Position numbers and translations under genes: made by a program. Source: Rhodocyclaceae bacterium (GTDB lineage: Bacteria > Pseudomonadota > Gammaproteobacteria > Burkholderiales > Rhodocyclaceae). From it: 32,000 nucleotides of DNA. Each line of letters starts with the position of its first letter. Positions within the stretch are counted from its first letter, which is position 1. Below the pieces are notes generated by a model. The model did not search any database, was not told the origin of the DNA, and was given only the letters and a program-made list of their open reading frames with translations. Of the stretch, positions 1 through 32,000 are shown one piece after another. The stretch spans positions 48,565 to 80,564 of the forward strand of contig JADJAS010000007.1 in assembly GCA_016704145.1 (NCBI GenBank), read 5' to 3'.

Positions 1-446
1 AAGCGGCCGGCATCGCCAAGGCGCTGGCCGCAATGCTAACGGCGTCCAGCCGATCGGTTGCTTGCCGGCAATTCGACATCGATGGCGGCGATGCTCGATC
101 GGTCACCCGTGCCCTGACGGCCCCGGCCTGTTCGAAATGGCTGGCAATCCTGCCACCGGCGGGAGCCGTGGTCGTGACCGAATTGGCCCGCGACCTCAGA
201 CTTGGTCTTCGCTGGTCCGGACGCCATCGCGTCGATGCGAGCGGAATCCGGCACCATGGCTCGATCGCCGGCCTCGACGAACCGCTCGACTGGCGAACGG
301 ACAACCGGAACTGGGAGAGTCGGCTCGCCTCGCTTTACTTCGACATCCTGACTGGCGTCACGCCCACGATCGACGCCGGAAGTAGTCCGCGCGCGAGGAC
401 CGACCAAGCCGCCGTGGAACTCGCCTGCCTCCTTCTGACGAAGTAA
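1..446 (+). CDS. hypothetical protein, C-terminal fragment (5' end lies upstream of the window)
   Basis: Frame 3 is open from the window edge to TAA at 444-446. Third codon positions are mostly G/C, as in neighbouring genes. Same strand as the PchF-like gene and 40 nt upstream of it. No motif recognised. No CXXCH, so it is not a cytochrome c subunit. Confidence 0.3.
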   Translation, partial: AAGIAKALAAMLTASSRSVACRQFDIDGGDARSVTRALTAPACSKWLAILPPAGAVVVTELARDLRLGLRWSGRHRVDASGIRHHGSIAGLDEPLDWRTDNRNWESRLASLYFDILTGVTPTIDAGSSPRARTDQAAVELACLLLTK

Positions 447-486
447 GTCCGGCGCGCCACTGAACGAAACGAAGGAGACAACCGCA

Positions 487-2034
487 ATGGCAGCAATACG
501 CAAGGTACTGCCGAAGGGCATCAGCGCCGGCACGTTCGCAACGGCCCTCAGGGAAATCGCGAACATCATCGGTACGGACAACGTCATCGTCGATGACGAA
601 AAGATCGTGCCGTACGAAAAGATCATGATGCCGGTGCCGGATCATCAGCATGCTCCGTCCGCCGTCATTACCCCGGGCAGCGTTGACGAAATTCAACGGA
701 TCATGAAGGTGCTCAACCGACACCGGATTCCCGTGTATCCGATCTCGACGGGAAAGAACATCGGTTATGGTTCGGCGGCGCCCGTGCAGCGCGGTCAGGT
801 GGTCATGGACTTGCGACGGATGAACCGCATCCTTGACGTCGATCCCGAACTATGCACCGCCTTGGTCGAGCCTGGCGTAACTTACCAGCAACTCTACGAC
901 TACCTTCAGGAAAAGAAGCTGCCCCTCTGGTTCTCCTGCCCTGCGCCATCGGCGATCGCCGGTCCGCTGGGCAACATGGTCGATCGAGGCATCGGGTACA
1001 CACCCTATGGCGAGCACTTTCTGTTCTCGTGCGGCATGGAGGTCGTGCTGGCCAGCGGCGAGGTACTTCGCACGGGCATGGGCGCCATGGCCAAATCGAA
1101 CACCTGGCAAGTCTTCAAGTGGGGCTATGGGCCTACGCTGGACGGTATCTTCACCCAGTCGAACTATGGCATCGTGACCAAGATGGGCATGTGGCTGATG
1201 CCTGCGCCGCCCGATTTCCGTCCATTCTGCATCCAGTACCCGAATGAGACCGACATCGTCAAGATCGTCGAGGCGCTTCGGCCACTGCGAGTCGCCATGG
1301 TCATTCCTAACGCCGTCGTTATTGCCCACACGCTATGGGAAGCGCCATGCACACCAGTCAAACGTTCCGACTATCACCGCGGCCCTGGTGCCATCAGCGA
1401 CGCGGCCGTGAAAAAAATCCAGGAAGATCACGGCATCGGGGCCTGGAACGTCTATGCCGGCCTTTACGGCACCAAGGAAACCAATGATGCCAACTGGAAA
1501 ATCATCGAAGCGGTGGCGGCGGCCAGCGGGGGCAAGATCATCACGCAGGACCAGTCGCGAGGCAGTGAGGCCCTCCAATACCGCTTCGACCTCATGAAAG
1601 GCAAGCCCAATCTCGGCGAATTCGGACTCTACAACTGGCGTGGCGGTGGCGGCTCCATCTGGTTCGCGCCGGTCTCGCAGGCCAAGGGTGCCGAGACGCT
1701 GAAACAAATGAAAATGGCCAAGAACATTCTCGGCAAGTACGGATTTGACTATGTCGGCGAGTTCGTCGTCGGCTGGCGGGACATGCATCACGTCATCGAC
1801 CTGCTGTACGACCGCAGCGATCCGGAGCAAACCAAGCAGGCCTATTCCTGCTACGAGGAACTGCTGCACACCTTCGCCGCTGAAGGGTATGGGGTATATC
1901 GCGCCAGTACCGCTTTTGCCGAAAAAGTCGCCTCGACCTATGGTCCGATCAAGCGCGACGTGGAGAAAAGGCTCAAGAAGGCACTCGACCCCAACAACAT
2001 CATCGCCCCGGGACGTTGCGGCATCAGCCTATAG
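487..2034 (+). CDS. pchF: p-cresol methylhydroxylase / vanillyl-alcohol oxidase family flavoprotein subunit (PchF-like), paralog 1
   Basis: 515-aa ORF with SD GAAGGAGA upstream of ATG 487. N-terminal FAD-binding domain signature (PISTGKNIGYGSAAP). GLYNWRGGGGS contains Tyr382, and the C-terminal GVYR contains Tyr471/Arg472. These sit 2 residues off the FAD-linking Tyr384 and phenolate-binding Tyr473/Arg474 that I recall for Pseudomonas putida PchF. Confidence 0.85.
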   Translation: MAAIRKVLPKGISAGTFATALREIANIIGTDNVIVDDEKIVPYEKIMMPVPDHQHAPSAVITPGSVDEIQRIMKVLNRHRIPVYPISTGKNIGYGSAAPVQRGQVVMDLRRMNRILDVDPELCTALVEPGVTYQQLYDYLQEKKLPLWFSCPAPSAIAGPLGNMVDRGIGYTPYGEHFLFSCGMEVVLASGEVLRTGMGAMAKSNTWQVFKWGYGPTLDGIFTQSNYGIVTKMGMWLMPAPPDFRPFCIQYPNETDIVKIVEALRPLRVAMVIPNAVVIAHTLWEAPCTPVKRSDYHRGPGAISDAAVKKIQEDHGIGAWNVYAGLYGTKETNDANWKIIEAVAAASGGKIITQDQSRGSEALQYRFDLMKGKPNLGEFGLYNWRGGGGSIWFAPVSQAKGAETLKQMKMAKNILGKYGFDYVGEFVVGWRDMHHVIDLLYDRSDPEQTKQAYSCYEELLHTFAAEGYGVYRASTAFAEKVASTYGPIKRDVEKRLKKALDPNNIIAPGRCGISL

Positions 2035-2048
2035 AAGAAGGAGACAAC

Positions 2049-3491
2049 ATGAAGGAATACAAACTGTTCATCGATGGGGAATGGGTGCCCTCCTCGACGG
2101 GCACCGTGCTCGATGACATCAATCCCGCCACGGGCGAGGTCTATGCCCGCATCCACCAGGCTTCCGACCAGGACATGGAACGCGCCATCGTCGCCGCGTA
2201 TCGGGCGCGCGAAGCCTGGGGCAACACGCTCGCCAACCAGCGCGAAACCATCATCCTGAAGGCCGCGGATATCCTGGAGCAGAGAATTCCCGAAGTGGCG
2301 GATGTCCTGATGGATGAAGCCGGCTCCGTGTTCGGCAAGGCCATGTTCGAAGCTTCGTTCGTCGTCAACCTACTGCGCAGTGCCGCCGGCGAATGCCGGC
2401 GCATCGTCGGCGAGACAATGCCCTCGGACAGCCCCGGCGTGTTCTCGATGAGCGTGCGCCGACCGCTGGGCGTCATCGCCGGCATCGCCCCTTTTAATTT
2501 CCCGTTCCTGCTGGCCACCAAGAAAGTCGCCCTGGCGCTTGCCGCTGGCAATACCTTCGTCCTGAAGCCGGCCACTTACACACCCGTCACCGGCCTGAAG
2601 ATCGCGGAAATCTTCGAAGCGGCCGGATTACCCAAGGGCGTGTTGAACGTCGTGCCGGTACAAGGTTCCGTGCTCGGCAACCGCTTTGTCGCCGACCCAC
2701 GCGTCCGGATGATCACGTTCACCGGTTCGACCGAGATCGGCAAGCAATTGGCCGCCGACGCCGGCAAGTATCTGAAGCGCATCACCCTCGAACTGGGCGG
2801 CAAGAGCCCGCTGATCGTGCTGCGCGACGCCGATCTCGACTATGCCGTGCGGGCTGCCGCCTTCGGGATATTCCTTCATCAGGGCCAGGTATGCATGGCC
2901 AACTCGCGCCTGATCGTCGAAGCGCCGATCTTCGATGCGTTCTGCGCCAAGCTCGTCGCCAAGGTCGGTGGCTACCAAGTGGGCGACCCGCATGACCCAC
3001 ATTCCGTCATCGGCCCGCTGATCGACCGCAAACAATGCGGCGTGCTCGACCGCCACGTGCAGGATGCCGTCGCCAAGGGCGCGCGCCTACTGACGGGCGG
3101 CAAGAACAACGGTGCCTTCTATCAACCCACCATCCTCGCCGACGTCACGCCCGAGATGGCGGTCTTCCGCGAGGAAACCTTCGGCCCCGCCGTCTCCGTG
3201 ATACGCGCCGAAAACAGCGACCACGCCCTGGCGCTGGCCAACGACTCCTGTTACGGCCTTTCGGCGGCCGTCATTACCAACGACCTCCAGAAAGCCTTCG
3301 ATCTATCGCTGCGTCTCGAATCGGGCATGGTGCACGTCAACGACTGCACGCTGCTCGACGAACCCCATGTGCCTTTCGGCGGTGTCAAGGACAGCGGCTT
3401 CGGGCGCGAGGGCGGCCATCATTCGATGGACGAGATGACCGAATTGAAGTGGATCACCGTGCAGCTCGGGCAACGCCAGTTCCCCTTCTGA
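2049..3491 (+). CDS. NAD(P)+-dependent aldehyde dehydrogenase, by context 4-hydroxybenzaldehyde dehydrogenase (PchA-like)
   Basis: ALDH motifs are present: FTGSTEIG, ELGGKSP (catalytic Glu) and FLHQGQVCMANSR (catalytic Cys). SD AAGGAGA lies 6 nt before ATG 2049 (MKEYKLFIDGEWV), which I prefer over the track start at 2016. Confidence 0.9.
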   Translation: MKEYKLFIDGEWVPSSTGTVLDDINPATGEVYARIHQASDQDMERAIVAAYRAREAWGNTLANQRETIILKAADILEQRIPEVADVLMDEAGSVFGKAMFEASFVVNLLRSAAGECRRIVGETMPSDSPGVFSMSVRRPLGVIAGIAPFNFPFLLATKKVALALAAGNTFVLKPATYTPVTGLKIAEIFEAAGLPKGVLNVVPVQGSVLGNRFVADPRVRMITFTGSTEIGKQLAADAGKYLKRITLELGGKSPLIVLRDADLDYAVRAAAFGIFLHQGQVCMANSRLIVEAPIFDAFCAKLVAKVGGYQVGDPHDPHSVIGPLIDRKQCGVLDRHVQDAVAKGARLLTGGKNNGAFYQPTILADVTPEMAVFREETFGPAVSVIRAENSDHALALANDSCYGLSAAVITNDLQKAFDLSLRLESGMVHVNDCTLLDEPHVPFGGVKDSGFGREGGHHSMDEMTELKWITVQLGQRQFPF

Positions 3492-5083
3492 TGCCGGAAT
3501 CGAGGTCACCGTCACCGCCCGTCGAGGACCTCGCGGACGCAATCAACGCCGTCGACGAGATCCTGGGCCCGCCGCTGGCGTCGGGTTGCGCAAGTCGTGC
3601 CGCGCTGCGCTGGGGCGCCGATCAATCGCTTAGCTTCGACGAACTGAACACACTGGTGAATCGTTATGGCCAGGCCCTGCGCAACGAAGGAGTGAAAGCC
3701 GGACAGCGTGTCTTCTTCCTACTCGACGATTCTCCCGAACTGGTGGCGGCGTATCTGGGCGCGATGCGGGTTGGTGGCATTGCCGTCGCGCTCAACATGC
3801 GGTTGGCGGCGAAGGATCTGTTGTTCATTCTCGACGATGCGTCGCCGGCGGTGCTGTTTATTCATGTCGATCTGCTCTCTCTCTACCGTGAGATCGAGGC
3901 GGCACTGACGACGCCGCCGCGCCTGGTGGTACTGGGGCGAGCCATCGCCGCCGACGATGATCTGGCCGCATTCCTCGCTGGCGCGGGTGACGTCTTGACA
4001 TCGATGCCCCGATCGCCGACCGATCCCGCCTATTGGGTCTATTCGTCCGGCACCACCGGCCGGCCGAAGGCCGCCATCCATCGCCATGGCGACATGCGGG
4101 TGGCCGATCTGCATCTGCGGATCAATCTCGGCGTCCAGCCGGGCGACCGGGTATTCACCACCTCGAAGATGTTCTTCGCTTTTGCGCTCGGCCATTCGCT
4201 GTTCGGCGCCCTGCGCTGCGGCGCGACGGTCGTCATTCATGCCGGCTGGCCGGACGCCGCGGCCATTGGCGAGGCAGTACGCCGCGAACGGCCGACGGTG
4301 ATGCTGAGCGTGCCGACGATGTACCGCAACCTCCTGCACGAGGGCGTCGCGACCGATCCCGCCTTCCGTGGCGTGCGCCACTACGTTTCGGCCGGCGAGA
4401 AACTCCCGGAAGCCGTGTTCGAGGCATGGGTCGACGCGACCGGCGTGCCCATCCTGGAAGGCTACGGCACTTCGGAAACGGTATTCCTGGCGATCGCCAA
4501 CACGCCGCGCAGCTACCGTGTCGGCAGCAGCGGCCGCCCCTTGCCGTGGGCCGAAGCCCGTCTGACCGACGAAAGCGGCGCGGCGATCAACATGCCGAAC
4601 ACGCCGGGACGGCTGGCGCTGCGGATGGGCTCGGTGTTCGCCGGTTACTGGCGCCAGCCAGACCTGAGCCGGGAATTCCTTCATGACGACTGGTATTTTC
4701 CCGGCGACATGTTCAGCTTCGACGAGTCCGGCTGGTGGTACCACCATGGCCGCGCCGACGACATGTTGAAGATCTCCGGACAGTGGGTCAGTCCGAGCGA
4801 GATCGAGGACTGCGCGCTCACGGTCGAGGAGTTGGCCGAAGTCGCCGTGATCGGCCACGCCAATGCCGATGGCCTGATCCGCCTGGCCATGTTCGCCGTT
4901 CCGCGTTCGCCGATACGGGACGAAGCGGCGCTCGCCCGGAAAGTGGGCGACAAGTTGCACGCCACCCTGTCGATCTACAAGTGTCCACGAACCATCCGGT
5001 TCATTACCGAACTTCCTCGCACGTCAACCGGCAAGGTACAAAAGTTCAAGCTGCGCGGACTGTTGGAGATCGCCACTTCCTGA
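3491..5083 (+). CDS. AMP-forming aromatic acid-CoA ligase (benzoate / 4-hydroxybenzoate-CoA ligase family)
   Basis: Adenylate-forming motifs: WVYSSGTTGRPKA, GYGTSET, YHHGRADDMLKISGQWVSP and C-terminal PRTSTGKVQKFKLR. ATG 3491 overlaps the ALDH stop (TGATG). The track ORF start at 3035 is an Arg-rich out-of-frame overlap with the ALDH gene. Confidence 0.85.
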   Translation: MPESRSPSPPVEDLADAINAVDEILGPPLASGCASRAALRWGADQSLSFDELNTLVNRYGQALRNEGVKAGQRVFFLLDDSPELVAAYLGAMRVGGIAVALNMRLAAKDLLFILDDASPAVLFIHVDLLSLYREIEAALTTPPRLVVLGRAIAADDDLAAFLAGAGDVLTSMPRSPTDPAYWVYSSGTTGRPKAAIHRHGDMRVADLHLRINLGVQPGDRVFTTSKMFFAFALGHSLFGALRCGATVVIHAGWPDAAAIGEAVRRERPTVMLSVPTMYRNLLHEGVATDPAFRGVRHYVSAGEKLPEAVFEAWVDATGVPILEGYGTSETVFLAIANTPRSYRVGSSGRPLPWAEARLTDESGAAINMPNTPGRLALRMGSVFAGYWRQPDLSREFLHDDWYFPGDMFSFDESGWWYHHGRADDMLKISGQWVSPSEIEDCALTVEELAEVAVIGHANADGLIRLAMFAVPRSPIRDEAALARKVGDKLHATLSIYKCPRTIRFITELPRTSTGKVQKFKLRGLLEIATS

Positions 5084-5102
5084 GCGATATGGGGCATTCA
5101 CG

Positions 5103-6647
5103 ATGAGCAAGTATGTCGCGTTACCCAAGGGCGTTGACGAAGCCACTTTTGACCGAGCGATCGCCGAATTCAGAAACATCGTCGGCGCCGAGCATGTATT
5201 GCACTCGGCCGAGGCACTGGGGCCGTTCCTCAAGATCATGATCCCGGCACCGATCGAGGCCCACGCACCATCGGCGGCGATCGCCCCCGCGAGCGTCGAG
5301 GAAGTACAGCGCATCCTCGCGGTCTGCAACCGCTACAAGACCCCTGTGTGGCCCGTCTCCACCGGCAAGAATTTCGGCTATGGCTCGGCCGCGCCAGCCA
5401 CGCGAGGACAGATCATCCTTGACCTCAAGCGGATGAACCGGATCATCGAAGTCGATCCCGATCTTTGCACTGCCTTGGTCGAACCTGGCGTCACCTATCA
5501 GCAACTGTACGACTACATCAAGGAACGCAATCTGCCGCTGTGGATCGACCCGCCGATACCCGGGCCGGTGGCGGGACCACTCGGCAATACAGTCGAACGC
5601 GGGGTTGGCTACACACCCTACGGCGAGCATTTCCTGTTCTCCTGCGGCATGGAAGTGGTTTTAGCCGATGGCCAGGTGCTGCGCACCGGCATGGGCGCCA
5701 TGCCCAACTCCAATACCTGGCAGGTGTTCAAGTGGGGTTATGGACCGACGCTGGATGGCATCTTTACCCAATCGAGCTTCGGCATCGTCACCAAGCTCGG
5801 CCTGTGGTTGATGCCCGCGCCGCCGGCCTACAAGCCATTCGTGGTCCGTTACCCCGAGCACGCCGACATCGCCAAGGCCATCGACACCATCCGGCCGCTA
5901 CGAATCGCCCAGATCATTCCCAATGCCGGCACGGTTTCCAACGCCTTGTGGGAGCTAGCGGTGATCAACCGCCGCGCCGACCTGTACCCGCAGGCGGAGC
6001 CGATTCCCGATACAACGGTACTCGACCTCGCCAAGAAACACGGTGTCGGCGCATGGAACGTCTATACCGCTCTTTATGGCACCGAGGAAACCATCGCCGC
6101 CCACTGGAAAATCGTGACGGCCGCCTTCAAGGCCTCCGGCGGCACCGTGCTCACCCAGGAGGACGTCGGCCCAGACGATCCACTGTTCAACTATCGTCGC
6201 GACGTGATGCGCGGCGACCTGACGATGCGGGAGTTCGGCCTCTACAACTGGCGCGGCGGCGGTGGCTCGATGTGGTTCTCGCCCGTCTCGCAGGCCCGCG
6301 GCAGCGAGACGCTGAAGCAGATGGGACTGGCCAGGCGCGTGCTGGACAAGTTCGGCATCGACTACGTCGGGCTATTCGTCATCGGCTGGCGCGACATGCA
6401 CCACATCATCGACATCCTCTACGACCGCGGCCAGCCGGAAGCAATGGCCAAGGCACGCCGGTGCTACGACGAACTGCTCGACGATTTCGCGCGGGAAGGC
6501 TATGGCGTCTATCGGACCAACATCGACTTCATGGCGAAAGTCGCCAAGCTCTACGGGCCCGTCAAGGCCAAAGTGAATCGCCGCATCAAGCGGGCGCTTG
6601 ACCCTAATGGCATACTGGCGCCAGGCAAGTCCGGCATCCACGGCTGA
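5103..6647 (+). CDS. pchF: p-cresol methylhydroxylase family flavoprotein subunit (PchF-like), paralog 2
   Basis: 514-aa ORF collinear with the 487-2034 product over its full length. By eye roughly 60 percent of residues are identical, with long shared blocks such as DPxLCTALVEPGVTYQQLYDY and YTPYGEHFLFSCGMEVVLA. It keeps FGLYNWRGGGGS and GVYR. Confidence 0.85.
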   Translation: MSKYVALPKGVDEATFDRAIAEFRNIVGAEHVLHSAEALGPFLKIMIPAPIEAHAPSAAIAPASVEEVQRILAVCNRYKTPVWPVSTGKNFGYGSAAPATRGQIILDLKRMNRIIEVDPDLCTALVEPGVTYQQLYDYIKERNLPLWIDPPIPGPVAGPLGNTVERGVGYTPYGEHFLFSCGMEVVLADGQVLRTGMGAMPNSNTWQVFKWGYGPTLDGIFTQSSFGIVTKLGLWLMPAPPAYKPFVVRYPEHADIAKAIDTIRPLRIAQIIPNAGTVSNALWELAVINRRADLYPQAEPIPDTTVLDLAKKHGVGAWNVYTALYGTEETIAAHWKIVTAAFKASGGTVLTQEDVGPDDPLFNYRRDVMRGDLTMREFGLYNWRGGGGSMWFSPVSQARGSETLKQMGLARRVLDKFGIDYVGLFVIGWRDMHHIIDILYDRGQPEAMAKARRCYDELLDDFAREGYGVYRTNIDFMAKVAKLYGPVKAKVNRRIKRALDPNGILAPGKSGIHG

Positions 6648-6715
6648 GGGGCCGAGCCTCGCCCCGGCGGCGACCAAAGTCAGCCTTGGCGGCACGCCGC
6701 CCGAGCCTGTTTGGT

Positions 6716-7492
6716 CTACGGATGCAGCAACGCATAACCGCCGGCGTCGATCACCAAGCAAGTCAGCATCCCGCTGGCATGGGCACCGGTATCGATGCCG
6801 ATCCGGTTGTGGCGAAACTGCGGTCGGGCATCGATGCTATGGCCGTGCACGATCACGGCGCCAAAGTCCTCGTCGCTGGCCAGAAATGCTTGCCTGACCC
6901 AAAGCTGATCGTGCCGGGCCTGCAACGCCAGCGGCACCCCCGGCGCCACGCCGGCATGGACAAAATGATAGCCACCCTCGGCGTGATTGATCGCCAGATC
7001 GGCCAGAAACTGCCGATGAGCCAACGGCAAGGCGCTCCGAAAATCCCGGCGCAGCGAATCCACCGACTCATCGCTGCCGGTAAATCGACCCGCGATATCT
7101 ACCCCGTAGCTCGCAAGCGTCGCCAGGCCACCGCCATGCTCGAACCATTGGCGCCCTCCCGCCAGGTCACCCTCGATGAAGCGAAGCGCCAGGTCTTCGT
7201 GGTTTCCGCGCAGCAGCCTGATCTCCAGACCGGCGGGCCGCCATTGCCGCAGATTTTCGACGACACCGAAAGCATCCGGTCCCCGGCTCAAGTAGTCGCC
7301 GAGAAAGATCACCACCCGGCGCCGGCGGCCGTGCCCTGCGGCATCCTCGACAATGGCACGCTCCATGGATTCGAGAAGATCGCGACGGCCATGAAGATCG
7401 CCGATCGCGTACACGCGCACGCCCGGCGGCAGCAGGCCCGCCGGCGCAGGCGTGGCGCCACAAACGGCGGGCGACAGCCAAGTGAGCGCCAA
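6716..7492 (-). CDS. metallophosphoesterase (PrpA/ApaH-like Ser/Thr phosphatase or diadenosine tetraphosphatase family)
   Basis: Calcineurin-like phosphoesterase motifs in order: IGDLHG, GDYLSRGPD, RGNHE, FVHAG, VHGH. The track start at 7492 is TTG, 6 nt after the upstream stop. An internal GTG (VRVYAIGDLHG) is an alternative start, so the 5' end is uncertain. Confidence 0.75.
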   Translation of the reverse strand: MALTWLSPAVCGATPAPAGLLPPGVRVYAIGDLHGRRDLLESMERAIVEDAAGHGRRRRVVIFLGDYLSRGPDAFGVVENLRQWRPAGLEIRLLRGNHEDLALRFIEGDLAGGRQWFEHGGGLATLASYGVDIAGRFTGSDESVDSLRRDFRSALPLAHRQFLADLAINHAEGGYHFVHAGVAPGVPLALQARHDQLWVRQAFLASDEDFGAVIVHGHSIDARPQFRHNRIGIDTGAHASGMLTCLVIDAGGYALLHP

Positions 7493-7498
7493 GCCGGC

Positions 7499-8806
7499 CT
7501 AGGCCATATCGTCGTCACGCCGGACGAAGAAGCGCTTGGCCTTCATTTCGAACCTGGGCAGCGCATTGCGGGCCACCAGATGTACCCGCGGCCGGAACGC
7601 CAACAAGGTATCGAGCTTGTCGGCAATGGCATGCACGACATCGGGATGCGCCCCCTCGCAAAGCTCGATCTCGACATCCATCTCGTCCATCTGCCTTTCC
7701 TTGTGCACCGTGACGCGAAACTCGTCGACCTCGGTGAACTTGCGCAGGATGTTTTCCACGCCCGCCGGGAAGACATTGACGCCACGCACGGTGACCATGT
7801 CGTCAGCGCGGCCGAGAATGCCGCCGGCGAAACGCAGGAAGCTTCTGCCGCACGCGCACGGACGCGAATCGATCCTGACCACGTCGCCCGTCTTGTAGCG
7901 AATCACCGGAAAGCCCCAGCGCCCGAGGTTGGTGATCACCATCTCGCCGCGCTCGCCCTCGCCTACCGGCGCGCCGGTCTCGGGGTCGAGCACTTCGACG
8001 ATGTATTCCGACTCGATCAGGTGCGTGCCGCCGGGCTGCTCCGAGCATTCGAACGAATGGGCGCCGACCTCGGAAGCGCCGGCGTGGTCGAAACAGTGGG
8101 CCGACCACGACTCCTCGATGCGCCGCTTGGTCGCCGGAACATTGGCACCCGGCTCACCGGCATGAATGGTCGCCCGCATCGGAATCCTGCCGAGATCGAA
8201 GCCGATCTCGCGACCGACTTCGGCCAGACGCAGCGCATAGGTCGGCGTGCAGCAGAGGGTGGTGGCGCCGGCCTCCTTCATGAGTTCCAGGCGCTGTTGC
8301 GAATCGCGACCGCCACCGGGAATCATCACCGCGCCGATCTTGCGAGCGCCTTCGACGGCCGCCCAGAAGCCGATGAAGGGACCGAAGGCGAAGGCCAGGA
8401 ACACCCGATCGGACGCCGTCACACCGGCCCCGGCCAACACGTGCCCCCAGCAACGCCCCCACCAGTCCCAGGAAGCATCGGTATCGAAAACCTTGAGTGG
8501 CACGCCAGTGGTTCCCGAGGTCTGGTGCATGCGCACATAAGCATCCAGCGGGTAGGTCAAATTGGTGCCGAACGGCGCTTCGGCGGCCTGGTCATCCATC
8601 AACTCGCTCTTGCGGGTCAGCGGCAGATGGCGCAGATCGTCCAATGTCTTGATATCGCCTGGCTCGATACCGGCCTCCTGCCACTTTCGGGTGTAGAAAC
8701 GGTTGCGCCTCCAAAGCTCATGGCTCATGGCACGCAGCTTGGCCACTTGAAGTTCGGCGAGCCTGTCGCGCGGCATGGTCTCGGTGGCTTGATCGAAGAA
8801 TGGCAT
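7499..8806 (-). CDS. phenylacetate-CoA ligase-like (PaaK / F390 synthetase family) adenylating enzyme
   Basis: 435 aa from ATG 8806 (MPFFDQATETMPRDRLAELQVAKLR), which has the typical PaaK-family N-terminus and size. HQTSGTTGVPLKV is the AMP-binding motif. The track extension to 8872 would overlap the upstream gene. Confidence 0.8.
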   Translation of the reverse strand: MPFFDQATETMPRDRLAELQVAKLRAMSHELWRRNRFYTRKWQEAGIEPGDIKTLDDLRHLPLTRKSELMDDQAAEAPFGTNLTYPLDAYVRMHQTSGTTGVPLKVFDTDASWDWWGRCWGHVLAGAGVTASDRVFLAFAFGPFIGFWAAVEGARKIGAVMIPGGGRDSQQRLELMKEAGATTLCCTPTYALRLAEVGREIGFDLGRIPMRATIHAGEPGANVPATKRRIEESWSAHCFDHAGASEVGAHSFECSEQPGGTHLIESEYIVEVLDPETGAPVGEGERGEMVITNLGRWGFPVIRYKTGDVVRIDSRPCACGRSFLRFAGGILGRADDMVTVRGVNVFPAGVENILRKFTEVDEFRVTVHKERQMDEMDVEIELCEGAHPDVVHAIADKLDTLLAFRPRVHLVARNALPRFEMKAKRFFVRRDDDMA

Positions 8807-8843
8807 GATGGTCGTGTTCCCGGTGTCGATGAATGGAAATGGT

Positions 8844-9305
8844 TCAGGCAATCGCGGCGCGCATCTCCGCATAAACCGCCTGCTCCATGCGCAGCATCGC
8901 TTCCCGTTGTTCGGCCGGCCATTCGTACATCAGTGCCGTTGTCTTGACGCCTCGCCAGCTTTGGTCGCGGGCGCCCATGACCTCCATCTCCCACAGCATG
9001 ATGACGTTGGGCGCGGCCGCCTCGATGCGCGACTTGACTTGCCGAGCCCTGCCCTTGATCAGAAAGCTGACATCGTCGGGACCGATGACCTGCAATGACA
9101 CCAGGCCGGTGCGTTGTGCATTGGCCATCGCCGAACCGCCATCGTCGACACCGAAGCGCACGCACTTGTCGTCCAGGGCCACTACCCAGGTGTAGGCGGA
9201 GGTCGCATAGCCATCCGCGCCGGCCGTGAGCAACAAGGCCGGCGCGCCGGGACGCAGGTAGCCAAGCAGCCTGGCGGGAAGATTGGGGGTCACGCTACCG
9301 ATCAT
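8844..9305 (-). CDS. small PNPOx-like / flavin-reductase-like split-barrel protein (tentative), function unknown
   Basis: 153-aa ORF with SD AAAGGAA before ATG 9305. The pattern LLLTAGADGYATSAY...VRFGV...NAQRTGLVSLQVIGPDDVSFLIKGRARQV resembles FMN-binding split-barrel proteins. The assignment rests on pattern recognition only. Confidence 0.45.
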   Translation of the reverse strand: MIGSVTPNLPARLLGYLRPGAPALLLTAGADGYATSAYTWVVALDDKCVRFGVDDGGSAMANAQRTGLVSLQVIGPDDVSFLIKGRARQVKSRIEAAAPNVIMLWEMEVMGARDQSWRGVKTTALMYEWPAEQREAMLRMEQAVYAEMRAAIA

Positions 9306-9333
9306 TTCAGTGTTCCTTTAGGTGAGAAGGCGG

Positions 9334-9837
9334 TCAACGCCACGTCGCCGTGGCGTCATTGATGACTGACAAGAACCAGCGATCCAGCGCACTGGCGGCA
9401 AGCGGTACGGTCTGACGCGGCACGCTGCCTCGCCCGAACAGGCCGACTTCCAGCGCATCATCGCCGGCAAGCGGTTCCCCACCGAGCGAACGCGCGCCAT
9501 AGGCAACGATCACCACGTTCACGTCGGCCTGCGAATAGACACCGAGCACTCGGTCGACGGCCACGACCAACCCGCATTCCTCGGCGACTTCACGGACGAC
9601 GGCATCGGACAGGGACTCGCCGCACTCGACGTAGCCACCCGGCGGGGCCCAGTATCCCACCAACGGATCGACCCGCCGGCGAATCATGACCAGACCGTTG
9701 CGATGCTCGACCATGGCGAGACAGACCGGCGCGGGATTCCGATAGGCGACGGCGCCGCAGCACGAACAGCGCTCGCGCCGGCGGCCATCCACCTCGGCCC
9801 ATTCGAGGCGCGATCCGCACATTCGGCAATAGGCCAT
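9334..9837 (-). CDS. Nudix hydrolase with N-terminal zinc-ribbon
   Basis: Nudix box GGYVECGESLSDAVVREVAEECGL. N-terminal CRMCGS...CSCCGA four-Cys ribbon. ATG 9837 lies 6 nt after the upstream stop. Confidence 0.85.
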   Translation of the reverse strand: MAYCRMCGSRLEWAEVDGRRRERCSCCGAVAYRNPAPVCLAMVEHRNGLVMIRRRVDPLVGYWAPPGGYVECGESLSDAVVREVAEECGLVVAVDRVLGVYSQADVNVVIVAYGARSLGGEPLAGDDALEVGLFGRGSVPRQTVPLAASALDRWFLSVINDATATWR

Positions 9838-9843
9838 CGCCGC

Positions 9844-10245
9844 TCACACCACCGCCAAAGTCAGCCGTAGCGGATCGCCGTCGTGCAAGCCCAGCGAATC
9901 ACGTACCGACACCGCCGCCAGCAATTCCAGCTTGTCGGCCGGGTATCCGTCCACCTCGGGAACCACCGCCGTCGCCAGCAGGCCGCCGGCAAGCTCGGCG
10001 CCAAAACACTTGGCGCGGCAAAAGCCGGTCGCAGGCTCGATGGCCACGCCCGTGGCGCCTGCCATGCTCTCCCGCGCCAGCCGCCAGTTCTCCCCGTGCA
10101 TCAGCAGATTGAGTGTGCCCGGATAGGGCACATAGCCAAGCTTTGCCACGATCTGCTCGACCAGCCACGGCAACGATGCAAAGCCGGCACCCTCGCCGAG
10201 TCCAAAGGTCACGGTGCCCTCCACCGGCATCGCCAGCGGCGTCAT
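9844..10245 (-). CDS. archaeal-type CTP-dependent riboflavin kinase homolog (DUF120 / RibK-like)
   Basis: 133 aa. GLGEGAGFASLPW...LGYVPYPGTLNL and AVVPE...LELLAAVSVRDSLGLHDGDPLRLTL align well with my recollection of Methanocaldococcus MJ0056 RibK (GLGEGRYF...GFEPYEGTLNL ... LKDGD). The start overlaps the ubiX stop as ATGA. Confidence 0.7.
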   Translation of the reverse strand: MTPLAMPVEGTVTFGLGEGAGFASLPWLVEQIVAKLGYVPYPGTLNLLMHGENWRLARESMAGATGVAIEPATGFCRAKCFGAELAGGLLATAVVPEVDGYPADKLELLAAVSVRDSLGLHDGDPLRLTLAVV

Positions 10246-10841
10246 GCCGGATCGCCTCCGCCGTTCCCGGCGCGCTCGCGTTCTTCATTGCCCGTCCAGC
10301 GCTTGAACAGGTTGAGGTCAAGATCGAACTGGTCGAGCGCCTTGTTCACCGATTGGATGATCACGTCGTCGAGCGTCCGCGGGCGATGATAGAAAGCCGG
10401 CAGTGGCGGCACGAGTACCGCGCCGATTTCCGTCACCTGGGTCATCAAGCGAAGGTGGCCGAGATGAAGCGGCGTTTCGCGCACCATCAGCACCAGTTTG
10501 CGCCGCTCCTTGAGCGTGACGTCGGCGGCGCGGATCAGCAGGTTGGTATTGAACGAATTGGCAAGCGCCGACAGGGTCTTGATCGAACATGGCGCGATCA
10601 CCATGCCGTTGTGCCTGAACGAACCGGAGGAGATACAGGCGCCGACATCGTTGATGCTGTGCACGTGGCTGGCCAGATCCTTGACTTGCTCGACACTGTA
10701 ATCCGTTTCGTAGGCGATGGTCCGCTTGCCGGAATCCGACATCACCAGATGCGTTTCGACGCCAGCCTGACGCAATACTTCAAGAATGCGTACACCATAG
10801 ATGGCGCCACTCGCGCCCGAAATGCCCACCACCAGTTTCAT
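10242..10841 (-). CDS. ubiX: flavin prenyltransferase UbiX (prFMN synthase)
   Basis: MKLVVGISGASGAIYG N-terminus, plus MVIAPCSIKTLSALANS and RERRKLVLMVRETPLH. ATG 10841 overlaps the UbiD-like stop as ATGA and has GAGGAA upstream. The track start at 10859 is TTG and less likely. Confidence 0.9.
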   Translation of the reverse strand: MKLVVGISGASGAIYGVRILEVLRQAGVETHLVMSDSGKRTIAYETDYSVEQVKDLASHVHSINDVGACISSGSFRHNGMVIAPCSIKTLSALANSFNTNLLIRAADVTLKERRKLVLMVRETPLHLGHLRLMTQVTEIGAVLVPPLPAFYHRPRTLDDVIIQSVNKALDQFDLDLNLFKRWTGNEERERAGNGGGDPA

Positions 10842-12196
10842 ACCTTGGTTCCTCGCCAATCCAGATTCGCCACGACCGACCGTGCCACGGCGACAGCCTC
10901 CAACGGAATGGCGATCTTGTCAAACTCCGGGCCAGATCCGCGCGTGGCGTCGAAGCCCATTTTCGACCCGGTGCCTGCGGCGGACGAGGGGTCGATGACG
11001 TAACCTTCCATACCATCGAGAACCACCAGGTCGCGTGCCGCCTGAAAACGGGTAGCGAGGGCCCAGGCCACTTCGCGCGGATTCCGAATATCGACATCGT
11101 CATCGACCACAGTGACGCTCTTCAAGCGTTTGTCCAGGGTCAGCGCCAGATGAATGATCCTGCGCACTTCGTGCGAGGGACAGTGGCGCACCGCAATCAC
11201 GCCAGCGAAGCTGCTGGTGCCAGGCACCAGTTCCAGGTCCACGATCCCGCGCGCCAGGCTCTTGAGTTGCCCCAACAGTTCGGCGCCACCGGCAAGGGAG
11301 AGCAGGGTATCGACATCCGCCGTCCACGGCACGAGCGCCGGAAAGATGAAATCTTCGCGATGGCAGACCGCGCTCAGCTCGACCACGGGGCTGGTATTGG
11401 AAAAGTAGCAGCCCGTGTTCTCGCCAAACGGTCCCTCGGGTTCACGCACCCCGGGAAACACATGGCCCTCCAGGACGACTTCGGCGCGCGCCGGGATATC
11501 CAGGTCTACTGTCAGGCCCCGAACCAGTTCCACCGGCGCTCCGCGCAGCGCCCCGGCAATCTCCATCTTGTCGGGGCCCAGCGGCCCGACCTTCACCACC
11601 GCCGCCATCAGCAGCGCCGGCTCGACCCCAAGCGCCACCGCCACCTCGAGCGGCTCGCCCCGACTCTCTGCGTTGGCGAGAAACTGCGAAAGGGGAGGAT
11701 TGGCGAGCAGAATACCGAAACGGTTCCCGCCCTTGTACATCATCCGGTGGATGCCCATGCCGCGCTGGCCGGTCGCCGGGTCGCGCGCCAGCACCACACC
11801 GCAGGTCAGGAACGGCGCCGCGTCCTTTTCGTAATGCGTCAGCAGCGGCAACAAGGCGGCGACATCGCACGGTGCGCGGTGCACGACGGCATGCACCGGC
11901 GCAGCCGTCGCCCGCACGGGCGGCACTCGTTGAGCACTGCGCGCGACGTAGGTATCCACCAGCTTGCCCTCGTCGGCGCCTAGCGCCCGAGCCGCCAGCC
12001 GCCGGCTCGCCAGCAGGTTGCCGGCGACGCGCCGACCGGGATACCCCTTGATGTTATCGCAGACGACGGCGCGGCCACTGGCCTGCATTTCCGCGAGCAG
12101 CGCAGCAACCTCGAAGCGCGGGTTCAGGGGGGCGTCGACACGAATGACGTCGTCGCCAAGACCTTCCAGAAATGCGCGCAAATCAGGATAGGCCAT
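10838..12196 (-). CDS. UbiD-family (prFMN-dependent) decarboxylase/carboxylase paralog, third copy in the operon
   Basis: 452-aa ORF with the UbiD-like N-terminus MAYPDLRAFLEGLGDDVIRVDAPLNPRFEVAALL and PFGENTGCY. It is collinear with the two larger UbiD-like genes upstream. Confidence 0.8.
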   Translation of the reverse strand: MAYPDLRAFLEGLGDDVIRVDAPLNPRFEVAALLAEMQASGRAVVCDNIKGYPGRRVAGNLLASRRLAARALGADEGKLVDTYVARSAQRVPPVRATAAPVHAVVHRAPCDVAALLPLLTHYEKDAAPFLTCGVVLARDPATGQRGMGIHRMMYKGGNRFGILLANPPLSQFLANAESRGEPLEVAVALGVEPALLMAAVVKVGPLGPDKMEIAGALRGAPVELVRGLTVDLDIPARAEVVLEGHVFPGVREPEGPFGENTGCYFSNTSPVVELSAVCHREDFIFPALVPWTADVDTLLSLAGGAELLGQLKSLARGIVDLELVPGTSSFAGVIAVRHCPSHEVRRIIHLALTLDKRLKSVTVVDDDVDIRNPREVAWALATRFQAARDLVVLDGMEGYVIDPSSAAGTGSKMGFDATRGSGPEFDKIAIPLEAVAVARSVVANLDWRGTKV

Positions 12197-12202
12197 GCCG
12201 GG

Positions 12203-12457
12203 CTACAGGTACTTCGCCGGCATGCGCTGCACTTCGTCCAGCACCTGGATGGAAAAACGGTTGTTGCTCAGCTGGCCGCGACCGAGGCGCACTTGCAGTT
12301 GGTCGACGTGCTTCTTCAAGTTGGTGGAGACCTGGCACTTCACCCGCTTGTAGGTGAACTTGTGCAAGCCGGGGTTGAGCGTGCGGATGGTCAGCTCGAG
12401 ATCGGTGTCCTCGGCGAGTTCCTTCACGTCGTTCACGAAAACTTCCCATTGGTTCAT
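12203..12457 (-). CDS. ppcD: phenylphosphate carboxylase small (about 10 kDa) subunit
   Basis: 84-aa ORF with SD GAGGAGA before ATG 12457. Its size and its position directly after the second UbiD-like subunit match the ppcBCAD order I recall for Thauera/Aromatoleum. The subunit letter is assigned from gene order and size. Confidence 0.65.
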   Translation of the reverse strand: MNQWEVFVNDVKELAEDTDLELTIRTLNPGLHKFTYKRVKCQVSTNLKKHVDQLQVRLGRGQLSNNRFSIQVLDEVQRMPAKYL

Positions 12458-12469
12458 TTGCTTGTCTCC

Positions 12470-13918
12470 TCACTTCACGGGTGGGTAGCCATACGCCGTC
12501 CAGTTGGCAAGCACCTTGTCCTGGATCGCCTGCGGATAGACGTTCTTGAACGACACCAGGGTAGGCACGTCGTTGACCGGGTCCCAATCGACCGGCCAAA
12601 GGCAATCGAACAGCACCTTGGAGCCGATGGAATACTTGCGTTCGTGAGGCGTGGCAAACGGATAGAGCGGCGTGCCGGTGGTGTTCTTGTAGACGTGGAT
12701 ACCGTTGGCCGGATGACAACGGGTGCAGAAGGCGTGATAGACCTCGTCCCAGTTGTAGATGTCGGTCTTGTCATCGACCACCATCACCATGTGGAACCAT
12801 GGGCCGAGCTTGGAGCCAAAAGCAAGTTGCGCAATCTGCTGGGCGATCCCCGAGTACGTTGGCTTGACGCCGACGATCATCATGTGGTGCGTTGAGCGCG
12901 GGTGCATGTACACGCCGGTGACCGGGATGCCCTGACTTTTCAGCAGCTTCTCCAGCTCGAGACCGAGCGAGAAGGAGCGCAGCAACTGCCCCTCGTCCTG
13001 CGGCACGCCCATATTGGAGATGGTCATCGTCGCGTTGTTGCGGAAGGTGATGCAATTGACGCGAAAAGTGACGCGGAACTCACGCGGGCTGGTGCGATAG
13101 CCGGTGTATTCGCCGAAGGGTCCTTCCTCCACCTTGTAGTCGGGGCAGATCTCGCCCTCGAGGATAATCTCGGCGTCGGCCGGCACCTCGAGGTCATTGG
13201 TCTCGCACTTCACCAGGCGCGCCGGCTCGCCGGCCAGCATGCCGACCAGATCCGGCTCGGGAATCGGCGAGGGCGCGCAGGCCGCCATGGCGGCCAGCGG
13301 CGACAGGCCGATGGCGGTGGCGAACGGGCAACTCTCGCCGCGCGGCAGGTAGTAGTCGTTCAGTGCCTTGCCCAGATCGGAAAAGGGAAACACCGCGCCC
13401 GACATGGTGCGCGAATCGAACATCATCTGGCGATACATACCCCAGTTCACGTCACCGCGCACCGGGTGCTTGGTCACCACGGCGTGCCAGGTACCGACAT
13501 AGCGGCCGCCGTCGCCCTCGTGCACCAGCGGTACCGGCAGCTTGCACAGGTCGACGTCGGCGCCCTTGAGGATGTTCTCTTTGCAGGGCGCGTCCTTCTT
13601 GTCCACCAGCACTGGCGGGACCGGCTCGCCGTTGGTGCGCTTGAGGTACTCCTTGCCGATCTCGGGCAGGCTGGCAGCCGGATCCATGCCGAGCGAGATG
13701 GCCATGCGCCGATAGGTCGACAGCGGCGCACCGAAATAGGAGAAGCCGGGATAGTCCTTGATCCGCTCCATGAAGGGCGCCGGCGCCGCCAGCTCGCAGG
13801 CGCGGCGAACGATCGCTCCGGCTTCGTTTTCCCAATCCACTTCCTGCTTGATGCGCACGGCGTCGCCGCTTTTGATGCAGGCCTCGATGAACTCGCGATT
13901 GCTGCGGGGTGCCGCCAC
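12470..13918 (-). CDS. ppcA: phenylphosphate carboxylase UbiD-like large subunit (about 54 kDa)
   Basis: UbiD-family sequence (EGPFGEYTGY). I prefer GTG 13918, preceded by AAGGAGA (7-nt spacer), giving 482 aa. This removes the 28-nt overlap implied by the track start at 13957. Confidence 0.8.
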   Translation of the reverse strand: MAAPRSNREFIEACIKSGDAVRIKQEVDWENEAGAIVRRACELAAPAPFMERIKDYPGFSYFGAPLSTYRRMAISLGMDPAASLPEIGKEYLKRTNGEPVPPVLVDKKDAPCKENILKGADVDLCKLPVPLVHEGDGGRYVGTWHAVVTKHPVRGDVNWGMYRQMMFDSRTMSGAVFPFSDLGKALNDYYLPRGESCPFATAIGLSPLAAMAACAPSPIPEPDLVGMLAGEPARLVKCETNDLEVPADAEIILEGEICPDYKVEEGPFGEYTGYRTSPREFRVTFRVNCITFRNNATMTISNMGVPQDEGQLLRSFSLGLELEKLLKSQGIPVTGVYMHPRSTHHMMIVGVKPTYSGIAQQIAQLAFGSKLGPWFHMVMVVDDKTDIYNWDEVYHAFCTRCHPANGIHVYKNTTGTPLYPFATPHERKYSIGSKVLFDCLWPVDWDPVNDVPTLVSFKNVYPQAIQDKVLANWTAYGYPPVK

Positions 13919-13929
13919 GTCTCGTCTCC

Positions 13930-14436
13930 TTATATCTTGGAAAGAATCTTGTCCCACTTGCCCTGCGTCTTCAGGATCAACTCGGCCACCTCGCGCACGG
14001 CGCCATGGCCGCCAGGCGCCTTGGTGACGTACACCGCCGCCTCCCGCACTTCATCCACCGCGTCGGCCACCGCCACCGGGAAGCCGACCCGCTTCATCAT
14101 CGACAGGTCGACCAGGTCGTCGCCGACGTAAGCCACCTGGCTGTCGGTGATGGCCATCTCCTTCAGCATCAGCTCGTAGGGCTCGGTCTTCTTCTTGATG
14201 CCCTCGTGGAAGTACTTGATCTTCAGCTCATCGGCGCGGTGGCGCACGGCGCCCGACTTCTTCGAGGTGATGATGGCGACGTCGACACCGGTCATCTGCA
14301 GCGCGACCACGCCGAAGCCGTCCTTGATGTCGAAGTTGCGCTGCTCCAGGCCATTGTCGTCGATGACGATGCGCCCGTCGGTCATGACCCCGTCGACGTC
14401 GAGGATGACCAGCTTGATGTCTTTCGCCTTGTCCAT
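13930..14436 (-). CDS. ppcC: phenylphosphate carboxylase 18-kDa HAD-phosphatase subunit (KdsC-like)
   Basis: 168 aa. HAD motif I (ILDVDGVMTDG), ITSKKS, and a GDDLVDL motif typical of KdsC-type phosphatases. It lies between the two UbiD-like subunit genes. Confidence 0.8.
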   Translation of the reverse strand: MDKAKDIKLVILDVDGVMTDGRIVIDDNGLEQRNFDIKDGFGVVALQMTGVDVAIITSKKSGAVRHRADELKIKYFHEGIKKKTEPYELMLKEMAITDSQVAYVGDDLVDLSMMKRVGFPVAVADAVDEVREAAVYVTKAPGGHGAVREVAELILKTQGKWDKILSKI

Positions 14437-14445
14437 GTTTCCCTC

Positions 14446-15864
14446 TCAGTCGATTCCGTATTCCGCCCAGCGGCCGCGTATCTTCGCCAGCATCGCCTCG
14501 TCCATGCGCGCCTCGACCGGCTTCTGCTTCCACTCGTAGGGAATGCAGGCGTCCATCAGGATGCGCGAGGTGGTGAGCTTGTCCGAGTTCGGGTCGAGCG
14601 CCGGATCGAGCGGGGTGGAGCGGCCACGCTTGATCAGCTCCGTGCCGCGCAACGGGTCGTAGCGGCATGACAGCGCCCAGAACACGCGCTGCAGGTCGTC
14701 GGCCATGATGTCCTCATCCACCGTGATGACACCCTTGATGCCGTAGGAGCCGGTGTTGCTGCCGATCACCGCGTCGGCGACCTGGCGCGAATGTCCCGGG
14801 TAGGACTGCTTGAGCGAGACGACGGCCCAGAAACGGCCGGCCGACTCGGGCAGCACGCAGACCGACTGCACGCCGGGGATCTTCATCTTCTCCAGTTCGG
14901 TCCACAGCGTCGCCGTGCGGGTGAAGGCGAGCAGCATGTGCACGTCGGTCACCGGGCGACCCTGGCCGGTGGCCCACAGCACGGAGTTGTTGCGGTGAAG
15001 GATCTGCTTCACCTCCAGCGCCGGCTTGAGGATCGGCTTGTGCAGTTCGTCGGTGTAGTAGCCGGTGTATTCGGCAAAGGGGCCTTCCTGGCGGAAGTTG
15101 TTCGGGTCGATCTCGCCTTCCAGCACGATCTCGGCGCCGGCCGGGACCGGCAGGCCGGTCAGCGGCGCCATCAGGAATTCGGCCGGCTGGCCGCGCACCG
15201 TGCCGGTGATGTCGAAGTCGTTGGCGCCCTTGTGCATCAGCGTGCCGGCCATGAAGATCAGCGGGTCGCAACCGATCACCGCGGCGGCCGGCATCTTCTT
15301 GCCCATCTTGGCGTACTTCTTCATGATCCGCTCACCACGCTTGCCCGGCAGAATCTGCACGCCGCAGGTCTTGTCGTCGAGCATCTGCATCCGGTAGGTG
15401 CCAAGATTGGTCTCGCCGGTCTCGGGGTCGCGCAGCACGACGAATACCATGGTGCCGATGTAACGACCGCCGTCGAGCGGAAAGAATTTCGGCACCGGGA
15501 ACATATTGAGGTCGACCTTGTCGCCGGCAAGGATGTTCTCCAGCACCGGGCCGTCCTTGACCTCCTTCGCCTTGATCAGTCCTTCGGAAGTGATGGTCTT
15601 CTTCATCCAGGCCTGGGCCGACTCGCACATCGACAGGTGGTGCGGTAGACCGAGCATGATGGCCAGGCGCTTGGTGGTGGCAAAGGCACCGGTGAACACC
15701 GGCGTGTCGTAGCCACTGACTTTCTCGAACAGCAACGCCGGGCCCTTGCGCTCCTCGGTCAACTTGGAGACATGCGATATCTCGAGGTTCCAGTCGACTT
15801 CTGTCGTGATCCGCCTCAGCTCGTTGGCCTCGTCACACTGATTGATGAAATAACGCAAATCCAT
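14446..15864 (-). CDS. ppcB: phenylphosphate carboxylase UbiD-like large subunit (about 53 kDa)
   Basis: 472-aa UbiD-family ORF (EGPFAEYTGYY). SD GAAGGAG lies before ATG 15864, 20 nt after the ppsC stop. Confidence 0.8.
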   Translation of the reverse strand: MDLRYFINQCDEANELRRITTEVDWNLEISHVSKLTEERKGPALLFEKVSGYDTPVFTGAFATTKRLAIMLGLPHHLSMCESAQAWMKKTITSEGLIKAKEVKDGPVLENILAGDKVDLNMFPVPKFFPLDGGRYIGTMVFVVLRDPETGETNLGTYRMQMLDDKTCGVQILPGKRGERIMKKYAKMGKKMPAAAVIGCDPLIFMAGTLMHKGANDFDITGTVRGQPAEFLMAPLTGLPVPAGAEIVLEGEIDPNNFRQEGPFAEYTGYYTDELHKPILKPALEVKQILHRNNSVLWATGQGRPVTDVHMLLAFTRTATLWTELEKMKIPGVQSVCVLPESAGRFWAVVSLKQSYPGHSRQVADAVIGSNTGSYGIKGVITVDEDIMADDLQRVFWALSCRYDPLRGTELIKRGRSTPLDPALDPNSDKLTTSRILMDACIPYEWKQKPVEARMDEAMLAKIRGRWAEYGID

Positions 15865-15884
15865 TGATGATGCTCCTTCTCGGG

Positions 15885-16583
15885 TTAGTGCTGTGTGTTG
15901 TCCGTCGTCGCCATCGGTCTCGTGGCCTGGACCGATTCGATCACCTGAAAGCCAGCTCGCTCGATCGCCGCCACGACCTGCCCGGTATCGTCACTGTGAA
16001 ACCGGATCACCACGCGCTTGAACGGATGTGTTCGCGGATTGACATCAGTCGGTTTGCCAATGGGATAGATCGCCTGCAGTTCGGCGCCGGCGGCTTCGAC
16101 GATGTCGGCAATCCGTCCGATCGTGCCGGGCTTGACATCCATCGGCGCCAAGGTGACACCGCTGCGTTTTTCCCAGGCGCTCAGGAAGTGGGCCGCCAGG
16201 GCGAACATCTCGTTCGCCGAGATGATGCCGACGACCCGGCCATCCTCCATCACTGGCAACTGGGCGATGCCATGTTCAATCCCCACTTCCAGGCAGTGCT
16301 CCATGGTGTCGGACGCCTGGATGGTGACCGGATTGCGCACCATCAGGTCCTTGACCTTGACGCGCGTCGAGAAGTAGTTCTGTTCGTCGGCATCCTGCGT
16401 TCGCAGGACATAGTGCGCGGCACGCAGACAAATCGCCCGCGTGATCAGTCCGCGCAGCCGGCCATCATCCACCACCGGCAGCCCGTGCAGATTGTTGTCC
16501 GTGATGATTTGTTTCGCCTCGTGCACCAGGGTGTCGCTGCCGACTACGATGGGGTTCCGTTGCATCCAGTTGCGTACCAGCAC
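15885..16583 (-). CDS. ppsC: phenylphosphate synthase stimulating subunit (CBS-pair plus ACT-like domain)
   Basis: 232 aa (about 24 kDa). Two CBS-like repeats (MQRNPIVVGSDT...GLPVVDDGRLRGLIT and MVRNPVTIQASD...QLPVMEDGRVVGIIS). GTG start at 16583 is preceded by AAGGGAGAA. Confidence 0.8.
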   Translation of the reverse strand: MLVRNWMQRNPIVVGSDTLVHEAKQIITDNNLHGLPVVDDGRLRGLITRAICLRAAHYVLRTQDADEQNYFSTRVKVKDLMVRNPVTIQASDTMEHCLEVGIEHGIAQLPVMEDGRVVGIISANEMFALAAHFLSAWEKRSGVTLAPMDVKPGTIGRIADIVEAAGAELQAIYPIGKPTDVNPRTHPFKRVVIRFHSDDTGQVVAAIERAGFQVIESVQATRPMATTDNTQH

Positions 16584-16595
16584 CGTCTTCTCCCT

Positions 16596-17711
16596 TCACA
16601 TGAGACGCTTGCCCGCCAGCAGGCTGGACACGATGTAATCCATCGCGGAAGCGGTCGCCGTGACCGTCGCCGCTGGCTGACGGTTGCTCCAGATCGTCTC
16701 GGGGCGTGCCTGGAGGATGTAGATGTTGCCGCCCGCCGGCAGCGCCTTGTCAACGGCCCACTCGATGTCCATCGGCCGGCCATAGTGCTTCTCGATTTTC
16801 TTGGCCATCCAGGCGAGCTCGGTAATTTCGTCGTCGATCAGGCACTGTATCGATTGCCGCTCGAAGGGCACTTCCGTCGCCACCGACTTCTGGACCCGGG
16901 GGTCGACCGTGTAACACATCAGTTTGGTGGAAATGGTCCGCTCCAGGATGTCCAGCGTCACCTTGTTCACCACGAAATGATCGGGCGTCACCTCACCCGA
17001 GACCACCGACTCGCCGAATCCGAAGTTGGCGTCGATGACGATCACCGAGCGATCGCCGGTCGCCGGATGCAAAGTGAACATCACGCCCGCCGCATAGGCA
17101 TTAGCCATCTTCTGCACGCCGACGCTGATCGCCACCTGATCGTGGGGGAAACCCATCTTCGAGCGATACGCAATCGCTCGCGCCGTGTAAAGACTGGAGA
17201 TGCATCGACGCACATGATGAATCACGTCGTCGAAGCCACGAATCCAAAGATAGGTGTCCTGCTGCCCGGCGAAACTGGCGCCCGGGAGGTCCTCGGCCGT
17301 GGCGCTCGAACGGATCGCCACCGGCACCGAGGCCTGGCAGCAGCGTACCGAAAGTTTGCGATAGGCCTCGCCGATCAGATCCTCCAGTTCGATCGACATC
17401 GGTCGCGACTCGATCATGTCCCTGATGGCGGCCGACGACTTCTCCAGGCGGTCGAGATTGTCGTGATCGAGCCCCTGCAACAGTCCGGCAATCTCGGACT
17501 GAATCCCCGCCGCGCGCATGAATTCAGCGAAACCCGCGGTGGTCAAGGCGAAGCCCGGCGGAACCCTCGCGCCCGAACTGATCAGTTCGCCCAGCGAGGC
17601 GCACTTGCCGCCAACGAGCGAAATCGAGTCCTTGGTGCATTCCTCGAACCAGCTGAGCAAGGGAATTTTCGTCGCCGCTTCGCCAGGCTTTGCGGCCAAG
17701 ACGGTAGTCAT
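16596..17711 (-). CDS. ppsB: phenylphosphate synthase beta subunit (PEP synthase N-terminal ATP-grasp-like)
   Basis: 371 aa (about 40 kDa). The GGKCASLGELISSGARVPPGFALT signature matches the PEP/pyruvate-binding N-domain of PEP synthase/PPDK. SD ACGGAGA lies before ATG 17711. Confidence 0.85.
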   Translation of the reverse strand: MTTVLAAKPGEAATKIPLLSWFEECTKDSISLVGGKCASLGELISSGARVPPGFALTTAGFAEFMRAAGIQSEIAGLLQGLDHDNLDRLEKSSAAIRDMIESRPMSIELEDLIGEAYRKLSVRCCQASVPVAIRSSATAEDLPGASFAGQQDTYLWIRGFDDVIHHVRRCISSLYTARAIAYRSKMGFPHDQVAISVGVQKMANAYAAGVMFTLHPATGDRSVIVIDANFGFGESVVSGEVTPDHFVVNKVTLDILERTISTKLMCYTVDPRVQKSVATEVPFERQSIQCLIDDEITELAWMAKKIEKHYGRPMDIEWAVDKALPAGGNIYILQARPETIWSNRQPAATVTATASAMDYIVSSLLAGKRLM

Positions 17712-17734
17712 GCGTCGTCTCCGTGGTTCGGGTG

Positions 17735-19570
17735 TCAGCGAACGATCGTGATGTGTCCGGACGAACCGTCCACACGCAGCGACATGCCGGACTTGATCAC
17801 CTTGGTCGCGTACCCGGTGCCGACCACCGCCGGCATGCCGTACTCACGGCACACAATGGCCGCGTGGCTCATGACGCCACCGACATCGGTGATACAGGCC
17901 TTGATCTTGGCGAATGCCGGAGCCCACGACGGCGACGTGGTTGGCGCAACGAGAATCTCGTCCTCCATCAGATCGCGAATTTCCTCGGCGCCGAAGCACA
18001 CCCGGGCCTTGCCCTCGACAATTCCCGGACTGGCGGCAAATCCCTTCATCTCGGTGATGCTGTCGGGGTCGCCGACATCCTGCACCGACGCCCAATCCGA
18101 CAGCGACTTGTTGGTGACACCCCATAGGACGATGGTGAAAGGTTCCTGGATGACTTCGGGAGCCACGCCGATGGCGGGAGGCGCCCGCCATTCGCGAAAC
18201 TTCTGCATCACACCCTTGCGCCACTCGATCTCGGTTGGCCACGTCTTGGTGCCCCGCGGTTTTACGCCAGTGGCCCAAGCCGTCACGATGTCCCACAGTG
18301 CCTGCTTGATTTCATCGCGCCGCAGGTACCAGATATCCTCGACATCGTCGAGAATGCCATGTTCCTTCATGACCGCGGCCACCTGCCGGATCTTGTTCCA
18401 GAAAACCGAATGGAACCAGTGCTCGACGTAGAAAAGATGGTTCTCGACGTAGGGAAAGACAGTCTTCGCGCAGCCAAGCAGTTCATCGAACTGTTGTCGG
18501 TCGGCCTCGTTGGCGATCAGTTCGCGATACTCGGCGGTGATGCGGTCGCGCTCGGCGCGGACTTGCTCCATGGGCCGGTCGATATTGGCGCCAGAACGAA
18601 TCTTGTTGATGTAGGTCTGGATCCCAGAAAGGGGAATGCCCAGATTGTCGTTCCAACTCCGATCCGTATGGAACCACCCGGTACCGGACGAGATATTGAA
18701 CCAAGGGTAACGCGCCTTCTCGAACGCCGCCAGCCATTCGGCGCCGCCAGGCGATCTGGCGACGGCCACCTTGACATCCTCCCATTCCCGATGCTCGGTA
18801 ACCGCTCGGTCGACTCCAAGCAGGATGGCCTTCTTGGCCAGCCCCTTGAGTTCGTCATCTGGCCTATACATGATGACATCGATGCCCGATATCATCTGCG
18901 TCACGCGCTGGAGCGGAATGCTCGGGAAAAGTTTCTGGGCAAAGTCCATGAAAAACACGTACGCGGCATAGCCCAGGTTGAGAAACTCGAAGTGGTACTG
19001 CCAGCACTTGATGCCCAGGTTGATCAGGTCGTCATAGTTCTTGATCAGGTGGTAGCCTCGCGACTCGCCGACGCCATCGGTGACGATGCTCAAGTCCTCG
19101 ACCTCGGGCAGACGGGGAATCTCCAGCGCTTCGAGCTCGGCGATGGTTGCCTCCATCTTGACCTTCCACTTGGCCTCGAGGTCATCCCAGTTCTTGTAGT
19201 AGTAACCCGCCCGCTCCATGAAGTTGGGTACACGCGCGCCAATCTCCTCGGGGTCGCGCACGGGCACGGGTGAAATGTAGACATAGCCGTTGATGATCCG
19301 GTGGTCGACCCCTCGCACCGGCGGAACTTGAAAGATGCGGTTGTTGAACTGAGACAAGGCGAGATACCACGCCTCGTCCCATATCGTGTCGAATGGATAC
19401 AGTGGCTCGGGATAATGCAATCCGTCGTAGAACCAGAACGTCTCCTTTTCGTAGCGGTTGCGCTCGGCGTCATCGGTGACAAACTGATACTGGTAGGGGT
19501 ACATGCGCTCCCATCCCTCGGTACCGGGAATGGTCTTCGCCTTGACGTCATGCGGATTGGGGAATTGCAT
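17735..19570 (-). CDS. ppsA: phenylphosphate synthase alpha subunit (PEP-utilising enzyme with phosphohistidine mobile domain)
   Basis: 611 aa (about 70 kDa) from ATG 19570 (MQFPNPHDVK), which is preceded by AGGAGGAGG. The C-terminal TDVGGVMSHAAIVCREYGMPAVVG is the phosphohistidine swivel-domain motif. The track start at 19621 lacks an SD. Confidence 0.85.
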   Translation of the reverse strand: MQFPNPHDVKAKTIPGTEGWERMYPYQYQFVTDDAERNRYEKETFWFYDGLHYPEPLYPFDTIWDEAWYLALSQFNNRIFQVPPVRGVDHRIINGYVYISPVPVRDPEEIGARVPNFMERAGYYYKNWDDLEAKWKVKMEATIAELEALEIPRLPEVEDLSIVTDGVGESRGYHLIKNYDDLINLGIKCWQYHFEFLNLGYAAYVFFMDFAQKLFPSIPLQRVTQMISGIDVIMYRPDDELKGLAKKAILLGVDRAVTEHREWEDVKVAVARSPGGAEWLAAFEKARYPWFNISSGTGWFHTDRSWNDNLGIPLSGIQTYINKIRSGANIDRPMEQVRAERDRITAEYRELIANEADRQQFDELLGCAKTVFPYVENHLFYVEHWFHSVFWNKIRQVAAVMKEHGILDDVEDIWYLRRDEIKQALWDIVTAWATGVKPRGTKTWPTEIEWRKGVMQKFREWRAPPAIGVAPEVIQEPFTIVLWGVTNKSLSDWASVQDVGDPDSITEMKGFAASPGIVEGKARVCFGAEEIRDLMEDEILVAPTTSPSWAPAFAKIKACITDVGGVMSHAAIVCREYGMPAVVGTGYATKVIKSGMSLRVDGSSGHITIVR

Positions 19571-19649
19571 CGTCTGCCTCCTCCTGGAGAACGTCGTTCG
19601 TCCGGGCCGATGAACGAACACTGGGTTGACTTTCCTGTCCTACCAACCA

Positions 19650-19664
19650 GCAAAGCCCATGCCA
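19650..19664 (-). promoter_or_regulatory. sigma54 (-24/-12) promoter of the pps/ppc operon
   Basis: The minus strand reads TGGCATGGGCTTTGC (GG-N10-GC spacing; consensus TGGCAC-N5-TTGC). It lies about 80 nt upstream of ppsA ATG 19570, and a sigma54 activator gene is divergent. Confidence 0.7.
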
Positions 19665-19833
19665 TGTCTCGTGCTGTGGCGCAACATGGGCGAACCCGGG
19701 CGAGCCCACCCGATACTGGTCAATCTTGACCATCAGACGATAGCCATCGGCGTGCACACGCAGCAACGTTGCTCGGAGTGTCGCGTTGCCACCAATGGGA
19801 CGATCGGGCGTGGCGGAAAAACTCGATTGTTGT

Positions 19834-19875
19834 ATTGATCAACTTTCCCGCGCCGGCGGCCATGAATTGATCAAC
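19834..19875. promoter_or_regulatory. two copies of ATTGATCAAC (palindromic core TTGATCAA) 32 bp apart; candidate enhancer-binding-protein UAS
   Basis: Exact 10-mers at 19834-19843 and 19866-19875. They lie 170 and 202 bp upstream of the -24 element, in the divergent pps / regulator intergenic region. Confidence 0.5.
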
Positions 19876-19944
19876 GGAGCAAGCGATGATCGAGCAACGG
19901 CTGACGGCAACGGAAAGCTCGGACGAAAATTGCTCGACCATGGC

Positions 19945-19973
19945 TTGACTTTGTAAGCCCCAGAAGTTATCAA
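19945..19973 (+). promoter_or_regulatory. candidate sigma70 promoter of the activator gene
   Basis: TTGACT (19945-19950), a 17-nt spacer, then TATCAA (19968-19973), about 30 nt before ATG 20004. Confidence 0.35.
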
Positions 19974-20003
19974 TCCACCTTTTCCAAGCAAGGCACGAAC
20001 GCC

Positions 20004-21758
20004 ATGGCGAAGGCTGGCGAGATCAGAACGGCGCCCCGCGAAGCGACGCGGTGGAAGAGCGAGGGTCTACGCGGGCGCTTGCGTTTCGGTGCGGAAAGCG
20101 GCCAGATCTGGCTTGACGAGCACCGAATGCTTCTCGTGCATGCCGAGGCGCAAGCTCTGCTGCGCAAGGAGCTCATCGATTCGCTGGGCATGGAGCGCGC
20201 TCGCGGTCTACTCACACGCATGGGCTTCGCTTCCGGGATGCGCGATGCGCAAATCGCTCGGGAGCGATTCGCCGATGCTAGCGACATGGATGCGTTCATG
20301 ACCGGCCCCCAACTGCATACGCTTGAAGGCATCGTTAACGTGACGCCGATCAAGGTCGAACTCGACCGGATGGCGGGGCATTTCTATGGTGAGTTTCTAT
20401 GGGAGGACTCGTGGGAAGGCCAATGGCACCGGCATTACTACGGCATCCATTCCGAGCCTGTCTGCTGGACGCAGATTGGCTATGCCTGCGGGTATACCTC
20501 CGCGTTCATGGGTCGCACGATCCTCTACAAGGAAGTCGAGTGCACCGGCATGGGCAGCAACAATTGCCGCATCGTGGGCAAGCCCATCGAGGAATGGCCG
20601 GATGCGGCGGAACATGCCAAATATTTCAGCCCAGACTCGATTGCCGAACAGCTGATTGATCTCCAGACGGAGGTAGTCCAGCTACGCTCAACCATTGGTG
20701 ACCGCCATCAGCACAGCGACGATGTGAGAGGCATTTCTCCTGGGTTCTTGGCCGCCTTCGAACTGCTGAAACAGGCGGCCGGCTGTAGCATCACCGTCTT
20801 GTTGCTTGGCGAGACAGGCGTTGGCAAGGAAGTATTCGCCCGAAGCCTGCACGACATGGGGCCCCGCCGCGACTCGCCGTTCGTCGCGGTAAATTGCGCG
20901 GCGATTCCGCATGACCTGGTCGAATCGGAACTCTTCGGCGTGGAGAAAGGCGCCTTCACGGGCGCGCAGCATACCCGCCCGGGCCGATTCGAACGTGCCA
21001 ACGGCGGCACCTTGTTTCTCGACGAAATAGGCGACCTACCCTTGGCCGCACAGGCAAAGTTGCTTCGCGTTCTTCAGGATGGCGAAGTGGAGCGGCTGGG
21101 TGATCAAAAGTTGCGCAAGATCAATGTTCGTCTCGTCGCCGCAACCAATGCCGGACTCCAAGGGCTCGTCAGGGAAGGACGATTTCGTTCCGACCTTTAC
21201 TACCGACTGAATGCCTATCAGGTCAAGATTCCGCCGCTACGCGAGCGCAAACAGGATATTCCGGTTCTAGCAAAGCACTTTCTGGCAAAGTACGCCGCCA
21301 TCAATGGGAAGAAACTTCGCGGCTTCACGGACAAGGCCAAGCGCGCCCTGCTTGCATATCGATGGCCCGGCAACATCCGCGAGTTGCAGAATATGGTGGA
21401 ACGCGGGGTGATACTGGCTCCCAACAGTGGTCAGGTAGAAGTCAACCACCTGTTTCTGTCCCACTGCGATGGCAGCGATCAACCGAGCGAATTCGAGTTC
21501 GGCCTCGCCAGTGATGGCGGCATCACCGGCACCCGCTGGGAAACGGGCGAGGATCTCTGTGACGCCGTTTTCAATGGCAGGATGACGCTCGACCAGGTGG
21601 AGGCGATGTTGCTGACCGCCGCCGTCGACAAGGCGCGTGGCAACTTGTCGGCGGCGGCGCGATTTCTTGGCATCACTCGAGCGCAACTCGCCTATCGGCT
21701 AAAACGGCTGCGGGCGGCCGAAGCCGAACTCGATGCGGAGATCGGTGTCTTCTCTTGA
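20004..21758 (+). CDS. sigma54-dependent transcriptional activator of the XylR/DmpR (phenol-responsive) family
   Basis: 584 aa. N-terminal XylR_N/V4R-type sensor (CWTQIGYACGYTSAFMGRTILYKEVECTGMGSNNCRIVGKP). AAA+ core with GETGVGKE Walker A, the GAFTGA sigma54-contact loop and FLDEIGDL Walker B. C-terminal Fis-type HTH (GNLSAAARFLGITRAQLAYRLKR). Confidence 0.9.
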   Translation: MAKAGEIRTAPREATRWKSEGLRGRLRFGAESGQIWLDEHRMLLVHAEAQALLRKELIDSLGMERARGLLTRMGFASGMRDAQIARERFADASDMDAFMTGPQLHTLEGIVNVTPIKVELDRMAGHFYGEFLWEDSWEGQWHRHYYGIHSEPVCWTQIGYACGYTSAFMGRTILYKEVECTGMGSNNCRIVGKPIEEWPDAAEHAKYFSPDSIAEQLIDLQTEVVQLRSTIGDRHQHSDDVRGISPGFLAAFELLKQAAGCSITVLLLGETGVGKEVFARSLHDMGPRRDSPFVAVNCAAIPHDLVESELFGVEKGAFTGAQHTRPGRFERANGGTLFLDEIGDLPLAAQAKLLRVLQDGEVERLGDQKLRKINVRLVAATNAGLQGLVREGRFRSDLYYRLNAYQVKIPPLRERKQDIPVLAKHFLAKYAAINGKKLRGFTDKAKRALLAYRWPGNIRELQNMVERGVILAPNSGQVEVNHLFLSHCDGSDQPSEFEFGLASDGGITGTRWETGEDLCDAVFNGRMTLDQVEAMLLTAAVDKARGNLSAAARFLGITRAQLAYRLKRLRAAEAELDAEIGVFS

Positions 21759-22213
21759 CCAGCGCACTTCGCGAGCGCGTGCTCGAACAACTCGCGGATC
21801 ATCACGTCCTCTCCCTGGCCACGACGGGCCCGGAAGGGCCGTGGGCCGCCGCGGTATTCTATGCGCATGATGGTTTGTCCCTCTACTTTCTCTCCTCTCC
21901 GACCAGCCGCCACGCCCTAAACATCGGCGCTGGCACGGAAGTGGCCGCCACGATCCAACACGACTACGATGACTGGCCAGGCATTCGCGGGCTACAGTTG
22001 CAAGGCCGCGCCGAACCCGTTGCCGCGCACGATGAGGCCGGGGTACGACAGCGATACGCCGCGCGTTTCCCCGTTATCGGGTTGTCCGCGAGGGCCCCGG
22101 CCGCGATCGTCCGCGCCCTGGATCGCATCCGCTGGTATGTCCTTTGTCCTCGCGCCATCTGGTTAATAGACAACAGGCGCGGATTTGCTCACCGCGAGCG
22201 ACTCGATGTGTAG
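21755..22213 (+). CDS. pyridoxamine 5'-phosphate oxidase (PNPOx) family FMN-binding protein
   Basis: 152 aa. ERVLEQLADHHVLSLATTGPEGPWAAAVFYAHDGLSLYFLSSPTSRH, then the GLQLQGRAEPV pattern typical of PNPOx-like split barrels. The TTG start overlaps the activator stop (TCTTGACC), and there is no in-frame ATG near the 5' end. Confidence 0.6.
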   Translation: MTSALRERVLEQLADHHVLSLATTGPEGPWAAAVFYAHDGLSLYFLSSPTSRHALNIGAGTEVAATIQHDYDDWPGIRGLQLQGRAEPVAAHDEAGVRQRYAARFPVIGLSARAPAAIVRALDRIRWYVLCPRAIWLIDNRRGFAHRERLDV

Positions 22214-22274
22214 GCGGCTTGCTTCATTCCCCCTCTTGCTTGGTTGGTGAAATTCCGGATTCTTGACGGGGAAA

Positions 22275-22320
22275 TTTGATCAAATCGTCAATCATTGGTC
22301 TTCCAATGATTGACGATTTG
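22275..22320. promoter_or_regulatory. TTTGATCAAA palindrome fused to a perfect 18-bp inverted repeat (4-nt spacer); candidate UAS/operator
   Basis: CAAATCGTCAATCATTGG (22281-22298), TCTT, then CCAATGATTGACGATTTG (22303-22320) are exact reverse complements. TTGATCAAATC spans 22276-22286. The element lies about 130-170 bp upstream of the sigma54 promoter at 22448. Confidence 0.55.
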
Positions 22321-22447
22321 TCGCCACTTCCTTCCAGTGTATCCAGAATCGCCGCCGAGGCTGTTCGAGCCCCACGCGCTCTTCGCCATCGACGCGTACT
22401 CGGCCTTTCGGTCGAGTGATCACAATATCGCACCGCACAACGACACC

Positions 22448-22462
22448 TGGCACGAGCCTTGC
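22448..22462 (+). promoter_or_regulatory. sigma54 (-24/-12) promoter, perfect consensus
   Basis: TGGCACGAGCCTTGC matches TGGCAC-N5-TTGC exactly. It lies on the + strand about 213 nt upstream of the BNR lipoprotein ATG at 22675. Confidence 0.7.
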
Positions 22463-22674
22463 GGACAGTGCCCGGTGAGTTGACGCGAATTCTCGGCCAA
22501 TACAACCGCCAGACCAACCACGATATCCATTCAAAGCCAAGCATGATCAAGGCAATGCGCCACCGCCAGCCTCATCCATCAACGGAGACTTCAATGGCGC
22601 CATGCCCCCAACTTTGTGTCGACGAGAACGTCGCAATTAGCGACATTGCCGCTTCTCGACACAACGGGGTGACG

Positions 22675-23612
22675 ATGAAGTTCATCATGCTCTGCCTGAC
22701 TGGTTTACTGCTGACTGGTTGCCGTGGTGTAACGGACCCATCGCAAGTGGCGATGGGGGGTGGGGAAGCGCTGAAGCGCTATGACGTGATACAGGCGCTG
22801 GGGTGGAATGGTGAGGTGATGGTGGGTGGGAGTCAGGCGGGGGCGGTGGTGGTATCGGCGGATGGTGGGAAGAGCTGGCGGCGGGAGAATTTGGTGGGGG
22901 CCAGTGTGATGGGTCTGGCGGCATGTCCGGACGGCGGGTTTGTCGGGATTGACTTCAACCACAAGGTTTGGAGTGGCGATCGGCAAGGTCAGGCATGGCG
23001 GAGCGCCGAGTTGGACAAGCCGCGGGTACCGCTGGCGGTCACCTGTGATGGTCGGGGCCGGTGGTGGGTGGTGGGGTCTGGGGCCAGGATAGCGGTCAGT
23101 GTTGACCGGGGAGTCAGCTGGACGGTGACTGACCTGCAAGAAGACGTTCAATTCACCACGGGCCCAGTTTGTTGATGACCGGCACGGTTTTGTTCTGGGC
23201 GAATTTGGTTACGTCGTGGTCACCGACGATGGCGGCGAGAGCTGGCGCAAGCTGAGCCAGATTCCGGGCGAGTTTACCCCTACGCCGCCCTCTTTCTCGA
23301 CCGCAACGAAGGCTTCGCCAGCGGCATCGCCGGGCAAATGCTGCATACCGTCGATGGGGGCAAGACCTGGAGCCGGATGGCCAACCCCAGCGGTGCGGCG
23401 CTCTACCGGCTGTTTCTGCACGAAGGCCGGCCTTATGGCGTTGGCGCCGGCGGTGTCATTGCCCGGCTGGAAGAAGGCCAATGGCGGTCGGTGCCGTACC
23501 CGGATGCCGTGCCGGCGTTTCTGGGTTCGGCGGCCAGCGTCGCGGGAGGCATCGTCATCGTGGGCCGGGCGGCTTGCGGGTCGTGGCGATCACGCCAGGA
23601 GCGGGCGCATGA
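22675..23612 (+). pseudogene. BNR-repeat / Ycf48-like beta-propeller lipoprotein, disrupted by three frameshifts
   Basis: Lipoprotein signal MKFIMLCLTGLLLTGC. BNR motifs SADGGKSW, SVDRGVSW, TDDGGESW and TVDGGKTW are spread over frames 1, 2, 1 and 3. Frame 1 stops at 23173-23178. The frame-3 end (GGLRVVAITPGAGA) stops at a TGA that overlaps the RND ATG as ATGA. Confidence 0.6.
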
Positions 23613-25891
23613 GTGGCGGTGGGCTGCGCCAGCGCATCACCCATGGCCTGCACGTTGGCGAGGAATGGCTGTTTGCCAATCCCAAGATCGTGCTTGGGCT
23701 GATTCTAGCCGCCACCCTGGCCTGGAGTCTGTTTCTGCCCAAGCTGCGGGTGTATTCCGACTTTGCCGACCTGCTGCCGCAACAGCATGCCTACATCACA
23801 GAGTACAACCGGATCAAGGAAGGCTTTGGCGGCGCCAACCAGATCGTCATGGCCATTGAAGTCGAGCAAGGCACCATTTTTAACGATGCCACGCTCAAGC
23901 TGGTGCATGAAGCCACCCAGGGGATGGACAACCTGCCCAGCGTCAACCACAACCTGGTGGCCAGCCTGACGCACCGGACCGCGCGCAAGGTCTATCTCAG
24001 CGCCGAAGGCAACTTTATGTCCGAGCCGTACTACGACCCGCTGAAGGGCAACCGGACGGCGGCCGAGTTCGAGCGGATGAAGAAGGACGTCATTGCCAAC
24101 CCCACCATCTACGGTCTTCTGGTCTCGCCCGATCTCAAGGCTGCGCTGATCAAGGCCCAGCTCAACGAAGCCGACCTCGACTACGTCAAGACCTTCGCCG
24201 AACTCCAGAAAGTGCGGGAAAGCCTGGCGCGGCCCGGGCACAAGATCCACGTCACCGGCAATCCCGTGCTCACCGGCTGGGTCTATACCTACCTCAACCA
24301 GATTCTGGGCATTCTGGCCTGCTCCCTTCCTCATTGCCGCCCGCGCCACCTCCCACGGCGTCCAGCTGGTGGCGCGCTACTACGAAGAACTGGCCAAGAC
24401 CCACCACGGCGCCAAGGCGGCGCGCAACGCCCTCGATGCCCTGTTCCGGCCGGGCAGTCTGGCCATCATCGTGGACGCGGTCGGCATAGCCGTGCTCATG
24501 CTGGGTGCCGCCCCCTTCAACCACAAGCTGGGTCTGGCGGCCGGCTTCTGGGGCTTCTCGGTCATCTTCACCGTGCACTTCATGGTACCGCTGGCGCTGA
24601 CCATCCTCAGCGCAGCCGCGGGAGATGGAGAACAAGAACGAAGGCGTGCGCAACCTGCTGGGCCGGGCCATGGCCATGACCGGCGGCACCGACGGTGGCG
24701 CGCGGGCCATCCTGGCCGTGGCGGCGCTGTGCGCCATTGGCGGCGGCTGGTTCATTGCCCGGGTGCAGCTGGGCGAATCCGAGGCGGGCAGCCCGCTGCT
24801 GCACCGGCACCACGACTACAACCGATCGACCCAGGCCATCAACACCCTGTTCCCTGGCTCCGAGGAATTGCACGTGGTGGCGCGTACCGACGAGAAGGGC
24901 GGCATCAAGCGGCCGGACGTCATGGCCGCCATCGAGCGCTTTCAGGCGCACATGCTGGCCGATCCCGGTCTGGGCGGCACCAAGGCCATTCCCGGGGTGG
25001 TGCGGGTGGTGGAACCGGCTGACCCACAACGACGACCCGCGCTGGATGCAGCTGCAGGACAATGCCGAGGAAGTGGGCGGCCTGATGTTTGCCTACATGG
25101 CCAGCAGTCCGATACCGGGGGCCCTGAAGGAATTCATCAGTCCCGACGAGAACGAAGCCAACATGGTGTTCTTCTACAAGGACCACCAGGCCGACACCAT
25201 CAACCGGGTGGTGGCCCTGGCCGAGGCGGGCATCAAGCAGATCGAGCGGGACGTGCCCGGGCTGCACATTGAACTGGGGGGCGGCATCATCGGCGTCACG
25301 GCGGCGGCCAACCAGGCCCTGCACCGGGACCACATGATCATCATCCCGGCGGTGATGATCCTGGCCTTTGCCCTGGTCATGCTGTACTACCAGTCGTGGC
25401 ACGCCGGCTGGCTGATGGTGTTGCCCATGCTGTTCGCCACGGTGATGACCTATGCCTACATGGGCGCCGCCCACATCGGCATCAACGTCAATACCGTGCC
25501 GGTGATCGCCGTCGGGGTGGGGGTGGGCATCGACTATGCCGTCTATTTCATGGACCGCATCCGCGAGGAAATGGCGGCCACCCGGAACATTCACCGGGCG
25601 GTGGTCAATGCGGTGGCCACCACGGGTTACGCCGTCTCGTTCACCGCGGCGACGCTGATTGCCGGGGTGATCATGTGGATATTTCTGTCGGACCTGCGGT
25701 TCCAGTCGGACGCGGCCATCCTGCTGTCGTTCATGCTGGTCGTCAATGCCATTGCCGCCATGCTGATCGTGCCGGCCTGGTGCGTCGTGTTCAAGCCGCA
25801 CTTCGTGGTGGCCACGCATTACGACGCGGATGGCGTGCTGGAGGAAGACGCGGCGAACGGTGGCGGTCTGGCGGGGGTGAAGGCGGGGTAA
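23609..25891 (+). pseudogene. RND-superfamily (MMPL/HpnN-like) inner-membrane transporter, disrupted by three frame changes and an apparent internal deletion
   Basis: The family-typical sequence reads in frame 2 (23609 to about 24318), frame 3 (to about 24610; PFLIAARATSHGVQLVARYYEE), frame 1 (to about 25015) and frame 2 (to TAA 25891; GVGVGIDYAVYFMDRIREE). The first half lacks about 55 aa (TM2-TM3) compared with the internally homologous second half. Confidence 0.6.
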
Positions 25892-25913
25892 ACCTTAGAG
25901 GAGGAGGACAGCG

Positions 25914-28091
25914 ATGAAGATCGAGCGGATGAACAGGAAGCGGATGGTGGTGGCGACGGCGCTGGCGCTGGCGGGACTGGGCTCGCTACCGGCGCGGGCG
26001 AACAACTTGCCGTCGCTGGGCGGCGATGTCGAGCCCTGGCGGGTCGATGTCTATTACGAGAACGACACGCGCTTCCGGGGCAAGGACAAGAGCGGGGACC
26101 GGGTCGGGCTGTCGAAGTTCAGGAACACCTTGCAGGTCGAGGCCGACAAGAAGGTGGGTGACGGCTGGGCGGTGCGGGGCATCCTGCGCGGCACCTGGGA
26201 CGGCGTCTATCGGCTCAACGAGGACGAATACGGCAAGGACGCCGGCAGCAAGACCGCGGCCGACGTGCGGATTCCCAACACGGCCGGGCCGGTGGCCCAG
26301 TCGGTGGGGCTGTTCGGGCCCCCCTCGCCCGTACATGTTCATTACGGTGCCACCGTGCCATTCGGCGGTGGGGTGGGCTTTACCGTGGTGGATGTCATCC
26401 AGGCCGGCGCGGGGCTGCCCAACTTGGGCGGACCGGGCGGCGGGCCGGGCGTGAACAAGTTCATCGATCCCAACTATGGCAACCTGGCGGCGCCGCCGGC
26501 CGTCTACGGCTCGGGCGCCGGCCTGCAACTCCTGGGTGAGCGCTGGAACCGGACCGGATCGGGCGTGGCCTTTGCCGTACCGGTGCGGCCGTGCGACAAG
26601 GACAAGCGCGGCTGCCGCGACTTTGGCGGCTATGGCGACAAGAAGCTCTCCGAACTGGAGGCGCCCGAGTTCAACGACCGGGCCGACTTCATTCGCGAAC
26701 TCTATGCCAAGAAGACCTTCGACCTGGCCGACGGCGGCAACTTCTTCCTCAAGCTGGGCCGGCAGCAGGTGGTCTGGGGCCGCACCGACCTGTTCCGCGT
26801 GCTCGACGTCATCAACCCGGTGGACTACTCGCGCAACAACATCTACGACGAGTTGCAGGACATCCGCATTCCGATGTGGATCGCCCAGGGCGAATGGCGG
26901 ATGGGTGGCTCGGGCAGCATGCAGGAGCGCAACCTGCAGGTGGTGTGGAACTTCGACAAGTTCCGGCCGAACAACCTGGGCCAGTGCGGCAGCCCCAACG
27001 TCATTCTCGACGCTGGCTGCTTCTTCCGCGGCATGGCCAATCTCTGGGACCACGGCGGCACGGTGGCCAACTTCGCCGGCTTCAGCGCCCCGGGCACCCC
27101 GGCGCCGGTCGATGGCGTCTGGTTCGCCACCAACTTCGGGCCGAACCAGATCGGCATCCGCAAGGTGCACCTGCCCGAATGGAGCCTGGCCAACACCCAA
27201 CTGGGGATGAAGTTCGAAGGCGTCACCCAGGGCGGCCTCAACTTCTCGGTCAATGCCCTGACCTATCGTTCGCAACTGCCGAGCCTGCGCTCGATCAACC
27301 AGGTGGCGATCAACCCCTTCACCGGCGCCCACGGCAACACGTCGCCGTTCTCCGGACCGGCCCAGGGCATTCCGACCACCAACCTGATCGCCTTCGACGT
27401 CTATTTCCCGCGCATCAACCTGATCGGCGGCTCCATGGACTTCCAGTCCGAGGCGCTGGGCGCAGCGTTCCGGCTCGAGGGCGCCCTGACCAAGGGCGAG
27501 GAATTCGCCAACACCGCCCGGCCGCGGCTCTACTCCGAGAACAAGGTGTTCCGTTCGGTGATCGGCGTGGACCGGCCGACCTTCATTCCCTTCATCAACC
27601 CGAACCGTACCACCCTGATCTCGGCGCAATTGTTCTACCAGCACATCTTCGACCACGAATCGAGGCGCATGCCGGGGGGCCAGGTCGGCATGCCCGACTG
27701 GAAGGACAACTATATCGGCACCCTCCTGATCAAGGGCTTCGTCATGAACGACCGGGTCAGCCCGACCCTGATCCTGGCCCGCGACTTCAGGGCCCGGGCC
27801 TGGGCGATCGCCCCCTCGGTGGAGTGGAACGTCACCGACGATCTCAAACTGACCTTCGGCGCCAACGTCAAGAACCGTGACGATCAGAGCCGCTGGGAGT
27901 TCGACGACTGCCGCTCCTGCAACCCCTACGCGCCCTACACCATGTACACCAACGGCGCCACCACCCAGGGCTTCACCCCGGGCTCGTTCGGCCTGTCCGG
28001 CATCGAGCCGCTCGGCCGCTTCCGCGCCGGCCCCATCGGCGCCGCCTGGAAGGAAAACGAGCTCTACGTCACCCTCAAGTACAAGTTCTGA
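25914..28091 (+). CDS. DUF1302-family outer-membrane beta-barrel protein
   Basis: 725 aa. SD GGAGGAGGA before ATG 25914. Signal peptide MVVATALALAGLGSLPARA. LKLGRQQVVWGRTDLFRVLDVINPVD is characteristic of DUF1302. The C-terminal LKYKF carries the terminal aromatic residue typical of OMPs. Confidence 0.75.
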   Translation: MKIERMNRKRMVVATALALAGLGSLPARANNLPSLGGDVEPWRVDVYYENDTRFRGKDKSGDRVGLSKFRNTLQVEADKKVGDGWAVRGILRGTWDGVYRLNEDEYGKDAGSKTAADVRIPNTAGPVAQSVGLFGPPSPVHVHYGATVPFGGGVGFTVVDVIQAGAGLPNLGGPGGGPGVNKFIDPNYGNLAAPPAVYGSGAGLQLLGERWNRTGSGVAFAVPVRPCDKDKRGCRDFGGYGDKKLSELEAPEFNDRADFIRELYAKKTFDLADGGNFFLKLGRQQVVWGRTDLFRVLDVINPVDYSRNNIYDELQDIRIPMWIAQGEWRMGGSGSMQERNLQVVWNFDKFRPNNLGQCGSPNVILDAGCFFRGMANLWDHGGTVANFAGFSAPGTPAPVDGVWFATNFGPNQIGIRKVHLPEWSLANTQLGMKFEGVTQGGLNFSVNALTYRSQLPSLRSINQVAINPFTGAHGNTSPFSGPAQGIPTTNLIAFDVYFPRINLIGGSMDFQSEALGAAFRLEGALTKGEEFANTARPRLYSENKVFRSVIGVDRPTFIPFINPNRTTLISAQLFYQHIFDHESRRMPGGQVGMPDWKDNYIGTLLIKGFVMNDRVSPTLILARDFRARAWAIAPSVEWNVTDDLKLTFGANVKNRDDQSRWEFDDCRSCNPYAPYTMYTNGATTQGFTPGSFGLSGIEPLGRFRAGPIGAAWKENELYVTLKYKF

Positions 28092-28109
28092 TCCAGGAGA
28101 TCCATCCCC

Positions 28110-29423
28110 ATGAAACTCAAACCCCTCACCCTCGCCTCCACCCTCGCCCTGGCTTCCACTATCACCTCCCTCGCCTCCGCCGCCACCGAGACGGAACTGG
28201 ACAATGCCTTCCATCCGTACAAGAAGGGTTTCCCGGCTTTCCCGGGACTCAATCCCGGTCTGGTCATCAACAAGGCCAATGTCGACCAGTTCAAGGACGC
28301 CCTCGATCCGGCCAACTACCAACTGGTCAAGGATGGCTGGTACGAAGTCACCGCGGTTCCGACCATCGACTTCCCCAACGCCAAGGGCTATGTTGAAGCA
28401 ACCAAGGCCCATTCGGGCAGCGTCAAGCTCGGCGGCAAGAACGGTGAAATCAGCGGTTACGTTGCCGGCCGGCCCTTCCCCGAGGAGCCGGATCTCAAGG
28501 ATCCGCGCGCCGGCGAGAAACTCGCCTGGAACTTCAAGTACGGCATCAACTGGGGTGACAACGCCGCCATCTATCCTTTCTACTGGCGCTATCGCAACGC
28601 CACCACCGGTCAGGTCGAACGGACCATCAAGTTCAATTTCCACTTCCTCAATTTCAAGCACCGCAACGACCATCCACCGATTCCGGAGGTGACGCCCAAT
28701 CCGTCGCAATTGTTCCGGGGTATCTACGTGCAGGTACTGGAGCCGCAGGACCTGAAGAACACCCAGCTGCTGATCCAGCGTTACGAGGACGACCTCAAGC
28801 TCGATGACGCCTACCTGTACCTGGGCTTCCAGCGCCGGGTACGCCGCCTGGCTACGGGGCAGACCACTGACGCCTTTCTCGGCTCGGACGTCATGATCGA
28901 GGATTTCGAGGGCTACAACGGTCGCATCTCGGACATGAAGTGGACCTTCCTCGGCACCAAGAACATTCTGATGCCCTACTACCGGGCCACCGACGTCAAG
29001 CGTACCGACGAGTTCAAGGATCCGGACGGCTACAAGTTCATCGATGTCGGCGGCAAGGGCAACTGTATGCCCACCATCGGCTGGCAGTTGCGCAAGGTGC
29101 ACATCCTGCAGGCCGAACCGGTGAATCCGAATCACCCGATCAGCAAGCGAGTCATCTACCTCGATGCCCAGGTCTTCGGCGCCTCGCGCACCTTGATCTA
29201 CGACCGCAAGGGCGAGCTTTGGAAGAGTTGGATGATCGGCAAGGCGCATCCCGACTTCCATCTGCCCATTAACAAGGGCACCGGCATCGCCCTCGACGAC
29301 TCCTTTTCCATGATCGACGTCCAGGCCAAGCATTGCACCACCGGCCAGTTCAAGGGGCAGGTCGATCCCAAACTCAATCCGCCCTCACTCTTCCAGGTGC
29401 AAAACCTCCGCAGCGGCGACTAG
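28110..29423 (+). CDS. DUF1329-family periplasmic (LolA-like fold) protein
   Basis: 437 aa. Signal peptide MKLKPLTLASTLALASTITSLASA. GRPFPEEPDLKDPRAGEKLAWNFKYGINWGD matches the DUF1329 N-terminal signature as I recall it. It lies 18 nt after the DUF1302 gene. Confidence 0.7.
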   Translation: MKLKPLTLASTLALASTITSLASAATETELDNAFHPYKKGFPAFPGLNPGLVINKANVDQFKDALDPANYQLVKDGWYEVTAVPTIDFPNAKGYVEATKAHSGSVKLGGKNGEISGYVAGRPFPEEPDLKDPRAGEKLAWNFKYGINWGDNAAIYPFYWRYRNATTGQVERTIKFNFHFLNFKHRNDHPPIPEVTPNPSQLFRGIYVQVLEPQDLKNTQLLIQRYEDDLKLDDAYLYLGFQRRVRRLATGQTTDAFLGSDVMIEDFEGYNGRISDMKWTFLGTKNILMPYYRATDVKRTDEFKDPDGYKFIDVGGKGNCMPTIGWQLRKVHILQAEPVNPNHPISKRVIYLDAQVFGASRTLIYDRKGELWKSWMIGKAHPDFHLPINKGTGIALDDSFSMIDVQAKHCTTGQFKGQVDPKLNPPSLFQVQNLRSGD

Positions 29424-29478
29424 CACAACCATTCTTCTGATCTTCTCCGACGCGTCTTCCAAAAAGCTGACGCTTCTC

Positions 29479-29507
29479 CGGGGGCCCTTGGGCCCCCGCT
29501 CTTTTTC
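29479..29507 (+). terminator. Rho-independent terminator after the DUF1329 gene
   Basis: The GC stem CGGGGGCC / GGCCCCCG surrounds CTTG and is followed by CTCTTTTTC (T-run 29502-29506). It lies 56 nt after the stop at 29423. Confidence 0.7.
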
Positions 29508-29615
29508 GCCACCCGGAGACCACGACCGGACCAGCCATGGCCTGTCGGACACCCTGCTAGAATTATTATCCGATCAATACCGTCGCCACCCGGCATCCAT
29601 CGAAGGCCACTCCTC

Positions 29616-30773
29616 ATGTCAGGCAACACTTTTGGCAGGCTGTATTGCGTGACATCTTTCGGGGAATCGCATGGACCGGCAATCGGCTGTGTCGTCGATG
29701 GTTGCCCGCCAGGGCTGGAGCTTTCCGAACCCGACATCCAGCGCGATCTTGACCGCCGAAAACCCGGGACCTCGCGTCACGTGACGCAGCGACGCGAACC
29801 CGACCGGGTGGAAATCCTTTCCGGAGTCTTCGAGGGCAAAACCACCGGGACACCGATCGCGTTGCTGATTCGCAACGAGGACCAGCGCAGCCGTGATTAT
29901 CGGGAAATCGCCGAGACCTTCCGTCCCGGTCACGCCGATTACACCTATTGGCAAAAGTACGGCATCCGCGACCACCGTGGTGGCGGTCGAGCCTCCGCGC
30001 GCGAAACCGCCGTGCGCGTCGCGGCCGGTGCCATCGCCCGCCAGTGGCTGTCGAAAAGATTCGGCATCGAGGTCCGCGGCCACATGACGGCGCTGGGCGA
30101 TCTCGAAATCCCTTTTCGCTCCTGGTCGCACGTGCACGACAATCCATTCTTTGCGGCTGAACCAGATGTTGTTCCCGAGCTTGAGGCGTGCATGGATCGC
30201 CTGAGGCGAGAGGGAGATTCAATCGGCGCCGGGGTACGGGTAGTCGCCAGTGGCGTGCCAGTCGGCTGGGGCGAACCCGTCTATGACCGTCTCGACGCCG
30301 ACATTGCCTCGGCCATGATGGGCATCAACGCGGTCAAGGGTGTTGAGATCGGCGCTGGCTTTGCCAGTATCCGGCAGCGTGGTAGCCAGCACGCCGACGA
30401 ATTGTCACCCTCCGGCTTTCTCGGCAATCATGCCGGCGGTATTCTTGGTGGCATTTCCACGGGACAGGACATCGAGGTTGGTCTTGCGGTCAAGCCGACA
30501 TCCAGCATACGCATCCCGCGGCGGACCATCGACAAGGCGGGTCATGCCGCGCTGATATCGACCGAAGGTCGTCATGACCCTTGTGTCGGCATTCGGGCCG
30601 TGCCGGTTGCCGAAGCCATGATGCTGATCGTGCTCATGGACCACGCGCTGCGCCATCGCGCGCAGTGCGCCGACGTCCGATGCCCCACCCCGAAGATTGC
30701 GCCGGGCACCGGCGGTCCTGCCGCCGGCCCGATGGAAACCCGGCACGATCCCGAACCCGAGGAAGATGCCTGA
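29616..30773 (+). CDS. aroC: chorismate synthase
   Basis: 385 aa. [47 protein letters not shown] and [18 protein letters not shown] are classical AroC signatures. Confidence 0.95.
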
Positions 30774-30790
30774 ATCGCACGATCGAAGGA

Positions 30791-31252
30791 TCAACGCTTC
30801 TCGGGAAATATTTTTTTCAGCAGTTTCACCAAGGTTTGCCGCTCCGTCGGACTCAGCGTGGCGACCAGCCGTTTCTCGTGCTCGCCGACCCTCTGCTTGA
30901 TCCTGCGCAGCAAGGCCGCGCCGTCACTCGTCAGGCGCAAGGCGTTGGATCGCCTGTCATTGGGTGCGGCGCGGCGCTCGACCAGACTTCGGCGCTCGAG
31001 ATTGTCGATGACCGACACCACGGTCGAGCGGTCGAGATGTGTCGCCCGCGCCAGTTCGCTCTGCTTTAGATCGGGGTTGGCTTCGATGATCACCAAGACA
31101 CCAAAAAGACCCGGTGTCATGTCCAGATCACCGATGCTCTCGGAAAAATCCTTGAACATCGCGATCTGAGCCATGCGCAGTTGGAAACCGACCAGTTCTG
31201 GCAGTAACCCCAGCGAAATGCTGGTCGGCGAAACCTTCTTCATGGCAGACAA
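30791..31252 (-). CDS. MarR-family transcriptional regulator
   Basis: Winged-helix core QSELARATHLDRSTVVSVIDNLERRSLVERRAAPNDRRSNALRLTSDG. The track start at 31252 is TTG. ATG 31243 (MKKVSPTS) is an equally plausible start. Confidence 0.85.
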   Translation of the reverse strand: MSAMKKVSPTSISLGLLPELVGFQLRMAQIAMFKDFSESIGDLDMTPGLFGVLVIIEANPDLKQSELARATHLDRSTVVSVIDNLERRSLVERRAAPNDRRSNALRLTSDGAALLRRIKQRVGEHEKRLVATLSPTERQTLVKLLKKIFPEKR

Positions 31253-31281
31253 GTGCGCGTCACTCCCGTCGATACCAGCTC

Positions 31282-32000
31282 TTAGCCCGCCAGAGCGGTC
31301 TTGATCTGCTCCAGCGTCGACGGATCGTCGATGGTGGTCAGGTCGCCCGGATCACGGCCCTCGGCCAGTGCCTGGATCGATCGGCGCAGCATCTTGCCCG
31401 AGCGCGTCTTCGGCAGGCCACTGACGAAATGCACGTGCTTGGGCCGGGCGATGGCGCCGAGGATGCCGTCGACGGTCTTCTTCACTTCGGCTTCCAGCGC
31501 CGCGCGCAGTTCGGGCGTGGCGGTCCTGGCCGCATCCTTGACGACGGCGAAGGCCATCGGCTCCTGACCCTTCAACTGGTCATTGACGCCGACCACCGCA
31601 ACCTCGGCGATGGCCGGATGCGCCTGCACGGCCTCCTCGATTTCGCGCGTGCCGAGGCGGTGGCCGGCGACGTTGATGACGTCGTCGGTGCGGCCAAGGA
31701 TGAAGTGATAGCCCTCCTCATCCTTGATGCCCCAGTCGAATGAGCTGTAGACCAGCGGATCCTTGAACAGGCTGAAATAGGTGCTGACGAAGCGCTCGTC
31801 CTGGCCCCAGACGGTGGACAGGCAGCCCGGCGGCAGCGGCGGCAGCACGCCGACGATGCCCTTCTCGTTCGGCGCGCACTCACTGCCGTCCTCGCGGAAG
31901 ATTTTCAGGTCGTAGCCGAACACCGGGAAGCTCGGTGTGCCGAACTTGATCTTGGTCTTCTCGATGCCGGGCACCGACGACAGCATCGGCCACCCGGTCT
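31282..32000 (-). CDS. acyl-CoA synthetase (propionate/acetate-CoA ligase family), C-terminal part; 5' end beyond the window
   Basis: ILGRTDDVINVAGHRLGTREIEEAV and the C-terminal SGLPKTRSGKMLRR are ACS/PrpE-type motifs. The frame stays open upstream of the track ATG (31986) to the window edge. Confidence 0.8.
   Translation of the reverse strand, partial: TGWPMLSSVPGIEKTKIKFGTPSFPVFGYDLKIFREDGSECAPNEKGIVGVLPPLPPGCLSTVWGQDERFVSTYFSLFKDPLVYSSFDWGIKDEEGYHFILGRTDDVINVAGHRLGTREIEEAVQAHPAIAEVAVVGVNDQLKGQEPMAFAVVKDAARTATPELRAALEAEVKKTVDGILGAIARPKHVHFVSGLPKTRSGKMLRRSIQALAEGRDPGDLTTIDDPSTLEQIKTALAG

Follow-up and report, generated by a model that had tools for sequence, protein, structure and literature searches.

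A second, divergent PchF-type flavoprotein in a p-cresol oxidation operon of a Rhodocyclaceae bacterium

p-Cresol methylhydroxylase (PCMH) is classically a flavocytochrome in which the flavoprotein PchF is paired with a small c-type cytochrome, PchC. The window analyzed here, a 32,000-nucleotide stretch of a Rhodocyclaceae genome (contig JADJAS010000007.1), contains two genes of the PchF type and no evident cytochrome gene, raising the questions of which electron acceptor serves these enzymes and what a second flavoprotein contributes. The initial annotation described the two genes as full-length, diverged, and bracketing genes for an aldehyde dehydrogenase and a CoA ligase. Alignments and profile searches bear this out (Table 1). 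The products (515 and 514 amino acids) are 60% identical, contain FAD_binding_4 and FAD-oxidase_C domains, and match Pseudomonas putida PchF (1DII_A) over their full length (residues 6–515 for PchF1 and 5–512 for PchF2), placing both within the VAO/PCMH fold. The FAD-linking Tyr (in GLYNWRGGGGS) and the Tyr-Arg phenolate pair noted in that annotation are present in both alignments, corresponding to Tyr384 and, with Tyr95, to the Tyr95/Tyr473/Arg474 phenolate triad of PCMH.

Table 1. Features of the p-cresol operon. Positions are those of the window, with negative values upstream of its first base, unless a locus handle (L001, L007) is given.
Feature	Position	Strand	Basis
sigma54 -24/-12 box	L001:504-518, outside the window; precedes pchC		perfect TGGCAC-N5-TTGC
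pchC, 105 aa	-457..-140 (L007:19542-19859); its end lies 140 nt upstream of the first window base		signal peptide, Cytochrome_CBB3 domain, CRYCH
pchX, 192 aa	-132 to 446 (L001:882-1460)	+	starts 8 nt past pchC stop; Tat signal
pchF1, flavoprotein subunit of canonical p-cresol methylhydroxylase, 515 aa	487..2034	+	744 bits to 1DII_A
aldehyde dehydrogenase, likely 4-hydroxybenzaldehyde dehydrogenase (PchA role)	2049..3491	+	Aldedh domain, 556 bits
aromatic-acid CoA ligase, likely 4-hydroxybenzoate-CoA ligase	3491..5083	+	NF053567 (HbdA), 726 bits; AMP-binding domains
pchF2, second PchF-type flavoprotein, 514 aa	5103..6647	+	693 bits to 1DII_A

The report that no CXXCH-containing open reading frame lies between or beside the paralogs holds for the window, where no credible candidate was found: the three motif matches lie within PpcA or fall in antisense or alternative frames. 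From this absence the idea of a PCMH lacking its cytochrome had been raised, with a pchC-like gene immediately upstream named as the finding that would speak against it. Inspection of the upstream sequence for such a reading frame of about 100 amino acids identified a 105-residue PchC carrying CRYCH, whose sole PDB match was P. putida PchC (1DII_C; E 3e-18). The idea of a cytochrome-less enzyme therefore fails, and the missing cytochrome is an artifact of the window edge. The operon encodes a dedicated small c-type cytochrome, in one copy for two flavoproteins, and PchC is predicted to be the Sec-exported cytochrome subunit. For annotators of the locus, the puzzle of a cytochrome-less cresol hydroxylase dissolves.

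Taking layout and assigned roles together, we consider it rather likely that pchC, pchX, pchF1, the aldehyde dehydrogenase and CoA ligase genes, and pchF2 form a single sigma54-dependent operon, the distal part of which occupies the window. The junctions are short throughout (8 nt for pchC/pchX, 40 for pchX/pchF1, 14 for pchF1/aldehyde dehydrogenase, -1 for aldehyde dehydrogenase/ligase, and 19 for ligase/pchF2). The ATG of the aldehyde dehydrogenase gene, preceded by an AAGGAG ribosome-binding site, follows the pchF1 stop by 14 nt; the CoA ligase start overlaps the stop of the preceding gene (TGATG), and pchF2 begins 19 nt past the ligase stop. Internal sigma70 promoters and terminators predicted across positions 1–7600 were as frequent as expected from shuffled sequence and so provide no support for a separate pchF2 transcript. 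Upstream of pchC are genes for a sensor kinase with XylR_N/V4R-PAS domains and for a response regulator of the sigma54 type, and this adjacent pair would control the operon.

The gene order pchC-pchX-pchF is that of the pchA-pchC-pchX-pchF cluster of P. putida NCIMB 9866/9869 (PDB 1DII, 1WVE), all catalytic residues of which are kept in PchF1. The operon of Thauera sp. MZ1T (bioRxiv 10.64898/2026.01.30.702948), composed of cytochrome c, hypothetical protein, FAD oxidase, and aldehyde dehydrogenase genes, shares the aldehyde dehydrogenase with the present one. Unlike either system, the locus described here has an additional CoA ligase gene and a second, divergent flavoprotein gene, sigma54 two-component regulation, and an anaerobic context beside genes for phenylphosphate synthase and carboxylase. 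It is an ordinary operon for anaerobic p-cresol oxidation, of a known type, whose sole unusual feature is the second, differently built flavoprotein; PchF2 is a modest new element.

The upstream fragment at positions 1–446 was correctly said to contain no CXXCH motif; it is, however, not a stand-alone gene but the 3' part of the 192-residue pchX-like gene. The N terminus of PchX, MNRRIFLINGASAAVGISLPGWA, is a twin-arginine signal, and neither PchF1 nor PchF2 has an N-terminal signal. Of 72 reading frames taken from between pchC and pchF in related loci, 68 carry the RR-x-[FLIV] motif, and no fewer than two of the remaining four had been picked in the wrong frame: in L014 and L083 the motif is present once the frame is corrected. 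R3 and R4 are invariant across the PchX alignment (A1). PchX therefore combines the features of a Tat hitchhiker system, namely an escort signal, signal-less cargo, and conserved adjacency. As the sole carrier of a Tat signal, PchX is most likely the escort with which the folded flavoproteins reach the periplasm. The arrangement resembles a known Tat escort, in which the sole Tat signal is on a small protein whose gene neighbors those for a signal-less FAD dehydrogenase and a Sec-exported cytochrome c subunit, but PchX is not similar to that protein in sequence or in any specific fold. Searches with PchX identified no Pfam family and no Foldseek match at E ≤ 0.001, and VIA-align returned only generic periplasmic-binding-protein/LacI-type lobes (Z 8–9, the background level for such searches). 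A literature search for pchX, or for PCMH with twin-arginine or hitchhiker export, found nothing relevant. Purified PCMH does not contain PchX, and an escort role would therefore be a temporary one. The locus may reveal how flavoproteins devoid of signal sequences enter the periplasm.

PchF1 is canonical by every position compared. It retains Tyr384, Glu380, Glu427, Ala154-Pro155, Tyr95, and Tyr473/Arg474 in PCMH numbering (Y382, Y94, and Y471/R472 being its own numbers for the FAD-linking and phenolate residues), and the whole PchF1 clade agrees with the 72-sequence majority in having the Ala154-Pro155 and Glu427 that mark PCMH in the strict sense. Azoarcus sp. Aa7 has a single PchF, with which PchF1 shares 84% identity. 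Together with PchC it would constitute the classical PCMH, oxidizing p-cresol via 4-hydroxybenzyl alcohol to 4-hydroxybenzaldehyde.

PchF2 keeps the cofactor and phenolate residues Glu380, Tyr384, Tyr95, and Tyr473/Arg474 (own numbering Y381 for Tyr384, Y93 for Tyr95, and Y470/R471 for the pair) but has Leu at position 427 and, as its flavin-N5 pair, Ile-Pro; both features are invariant in its seven-member clade. It lacks the Ala154 and Glu427 of PCMH and was therefore classed outside PCMH proper, in a separate subfamily, as a PCMH-like 4-phenol dehydrogenase. PchF2 and its sister clade, the latter with Met/Leu at the two changed positions (154 and 427), are changed at sites with 90% or higher conservation among the remaining 72 proteins, the replacements including S151D, A154I/M, S156G, A157P, I158V, L378M, and E427L. 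A catalytic role for Glu427 is said to follow from stereo-inversion work on the D170/T457E variants of VAO. PCMH position 427 aligns with VAO Thr457 at an offset of 30, and the same offset relates Y473/R474 to Y503/R504 and D434 to E464 (PMC5646868). Position 154 contacts flavin N5 (PMC7617285, Table 1). Lacking the Glu427 carboxylate and having a different flavin-N5 loop, PchF2 probably differs from PchF1 in substrate or reaction preference, and it would be a second functional dehydrogenase for 4-alkylphenols or 4-hydroxybenzyl alcohol from an uncharacterized subfamily.

The closest precedents for the altered loop lie outside PCMH. The PchF2 sequence LWIDPPIPGP, together with Leu427, resembles Novosphingobium nsVAO (9FFK) and Marinicaulis flavus VAD (8S7N-8S7W; PMC7617285 for both), each of which has an LWID.P..GP loop and no Glu at position 427. 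As in PchF2, VAD has Leu at position 427 and Pro at the second N5-contact position; it differs in having Asp150 where PchF2 has Ile. By sequence, the flavin-N5 loop of PchF2 resembles those of the eugenol-hydroxylase (EUGH) and vanillyl-alcohol-dehydrogenase clades. The proteins also diverge in their FAD linkage, which is predicted to be through a PCMH-type Tyr384 in PchF2, is through His in VAD, and is absent in nsVAO. Overall, PchF2 remains closest to PCMH, at 693 bits compared with 623 for nsVAO and 493 for VAD. VAD is inactive on p-cresol and active on 4-hydroxybenzyl alcohol (PMC7617285).

These comparisons bear on the suggestion that PchF2 uses a different electron acceptor (another cytochrome, a cupredoxin, or a quinone), or works in the cytoplasm, independently of PchC. 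The genome has no second pchC, family members without a dedicated cytochrome are known (such as nsVAO; PMC7617285), and PchF2 scores higher than PchF1 against nsVAO (623 versus 565 bits). On the other hand, Tyr384 and its surrounding loop, which adjoins the cytochrome in PCMH (PMC5646868), are identical in PchF2 and P. putida PchF, unlike those of nsVAO and VAD. PchF2 also keeps Pro155, a dehydrogenase signature (PMC7617285), members of the sister clade have their own adjacent pchC genes, and pchF2 is predicted to be co-transcribed with pchC and pchX. We regard a PchC-independent PchF2 as very improbable, and among the three options offered in the initial annotation this was the least supported.

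The possibility that PchF2 is simply a redundant, transferred isoenzyme with the same p-cresol chemistry as PchF1 was also weighed. PCMH is the best solved-structure match for both paralogs, the remaining operon enzymes act on 4-hydroxybenzaldehyde and 4-hydroxybenzoate, and the patchy distribution of p-cresol operons (of 150 sampled genomes of the family, only 9 encode any PchF) would fit transfer. Yet the PchF2-specific replacements are not random, clustering instead in the flavin-N5 loop and the Glu427 strand, and the pair has persisted while the proteins diverged by about 15% and the operon was rearranged. Redundancy is accordingly judged decidedly unlikely.

To place the paralogs, the best 80 relatives of PchF2 from genome contigs (at least 62% identical) were compared. 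PchF1 and PchF2 fall in deeply separate clades; the node joining PchF2 with its gammaproteobacterial sister clade has an SH-aLRT of only 86%. The sister clade consists of ordinary pchC-pchX-pchF units. Among the relatives listed, all seven loci with a PchF2 orthologue also contain PchF1, in two gene orders: pchC-pchX-pchF1-aldehyde dehydrogenase-ligase-pchF2 and pchC-pchX-pchF2-pchF1. The present genome contains pchC and pchX exactly once each and pchF twice; the two-to-one ratio of pchF to pchC recurs in a Sulfuritalea metagenome-assembled genome (MAG) and a Rhodocyclaceae MAG, and Azoarcus sp. Aa7, with PchF1 only, has one of each. Purifying selection on the two is alike (dN/dS of 0.07–0.11 for PchF1, 0.06–0.10 for PchF2, and about 0.06–0.11 overall). 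Neither the neighborhood of the sister-clade loci (L027) nor that of the Sulfuritalea locus (L011) gave a hint of substrate.

The same distribution could reflect a single heteromeric enzyme. The PCMH of Geobacter metallireducens (PcmG/PcmI/PcmJ) was reportedly described by Johannes et al. in 2008 as an alpha-alpha'-beta2 complex with one isoform devoid of FAD. By analogy, PchF1, PchF2, and PchC would form one alpha-alpha'-beta2 flavocytochrome, with PchF2 possibly a flavin-poor or regulatory isoform. Two preprints (10.1101/2025.09.08.674859 and 10.64898/2026.01.30.702948) cite the G. metallireducens work. The cluster reported for that anaerobic p-cresol degrader likewise combines two genes of the PchF type with a single gene for a cytochrome c subunit. 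In addition to this published precedent, a heteromer would be consistent with three genomes having two pchF genes but a single pchC, with the constant presence of PchF1 in the operons of PchF2-clade genes in the loci listed (as expected of an obligate partner), and with the direct tandem of the two flavoprotein genes in the Sulfuritalea MAGs, an arrangement shared with Geobacter. Here, in contrast, two other genes part pchF1 from pchF2. The paralogs are not recent duplicates, and for either clade, or its sister, there are pchC-pchX-pchF units that have no other flavoprotein. Both proteins also appear catalytically complete, and PchF2, which keeps all cofactor and phenolate residues and is under constraint like that on PchF1, is a poor fit to an inactive alpha' subunit. 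No bc1-like membrane-anchor genes (pcmCDEF type) were found beside the paralogs in the stretch examined. A heteromer is considered unlikely, and the locus can help decide if the Geobacter design is exceptional or more general.

We therefore return to the option of different alkylphenol specificities, which fits best among the three first proposed because the paralogs belong to separate deep clades and PchF2 is changed at active-site positions conserved elsewhere. As part of the operon model above, and with the same confidence, the sequences point to PchF1 and PchF2 as two flavocytochrome-type dehydrogenases that differ in substrate or reaction preference and would share one PchC as acceptor and one PchX for export. 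A broader proposal, which we advance tentatively and with considerable doubt, is that PchF2 and its sister clade are uncharacterized cytochrome-c-dependent 4-phenol dehydrogenases with Tyr-linked FAD, no Glu427, and an EUGH/VAD-like N5 loop, dividing labor with PCMH over one PchC and PchX. PchF2 could then take 4-hydroxybenzyl alcohol, or methoxylated or longer-chain 4-substituted phenols. A denitrifying or facultative Rhodocyclales lineage has two structurally distinct PchF-type enzymes per cytochrome and export helper, a natural system for studying the diversification of substrate and reaction type in 4-phenol dehydrogenases, and the subfamily could broaden the enzymes available for oxygen-independent biocatalysis on lignin-derived phenols.

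The aldehyde formed from p-cresol would enter a downstream route that joins the neighboring one for phenol. The aldehyde dehydrogenase is 86% identical to the product of the gene following pchF in Azoarcus sp. Aa7 and, followed by the ligase, would yield 4-hydroxybenzoate and its CoA ester. The ligase's resemblance to HbdA hinted at m-cresol as an alternative substrate of the pathway; this was rejected because the ligase score falls under the NF053567 cut-off of 1000 bits and PCMH chemistry, which proceeds by a quinone methide mechanism, requires a para-hydroxyl. A 753-residue open reading frame further downstream (6686-8947, + strand) was also discarded as a high-GC artifact, having no family match and lying antisense to PaaK-like and phosphoesterase genes. 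Next to the operon are the genes for phenylphosphate synthase and phenylphosphate carboxylase, the carboxylase subunits scoring over their profile cut-offs, and the genome encodes the alpha subunit of 4-hydroxybenzoyl-CoA reductase. These genes agree with the earlier proposal that the phenol and cresol routes converge on 4-hydroxybenzoate and its CoA ester.

The window, positions 48565-80564 of contig C7, holds two full-length PchF-type flavoprotein genes, pchF1 and pchF2, and they bracket genes for an aldehyde dehydrogenase and an aromatic-acid CoA ligase, as the initial annotation had described. Both products align over their whole length with 1DII_A, the flavoprotein of Pseudomonas putida p-cresol methylhydroxylase (PCMH), scoring 744 bits for PchF1 and 693 bits for PchF2, and the two have diverged to 60% identity. 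Counting along these alignments located Tyr384 (in GLYNWRGGGGS), Glu380, Tyr95, and Tyr473/Arg474 in each protein, which bears out the earlier reading that the FAD-linking Tyr and the Tyr-Arg pair are kept in both.

Features of the p-cresol locus, its surroundings, and two comparison loci (plain numbers are window positions, negative values lying upstream of its first base; L001 and L007 are home-locus DNA reaching upstream of the window)
Feature	Position	Strand	Spacing to next gene	Description
Genes upstream of regulators	L007:8721-15373			NifS/NifU-like pair, two-subunit 2-oxoacid:ferredoxin oxidoreductase, rubrerythrin
Kinase-regulator pair	L007:15772-19277			Sensor histidine kinase (XylR_N/V4R-PAS) and sigma54-dependent response regulator, directly 5' of pchC
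Sigma54 -24/-12 box	L001:504-518 (-511 to -497)			TGGCACGCCACTTGC, ~40 nt ahead of pchC start
pchC	L007:19542-19859		8 nt	105 aa; ends 140 nt ahead of window base 1
pchX	L001:882-1460 (-132 to 446)		40 nt	192 aa
pchF1	487-2034	+	14 nt	515 aa, VAO/PCMH-type flavoprotein (ORF listing, domain scan)
Aldehyde dehydrogenase	2049-3491	+	1-nt overlap
Aromatic-acid CoA ligase	3491-5083	+	19 nt	Nearest model 3-hydroxybenzoate-CoA ligase, score under its cut-off
pchF2	5103-6647	+		514 aa, VAO/PCMH-type flavoprotein (ORF listing, domain scan)
Gap	6648-6715			68 nt, between pchF2 end and convergent end of phenol operon
753-aa ORF	6686-8947	+		No family match
Metallophosphoesterase	6716-7492			Antisense to 753-aa ORF
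PaaK-like	7499-8872			Antisense to 753-aa ORF
Double unit, L021	L021:3769-9527			Gammaproteobacterial MAG
Double unit, L040	L040:1154-4532			Gammaproteobacterial MAG

Scanning every stop-to-stop frame for the motif turned up no plausible CXXCH protein within the window, as originally noted, but the accompanying statement that no cytochrome gene lies beside the paralogs does not hold. Inspection of the upstream DNA for a CXXCH ORF of about 100 aa revealed pchC, whose product carries a signal peptide, the haem motif CRYCH, and a cytochrome c domain; of all solved structures it matches only the PCMH cytochrome subunit, PchC (E 3e-18). The "upstream fragment" at 1-446 is the 3' part of pchX. Because pchC and pchX are found directly upstream, the absence of a cytochrome is an artefact of the window edge; a pchC-like gene in this place had been named beforehand as refuting the idea. 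In the published P. putida locus (pchA-pchC-pchX-pchF), pchX sits where the 192-aa ORF does here, and a "hypothetical protein" takes that place in the operon of Thauera sp. MZ1T (bioRxiv 10.64898/2026.01.30.702948).

The N-terminus of PchX, MNRRIFLINGASAAVGISLPGWA, is a twin-arginine signal. In 68 of 72 related loci, the pchC-pchF gap holds an ORF that opens with an RR-x-hydrophobic motif; of the four exceptions, at least two (L014 and L083) are wrong-frame picks, with the motif present in the correct frame. Across 56 aligned PchX sequences, with overall identity of only 15-25%, Arg3, Arg4, His120, and His129 alone are invariant. The PchF proteins, by contrast, lack a signal peptide, yet PCMH is located in the periplasm (Hopper 1985, cited in 10.1101/2025.09.08.674859). 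This makes PchX a good candidate escort of the Tat "hitchhiker" type, comparable with the FAD-glucose dehydrogenase gamma subunit in Burkholderia (PMC6719666), and here it would escort both PchF1 and PchF2. The AlphaFold2 model of PchX (pLDDT 78.5) folds as a single Rossmann-like alpha/beta domain, and its structural neighbours are all generic.

Taken alone, the perfect sigma54 box ahead of pchC is weak evidence, since at one mismatch such boxes matched in a third of shuffles; it does agree with the kinase and sigma54-dependent regulator encoded upstream, likely a p-cresol-sensing two-component pair. The pair also stands ahead of pchC in L014, and homologues of lower identity (32-40%) do so in Sulfuritalea-type and several other Rhodocyclales loci. 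Promoter-like and terminator-like sites inside the operon showed no excess over shuffled sequence. The gap beyond pchF2 contains a GC-rich inverted repeat, GGGGCCGAG/CCTCGCCCC, that may be a bidirectional terminator; a consensus terminator scan made no call there.

The genome (100% complete, 7 contigs) contains two pchF genes but a single pchC and a single pchX, and this imbalance is the feature that stays unusual. Scanning species-representative genomes with PchF2 gave its 80 best-matching loci (62% identity or more), which were then mapped with the window's proteins. Two MAGs (L014 and L009) share the gene order found here, with 93-95% identity for PchF1 (partial in L009) and 93-94% for PchF2, and four Sulfuritalea-type MAGs (L010-L013) carry kinase, regulator, pchC, and pchX followed by pchF2 (86%) and pchF1 (84%) in tandem. 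In Azoarcus sp. Aa7 (L083), pchC, pchX, pchF1 (84%), and the aldehyde dehydrogenase gene (86%) occur without pchF2. In whole-genome checks the pchF:pchC ratio was 2:1 in the Sulfuritalea and Rhodocyclaceae MAGs and 1:1 in Azoarcus sp. Aa7, and one gammaproteobacterial MAG had two pchC for two close pchF genes. The p-cresol module is an accessory trait with a patchy distribution: of 150 genomes sampled across the same family, only 9 carried any PchF-like gene and none a PchF2 orthologue, and the single same-genus genome (91% complete) had no PchF-like gene. In the L021 and L040 loci, a pchC-pchF pair with a 24-nt gap and no pchX adjoins a pchC-pchX-pchF unit; here as well, a single pchX appears to serve two flavoproteins. 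Units of pchC-pchX-pchF with 62-66% identity to the proteins of the home locus occur at many loci (L036-L087) and are widespread in the nitrifiers Nitrosomonas, Nitrosospira, Nitrospira, and Nitrotoga. To our knowledge, nitrifiers have no record as cresol degraders.

A maximum-likelihood tree of 89 PchF sequences, built by quick search with SH-aLRT as its only support measure, places PchF1 and PchF2 in deeply separated clades, which rules out a recent tandem duplication. The PchF1 clade (100% support) includes Azoarcus sp. Aa7 PchF and the second pchF product of the Sulfuritalea loci. The PchF2 clade (100%) consists of PchF2 and its six orthologues only; the node uniting it with a gammaproteobacterial clade, drawn from ordinary pchC-pchX-pchF units, has 86% support. 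Purifying selection is equally strong on both (dN/dS 0.07-0.11 for pchF1 and 0.06-0.10 for pchF2, at dS 0.3-1.1), and the pchF2 value argues against a decaying or purely structural copy. A Geobacter-type alpha-alpha'-beta2 heteromer of PchF1, PchF2, and PchC is possible, given that PchF2-clade genes never occur without pchF1 among the loci recovered and that one pchC is common to both, but the depth of the split and the catalytic completeness of PchF2 make it less likely.

PchF1 keeps all PCMH hallmarks and, with PchC, is assigned as a classical p-cresol methylhydroxylase. PchF2 is classed as functional and placed in a subfamily of Tyr-linked 4-phenol dehydrogenases that is separate and has yet to be characterised. 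A listing of alignment columns with 90% or higher conservation among the remaining 72 sequences but replaced in the PchF2 clade gave, in PchF2 and mostly in its sister clade, S151D, A154I/M, S156G/A, A157P, I158V, I261A, V262I, V279T, I280V, A281S, L378M, E427L, and V430I (1DII numbering). Glu427 of PCMH is reportedly an opposite-face active-site carboxylate implicated in quinone methide hydration, according to a stereo-inversion study of VAO D170/T457E. Position 427 corresponds to VAO Thr457, an offset of 30 that also relates Tyr473/Arg474 to Tyr503/Arg504 and Asp434 to Glu464 (PMC5646868). Flavin N5 is contacted in PCMH by Ala154-Pro155 (PMC7617285, Table 1); the PchF2 loop here, LWIDPPIPGP, is unlike that of PCMH (MLSFSAPSA) and resembles those of Novosphingobium nsVAO (LWIDVPTVGP) and of Marinicaulis vanillyl-alcohol dehydrogenase, VAD (LWIDVPDPGW). 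VAD shares the Leu at position 427. It is reportedly active on 4-hydroxybenzyl alcohol and vanillyl alcohol but not on p-cresol (PMC7617285). Because the N5 loop is altered and Glu427 is missing, we predict that PchF2 differs from PchF1 in substrate or reaction preference. The simplest guess is that it oxidises 4-hydroxybenzyl-type alcohols or related 4-substituted phenols, since the enzymes encoded alongside it act on 4-hydroxybenzaldehyde and 4-hydroxybenzoate. In Aromatoleum aromaticum EbN1 a pchF forms part of the p-ethylphenol cluster (PMC4630880), which is a precedent for PchF paralogs with different alkylphenol roles.

In PCMH, the loop surrounding the FAD-linking Tyr adjoins the cytochrome (PMC5646868). 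This loop is identical in PchF2 and P. putida PchF (EFGLYNWRGGGGSMWF) but not in nsVAO and VAD, which are cytochrome-independent; PchF2 most likely docks the same PchC as PchF1. The locus is of a known kind, a PCMH operon, and its modest new twist would be a second-subfamily flavoprotein sharing one cytochrome and one export helper, kept in a small Rhodocyclales lineage.

The suggestion that the cresol and phenol routes meet at 4-hydroxybenzoate and its CoA ester gained support and is reasonable, because the neighbouring phenylphosphate carboxylase alpha, beta, and delta subunits all score above curated cut-offs, UbiX is present, and the genome carries a gene for the alpha subunit of 4-hydroxybenzoyl-CoA reductase, also above cut-off. 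The 753-aa ORF opposite the PaaK-like and metallophosphoesterase genes is almost certainly no gene but a high-GC artefact. The genes upstream of the regulators may provide a low-potential electron source for anaerobic aromatic metabolism.

Follow-up and report, generated by a model that had tools for sequence, protein, structure and literature searches.

A gene for a predicted archaeal-type riboflavin kinase is linked to the flavin prenyltransferase gene ubiX in many bacterial phyla, and we did not find this link in the literature. The case studied here is a 32,000-nt stretch of DNA from a Rhodocyclaceae bacterium (hereafter the window), in which ubiX, a kinase gene of this type (DUF120), a Nudix gene and a PPOX-like gene occupy positions 8844-10841. 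We propose that these four genes form a unit that provisions the UbiD-type carboxylase of the same operon with its presumed cofactor, prenylated FMN (prFMN), and we put the probability of this reading at about 0.6.

In the proposed scheme, UbiX would condense FMNH2 with dimethylallyl phosphate (DMAP) to prFMNH2, a reaction that is established for the UbiX family. The DUF120 protein would convert riboflavin to FMN as a dedicated supply that is consumed on the spot. Bacteria already possess RibF, a housekeeping enzyme that converts FMN onward to FAD; this counts against the scheme, in which the need for a second riboflavin kinase is an argued one. The Nudix hydrolase would form DMAP from DMAPP by removal of the terminal phosphate, and the clients of the module would be PpcA, PpcB and a third UbiD protein. 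The original prediction for this locus had also been one of cofactor supply; that reading holds computationally, through the DUF120 match and the gene linkage, but it was incomplete, as the PPOX-like and PNPOx genes had no place in it.

The end of an anaerobic phenol-degradation operon

The genes are arranged on the minus strand in the order ppsABC, four ppc genes, a third UbiD gene, and then ubiX, DUF120, Nudix and PPOX-like. The small-gene module is the end of an anaerobic phenol-degradation operon. The features discussed below are the following:

21755..22213, plus strand: another PNPOx-type flavoprotein ('gene A' type), whose gene overlaps the stop codon of a XylR-type regulator gene (PF01243)
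12203..15864, minus strand: phenylphosphate carboxylase genes, putative UbiD-type clients (TIGR02724, TIGR02726, TIGR02723, PF09662)
15864-14446, minus strand: phenylphosphate carboxylase beta
14436-13930, minus strand: phenylphosphate carboxylase delta, HAD-type
about 13918-12470, minus strand: phenylphosphate carboxylase alpha
12457-12203, minus strand: phenylphosphate carboxylase gamma, 84 aa
10838..12196, minus strand: third gene of the UbiD family (452 aa), distinct from the Ppc subunits and probably served by the module (TIGR00148)
10242..10841, minus strand: ubiX, flavin prenyltransferase, 199 aa from the ATG at 10841 (NF004685, TIGR00421, PF02441)
9844..10245, minus strand: 133-aa bacterial protein of the CTP-dependent riboflavin kinase family (RibK/DUF120), predicted to supply FMN (PF01982, fold, motifs, UbiX linkage)
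9334..9837, minus strand: Zn-ribbon Nudix hydrolase, 167 aa, predicted to convert DMAPP to DMAP or, alternatively, FAD to FMN (PF00293, Nudix box, four N-terminal Cys)
8844..9305, minus strand: PPOX-like FMN-binding split-barrel protein, 153 aa, 'gene B' family, distant PhdC relative (weak NF005232 and TIGR03618 matches, Foldseek, hhalign)
7499..8806, minus strand: PaaK-like aryl-CoA ligase, same operon (PF14535, PF00501)
6716..7492, minus strand: calcineurin-like phosphoesterase at the operon end (PF00149, 43.8 bits)

The alpha, beta, gamma and delta subunit genes of the phenylphosphate carboxylase operon are all present. Three of the models, TIGR02724 (1048.6 bits), TIGR02726 (298.8) and TIGR02723 (1048.7), were matched above their NCBIfam cutoffs, while the gamma subunit is marginal with TIGR02725 (135.2 against a cutoff of 135.55) and matches Pfam PF09662 with 135.7 bits. 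From its family membership we infer that the carboxylase uses prFMN. The third UbiD protein matches TIGR00148 (274 bits, cutoff 245) and scores 254 bits with a VdcC-like model, under the cutoff of 650; its gene is preserved ahead of ubiX in L001-L008, L014 and L081. The product of ubiX scores 268.8 bits to NF004685 (cutoff 188), 244.5 bits to TIGR00421 (cutoff 108.9) and a match to PF02441.

The spacing of the genes is tight. The stop of the third UbiD gene and the start of ubiX form an ATGA overlap, a second one joins the end of ubiX (10242) to the start of DUF120 (10245), and a 6-nt gap (GCGGCG) separates the end of DUF120 from the Nudix ATG at 9837. The original prediction had placed these three genes directly past the UbiD genes with just this spacing, and its coordinates are confirmed on the minus strand. 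It had, however, counted only three genes in a range that holds four: the PPOX-like frame at 9305-8844, which starts 28 nt past the Nudix stop with an AGGA preceding its ATG, was missed. No terminator-like site was found between the small genes and the ppc genes, a promoter and terminator scan of 6000-20200 gave no signal beyond shuffled expectation, and neither an FMN riboswitch nor any other Rfam family was detected in the window or in L081. The overlap of stop and start codons speaks for co-expression, and the sequence is best explained if the four genes are co-transcribed with those of the UbiD-type phenylphosphate carboxylase, in part with translational coupling. Past the module, the PaaK-like ligase (NF041878 and TIGR02155 matches, both under cutoff) is kept at the same place in L001, L003-L005, L007, L008 and the Chloroflexota loci L082/L083, and homologues of the phosphoesterase with 44-52% identity lie inside the same clusters of L001-L003, L007 and L008.

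Linkage of the kinase gene to ubiX

The original prediction depended on a conserved linkage of its genes to ubiX, and for DUF120 this linkage extends well beyond the present operon. The 80 best genome matches comprised 24 bacterial and 56 archaeal loci; UbiX adjoins DUF120 or lies within about 2 kb of it in 19 of the 24 bacterial loci and in none of the 56 archaeal ones. The linked loci span at least seven phyla (Pseudomonadota, Bacillota including Thermincola, Chloroflexota, Methylomirabilota, Acidobacteriota, Desulfobacterota and Binatia) and at least six distinct architectures, many without ppc genes; at six of them no UbiD or ppc gene was present in the 10-kb flanks. There are also natural fusions, namely an IDI-2::DUF120 protein encoded directly upstream of UbiX within a UbiD cluster, as well as DUF120::PNPOx-A, HAD::DUF120::IDI-2, DUF120::HAD and MFS::DUF120. 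A metagenome scan, in which 63 of 80 matches were of archaeal type and many contigs were short, added only four more UbiX-linked loci and recovered the DUF120-UbiX-IDI2 arrangement again (L085, L086). Bacterial DUF120 subclades that lack the UbiX linkage exist as well, i.e. HAD-linked ones and the L028 type. The best explanation of these patterns would be a conserved bacterial core of DUF120, UbiX and a PPOX-type protein, to which Nudix, type-2 IPP isomerase (IDI-2) and HAD phosphatases would be interchangeable, lineage-specific additions.

Among the closest known systems is the phenol cluster of the model organism Aromatoleum aromaticum EbN1, which has the same order of pps, ppcB, ppcC, ppcA, ppcD, third UbiD, UbiX, DUF120 and Nudix; the cluster of the window differs in adding the PPOX-like gene, the PaaK-like ligase and the metallophosphoesterase past Nudix. 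We found no text that gives the DUF120 or Nudix genes of the Thauera aromatica and A. aromaticum phenol clusters a role, nor, in full-text searches, a paper that ties RibK/DUF120 or riboflavin kinase to UbiX, prFMN or phenylphosphate carboxylase; older primary papers and ORF descriptions (e.g. Schühle & Fuchs 2004) lie outside this coverage.

Proposed supply of the two UbiX substrates

The Nudix protein matches PF00293 with 48.8 bits (cutoff 21.1), in agreement with its earlier assignment, and has an intact box (GX5EX7REUXEEXGU) that reads GYVECGESLSDAVVREVAEECGL. Its N-terminus has the pattern CxxC...CxCC with C4, C7, C24 and C26/C27 present; the Zn-ribbon model PF14803 gave 20.3 bits, under its cutoff of 25.6, and close homologues carry PF14803 in precomputed annotations. 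It is no orthologue of NudJ, NudB, NudF or NudI: the NudB-type model reached 25.7 against 103 and the NudI model 22.7 against 95, and neither NudJ nor NudF models were among the matches listed. The gene is also found in the A. aromaticum phenol cluster, a family member with 51% identity overlaps ubiX in Chloroflexota, and a UbiD-UbiX-Nudix transcript has been reported from a benzene-degrading culture (PMC5852087). Within 10 kb of DUF120, a canonical Nudix box occurs only in Rhodocyclales-type ppc loci and in one Bacillota locus (L030), and the Nudix link is limited to fewer lineages than the DUF120 link.

It is useful to compare this arrangement with the supply of DMAP in E. coli where, according to a passage of PMC12359138 that cites Wang et al. 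2018, the Nudix enzymes NudJ, NudB, NudF and NudI or ThiM provide DMAP for UbiX. The two would be alike in that the co-substrate DMAP is proposed to come from DMAPP through a Nudix enzyme. They differ in that the window protein belongs to another, Zn-ribbon subfamily and shares an operon with UbiX, as the overlapping Chloroflexota gene does, whereas the E. coli activities are promiscuous and the genes unlinked. By this analogy we tentatively take conversion of DMAPP to DMAP as the most likely activity, at close to even odds.

The main alternative, which we regard as less probable although as a guess at the substrate it stands on the same footing, is that the Nudix enzyme cleaves FAD to FMN and AMP, in which case both accessory enzymes would feed the flavin side of UbiX. 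Its weak best matches are indeed hydrolases of dinucleotides and ADP-X compounds (a NudC-type NAD+ diphosphatase at 40 bits, and the annotation 'ADP-ribose pyrophosphatase YjhB'), and the unrelated Nudix protein that follows UbiX in the Bacillota locus is NudE-like, an ADP-compound hydrolase. However, all of these dinucleotide and ADP-X matches are under cutoff, and, according to the same passage, DMAPP is hydrolysed by E. coli NudF besides its activity as an ADP-ribose pyrophosphatase, so that the Nudix subfamily does not discriminate between the substrates. Moreover, other UbiX-DUF120 loci contain a type-2 IPP isomerase, which shows that selection acts on prenyl-donor supply in this context.

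The DUF120 protein matches PF01982 with 88.4 bits (cutoff 25) over profile positions 1-119 of 121. Its AlphaFold model (pLDDT 89.4) adopts the cradle-loop barrel fold and was aligned by Foldseek with RbkR 5trd (E 2e-10, TM 0.86-0.87) and with 2vbu, 2vbv and 2oyn (TM 0.78-0.81; MJ0056 about 0.8), and the family membership and fold put forward in the original prediction are thereby upheld. Its remark that this fold is typical of archaea was a fair one, Rodionova et al. 2017 (PMC5397151) having described RibK orthologues as absent from Bacteria. All CTP/Mg motifs are kept, i.e. GxGxG (G15, G17, G19), PYPGTLN (Y41-P-G-T44-L45-N46) and the base contact V114-R115, as are the catalytic Glu107 and Arg115. 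When the flavin contacts of taRbkR are taken as reference (Y109, Y115, F165, P185, Y190, E195; PMC5397151), five of the six are kept (F22, F75, P96, Y101, E107). The sixth, Tyr115, is described in that paper as absolutely conserved across archaea and corresponds to Leu28, beside which there is an invariant Trp27; a Trp27-Val/Ala28 variant is present in 19 of the 56 sampled archaeal sequences, mostly Bathyarchaeia. Cys76, adjoining the flavin contact F75, is invariant throughout the bacterial clade. The protein stays far under the NCBIfam RibK equivalog cutoffs (47.9 against 168 for NF040694, ribK_Meth; 71.6 against 279 for NF010762): it is a member of the family, but no curated RibK equivalog.

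Compared with archaeal RibK MJ0056 (PDB 2VBV) and the kinase domain of T. acidophilum RbkR (5TRD), it shares the Pfam family, the barrel (TM 0.78-0.87), both phosphate loops (GxGxG and YxGTLN), the catalytic Glu, the base contact by Leu/Arg, and five of the six flavin contacts. Besides the Trp27-Leu28 replacement, the invariant Cys76 and the missed equivalog cutoffs, the differences are that it is bacterial, has no HTH domain, is genetically tied to UbiX and not to rib genes, and is presumably not the sole riboflavin kinase of the cell (RibF being assumed). Judging from these sequence features, we think it fairly probable that the protein phosphorylates riboflavin, its most likely substrate, as a bacterial offshoot of the archaeal CTP-dependent kinase.

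An unlikely rival is a kinase that acts on something other than riboflavin: prenol (giving DMAP directly), dephosphorylated prFMN (as a salvage reaction) or reduced riboflavin. The changed Tyr115 equivalent, the invariant Cys76 and the missed equivalog cutoffs would all fit such a shift, and it is DMAP, not FMN, that is the UbiX substrate without an obvious ordinary metabolic source. On the other hand, five flavin contacts and all CTP motifs are retained, the Trp27-Val/Ala28 variant is shared with a third of the archaeal sample, and each of the partners (IDI-2, PNPOx, UbiX) is an FMN protein. The MFS and HAD phosphatase fusions also resemble known riboflavin-kinase architectures, of which the plant FMN hydrolase/riboflavin kinase is an example. 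Prenol in particular, suggested as a substrate in the original prediction, is disfavoured because of the retained flavin contacts, which rule it out as the leading reading, and a kinase for prenol would duplicate the work of a DMAPP-directed Nudix of the same operon.

It appears still less probable that the small genes have no specific role for the carboxylase and serve only the third UbiD protein, or are in the operon by chance, with a housekeeping or sanitising function such as that of a MutT-like Nudix or a spare flavin kinase. The third UbiD and UbiX do resemble VdcC/VdcB hydroxyarylic acid decarboxylase pairs and are always together in the Rhodocyclales loci, and some sources annotate the Nudix as 8-oxo-dGTP diphosphatase. 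Against this, the adjacency of DUF120 and UbiX recurs across unrelated contexts, phyla and gene fusions, and the stop/start overlaps speak for co-expression. In Thermincola the DUF120-UbiX pair lies between pps and ppc, and the cluster's three additional UbiD paralogues are located away from it, at the far end. Serving the third UbiD alone would, in any case, still be prFMN supply.

In the IDI-2-containing loci we noted no obvious DMAPP phosphatase. That UbiX-linked bacterial DUF120 proteins might be DMAPP:riboflavin phosphotransferases, or otherwise use a prenyl-diphosphate donor and make FMN and DMAP in one reaction, would explain this lack, the fusion of DUF120 to the DMAPP maker IDI-2 directly upstream of ubiX, and the clade-specific changes at the flavin/donor site (Trp27, invariant Cys76), yet we consider it extremely unlikely.

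Flavoproteins of the locus and a possible role in cofactor maturation

Returning to the preferred reading of a prFMN-provisioning unit, there are two flavoprotein genes that need to be discussed, and together they indicate that the term 'self-contained' used in the original prediction was an overstatement: both had been missed, and flavin reduction lies outside the scheme. The first is the PPOX-like protein, which has weak NF005232 and TIGR03618 matches and a model with pLDDT 88.8. An uncharacterised structure, 2q9k, ranks first in Foldseek (TM 0.76), and PhdC structures 9nk4/9nk0 rank second and third (E 2e-5, TM 0.63). Taken alone against PDB sequences, the profile of the window subfamily gave only noise. 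It aligns, however, with the UbiX-adjacent gene B of other phyla (hhalign 96%, E 1.4e-9); the gene-B profile finds 9nk0 at 3.8e-6, and a merged family profile has PhdC as its best PDB match at about 3e-5. With the UbiX-adjacent 'gene A', considered as another candidate relative, no relationship was found. The PPOX-like gene is absent from the A. aromaticum, Azoarcus Aa7 and A. toluolicum clusters.

PhdC is the prFMN maturase of the phenazine decarboxylase system PhdA/B/C of Mycolicibacterium fortuitum (PDB 9NK0-9NK4) and, among solved structures, the one closest in sequence to the gene-B family. Both are small PNPOx-type split-barrel proteins encoded with a UbiX/UbiD pair. The window protein is nevertheless very distant (17-19% identity, TM 0.63) and its host metabolism is anaerobic. 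Glu45 of PhdC, the residue mutated in PDB 9NK3/9NK4, corresponds to an invariant Glu in gene B of Desulfobacterota and Binatia and to an invariant Trp40 in the window subfamily. At this low resolution, the PPOX-like protein probably has a part in binding, maturation or transfer of the reduced cofactor. A similarity to the LpdD/VdcD-type prFMNH2 chaperones (PMC10865409) can also be seen, in that these are small accessory proteins encoded with UbiX/UbiD that aid cofactor loading; their fold is unrelated, and the window module would act mainly upstream, in substrate supply, and not in hand-over only.

The second gene, at 21755-22213, encodes a PNPOx protein (PF01243, 36.9 bits; profile A4, E 4.7e-41) with 40% identity to the UbiX-adjacent gene A of L036 and 48% identity to the PNPOx portion of P0259, a naturally occurring DUF120::PNPOx fusion. 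It probably takes part in the process as well, possibly as a flavin reductase.

Maturation of prFMNH2 without oxygen is an open question (PMC10865409), and candidates for an oxygen-free route are the genes, PhdC-related or of PNPOx type, that accompany UbiX in bacteria of anaerobic metabolism. A first functional context is given here to the bacterial proteins of a kinase family that has been called specific to archaea (PMC5397151), and the data point to an old transfer of RibK from an archaeon to a bacterium, followed by recruitment to cofactor modification. Supply and activation of prFMN limit the use of UbiD (de)carboxylases in CO2 fixation and in the anaerobic degradation of phenol, benzene and naphthalene, and a supply kit encoded in the operon suggests which genes may be co-expressed to obtain active holoenzymes, especially without oxygen.

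Gene organisation of the phenol operon

The GC content is about 62% across the window, and a single long array of minus-strand genes spans positions 19621 to 6716, in which no interrupting terminator-like site was found.

Genes of the minus-strand array, all on the minus strand
19621-17735, minus: PEP-utilizer protein, phenylphosphate synthase-like
17711-16596, minus: PPDK_N protein, phenylphosphate synthase-like
16583-15885, minus: CBS protein, phenylphosphate synthase-like
15864-14446, minus: phenylphosphate carboxylase beta (TIGR02724, 1048.6 bits)
14436-13930, minus: phenylphosphate carboxylase delta, HAD-type
about 13918-12470, minus: phenylphosphate carboxylase alpha (TIGR02723, 1048.7 bits)
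12457-12203, minus: phenylphosphate carboxylase gamma, 84 aa (TIGR02725, 135.2 bits, cutoff 135.55)
12196-10838, minus: third UbiD-family gene
10841-10242, minus: ubiX
10245-9844, minus: DUF120 gene
9837-9334, minus: Nudix gene
9305-8844, minus: PPOX-like ORF
8806-7499, minus: PaaK-like ligase
7492-6716, minus: calcineurin-like phosphoesterase, closing the operon 6 nt past the ligase stop

The gamma score lies just below the curated TIGR02725 cutoff, so the 84-aa gene may go unnamed in automatic annotation. The ubiX, DUF120 and Nudix genes and their junctions were read from the DNA as originally predicted, with ATGA overlaps at UbiD3/ubiX and ubiX/DUF120 and a 6-nt gap ahead of the Nudix gene. 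The region 8844-10841 does consist of small genes, but there are four of them rather than three, the PPOX-like ORF being the fourth.

Homologues of the terminal metallophosphoesterase (6716-7492) are found within the same clusters of five other loci (L001-L003, L007, L008; 44-52% identity), and the enzyme could be a further phosphatase of the supply route. On the plus strand, positions 487-6647 carry two PCMH-like FAD_binding_4 oxidase genes, an aldehyde dehydrogenase and an AMP-binding CoA ligase; this looks like a route from p-cresol or 4-hydroxybenzyl alcohol to 4-hydroxybenzoyl-CoA, convergent with the phenol operon.

The DUF120 protein belongs to the archaeal riboflavin kinase family

The predicted family assignment was upheld by the profile HMM search, in which the DUF120 protein matched PF01982 with 88.4 bits (cutoff 25). 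Its AlphaFold model (pLDDT 89.4) has T. acidophilum RbkR (5trd, TM 0.86-0.87) and M. jannaschii RibK (2vbu, 2vbv and 2oyn, TM 0.78-0.81) as sole significant PDB matches, and the protein is a genuine member of the archaeal riboflavin kinase family. It scores well under the NCBIfam RibK equivalog cutoffs and is therefore classed as belonging to the family, with an inferred exact substrate.

Rodionova et al. 2017 (PMC5397151) list motifs for CTP binding (SGMGEGR, YxGTLN, KYLR) and six residues that contact FMN; these were transferred to the window protein via an ungapped HMMER alignment. The protein retains the CTP-motif residues G15/G17/G19, Y41/T44/L45/N46 and V114/R115, the flavin-contact residues F22, F75, P96 and Y101, and E107, the proposed catalytic base. 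The sole FMN contact lost is Tyr115, the equivalent of which is Leu28 beside an invariant Trp27; a Trp-Val/Ala variant at this site also occurs in 19 of the 56 sampled archaeal sequences, mostly from Bathyarchaeia. The position right after the flavin contact Phe75 is an invariant cysteine (Cys76) in 15/15 aligned bacterial-clade proteins (DUF120 alignment A6) and a glycine in 37/56 archaeal RibK sequences.

The RibK family was stated to be absent from Bacteria (PMC5397151, a 2017 study), and the view that this kinase fold is unusual in such a bacterial operon agrees with that statement. In a neighbour-joining tree the bacterial DUF120 sequences form one clade adjoining Bathyarchaeia, which suggests one old transfer from archaea. 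A Nitrososphaerota MAG (L012) carries two DUF120 genes less than 3 kb apart (7310-7666 and 10001-10387); archaea, too, may thus have RibK paralogues that differ in function.

Linkage of DUF120 and UbiX across genomes

One genome was searched for each GTDB species by pattern scan, and the neighbourhoods of the 80 best loci, 24 bacterial and 56 archaeal, were checked by tblastn with the window proteins; taxon labels are as in the deposited MAG records. The central finding is that DUF120 and UbiX are linked. The conserved linkage on which the original prediction turned was found in several architectures: among these best 80 loci, UbiX adjoins DUF120 or sits within about 2 kb of it in 19/24 bacterial and 0/56 archaeal cases, a proportion drawn from the matches most similar to the query and hence no unbiased estimate. 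Because of common ancestry, many of the Rhodocyclales loci do not count as independent events; independent support comes from at least six distinct architectures and from gene fusions.

The window order is common to Rhodocyclales/Burkholderiales phenol clusters (L001-L008, L014), including that of the model organism A. aromaticum (L081, CP091977). The latter also has a stand-alone GTP cyclohydrolase II gene (PF00925, first step of riboflavin synthesis; 12418-13110) about 4 kb beyond its DUF120-Nudix pair, which may hint at extra riboflavin supply. Thermincola has ppsA, ppsB, DUF120, UbiX, four ppc genes and three further UbiD genes. In the Thermincola sp. NRBC MAG (L015, 15064-19130) ppcD is followed by a tandem array of three genes paralogous to the third UbiD, 43-49% identical to that of the window; the isolate label suggests a benzene-degrading enrichment culture. 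The order is PNPOx, UbiX, UbiD, DUF120 in Methylomirabilia, MFS transporter, DUF120, UbiX in Chloroflexota, and DUF120::HAD fusion, one ORF, UbiX, Nudix in Bacillota.

Six loci from Desulfobacterota, Acidobacteriota and Binatia (L023, L027, L036, L065, L070, L071; about 6500-13200 each) share a block of MoxR-type AAA, CoxE-type VWA, two XdhC, DUF120, UbiX, in some a type-2 IPP isomerase (IDI-2), a PNPOx gene (gene A) and a PPOX-like gene (gene B). The isomerase is found in L023, L027 and L070 (411-417 bits on TIGR02151, cutoff 281), an amidohydrolase_2 gene follows the block in L036, L065 and L071, and no ppc or UbiD gene was found within the fetched 10-kb flanks of the six. The MoxR, CoxE and XdhC genes (the last encoding molybdenum-cofactor insertion factors) always precede the DUF120-UbiX block here, so that genes for prFMN and for Mo-enzyme maturation occur together in these loci.

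The linkage is not universal: in three bacterial loci (L010, L020, L056) the fused or adjacent partner of DUF120 is a HAD phosphatase, and in an Acidoferrum-type subclade (L028) both partners are missing. A scan of metagenomes, seeded from the other DUF120 subclade, gave 63 loci of archaeal type and 17 of bacterial type, likewise those closest to the query, with DUF120-UbiX-IDI2 twice (L085, L086), DUF120-UbiX once (L091), UbiX/UbiD/DUF120 once (L096) and several further HAD-linked or L028-type loci.

Among 1.84 billion representative proteins, 896 DUF120 relatives were found, many longer than the query, and fusion partners were identified by Pfam and NCBIfam. DUF120::HAD is frequent; MFS::DUF120, IDI-2::DUF120 (P0260; TIGR02151, 348 bits), HAD::DUF120::IDI-2 (P0334) and DUF120::PNPOx (P0259) also occur, and the P0260 locus (L084) reads UbiD, cupin, Phenyl_P_gamma, IDI-2::DUF120, UbiX. 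The fusions support the same partner associations as the gene neighbourhoods. The DUF120 half of P0259 is 40% identical to the window protein, and its PNPOx half is 48% identical to the product of a second, gene A-type PNPOx gene in the window (21755-22213, plus strand), whose TTG start overlaps the stop of a XylR-type sigma-54 regulator gene (20004-21758). This product also shares 40% identity with gene A beside UbiX in L036; therefore every recurring partner except IDI-2 is present in the window.

Proposed prFMN supply pathway

UbiX would join FMNH2 and DMAP into prFMNH2, a reaction established for its family. The RibK-like protein would make FMN from riboflavin and CTP; on conserved sites, fold, context and fusions we put this reading at about 0.6. 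A dedicated kinase would make sense because prFMN synthesis consumes FMN stoichiometrically while the housekeeping enzyme RibF further converts FMN to FAD, and because all recurring partners (UbiX, IDI-2, PNPOx proteins) need FMN. PpcA, PpcB and the third UbiD are, by family membership, the probable clients.

In the Nudix protein the Nudix box is canonical and the N-terminal part contains four cysteines. No curated subfamily was matched (best a NudC-type model, 40 bits, cutoff 158). Homologues in Aromatoleum, Azoarcus and Sulfuritalea are 51-60% identical and one in a Chloroflexota MAG 51%; in this MAG ubiX and the Nudix gene overlap, a histidine phosphatase and a PaaK-like ligase come after the Nudix gene, and DUF120 is absent. 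Two Chloroflexota MAGs (L082, 8001-11244; L083, 1862-4914) carry, in this order, Zn-ribbon Nudix, UbiX, histidine phosphatase (His_Phos_1) and PaaK-like ligase; since the window, too, has such a ligase after the module, the pairing of ligase with UbiX is seen in two phyla. In L030 the gene after UbiX encodes another type of Nudix, which is NudE-like, and a UbiD-UbiX-Nudix polycistronic transcript has been reported from a benzene-degrading culture (PMC5852087). The predicted Nudix-UbiX link is real but narrower than the DUF120 link. In E. coli the DMAP for prFMN synthesis is made from DMAPP by NudJ, NudB, NudF and NudI (Wang et al. 2018, as described in PMC12359138), and by this analogy the window enzyme might do the same, a suggestion we hold tentatively, at slightly less than even odds; conversion of FAD to FMN instead is a serious alternative.

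The 153-aa PPOX-like protein occurs in many Rhodocyclales, labelled 'pyridoxamine 5'-phosphate oxidase family' or 'hypothetical'; the clusters of A. aromaticum, Azoarcus Aa7 and A. toluolicum lack it. Its model is a split barrel (pLDDT 88.8) whose best PDB match is the uncharacterised 2q9k (TM 0.76), followed by M. fortuitum PhdC, a 'prenylated-FMN maturase' (9nk4 and 9nk0, E 2e-5, TM 0.63). It shares homology with gene B, found beside UbiX in other phyla (pairwise E 8e-7 and 2e-5; hhalign 96% probability, E 1.4e-9), and PhdC is the best sequence in the whole PDB for both the gene-B profile (E 3.8e-6) and the merged profile (E 3e-5). Glu45 of PhdC, located by setting the wild-type chain against the E45A mutant chain, corresponds to an invariant Glu in gene B, whereas the window subfamily has an invariant Trp40 there. 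The protein is therefore named PhdC-related rather than a PhdC-type maturase. By fold and context, it and PNPOx gene A may serve in flavin reduction, or in cofactor maturation and hand-over.

UbiX-catalysed prFMN synthesis, the promiscuous supply of DMAP in E. coli, and LpdD and PhdC as accessory proteins are already known, and the phenol cluster sequences have been out for two decades. Databases already name the genes 'CTP-dependent riboflavin kinase' and 'NUDIX hydrolase'. No statement tying RibK/DUF120 to UbiX or prFMN was found across 8 million full texts, and older papers may hold earlier priority. For all these genes we infer the functions beyond family membership, and the locus would then be a prFMN biosynthetic operon; new relative to the known parts would be its dedicated, operon-encoded substrate-supply enzymes around a conserved DUF120-UbiX-PPOX core.

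Follow-up and report, generated by a model that had tools for sequence, protein, structure and literature searches.

This locus of a Rhodocyclaceae bacterium raises the question of how a cluster of envelope-transport genes that lies beside a pathway for anaerobic phenol degradation is controlled, and whether it answers to the same activator as the catabolic genes. The stretch of DNA analysed here, referred to as the window, comprises 32,000 nucleotides. According to the original prediction, a sigma54 promoter ahead of the envelope cluster, accompanied by a XylR-type motif and a long palindrome, would place the cluster under the phenol-responsive activator that also drives the pps operon. The genes concerned, assigned by Pfam, are the following:

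14446-15864, minus strand: phenylphosphate carboxylase-type UbiD gene
15885-16583, minus strand: ppsC
16596-17711, minus strand: ppsB
17735-19570, minus strand: ppsA
20004-21758, plus strand: gene of the candidate activator, a PheR/PdeR-type sigma54 enhancer-binding protein (XylR_N, V4R, Sigma54_activat, AAA_lid_14 and HTH_8)
21755-22213, plus strand: PNPOx-like gene
about 22594-23612, plus strand: BNR/YCF48-like gene, disrupted, the first gene that the candidate promoter would serve
about 23609-25891, plus strand: MMPL/HAE3-type RND gene, disrupted, the second gene that it would serve
25914-28091, plus strand: DUF1302 gene (E-value 1.9e-44), intact
28110-29423, plus strand: DUF1329/LolA-like gene (E-value 1.1e-74), intact

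The last four, which encode DUF1302, DUF1329, BNR/COG4447 and MMPL/COG1033 RND proteins, are adjacent to each other and of AmeABCD type, and are referred to as the module. The product of 20004-21758 has the make-up of a cognate activator, with a XylR_N/V4R sensor, a sigma54 AAA+ domain and HTH_8, and contains a GAFTGA motif. Pfam scans found no second sigma54 activator elsewhere in the window; a 457-aa open reading frame on the minus strand (7499-8872), considered as a further candidate, was ruled out as it encodes an AMP-binding enzyme. The order of ppsA, divergent activator and PNPOx gene is kept in most of 80 related loci, and synteny and sequence identity point to the activator as an ortholog of the phenol sensor PheR/PdeR. 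In our assessment, positions 22236-22474 probably represent the complete sigma54-dependent control region of a BNR-RND-DUF1302-DUF1329 operon, served by this adjacent PheR-type activator.

Predicted promoter and activator sites ahead of the BNR gene

The elements of the proposed control region, and their counterparts at the pps operon, are located as follows:

22236-22251, plus strand: UAS-A, candidate distal weak activator site, TTGCTTGGTTGGTGAA (TTCACCAACCAAGCAA on the minus strand), 8.1 bits
22276-22291, plus strand: UAS-B, candidate proximal strong activator site, TTGATCAAATCGTCAA, a XylR/DmpR-type 16-bp inverted repeat
22281-22320, without strand: perfect palindrome with 18-nt arms (22281-22298 and 22303-22320) and a loop (22299-22302)
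22448-22462, plus strand: sigma54 -24/-12 promoter core, TGGCACGAGCCTTGC, an exact match to TGGCAC-N5-TTGC
19650-19664, minus strand: sigma54 promoter of the pps operon, TGGCATGGGCTTTGC, with one mismatch to the consensus
19827-19882, minus strand: pps enhancer, with the proximal site at 19827-19842 (TTGATCAATACAACAA on the minus strand) and the distal site within 19859-19882

A string search bore out the claim that TGGCACGAGCCTTGC matches the sigma54 consensus exactly, the core at 22448-22462 being the single occurrence of TGGCAC-N5-TTGC in the whole window on both strands (0.07 expected). When one mismatch was allowed, 7 matches were found in the window against 2.9 expected. The spacing of the GG and GC doublets is as required, and the base following TTGC is a G where the consensus has A/T, a detail in which the original prediction needed correction. 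From the usual spacing to the -24 GG and -12 GC elements, transcription would be expected to start near 22474. No sigma70 promoter was detected in 21700-22800.

The XylR-type string TTGATCAAATC was found by sequence search at 22276-22286, where it had been placed. An exact-string search likewise agreed with the earlier visual impression that its core, TTGATCAA, is confined to three places in the window (19835, 19867 and 22276); 0.36 occurrences are expected, and none of 100 shuffles reached a count of three. As for the XylR motif named in the original prediction, its type was borne out, since the Pu promoter of pWW0 contains TTGATCAAATCGACAG, although the literal form TTGANCAAATC was not found in the literature searched. 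UAS-B as a whole fits the palindromic TTGATCA-N2-TGATCAA type of XylR/DmpR enhancers.

The position-weight-matrix search proposed along with the prediction was carried out with a matrix (consensus TTCACCAAATGATCAA) for which 50 other loci supplied the enhancers of their ppsA promoters; the window and its two nearest relatives had been left out. UAS-B obtained the best score of the entire window on both strands (23.1 bits), followed by the two pps sites of the window (17.9 and 16.5 bits), with all other positions at 11 bits or less. Of 300 simulated windows with the same first-order composition, one contained a hit of at least 23 bits. UAS-A, with 8.1 bits, is a match of a strength expected about six times per random window, and its counterparts in the relatives L001 and L002 score below 7 bits; its identification is weak and draws on position and conservation. 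UAS-A starts exactly 40 bp before the start of UAS-B and 212 bp before TGGCAC, the corresponding distance of UAS-B from TGGCAC being 172 bp in the window and 177 and 175 bp in L001 and L002, respectively. Regulators of the XylR/DmpR family are described as binding pairs of palindromes, each 16-20 nt long and with a centre-to-centre distance of 29-42 nt, located 100-200 nt upstream of the -12/-24 elements (PMC6449761). The spacing of 40 bp to the weak candidate UAS-A lies within this range, and the distances of 172 and 212 bp fit the approximate upstream interval. The proximal sites of the relatives are nearer to the consensus than that of the window, with 23.9 bits for TTGATCAAATAATCAA (at 177 bp) and 25.8 bits for TTGATCAAATCATCAA (at 175 bp).

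The pps operon is encoded on the minus strand, which the original prediction had not taken into account. With its promoter at 19664-19650, the two further copies of TTGATCAA thus lie approximately 170-220 bp upstream of that promoter, both in the divergent ppsA-activator intergenic region. The proximal pps site scores 16.5 bits and the distal one 10.2-17.9 bits, and they are found 178 and 210-218 bp before the -24 element. The enhancers of the BNR gene and the pps operon can be aligned with each other across about 65 nt, and the similarity extends beyond the 16-mers: GGGAAA precedes the proximal site, CAATC follows it, and CTTGCT is found at the distal site, where UAS-A aligns with the distal pps site TTGCTCCGTTGATCAA.

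For a wider view of the site architecture, 80 loci encoding relatives of the activator were compared, with their ppsA-activator intergenic regions anchored on the sigma54 motif; by a strict pattern, this motif precedes ppsA in 32 of 53 related intergenic regions. The family enhancer is made up of two 16-bp sites, spaced 40-41 bp apart, whose consensus TTCAYCAAATGATCAA is an inverted repeat built as TTGATCA-N2-TGATCAA. The proximal site mostly starts 176-180 bp before TGGCA, and the family mode at pps promoters is 177-180 bp for the proximal and 218-221 bp for the distal site. Other classes of proximal distance occur near 166, 189-190 and 201 bp, which suggests helical phasing; the 172 bp found ahead of the BNR gene deviates from the family mode by roughly half a helical turn. 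Between sites and promoter, no IHF consensus was found within one mismatch of WATCAANNNNTTR at either the BNR or the pps promoter of the window, nor in L001 or L002.

Conservation and the choice of activator

The junction between the PNPOx and BNR genes is known in three lineages, namely that of the window with the near-identical L081 and L086, that of L001 and L088, and that of L002; a broader search found none beyond these. The activators of L001 and L002 are approximately 90-91% identical to that of the window. In a three-way alignment of the window with L001 and L002, the intergenic DNA was found to be largely decayed, with distinct islands left standing. Based on these three independent lineages, 15 of 16 columns are invariant in UAS-A, 14 of 16 in UAS-B and 14 of 15 in the promoter core, while the 119 bp between enhancer and promoter are 21% invariant. 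The promoter sequence TGGCACGAG[C/G]CTTGCGGA is kept in L001, L002 and L088, within flanking DNA that is 21-32% invariant. Among 58 related loci with enough DNA at this position, only L001 and L002 have a pair of UAS and sigma54 motif after the PNPOx gene, and in both the BNR gene follows directly downstream, which indicates that the control region came with the module and is tied to it.

Taken together, it is very likely that the region contains a functional XylR/DmpR-type enhancer and sigma54 promoter. Since the sites and the core are conserved, and since the sole sigma54 activator of the window is encoded just upstream, co-regulation of the BNR module with pps is well supported in silico. 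The proposal that one phenol-responsive activator serves both the pps operon and the module thus gains support from the matrix, the architecture, the likeness of the enhancers and the conservation; the parts of it that concern binding and induction are deduced. The sites of the XylR family are so alike among paralogs that sequence alone cannot assign the activator, and the adjacent PheR-type protein is the most likely driver of 22236-22474.

The best-surviving alternative, which we nevertheless hold to be unlikely, accepts the promoter and enhancer as real and has them served by another XylR/DmpR paralog, such as an aerobic DmpR/AphR-type or EtpR-like regulator, the region having travelled with the module from an aerobic operon. 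Nearly all related loci for anaerobic phenol degradation lack the module, and its closest homologs lie inside aerobic phenol-hydroxylase or meta-cleavage operons (L082, L098 and L099), which together with the window and L081 share the gene order BNR-RND-DUF1302-DUF1329. Moreover, the general family consensus is matched better by UAS-B than by the local pps sites (23.1 versus 16.5-17.9 bits), and the AphR motif GCTTGATCATTTGATCATGC (PMC6449761) is of the same type as the window sites. However, 22 bp separate the stop codon that ends the activator-PNPOx gene pair from the start of the enhancer, and the flanking GGGAAA, CTTGCT and CAATC that the enhancer has in common with its local pps counterpart are lineage-specific. 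No sigma54 promoter or UAS of the module's own was found in L082, L087 or L094, so that these loci give no sign of a control region travelling with the module; in L087 and L094, whose BNR genes are relatives of 87-89% identity, a different gene lies upstream and a sigma54 promoter is likewise missing. The lack of a further sigma54 activator in the window also counts against a different regulator.

If the adjacent PheR-type activator is the regulator, the phenol-bound protein encoded at 20004-21758 would occupy UAS-B strongly and UAS-A weakly, 40 bp apart, oligomerise at this pair of sites and loop to the closed complex of RNA polymerase and sigma54 at 22448-22462. It would then open the promoter at the expense of ATP, with transcription proceeding from near 22474, and would act likewise at the pps promoter, which is divergent. 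One regulon would in this way unite the genes of phenol catabolism with the AmeABCD-like envelope module, which probably serves to deal with hydrophobic or phenolic substrates at the envelope. Binding of the activator, its identity, the dependence on phenol and the start site are all deduced here from motifs and gene context.

The palindrome, the leader and the state of the module

A repeat search found the arms of the palindrome to be 100% complementary, in agreement with the predicted exact 18-bp inverted repeat with a 4-nt spacer. As a 40-bp element, it fared less well in the comparison with relatives, in which conservation extends over the left arm but, in the right arm, no further than its inner 8-9 bp. 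The left arm consists of the right part of UAS-B followed by the conserved TCATTGG, and the stretch 22292-22298, which makes up the rest of this arm, is invariant in 7 of 7 columns of the three-way alignment. None of five loop columns is invariant, and the right arm has 7 of 9 invariant columns in its inner part and 2 of 9 in its outer part. The conserved parts are accordingly ATCATTGG (22291-22298) and CCAATGAT (22303-22310), the right arm matching in the relatives only as CCAATAAT, and the outer right arm is specific to the strain. The mirrored position of UAS-B (22310-22325) scores only 3.0 bits, and the right arm was therefore rejected as a third full activator site.

We read the palindrome not as a separate device but as a largely strain-specific by-product that overlaps a real site. 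The right arm would be a mirror copy of the left, extending an ancestral inverted repeat of 8-9 bp with a variable loop, and a template-switch event (quasi-palindrome correction) is a possible origin of the long form.

A role of the palindrome mainly as an RNA or DNA hairpin, which terminates or insulates read-through from the activator-PNPOx genes or pauses transcription, seems rather improbable to us. The palindrome does lie 68 bp after the PNPOx stop codon, the window RNA is predicted to fold stably (-32.3 kcal/mol, z -8.1, with none of 200 shuffles folding as well), and an inner inverted repeat of 8-9 bp with a variable loop is kept in the three lineages. On the other hand, the A+T-rich stem is followed by GTCGCCACTTCC without a T-run, no terminator was called at the palindrome on either strand, and the counterparts in L001 and L002 form stems of only 5 bp with z near 0. 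With the missing T-run and terminator call and the unconserved hairpin, an intrinsic terminator was rejected as the main role. The conserved bases are those of UAS-B and its flank, for which a protein site offers the better explanation, and a hairpin role would in any case be compatible with the enhancer role rather than exclude it.

The inner palindrome ATCATTGG-N4/5-CCAAT(G/A)AT abuts UAS-B. With similarly low probability, this conserved repeat might serve a second regulator as its operator or else act as a structure-forming element, the perfect 40-bp extension in this strain being able to extrude as a cruciform over the activator site. Were this so, the module would be under dual control and separable from pps despite a shared activator.

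For the BNR gene, the frame is open from before the promoter, with in-frame ATG codons at 22543, 22555, 22594 and 22675 and a GTG at 22669. The ATG at 22675 is hence not the first after the promoter, as had been supposed, and the unusually long leader of about 200 nt is only one of several options: 195-200 nt is possible, as are approximately 69 or 120 nt, the start codon being uncertain. The gene call for BNR in L081 corresponds to 22594, the ATG at 22543 is kept in L001 and L002, and a lipoprotein-type signal sequence starts at 22669/22675. A 41-nt block directly ahead of the latter (22628-22668) is 66% invariant, and the alignment of homologs suggests that it encodes the charged N-terminal part of the BNR signal peptide. 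No Rfam family was found in the leader; a single sub-threshold match to Hrs13, whose 18.6 bits fall short of the gathering score of 52, is attributable to chance.

Of the four module genes, DUF1302 and DUF1329 are intact in the window, and the BNR and RND frames are broken. The near-identical assembly L081 is 98-99.8% identical to the window over 18219-31349 and identical in the intergenic region, and it encodes intact BNR (339 aa) and RND (810 aa) proteins, in which the independent assembly L086 agrees. Relative to these two assemblies, the lesions are:

23163 (+C), 23273 (-T) and 23560 (-G), plus strand: three 1-nt indels in the BNR gene
24322 (deletion of about 152 nt), 24610 (+G) and 25011 (+G), plus strand: lesions in the RND gene, the deletion removing transmembrane segments

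All six frame-breaking differences fall inside 1.85 kb of BNR and RND, and the neighbouring genes that were compared with L081 have none. Indels outnumber substitutions across this stretch, which would also fit sequencing or assembly error, and the lesions may reflect either decay or sequence error. In the window genome, the promoter may thus drive a partly dead operon. That the whole region is a relic, with the module decayed and the motifs persisting through too little time for erosion, is very unlikely: the clustered lesions speak for such decay, as do an IS element that interrupts the RND gene of L099 and a truncation of this gene in L097, but the intact DUF1302 and DUF1329 genes and the possible error origin of the indels speak against it. 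Moreover, the control region does not differ at a single position (100% identity) from that of L081, in which the operon is unbroken, and this marks the element as functional at the species level.

Comparison with known systems

The architecture of the control region was compared to that of the Pu promoter of pWW0, a proven target of XylR, a stretch of which was located in the plasmid sequence (NC_003350.1, 75529-75586) at 100% identity. Upstream of its TGGCA-N6-TTGC promoter, Pu likewise has a pair of 16-bp sites that follow the TTGATCA-N2-TGATCAA pattern, and the first 12 bases of its distal site TTGATCAAATCGACAG are identical to 22276-22287. Its regulator XylR and the window activator have the same domain set of XylR_N, V4R, AAA+ and HTH_8. 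In Pu, the sites TTGATCAAATCGACAG and TTGATGATTTGCTCAA have a spacing of 31 bp and their starts lie 145 and 114 bp upstream of TGGCATGGCGGTTGC, the TGGCAT-containing promoter; in the window, the spacing is 40 bp and the starts lie 212 and 172 bp upstream of TGGCAC. An IHF site, as used by Pu, was not recognisable in the window. Effector and cargo genes also differ between the two.

Closer to the window in its catabolic context is PheR (formerly PdeR) of Aromatoleum aromaticum EbN1, where deletion of pheR abolishes expression of ppsA1 (PMC10715001). Like the window activator, PheR is of the sigma54-dependent one-component sensor type and is encoded beside and divergent from ppsA, and the activators of Aromatoleum loci with the same synteny are 70-72% identical to that of the window. 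No second target promoter or envelope module has been described for EbN1 PheR (PMC10715001), and in none of the Aromatoleum loci examined does the module lie beside pheR, unlike in the window.

The link between the module and phenolic metabolism, put forward as new in the original prediction, has already been published in several forms (PMC4630880, PMC6449761, PMC6394551, bioRxiv 10.1101/072470). In EbN1, the gene of the XylR/DmpR-type regulator EtpR has a catabolic cluster on one side and an 'efflux' cluster of about 6.5 kb (ebA326-ebA335) on the other; each cluster has sigma54 motifs, and deletion of etpR silences the two alike (PMC4630880). The regulatory logic is the same as that proposed for the window, though EtpR is a paralogous regulator with p-ethylphenol or p-hydroxyacetophenone as effector, as opposed to the phenol proposed here. 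Going by a citation of this work in PMC6449761, ebA326-ebA335 probably comprises the same four gene families as the window module.

Genes of COG4447, COG1033, PF07044 and DUF1302 have furthermore been predicted as members of the AphR/AphS/AphT regulons of Betaproteobacteria, and the EbN1 work is cited alongside these assignments (PMC6449761). These regulons resemble the window in that the same four gene families are predicted to stand under regulators of aromatic catabolism, among them the XylR/DmpR-type AphR, whose palindromic sites are paired and placed 100-200 nt ahead of -12/-24 promoters. The AphR/S/T clusters belong to aerobic phenol degradation of the aph/dmp type, whereas the window module accompanies the anaerobic phenylphosphate pathway and has its own promoter.

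With regard to function, the AmeABCD system of Castellaniella defragrans is induced by its monoterpene growth substrate, and its deletion lowers tolerance to monoterpenes (PMC6394551). It is a four-gene cassette of the same families as in the window (DUF1302, DUF1329/LolA-like, BNR/COG4447 and HAE3 RND pump), with the order DUF1302-DUF1329-BNR-RND (ameA-B-C-D) instead of BNR-RND-DUF1302-DUF1329. Substrate class and regulation differ, and BNR and RND are broken in the window. In Thauera aromatica T1, pipA and pipB, members of DUF1302 and DUF1329, are induced by p-cresol according to a PhD thesis as relayed in a preprint (bioRxiv 10.1101/072470). Published proposals for the role of the module range from substrate efflux or tolerance through the export of an envelope component to esterase activity.

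The arrangement in the window is therefore a further instance of a documented design known from related bacteria, which overturns no expectation and opens no new question. To the cases in which XylR/DmpR-type sigma54 regulators couple aromatic catabolism to a DUF1302/DUF1329/BNR/HAE3-RND module, it adds one from anaerobic phenol degradation by the phenylphosphate pathway. Of practical use are a rule for PheR-type enhancers, with two TTCAYCAAATGATCAA sites 40-41 bp apart, of which the proximal lies some 178 bp upstream of the -24 element, and the compact region 22236-22474 as a candidate phenol-responsive promoter.

Enhancer architecture and the palindrome beside UAS-B

Across the intergenic regions between the anaerobic phenol operon (pps) and its divergent activator gene in the related loci L005-L073, the family-wide enhancer follows a common rule, a pair of TTCAYCAAATGATCAA sites spaced by 40-41 bp. 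In most cases the proximal site starts 176-180 bp upstream of the TGGCA element of the promoter. Minor distance classes were found near 166, 189-190 and 201 bp, and the spacing is consistent with helical phasing. Many pps regions additionally contain a T-rich motif, e.g. ATTTTGCTGCA, about 100 bp upstream of TGGCA between enhancer and promoter (present in L017, L023, L024, L032, L068 and others). The window has a counterpart, GTTGCTGC, at the same location, and the motif might be bound by a bending protein.

Upstream of the envelope transport module, the predicted activator site UAS-B is accompanied by the following element:
22291-22310, inner palindrome, ATCATTGG-N4/5-CCAAT(G/A)AT

The inner palindrome is kept in three lineages, with a wholly variable loop. 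It is not recognised as an activator site by score, and may be an operator for another factor.

Start codon and leader of the BNR gene

The start codon of the BNR gene, the first of the module, is ambiguous (22543-22675). The reading frame is already open upstream of the promoter. Both diverged lineages sharing the junction with the upstream PNPOx gene (L001 and L002) have kept an in-frame ATG at 22543, and a start at this position would give a leader of 69 nt, similar to that of pps (~68 nt). Immediately upstream of the lipoprotein signal lies a 41-nt block (22628-22668) that is 66% invariant, compared to a background of 32%.

Integrity of the module

With the near-identical assemblies L081 and L086 as reference, six frame-breaking lesions were identified in the BNR and RND genes of the window, spanning 23163-25011.

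Frame-breaking lesions in the window relative to L081 and L086
23163, +C
23273, -T
23560, -G
24322, deletion of ~152 nt
24610, +G
25011, +G

No frame-breaking indels were found in those neighbouring genes that were compared with L081, and the lesions could reflect either pseudogenisation or local sequence error. The coverage of L081 is only ~2.3x. Its activator gene is missing 42 nt from within the AAA+ domain (at ~2722; window 20941-20981), and the version in the window aligns with the Pfam domain over its full length, indicating a separate defect in each assembly.

A short patch of DUF1329 (28310-28437) is strongly divergent from L081, with clustered compensating indels; it brings protein identity down to 92%, where the region is otherwise ~99% identical, and resembles a recombination tract.

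The BNR/RND half alone is lost in three cases, namely the window, L099 and L097. An IS3-family element splits the RND gene in L099 (4139-7847), and only a C-terminal fragment of this gene, with adjoining IS elements, is found in L097 (3968-7930). DUF1302 and DUF1329 are undamaged in both.

Genomic settings of the module

BNR relatives with 87-89% identity in L087 and L094 follow a different upstream gene across a short spacer carrying a G+C-rich hairpin (GGTTTCCTG...CAGGAAACC), and no sigma54 promoter was found upstream of BNR in these two loci, which indicates that the module moves between regulatory contexts.

Adjoining the phenol cluster, the window encodes two FAD-linked oxidases, one aldehyde dehydrogenase and one AMP-binding ligase (487-6647, + strand), a set that resembles p-cresol-type catabolic genes.

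The closest module homologs sit inside operons for aerobic phenol hydroxylase, catechol 2,3-dioxygenase or meta-cleavage:
L082, 1-11311
L098, 2704-11305
L099, 1-13622

This setting suggests recruitment of the module into the anaerobic cluster from an aerobic phenol pathway.

Follow-up and report, generated by a model that had tools for sequence, protein, structure and literature searches.

Clustered frame disruptions in the BNR lipoprotein and RND transporter genes of a Rhodocyclaceae MAG are probably consensus or assembly errors

The six frame disruptions found in two adjacent genes of the JADJAS assembly very probably arose as local consensus or assembly errors of one Nanopore-based MAG and not as mutations in the organism itself, since both genes are unbroken in other assemblies of this species. 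Judged from the sequences compared, the living organism most likely has an intact BNR lipoprotein and RND pump. A stretch of about 2 kb (23100–25060) would have kept errors of the long-read draft, namely single-base indels, small substitution clusters and a 152-nt drop-out, and its flanks would have been polished cleanly. Positions refer to the window, the whole 32-kb stretch of DNA analyzed, and all features described lie on its forward strand.

The two genes and their six frame breaks

The first gene (22675..23612) encodes a BNR/Ycf48-like (AmeC-like) lipoprotein and passes through frames 1, 2, 1 and 3 in the JADJAS assembly. Its lipobox, MKFIMLCLTGLLLTGC, was read straight from the sequence; the repaired protein matches PF14870 (PSII_BNR) and PF02012, and tblastn with orthologues supports the gene. 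The second (23609..25891) encodes an MMPL/RND inner-membrane transporter (HAE3, AmeD-like) and passes through frames 2, 3, 1 and 2. It has 761 codons in the window compared with 810 in conspecifics, and its relatives match PF03176 with lengths of 796–845 aa. With P0001, tblastn returned this gene as four segments in three frames, and its net change of −150 nt leaves the first and last segments in a common frame. The ATGA overlap between the end of the BNR gene and the RND start, proposed in an earlier sequence-only reading, was seen directly at 23609–23612.

The breaks were placed by three-frame translation, tblastn with an intact orthologue and DNA alignments, which bore out the six switches called from the letters alone. 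That the remaining 26 coding regions are unbroken, as was also claimed, agrees with the open reading frames, the Pfam matches and the gene lengths in conspecifics.

Three lesions fall in the BNR gene. The first (23160..23163) adds a G at 23160, CACCAC[G]GGCCCAG, next to a T>C change at 23163 (conspecific ACGGTCCAG, window ACGGGCCCAG); frame 1 then runs into TGA TGA at 23173–23178, as had been read. This lesion is absent from 80 other-species orthologues and private to the window in the conspecific alignments. The second (23271..23274) shortens TTTT to TTT, with a single T lost at 23272–23274 (GAGTTTTAC to GAGTTTAC), close to the 23265–23272 first proposed. In the third (23558..23561) a single G is lost at 23559–23560 (ATCGGTGGG to ATCGTGGG); the break itself had been recognized, and its assignment to a lost C at 23567–23575 did not hold. 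The second and third lesions are likewise private to the window.

Of the three lesions in the RND gene, the first is the junction of a net 152-nt deletion at 24321..24322, with an adjacent T>C. The window has CT where conspecifics have 154 nt, and about 51 codons covering TM2–TM3 are lost (WTLALLATLLIVYFRRLYGIALPLLGIALSSIWGLGFMALMGINLEPLSLPI); this segment is retained in all conspecific assemblies and all orthologues. The sequence-only reading had correctly seen a frame change at about 24318–24325 and overlooked the deletion, which is not a point indel. A clean microhomology-mediated deletion was considered and rejected: the junction is untidy, and the GCCTG/CCCTG repeats nearby are out of register. 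The next lesion (24608..24610) is a complex, non-homopolymer change of one extra base at 24608 and two adjacent substitutions, aligned as CCT-GCCGCAG (CCTGCCGCAG to CCTCAGCGCAG). The last (25009..25012) is an extra G, aligned as GTGGT-GAAC (GTGGTGAAC to GTGGTGGAAC), which upholds the extra G expected at about 25012–25020. Both are private to the window. The view that the indels lie mostly in G/C homopolymers was thus only partly right, as the six include a T-run indel, a complex change and the 152-nt deletion.

All six events lie inside 1.85 kb of about 28 kb compared. The odds of five further events falling in the span of the first are about (1.85/28)^5, roughly 1e-6, and the clustering is far beyond chance. 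Homopolymer density was rejected as its cause, since it is not clearly raised across 23–25 kb. Elsewhere, positions 1–14227 aligned without gaps to the short-read conspecific contig L092, and no private indels were found in 18261–32000 outside 23160–25011. The rest of the window likewise showed 100% identity to L096–L098.

Conspecific assemblies and sister MAGs

The comparison set comprised nine conspecific sequences with 98.7–99.8% identity to the window. Conspecifics were required, as the closest other-species relative, L003, is 84–89% identical and too distant to separate recent lesions from errors. Identity to L003 and L001 tracks gene conservation and not the break points, and a mosaic of source lineages was rejected. 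No exact match to the DUF1302 protein of the window was found; searches with the DUF1329, NUDIX and PNPOx-like proteins succeeded.

None of the six lesions is present in L081–L084, L089 or L101–L107. The 810-aa RND gene is called in three short-read assemblies, L106 (SPAdes), L107 (megahit) and L089, and in the 3.24-Mb contig L083 of GCA_963851505.1, and the 339-aa BNR gene in L083, L106 and L107, the L089 contig holding its 3' part only. L107 is intact, yet has the window's alleles at 26490, 26501 and 26507. Single open frames on re-sequencing had been named beforehand as the outcome that would mean assembly errors. In practice this has been obtained: the RND gene is a single frame in four independent same-species assemblies, and the BNR gene is intact in all three that cover it fully. 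As a separate observation, the conspecific ENA protein P0003 shows in-frame oddities and length variants in the RND gene.

The breaks appear to follow the assembly technology or pipeline. In none of the six JADI/JADJ/JADK MAGs (the window, JADIZH, JADJCC, JADJNG, JADJZK and JADKHB) is the RND gene a single 810-aa frame; broken genes were found in 6/6 of these MAGs compared with 0/4 other assemblies, the three short-read ones and L083 (Fisher p = 1/210). The five sister MAGs each have private 1–2-nt indels of their own in these genes, different from one MAG to the next and for the most part within G/C runs (23107, 23355/6, 25120, 25276, 25519, 25664 and 26319). The G6 run at 25276 is hit in three MAGs, and 23355/6 has gained a base in one MAG and lost one in another. 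In all six, lesions concentrate at 23100–25900. Site 23799–23804 is disturbed in 5/6 long-read MAGs with differing outcomes (substitutions, −1, −2, −1 and +1); at this site the sequence is the same in the three short-read contigs and L083. Methylation of GTATAC as the source of this trouble was rejected, as all MAGs are clean at a further GTATAC, at 20492.

The window's probable source MAG, AalW_18-Q3-R10-53_BATAC.909 (JADJAS000000000, Rhodocyclaceae g__Fen-999), is listed in Supplementary Data 3 of the source study, in which Nanopore reads were assembled with CANU and polished with Racon, medaka and then Racon with Illumina reads (PMC8012365). The Illumina polishing depth of this MAG was about 13x. 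The sister MAGs appear to share this pipeline, the accession link to PMC8012365 being confirmed for JADIZH and JADJAS only among the six. In JADJZK alone, a 19-nt stretch with five changed bases is identical to Zoogloea orthologues, which shows that consensus in the conserved RND gene can be contaminated by other species. Foreign-species reads were rejected as an origin for the lesions of the window itself, none of whose variant k-mers occurred in the 80 orthologous loci.

Changes of ±1 in G/C runs are the usual error of older Nanopore chemistry. The window and its sister MAGs show this platform-typical spectrum, with the window's 152-nt deletion and change at 24608 as exceptions. The window resembles other MAGs of that chemistry that kept indel and frameshift errors after incomplete short-read polishing in its private single-base indels, partly in homopolymers, which split genes that are intact in the short-read contigs and L083, and in the analogous private errors of its sisters. 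It differs from them in that the errors crowd into about 2 kb while the remainder of the 32 kb is clean, in the deletion and the non-homopolymer scrambles, and in that the same genes are affected in 6/6 MAGs of the species; homopolymer content alone explains none of these differences.

Alternative explanations for the breaks

The sequence-only reading had left the choice between real gene decay and a locally poor assembly. The evidence favors the second; lesions that are private and conspecifics that are intact speak against decay. A strain-specific pseudogenisation, in which the Aalborg West population lost the RND and BNR genes through the 152-nt deletion and then further indels, is accordingly judged unlikely. 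The lesions are present in the deposited sequence, the frames are disrupted relative to intact orthologues, and the combination of multiple frameshifts with an internal deletion is that of true bacterial pseudogenes. True pseudogenes, however, are inherited by close relatives, gain substitutions as well as indels and reappear when sequenced independently. None of this holds here, and no independent same-lineage assembly shares any of the six lesions.

Six indels in 1.85 kb at only about 0.2% divergence far exceed what neutral decay predicts, and no matching excess of isolated substitutions accompanies them. The two genes hold six indels and only one or two private substitutions that stand alone; the majority of substitutions directly adjoin an indel. 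Only 25056 is isolated and truly private, 23102 being shared with L104. At 25056 a private C>A changes Pro to Gln at a codon conserved in 79/79 aligned other-species orthologues, and at 23799..23803 four of five nucleotides are changed (AAGGTA to ACAGAG, KV to TE). These two changes would fit relaxed constraint. Nevertheless, the scattered substitutions beside indels that relaxed constraint would leave were not found in the two genes. Apart from the cluster at 23799–23803, the coding sequence between the lesions equals the intact conspecific gene and shows no sign of decay. On these comparisons the mutation spectrum is unlike that of evolution, as indels outnumber isolated private substitutions. 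The downstream DUF1302 and DUF1329 genes would be equally useless after loss of the pump and have no lesions, compared with six in the BNR and RND span of similar length. The sister MAGs also argue against pseudogenisation, with five different sets of lesions in genes that are undamaged in the three short-read contigs and L083; recurrent sites with differing outcomes point to error, not inheritance.

Two observations speak against consensus error and for true loss alike. The 152-nt deletion is atypical of Nanopore consensus or base-calling error, and polishing clearly succeeded elsewhere in the window, so that real variants would have been kept.

Were the lesions real, six Danish treatment-plant Fen-999 populations would each have independently inactivated the pump, and often its BNR partner, which we consider very unlikely. 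Such parallel loss would keep the outer-membrane and LolA-like parts, make the locus hypermutable and turn the short-read contigs and L083 into intact co-resident strains, a combination that again carries very little probability. Parallel pump inactivation in several plants would then count as adaptive gene loss of modest interest.

A related explanation, held to be highly improbable, is an in vivo hotspot that yields plant-specific inactivating alleles, for example by slippage within G/C runs, by patchy recombination involving co-resident Rhodocyclaceae or by selection for loss acting in parallel. The concentration of lesions at 23100–25900 in 6/6 long-read MAGs would be expected of such a locus, the Zoogloea-identical stretch of JADJZK could be a recombination tract, and the in-frame length variants of P0003 are compatible with it. 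If disrupted alleles dominated the populations, however, intact genes in 4/4 other assemblies, three of them short-read, would be unlikely. The split tracks assembly type and not geography or strain, the outcomes at 23799–23804 are non-homopolymer scrambles that differ among MAGs, and the lesions are for the most part gains or losses of one base within G/C runs.

Programmed recoding, in which ribosomal frameshifting or transcriptional slippage would produce full-length proteins, is hardly conceivable: the shared frame of the first and last RND segments (net −150 nt) and the position of some shifts in short runs would suit it, but no slippery site is conserved, two transmembrane helices are lost with the roughly 51 missing codons, we know of no precedent for six shifts across two genes, and every shift is absent from the 80 other-species loci and nine conspecific sequences, where a shared frame structure among orthologs had been raised beforehand as a way to overturn the call.

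If the breaks are consensus errors, they hold no biology and their value is practical. The JADJAS genome, the species representative in the original study, would misreport two phenol-associated transporter genes as broken, and pseudogenes or gene losses deduced from this genome or its sister MAGs would be mistaken. The case would also show that residual errors in hybrid-polished long-read MAGs can cluster strongly and strike one conserved gene in all MAGs of a species; clean flanking sequence is therefore no guarantee for a locus.

The transporter cassette and its neighborhood

Downstream of the RND gene lie two intact genes, one for a DUF1302 outer-membrane protein (AmeA-like; 25914..28091; PF06980; 725 aa, as in conspecifics) and one for a DUF1329/LolA-like periplasmic protein (AmeB-like; 28110..29423; PF07044 and PF17131), which is found with an identical sequence in many assemblies. 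The gene at 20004..21758, just upstream of the cassette, encodes a XylR/DmpR-type sigma-54 activator with XylR_N, V4R, Sigma54_activat and HTH_8 domains. A sigma-54-like −24/−12 element, TGGCACGAGCCTTGCG, lies at 22448..22463, about 210 nt upstream of the BNR start, with one mismatch to the consensus; sigma-54-like matches over the whole window are not above chance, and this candidate is a lead only. The cassette is probably driven by a sigma-54 promoter under the adjacent XylR-type activator. It adjoins genes for anaerobic phenol degradation (pps/ppc).

Together the BNR, RND, DUF1302 and DUF1329 proteins would make an AmeABCD-type system, after the four-component HAE3 RND system of Castellaniella defragrans (PMC6394551). 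A PF03176 pump of about 800 aa, DUF1302 and DUF1329/LolA-like proteins in the same cassette and a Ycf48-like/BNR protein adjoining the pump were all found. As in C. defragrans, one cassette holds DUF1302, DUF1329/LolA-like, Ycf48-like (COG4447/BNR) and HAE3-type RND/MMPL (about 790–810 aa) members, and it adjoins catabolic genes for a hydrophobic or toxic substrate. The order here is BNR–RND–DUF1302–DUF1329, in contrast to ameA-B-C-D, and the neighbors are pps/ppc and a XylR-type activator in place of monoterpene genes. From the neighboring phenol-degradation genes and the Castellaniella precedent (PMC6394551), a role in efflux of, or tolerance to, a hydrophobic substrate may be suggested.

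In Pseudomonas, a DUF1302/DUF1329/BNR/RND set is linked by co-fitness on Tween 20 and fatty esters, with unsettled proposed roles in export of an envelope component or in esterase activity (bioRxiv 10.1101/2020.07.04.188060). The cassette shares with that set the same four families and their proposed joint action at the cell envelope, and differs from the P. putida arrangement, in which the four genes lie in two separate operons (bioRxiv 10.1101/2020.07.04.188060).

Frame structure of the BNR and RND genes

Three-frame translation showed that 22675–25891 cannot be read as two open frames. When the family-typical segments of the MMPL/RND pump gene (RND, 23609–25891) were joined, a protein database search returned more than 1,300 MMPL/RND relatives (PF03176). 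Among the matches listed, these are 796–845 aa long, with one exception of 770 aa; about 757 aa are recoverable from the window. A tblastn search with P0001 (810 aa), the best of the intact relatives, divided the gene into four pieces, read in frames 2, 3, 1 and 2, and orthologue residues ~240–287 were absent from the window. The Ycf48-like lipoprotein gene (BNR, 22675–23612), searched by tblastn with BNR orthologues from the fetched loci, lies in frames 1, 2, 1 and 3.

The positions of the lesions were set by DNA alignment against four intact orthologous loci. The BNR gene carries a one-base insertion at 23160 and one-base losses at ~23273 and 23559–23560, and the RND gene a deletion of ~152 nt at 24321 and one-base insertions at 24608 and 25011. 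The six frame disruptions proposed by the sequence-only reading were thus recovered by tblastn, DNA alignment and translation, and the other 26 coding regions of the window are intact, as it had claimed. Two events were redescribed. The frame change at 24321 stands, but it is the loss of ~51 codons rather than a point indel. As for the third event in BNR, one base is indeed lost, but it is a G, ~10 nt upstream of the C said to be missing.

Comparison with assemblies of the same species

Same-species assemblies, 98.7–99.8% identical to the window, were collected through exact matches to the window's DUF1329, NUDIX and PNPOx-like proteins. In alignments with these sequences, none of the six lesions occurs outside the window. 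The 152-nt segment is kept in every conspecific sequence, and the other five positions read GGT, TTTT, GG, CTGCCG and GTGAAC, the sole exception being TTTC for TTTT in JADJNG. In four assemblies RND is an 810-aa gene call: L083, a contig of 3.24 Mb, and three short-read contigs, L106, L107 and L089. Of these, L083, L106 and L107 also have BNR as a 339-aa call, L089 having only its 3′ part. L107 shares the window alleles at 26490, 26501 and 26507, yet its genes are intact.

RND is not a single gene in any of the five sister long-read MAGs (JADI/JADJ/JADK accessions). They carry 1–2-nt indels, a different set in each, mostly in G/C runs. With the window included, RND is broken in 6/6 long-read MAGs versus 0/4 other assemblies (Fisher p = 1/210). 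The probable source MAG, AalW_18-Q3-R10-53_BATAC.909 (JADJAS000000000, g__Fen-999), has 7 contigs, the largest of 2,055,658 bp, with 12.9x Illumina and 16.3x Nanopore coverage and a polymorphic rate of 0.9% (Singleton et al. 2021, PMC8012365, Supplementary Data 3). Ten window proteins have exact matches in a public collection, one being chorismate synthase MBK6553746.1. The breaks are real in the deposited sequence but almost certainly absent from the organism.

Spectrum and clustering of the lesions

Outside 23100–25060, no private indels were found in 18261–32000. The window aligned with the short-read contig L092 with 0 gaps over 14.2 kb and was 100% identical to the fetched loci L096–L098 over 6–8 kb. 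Within 23100–25060 there are six indel events and ~10 private substitutions, most of the latter touching indels or lying inside one 5-nt scramble. Between lesions, the coding sequence matches the intact conspecific gene exactly, this scramble and a few changes aside. Real decay, as a strain-specific inactivation of the two genes, would predict scattered substitutions, but only one or two are isolated here; it would also be expected to strike DUF1302 and DUF1329, genes that would be just as dispensable and in which no lesion was found. Such decay is left with a small probability.

The most economical reading of the clustering is that short-read polishing missed a ~2-kb stretch, or that only a handful of long reads went into it. 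Homopolymer density was rejected as the reason, being ordinary here.

Several lesion sites recurred with differing outcomes across the long-read MAGs. The non-homopolymer ATCAAGGTATACAAC at 23799–23804 is scrambled in five of the six (the window and the sister-MAG loci L101, L103, L104 and L105), differently each time, while three short-read contigs and L083 are all alike. The G6 run at 25276 was hit in three long-read MAGs, and the G5 run at 23355/6 gained one base in one MAG and lost one in another. GTATAC methylation was discarded as the cause at 23799–23804, as GTATAC also occurs at 20492, where every MAG is clean.

In JADJZK (L084/L105), five private substitutions aligned to window 25156–25174 give 19 nt the exact sequence that four Zoogloea genomes (L018, L028, L043 and L045) have in their orthologues. 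This reflects either contamination of the consensus by foreign reads or a short recombination tract, and indicates that reads of other Rhodocyclaceae can enter the consensus of the highly conserved RND gene. The window's own variants matched none of 80 orthologues of other species. P0003, a conspecific RND protein from a 3.9-kb ENA contig, is 99.2% identical to that of L083 and differs from it by three in-frame changes: deletions of 16 and 32 aa and, between them, an insertion of 8 aa. These represent either a further assembly problem or real length variation.

The BNR-RND-DUF1302-DUF1329 cassette occurs twice in some related genomes, on separate contigs (L007/L019 and L072/L073); such paralogues could be a further source of mis-mapped reads in this gene family. 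In the JADIZH locus L091, compared with window 1–19838, two gene calls are shortened (435 vs 457 aa and 218 vs 258 aa) and one FAD oxidase has no gene call. The residual errors of this MAG are therefore not limited to the transporter genes.

The cassette and its surroundings

Downstream of BNR and RND lie the DUF1302 and DUF1329 genes, both intact. Together, the four genes match the AmeABCD-type HAE3 RND cassette of Castellaniella defragrans (PMC6394551), and the same four families are tied by co-fitness in Pseudomonas (bioRxiv 10.1101/2020.07.04.188060). The system behind the breaks is an ordinary example of these cassettes. It adjoins a complete-looking anaerobic phenol-degradation cluster (9844–19621, minus strand) and a divergent XylR-type sigma-54 activator gene (20004–21758, plus strand). 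The phenol-degradation genes encode a three-subunit phenylphosphate synthase (PEP-utilizers, PPDK_N, CBS) and a phenylphosphate carboxylase with UbiD-type subunits, an 88-aa gamma subunit and a HAD subunit. In addition, there are further UbiD-like and UbiX-like proteins, a CTP-dependent riboflavin kinase, two 4-cresol-dehydrogenase-like FAD oxidases, an aldehyde dehydrogenase and CoA ligases. Other intact genes of the window code for chorismate synthase and a MarR regulator.

The cassette is predicted to be sigma-54-regulated, probably, because of a TGGCAC-N5-TTGC-like element at 22448–22463 (plus strand). A second -24/-12 match at 19649–19664 (minus strand) points to the pps operon, as the first does to the BNR-RND cassette. 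Each has one mismatch, and they lie in the intergenic regions on either side of the activator gene; as consensus matches in the whole window are not above those in shuffled sequence, the two elements serve as a lead only. About 130 nt upstream of the first is a perfect 17-nt inverted repeat (22282–22298 AAATCGTCAATCATTGG and 22303–22319 CCAATGATTGACGATTT, 4-nt spacer), which could bind the activator or form a hairpin behind the upstream gene. At intergenic position 22217, a GCTT tandem unit has one copy fewer in both long-read L104 and short-read L107, and so looks like a real length polymorphism.

The sequence at 22675–23160 has a strong G-over-C bias, with GC skew up to +0.55 at 22801–23000. 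In the 5′ half of BNR, G makes up 50% and C 20% of third codon positions, but C is preferred in most of the window's other genes. A second such patch spans the RND/DUF1302 junction (25801–26200). The bias is common to all conspecific assemblies and is therefore real sequence, not error.

Follow-up and report, generated by a model that had tools for sequence, protein, structure and literature searches.

The window (the whole 32,000-nt stretch that was analyzed) contains four contiguous genes (22675-29423) located between one promoter and one terminator, which encode a BNR-type lipoprotein, an RND pump, a DUF1302 protein and a DUF1329 protein (Table 1). The ORFs of the last two genes are intact and were confirmed exactly where the earlier note on this DNA had placed them, and its description of a four-gene arrangement that includes a BNR lipoprotein and an MMPL-type RND pump also holds. 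As it had stated, the cassette is positioned beside phenol/cresol genes; a pps/ppc phenol operon and the gene for a DmpR/PheR-type phenol sensor lie alongside.

Table 1. Features of the cassette and its upstream region (positions in the window).
Feature	Position	Strand	Evidence or remark
Sigma54-type -24/-12 promoter TGGCATGGGCTTTGC, before the pps/ppc phenol operon	19650..19664	-	One mismatch to TGGCAC-N5-TTGC
Two TTGATCAA elements 32 nt apart; UAS-like pair, candidate for XylR/DmpR-type activator	19835..19874	.	
DmpR/PheR-type phenol-sensing sigma54 activator	20004..21758	+	Pfam XylR_N, V4R, AAA+ with GAFTGA, HTH_8
PNPOx/YhbP-like small protein gene, upstream of the cassette promoter	21755..22213	+	Pfam PF01243
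TTGATCAAATC element, then perfect 18-nt inverted repeat (CAAATCGTCAATCATTGG / CCAATGATTGACGATTTG); candidate activator binding region	22276..22320	.	
Sigma54 -24/-12 promoter of the cassette, TGGCACGAGCCTTGC	22448..22462	+	Exact match
BNR/Ycf48-like beta-propeller lipoprotein gene, pseudogene as written	22675..23612	+	Lipobox LLTGC; frameshifted
MMPL/HAE3-type RND pump gene, disrupted	23609..25891	+	Pfam MMPL on C-terminal fragment
DUF1302 outer-membrane beta-barrel gene, intact	25914..28091	+	ORF, 725 aa; Pfam 1.9e-44
DUF1329 periplasmic LolA-like protein gene, intact	28110..29423	+	ORF, 437 aa; Pfam 1.1e-74
Intrinsic terminator, 8 G-C pairs plus T-run, ends the transcription unit	29479..29508	+	

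Pfam searches place both intact proteins far above the family cut-offs, in agreement with their earlier assignment: PF06980 (DUF1302) matches residues 50-664 with 153.1 bits (cut-off 23.2), and PF07044 (DUF1329) is matched over profile positions 1-368 of 368 with 252.3 bits (cut-off 23.1). The barrel with a C-terminal phenylalanine and the secreted LolA-like protein that had been predicted are likewise borne out by targeting signals and structural models. The DUF1302 gene is preceded by its own strong ribosome binding site (GAGGAGGAGG), and its product carries the signal peptide MKIERMNRKRMVVATALALAGLGSLPARA and ends in ...LKYKF; its AF2 model (pLDDT 77.5, pTM 0.81) is dominated by long beta strands and matches only generic outer-membrane barrels. 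The DUF1329 protein has a signal of the signal peptidase I type (…SLASA/ATE) in which no lipobox was found, is also recognized by the Pfam LolA_like family (PF17131, 52 bits), and is modeled by AF2 with a pLDDT of 81. Foldseek matched this model to LolA3 9tp6, 3bk5 and 4z48, with target TM-scores of 0.75-0.79 and E values of about 1e-14. Sequence searches for solved structures returned none for DUF1302 and only weak LolA-like matches for DUF1329. The exact DUF1302 protein is not on record, and when positions 20000-32000 were compared to plasmids by megablast, the sole match was the regulator at 74%.

The two genes located upstream of this pair are disrupted. In the BNR gene, frameshift indels at positions 23163, 23273 and 23560 leave a product of only 166 aa. 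The RND gene contains a net 152-nt deletion at 24322 that removes about residues 238-289, as well as +1 insertions at 24608 and 25011, and its product as written is 356 aa in length with ~238 native residues. With both genes inactivated, the operon in its written form provides no working inner half of the system. The earlier observation that only the outer two components are intact is thus correct for the sequence as written, but it does not extend to close relatives: the BNR and RND genes are intact in three independent, ~99% identical contigs (L001, L085 and L086), and each lesion is private to the present sequence. Contig L001 is syntenic and carries intact genes for a 339-aa BNR protein, which matches Ycf48 structures (E 1e-20), and for an 810-aa MMPL protein; among NCBIfam models the latter is matched best by HAE3 (TIGR00921), although its 160 bits fall short of the cut-off of 351.9. 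Since the lesions are private and the near-identical contigs intact, either decay has set in very recently or the sequence is locally in error. Because the lesions are confined to the present sequence, they also provide no sound evidence for a pair working alone, and the earlier suggestion that the outer pair may work without its pump is unsupported; in 64 of 72 related loci the RND gene is one full-length piece adjacent to the pair, and the other eight loci are cut by contig ends.

Phenol-type sigma54 control of the cassette, as proposed in the earlier note, is supported at the sequence level by an exact -24/-12 element, a TTGATCAA motif shared at a matching distance with the pps promoter, and the adjacent DmpR/CapR-like regulator gene. 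The cassette promoter is the single exact match to TGGCAC-N5-TTGC in the 32-kb window, where 0.07 would be expected. One TTGATCAAATC element plus a palindrome is located 172 nt upstream of its -24 element, which is the same distance as at the pps promoter. The ppsA-like start at 19621 is ~29 nt downstream of the pps promoter, whose -24 element is preceded by the TTGATCAA pair at distances of 171 and 203 nt, a spacing similar to that reported for XylR/DmpR sites. The TTGATCAA motif occurs three times in 32 kb (0.36 expected), and all three copies are located in the two sigma54 promoter regions. XylR/DmpR sites were taken to be paired palindromes 100-200 nt upstream whose centres are separated by about three helical turns. 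The regulator aligns with the CapR/DmpR structure 6iy8 (E 4.7e-159), also matches the PoxR and MopR sensor domains, and retains an intact GAFTGA motif; its score against the MobR model NF041906 is 606 bits, below the cut-off of 999. Its stop overlaps the start of the PNPOx/YhbP-like gene, which is conserved in L001 and was not found beside the cassette in other species. In 57 other species, the region directly upstream of the BNR gene contained no sigma54 promoter, and dedicated sigma54 control of the cassette is therefore lineage-specific.

The gene order BNR-RND-DUF1302-DUF1329 is conserved in about 60 species and co-occurs with aromatic catabolic clusters. Genes for phenol hydroxylase or catechol meta-cleavage are located directly upstream, on the same strand, in 32 of the 50 loci that could be evaluated (18 of 29 genus labels), and these loci extend the link to phenol regulons beyond the comparative genomics of 2019. 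In Aromatoleum aromaticum EbN1, an acetophenone operon is followed by BNR-MMPL-DUF1302 genes. A Mo-enzyme trio found downstream of the cassette in several Rhodocyclaceae was considered as a 4-hydroxybenzoyl-CoA reductase but is not claimed as one, as its scores are well below the curated cut-offs.

The term ‘uncharacterised’, which the earlier note applied to this system, is an overstatement, as AmeABCD has been studied experimentally, the four families are cofit in RB-TnSeq, and membership in phenol regulons was published in 2019. The present cassette belongs to the AmeABCD type, a monoterpene tolerance and efflux system. The two resemble one another in their protein families (DUF1302, DUF1329/LolA-like, a Ycf48-like propeller of COG4447 and an RND pump that is HAE3 in AmeABCD and HAE3-like here) and in forming one cassette within a catabolic island for a toxic hydrophobic substrate. 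The Castellaniella system is substrate-induced and has a tolerance/efflux phenotype: deletion of AmeABCD in Castellaniella defragrans 65Phen causes sensitivity to monoterpenes and accumulation of Nile Red, supplying a co-substrate rescues the mutant, and an ameB transposon mutant grows poorly on monoterpenes (PMC6394551). The systems differ in gene order (A-B-C-D in AmeABCD versus C-D-A-B here) and in substrate class (monoterpenes versus presumably phenolics). Unlike AmeABCD, the present cassette has its own sigma54 promoter and DmpR-type regulator, and the counterparts of ameC and ameD are broken in the present sequence.

Operons of the composition COG4447-COG1033-PF07044-DUF1302, i.e. the same four families, belong to the AphR/AphS/AphT phenol regulons of Betaproteobacteria. 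In Dechloromonas, Methylibium, Azoarcus BH72 and Burkholderia 383 they share regulation or a transcript with the phenol (aph/dmp) genes; a solvent-stress role, coping with toxic aromatic concentrations, was proposed for them in 2019 (PMC6449761). Their activators are of the XylR/DmpR type, and the -24/-12 promoters are preceded, at a distance of 100-200 nt, by sites that contain TTGATCA (PMC6449761). The Aph operons accompany aerobic phenol hydroxylase and meta-cleavage genes, whereas the cassette described here has anaerobic phenylphosphate synthase/carboxylase neighbors and a dedicated promoter. A similar arrangement, judged by its description, occurs in EbN1, where the gene for the XylR-type sigma54 regulator EtpR separates a cluster for the anaerobic catabolism of phenolics from a putative solvent ‘efflux’ cluster (ebA326-ebA335); EtpR controls both clusters, each has a sigma54 promoter, and both need EtpR and a phenolic inducer (PMC4630880). 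However, the EtpR substrate is p-ethylphenol, not phenol. The pipA and pipB genes of Thauera aromatica T1 are induced by p-cresol. In Pseudomonas and Shewanella the same four families are represented by cofit genes (PP_0765/6 with PP_2018/9, and Sama_1588-1591), and in AlphaFold multimer predictions DUF1329 is placed against either the barrel or the BNR-RND pair. These genes often occupy two loci, are linked to LuxR-type regulators, lack a phenol context, and produce phenotypes that involve Tween 20 and fatty esters or are pleiotropic; growth of Pseudomonas putida on Tween 20 and butyl stearate requires the homologues. HAE1 tripartite pumps of the TtgABC/SrpABC type share the proposed role, the substrate-induced extrusion of aromatic solvents, but the present operon is without a membrane-fusion protein or TolC-like channel (none of its proteins matched the Pfam HlyD or OEP families) and has in their place the LolA-like protein, the propeller lipoprotein and the DUF1302 barrel.

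We favor, at a probability of roughly 0.55, the reading that the DUF1302/DUF1329 pair forms the outer half of one sigma54-dependent operon (promoter at 22448, terminator at 29479) for an Ame-type four-part envelope transporter that serves phenol-induced export and whose lesions are private to the present sequence. Most likely the system is induced by phenol and confers solvent tolerance by exporting hydrophobic or phenolic molecules; a role in handling such molecules had been suggested earlier, and would fit both the 32 loci beside phenol/meta-cleavage genes and the AmeABCD phenotype. In the proposed mechanism, the phenol-bound regulator would turn on the pps/ppc catabolic operon together with the cassette. 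The Ycf48-like lipoprotein and the HAE3/MMPL-type pump would constitute the inner membrane parts, with the LolA-like DUF1329 protein in the periplasm and the large DUF1302 barrel in the outer membrane. The proton-driven pump would draw phenolic or other hydrophobic molecules out of the inner membrane or periplasm, and the LolA-like protein would then ferry them to the barrel, which would let them go outside. Export would thereby shield the cell from its own toxic substrate, as is reported for AmeABCD and monoterpenes, and the intact state of DUF1302 and DUF1329 would mean that the damage to the other two genes is very recent or not real. Several points count against this reading: the mechanism cannot run from the operon as written with its broken pump, the dedicated promoter is specific to this lineage, and the growth of P. 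putida on Tween 20 and butyl stearate would fit uptake or lipid export equally well.

A serious alternative, which we place somewhat below even odds, is that the BNR and RND lesions are a local sequencing or assembly artefact and that the organism has an intact four-gene cassette like its near-identical relatives. When compared to those contigs, all nine merged change events fall in 23102-25056 and none in 25057-30101. Indels are involved in six of the nine, and several events are clusters of a substitution plus an indel, a spectrum that is odd for natural mutation. At a complex change near 23800 the present sequence reads ‘TE’, which is seen in no homologue, and the flanking portions of both genes are 100% identical among the four strains. 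A search of JGI metagenomes did not recover the deletion junction, and a second scan using the sequence flanking it returned intact versions only. An artefact is harder to reconcile with the remaining 30 kb of the window, where no frameshifts were found, and with the 152-nt deletion itself, which adjoins a CCTG microhomology and is atypical for base-calling error. A range test for clustering of events inside the two genes was not significant (P=0.077), and significant clustering is therefore not claimed. Sister contig L001 has a loss-of-function lesion of its own, a deletion of GAFTGA in the regulator, so decay in the phenol regulon may be real.

With regard to what is moved, it is possible but unlikely that the cassette moves no phenolics and instead carries an envelope lipid or another cell-wall component outward, from inner to outer membrane, by an HpnN/MmpL-like pump and a Lol-like shuttle, which would harden the envelope under solvents. 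The RND protein is closest to the HAE3/MMPL lipid exporters (HpnN, MmpL3, BstA), DUF1329 has the LolA lipid-carrier fold, and its clade is conserved at 65-75% identity across classes regardless of the neighboring pathway. Some cassette loci adjoin mrdA-rodA-rlpA, and, on the basis of pleiotropic phenotypes, Price et al. proposed that a cell-wall component is exported. What argues against this reading is the repeated recruitment of the cassette to catabolic operons for unlike hydrophobics (phenol, acetophenone, monoterpenes), together with the AmeABCD data, namely a growth defect specific to the substrate and the Nile Red result.

Rather less probable again is that the pump and lipoprotein are dead and that selection keeps DUF1302 and DUF1329 as a self-sufficient or pump-swappable outer-envelope module for phenolic passage, acting with a paralogous BNR-RND pair from another part of the genome or as a passive passage plus periplasmic phenolic binder. 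The six frame-disrupting indels are all located in BNR-RND, and the DUF1302/DUF1329 region, which is equally long, has none (P about 0.012 if all four genes were neutral), and differences between strains in DUF1302 are mainly synonymous. Denitromonas L088 retains an intact pair beside an IS-truncated pump, the halves occupy separate loci in Pseudomonas, and paralogues are common. A pump-independent function is possible. Nevertheless, in its own clade the pair invariably adjoins an intact pump, and the separated Pseudomonas halves still cofit and are therefore mutually dependent. Because the lesions are so recent, the undecayed state of the downstream genes says little about selection, and polarity from premature stops 1.2 kb upstream may reduce expression of DUF1302. 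If a pair kept by selection were nonetheless the correct reading, one such module would serve aerobic and anaerobic phenol degraders.

It is improbable that the system takes up hydrophobic growth substrates, bringing them through the outer membrane and periplasm. Such import would account for the P. putida growth requirements, the weak growth of the ameB mutant on monoterpenes and the tie to catabolic operons. Proton-driven RND pumps of this superfamily act outward, however, and phenol crosses membranes unaided. The rescue of the AmeABCD mutant by a co-substrate and its greater retention of dye point to export. That the two proteins are esterases, as was raised for P. putida PP_0765/PP_0766 and would suit the fitness phenotype on fatty esters, is scarcely credible and was dropped on fold grounds, as the two are modeled as a transmembrane-type beta-barrel and a LolA-like fold, neither of which gave a hydrolase-like match, and the same laboratory later preferred a transport complex.

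The preferred reading, an Ame-type exporter induced by phenol, represents a modest conceptual gain over published work. This four-protein system recurs beside pathways for toxic hydrophobic substrates, and the present locus adds an anaerobic phenol pathway to its contexts as well as a clean, predicted phenol-switched promoter. Near-identical strains with an intact or broken pump offer a natural comparison of phenol tolerance and flux, and of a pair without its pump. Practical value would lie in phenol bioremediation strains and in the design of a phenol biosensor or chassis.

The DUF1302/DUF1329 feature is real and was correctly described by the earlier note, and it belongs to a known type of cassette. 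The 32-kb window is a catabolic island for anaerobic phenol/p-cresol degradation in a Rhodocyclaceae-like bacterium (see the table). The nearest solved relatives of its regulator are the phenol sensors CapR/DmpR (6iy8, E 4.7e-159), PoxR and MopR; in published work the phenol sensor PheR adjoins pps-ppc. Genes for a PNPOx-like protein, the BNR propeller lipoprotein, the MMPL-type RND pump, DUF1302, DUF1329 and aroC follow 3' of the regulator gene on the same strand. The PNPOx/YhbP-like gene, which overlaps the regulator stop codon and precedes the cassette promoter, also occurs in L001, a near-identical syntenic metagenome contig, but is absent beside the cassette in other species. Relative to L001, the chorismate synthase gene of the window has a short divergent patch (29885-29915) with a net 15-nt insertion, and a 14-nt insertion (30846-30859) lies 3' of it, outside called genes.

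Features of the window and of related loci (positions without a handle are those of the window)
Feature	Location	Strand	Remark
Two PchF-like flavoproteins, aldehyde dehydrogenase, CoA ligase	487-6647	+	
Phenylphosphate synthase-like genes (PEP-utilizers, PPDK_N), three UbiD-like, HAD-type, UbiX-like flavoprotein, Nudix	9334-19621	-	
Regulator	20004-21758	+	Pfam domains XylR_N/V4R/sigma54-activator/HTH_8
PNPOx/YhbP-like gene	21755-22213	+	
Cassette promoter, TGGCAC-N5-TTGC	22448-22462		
DUF1302 gene	25914-28091	+	725 aa
DUF1329 gene	28110-29423	+	437 aa
Strong terminator	29479		3' of DUF1329
Molybdenum-enzyme trio after DUF1329	L092:13536-17299; L027:11340-15104		also L017, L018, L021-L023, L030

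The two outer proteins conform to their earlier descriptions. Their ORFs match PF06980 (DUF1302) and PF07044 (DUF1329) far over threshold, the latter also matching LolA_like; both have signal peptides, DUF1302 has the claimed terminal Phe, and no lipobox occurs in the DUF1329 sequence. The AlphaFold2 model of DUF1329 (pLDDT 81) contains an additional N-terminal domain beyond a LolA-like part, and it matches the LolA-superfamily structures LolA3 9tp6, 3bk5 and the DUF1329-family 4z48 with target TM-scores of 0.75-0.79. The DUF1302 model (pLDDT 77.5, pTM 0.81) consists for the most part of long beta strands, its only structural matches being outer-membrane barrels of a generic kind (TonB-dependent receptors, porins, AlgE), and a sequence search of solved structures returned no relative of DUF1302. 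An esterase role for the pair was rejected on these LolA-like and barrel models.

The claim that the four-gene arrangement recurs in proteobacteria was borne out, as the order BNR-RND-DUF1302-DUF1329 is kept in all of the best 80 species-level loci, as far as the flank extends. The RND protein aligned as one full-length piece in 64 of the 72 loci with a match, the remaining eight being cut by contig ends. Clustering of flanking ORFs, named by NCBIfam, identified recurrent upstream genes for 2-oxo-3-hexenedioate decarboxylase, 4-hydroxy-2-oxovalerate aldolase, acetylating acetaldehyde dehydrogenase, catechol 2,3-dioxygenase and 2-hydroxymuconic semialdehyde dehydrogenase, as well as a DmpP-like phenol hydroxylase reductase that scores under curated cut-offs and was named from domain layout and context. 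Of the 50 evaluable loci, 32 (18 of 29 genus labels) have two or more phenol hydroxylase or meta-cleavage genes immediately before the cassette and in its orientation; one locus reads dmpN-O-P, ferredoxin, C23O, hydrolase and then the cassette, and in Azoarcus sp. L1K30 the cassette follows a meta pathway remnant. Across these loci the cassette most often closes an operon for aerobic phenol hydroxylase or for catechol meta-cleavage, and the hosts include sulfur-oxidising symbionts (Candidatus Thiodiazotropha) and methylotrophs. In Aromatoleum aromaticum EbN1 (L091:1-22035), BNR-MMPL-DUF1302 lies 3' of acetophenone carboxylase-like and CoA ligase genes; no DUF1329 gene adjoins DUF1302, and a 473-aa one is found 8 kb on, past an IS element. 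Several Rhodocyclaceae have a three-gene xanthine-dehydrogenase-family molybdenum enzyme directly 3' of DUF1329, which falls short of the curated cut-offs for 4-hydroxybenzoyl-CoA reductase and for xanthine dehydrogenase alike.

The description of the system as uncharacterised did not stand, as AmeABCD, RB-TnSeq cofitness and phenol regulons have already been published. AmeABCD of Castellaniella defragrans comprises the identical set of four families, and the deletion mutant tolerates monoterpenes less well and accumulates more Nile Red (PMC6394551). RB-TnSeq work found cofitness among the four genes and drew attention to pipA/pipB, which p-cresol induces in Thauera aromatica T1, and to members located in further aromatic clusters; homologous genes are required by Pseudomonas putida on Tween 20, and published multimer predictions dock DUF1329 to the barrel or else to the BNR-RND pair. 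A 2019 comparative study placed COG4447, COG1033, PF07044 and DUF1302 in the AphR/AphS/AphT phenol regulons and proposed that they possibly help in coping with toxic aromatic concentrations (PMC6449761), and in EbN1 the sigma54 regulator EtpR governs a catabolic cluster and an adjacent 'efflux' cluster (PMC4630880).

Phenol-type sigma54 control, which the earlier note had suggested, draws on three elements: an exact -24/-12 promoter, TTGATCAA elements in both promoter regions and the adjoining CapR/DmpR-like regulator. The promoter is the only exact match to its motif in the window and lies within the 462-nt gap 5' of the BNR gene. TTGATCAA occurs three times against 0.36 expected: a pair 32 nt apart lies 171 and 203 nt upstream of the pps-operon sigma54 promoter (one mismatch), and the third copy, 172 nt upstream of the cassette promoter, is followed by a perfect 18-nt inverted repeat. 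Published XylR/DmpR-type sites are TTGATCA-containing palindromes that come in pairs spaced by some three helical turns and precede -24/-12 promoters by 100-200 nt, and the TTGATCAA elements appear to fit this geometry; the sequence evidence thus gives good support to sigma54 control of the phenol type. A sigma70-like promoter was not detected within the transcription unit. A sigma54 promoter directly 5' of the BNR gene was found in none of 57 other loci, so the dedicated cassette promoter is specific to the window's lineage.

That only the outer two components are intact was confirmed by comparison with L001, which is 98-99.8% identical and encodes both the BNR lipoprotein (339 aa) and the MMPL protein (810 aa) from unbroken genes. 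In the window, the BNR gene carries single-base indels at 23163, 23273 and 23560. The pump gene shows a compensated complex change (23799-23804), has lost a net 152 nt at 24322 (approximately residues 238-289) and contains +1 insertions at 24608 and 25011. The predicted products of the two genes are 166 and 356 aa long. At each lesion position L001 is matched by two more contigs of independent origin, L085 (NCBI) and L086 (JGI), and all lesions are therefore private to the window sequence. A local sequencing or assembly artefact has a substantial, if minority, chance of explaining them: six of the nine merged events involve indels, some are substitution-plus-indel clusters, one creates a residue pair absent from all homologues, and flanking stretches of both genes are identical across four strains. 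Against an artefact, the remainder of the window contains no frameshift, the 152-nt deletion lies beside CCTG microhomology and is no base-calling error, and the events are restricted to the BNR and pump genes (P=4e-4 against the 7.6 kb of comparable sequence), inside which their clustering is not significant (P=0.077). Also in favour of real decay, L001 has a loss-of-function change of its own: at L001:2722 (window 20940-20981), 42 nt of the regulator gene are gone, a 14-aa deletion that takes out VEKGAFTGAQHTRP, the GAFTGA sigma54-contact loop kept in the window, so that the L001 strain combines a crippled regulator with an intact pump and the window the reverse. DUF1302 and DUF1329 contain no indels (P about 0.012), which, if the lesions are real, would hint at ongoing selection on the outer pair, though weakly because so little divergence has elapsed. 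What sets the locus apart is solely its disrupted pump next to an intact outer pair, a trait whose reality is uncertain.

Inner components are disrupted elsewhere as well. In one Denitromonas genome (L088:3968-11302), two IS/transposase genes occupy the place of the BNR gene and the greater part of the pump gene; only a 267-aa pump fragment remains, and DUF1302/DUF1329 are intact. Candidatus Thiodiazotropha endolucinida (L039:5343-7745) has a single in-frame stop codon in its RND gene, and a Zoogloea MAG (L026:4596-5384) has one in its BNR gene; occasional inner-component disruption is thus not unique to the window. Between strains, the DUF1329 gene diverges from its L001 counterpart in two dense mosaic patches (28295-28457 and 28780-28892), and relative to L002, a contig of another metagenome, its DNA is 99.9% identical and its protein identical. 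DUF1302 shows 51 synonymous and 18 nonsynonymous codon differences from L086. The BNR and RND flanks are identical in 4/4 strains. The pattern suggests that the outer components undergo recombination or diversifying exchange. A related cassette (L018:64-6928) matches the query proteins at 95% for RND (query, the intact L001 copy), 92% for DUF1302 and only 71% for DUF1329, and these discordant identities suggest single-gene exchange among cassettes.

The window cassette most likely moves hydrophobic or phenolic molecules outward; we infer the direction, the substrate and the hand-over between parts from AmeABCD and general RND-pump behaviour, the family assignments, folds, promoter, regulator and context having been determined here. 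Export of an envelope lipid is unlikely, action of the outer pair independently of the pump somewhat more so, and substrate uptake improbable. For the favoured outward transport, phenol would activate the DmpR/PheR-type regulator, which would fire both sigma54 promoters, those of the pps operon and of the cassette. The inner-membrane RND pump with its propeller lipoprotein, the LolA-like periplasmic carrier and the outer-membrane barrel, once assembled, would carry hydrophobic or phenolic molecules out and so shield the cell from its own substrate.
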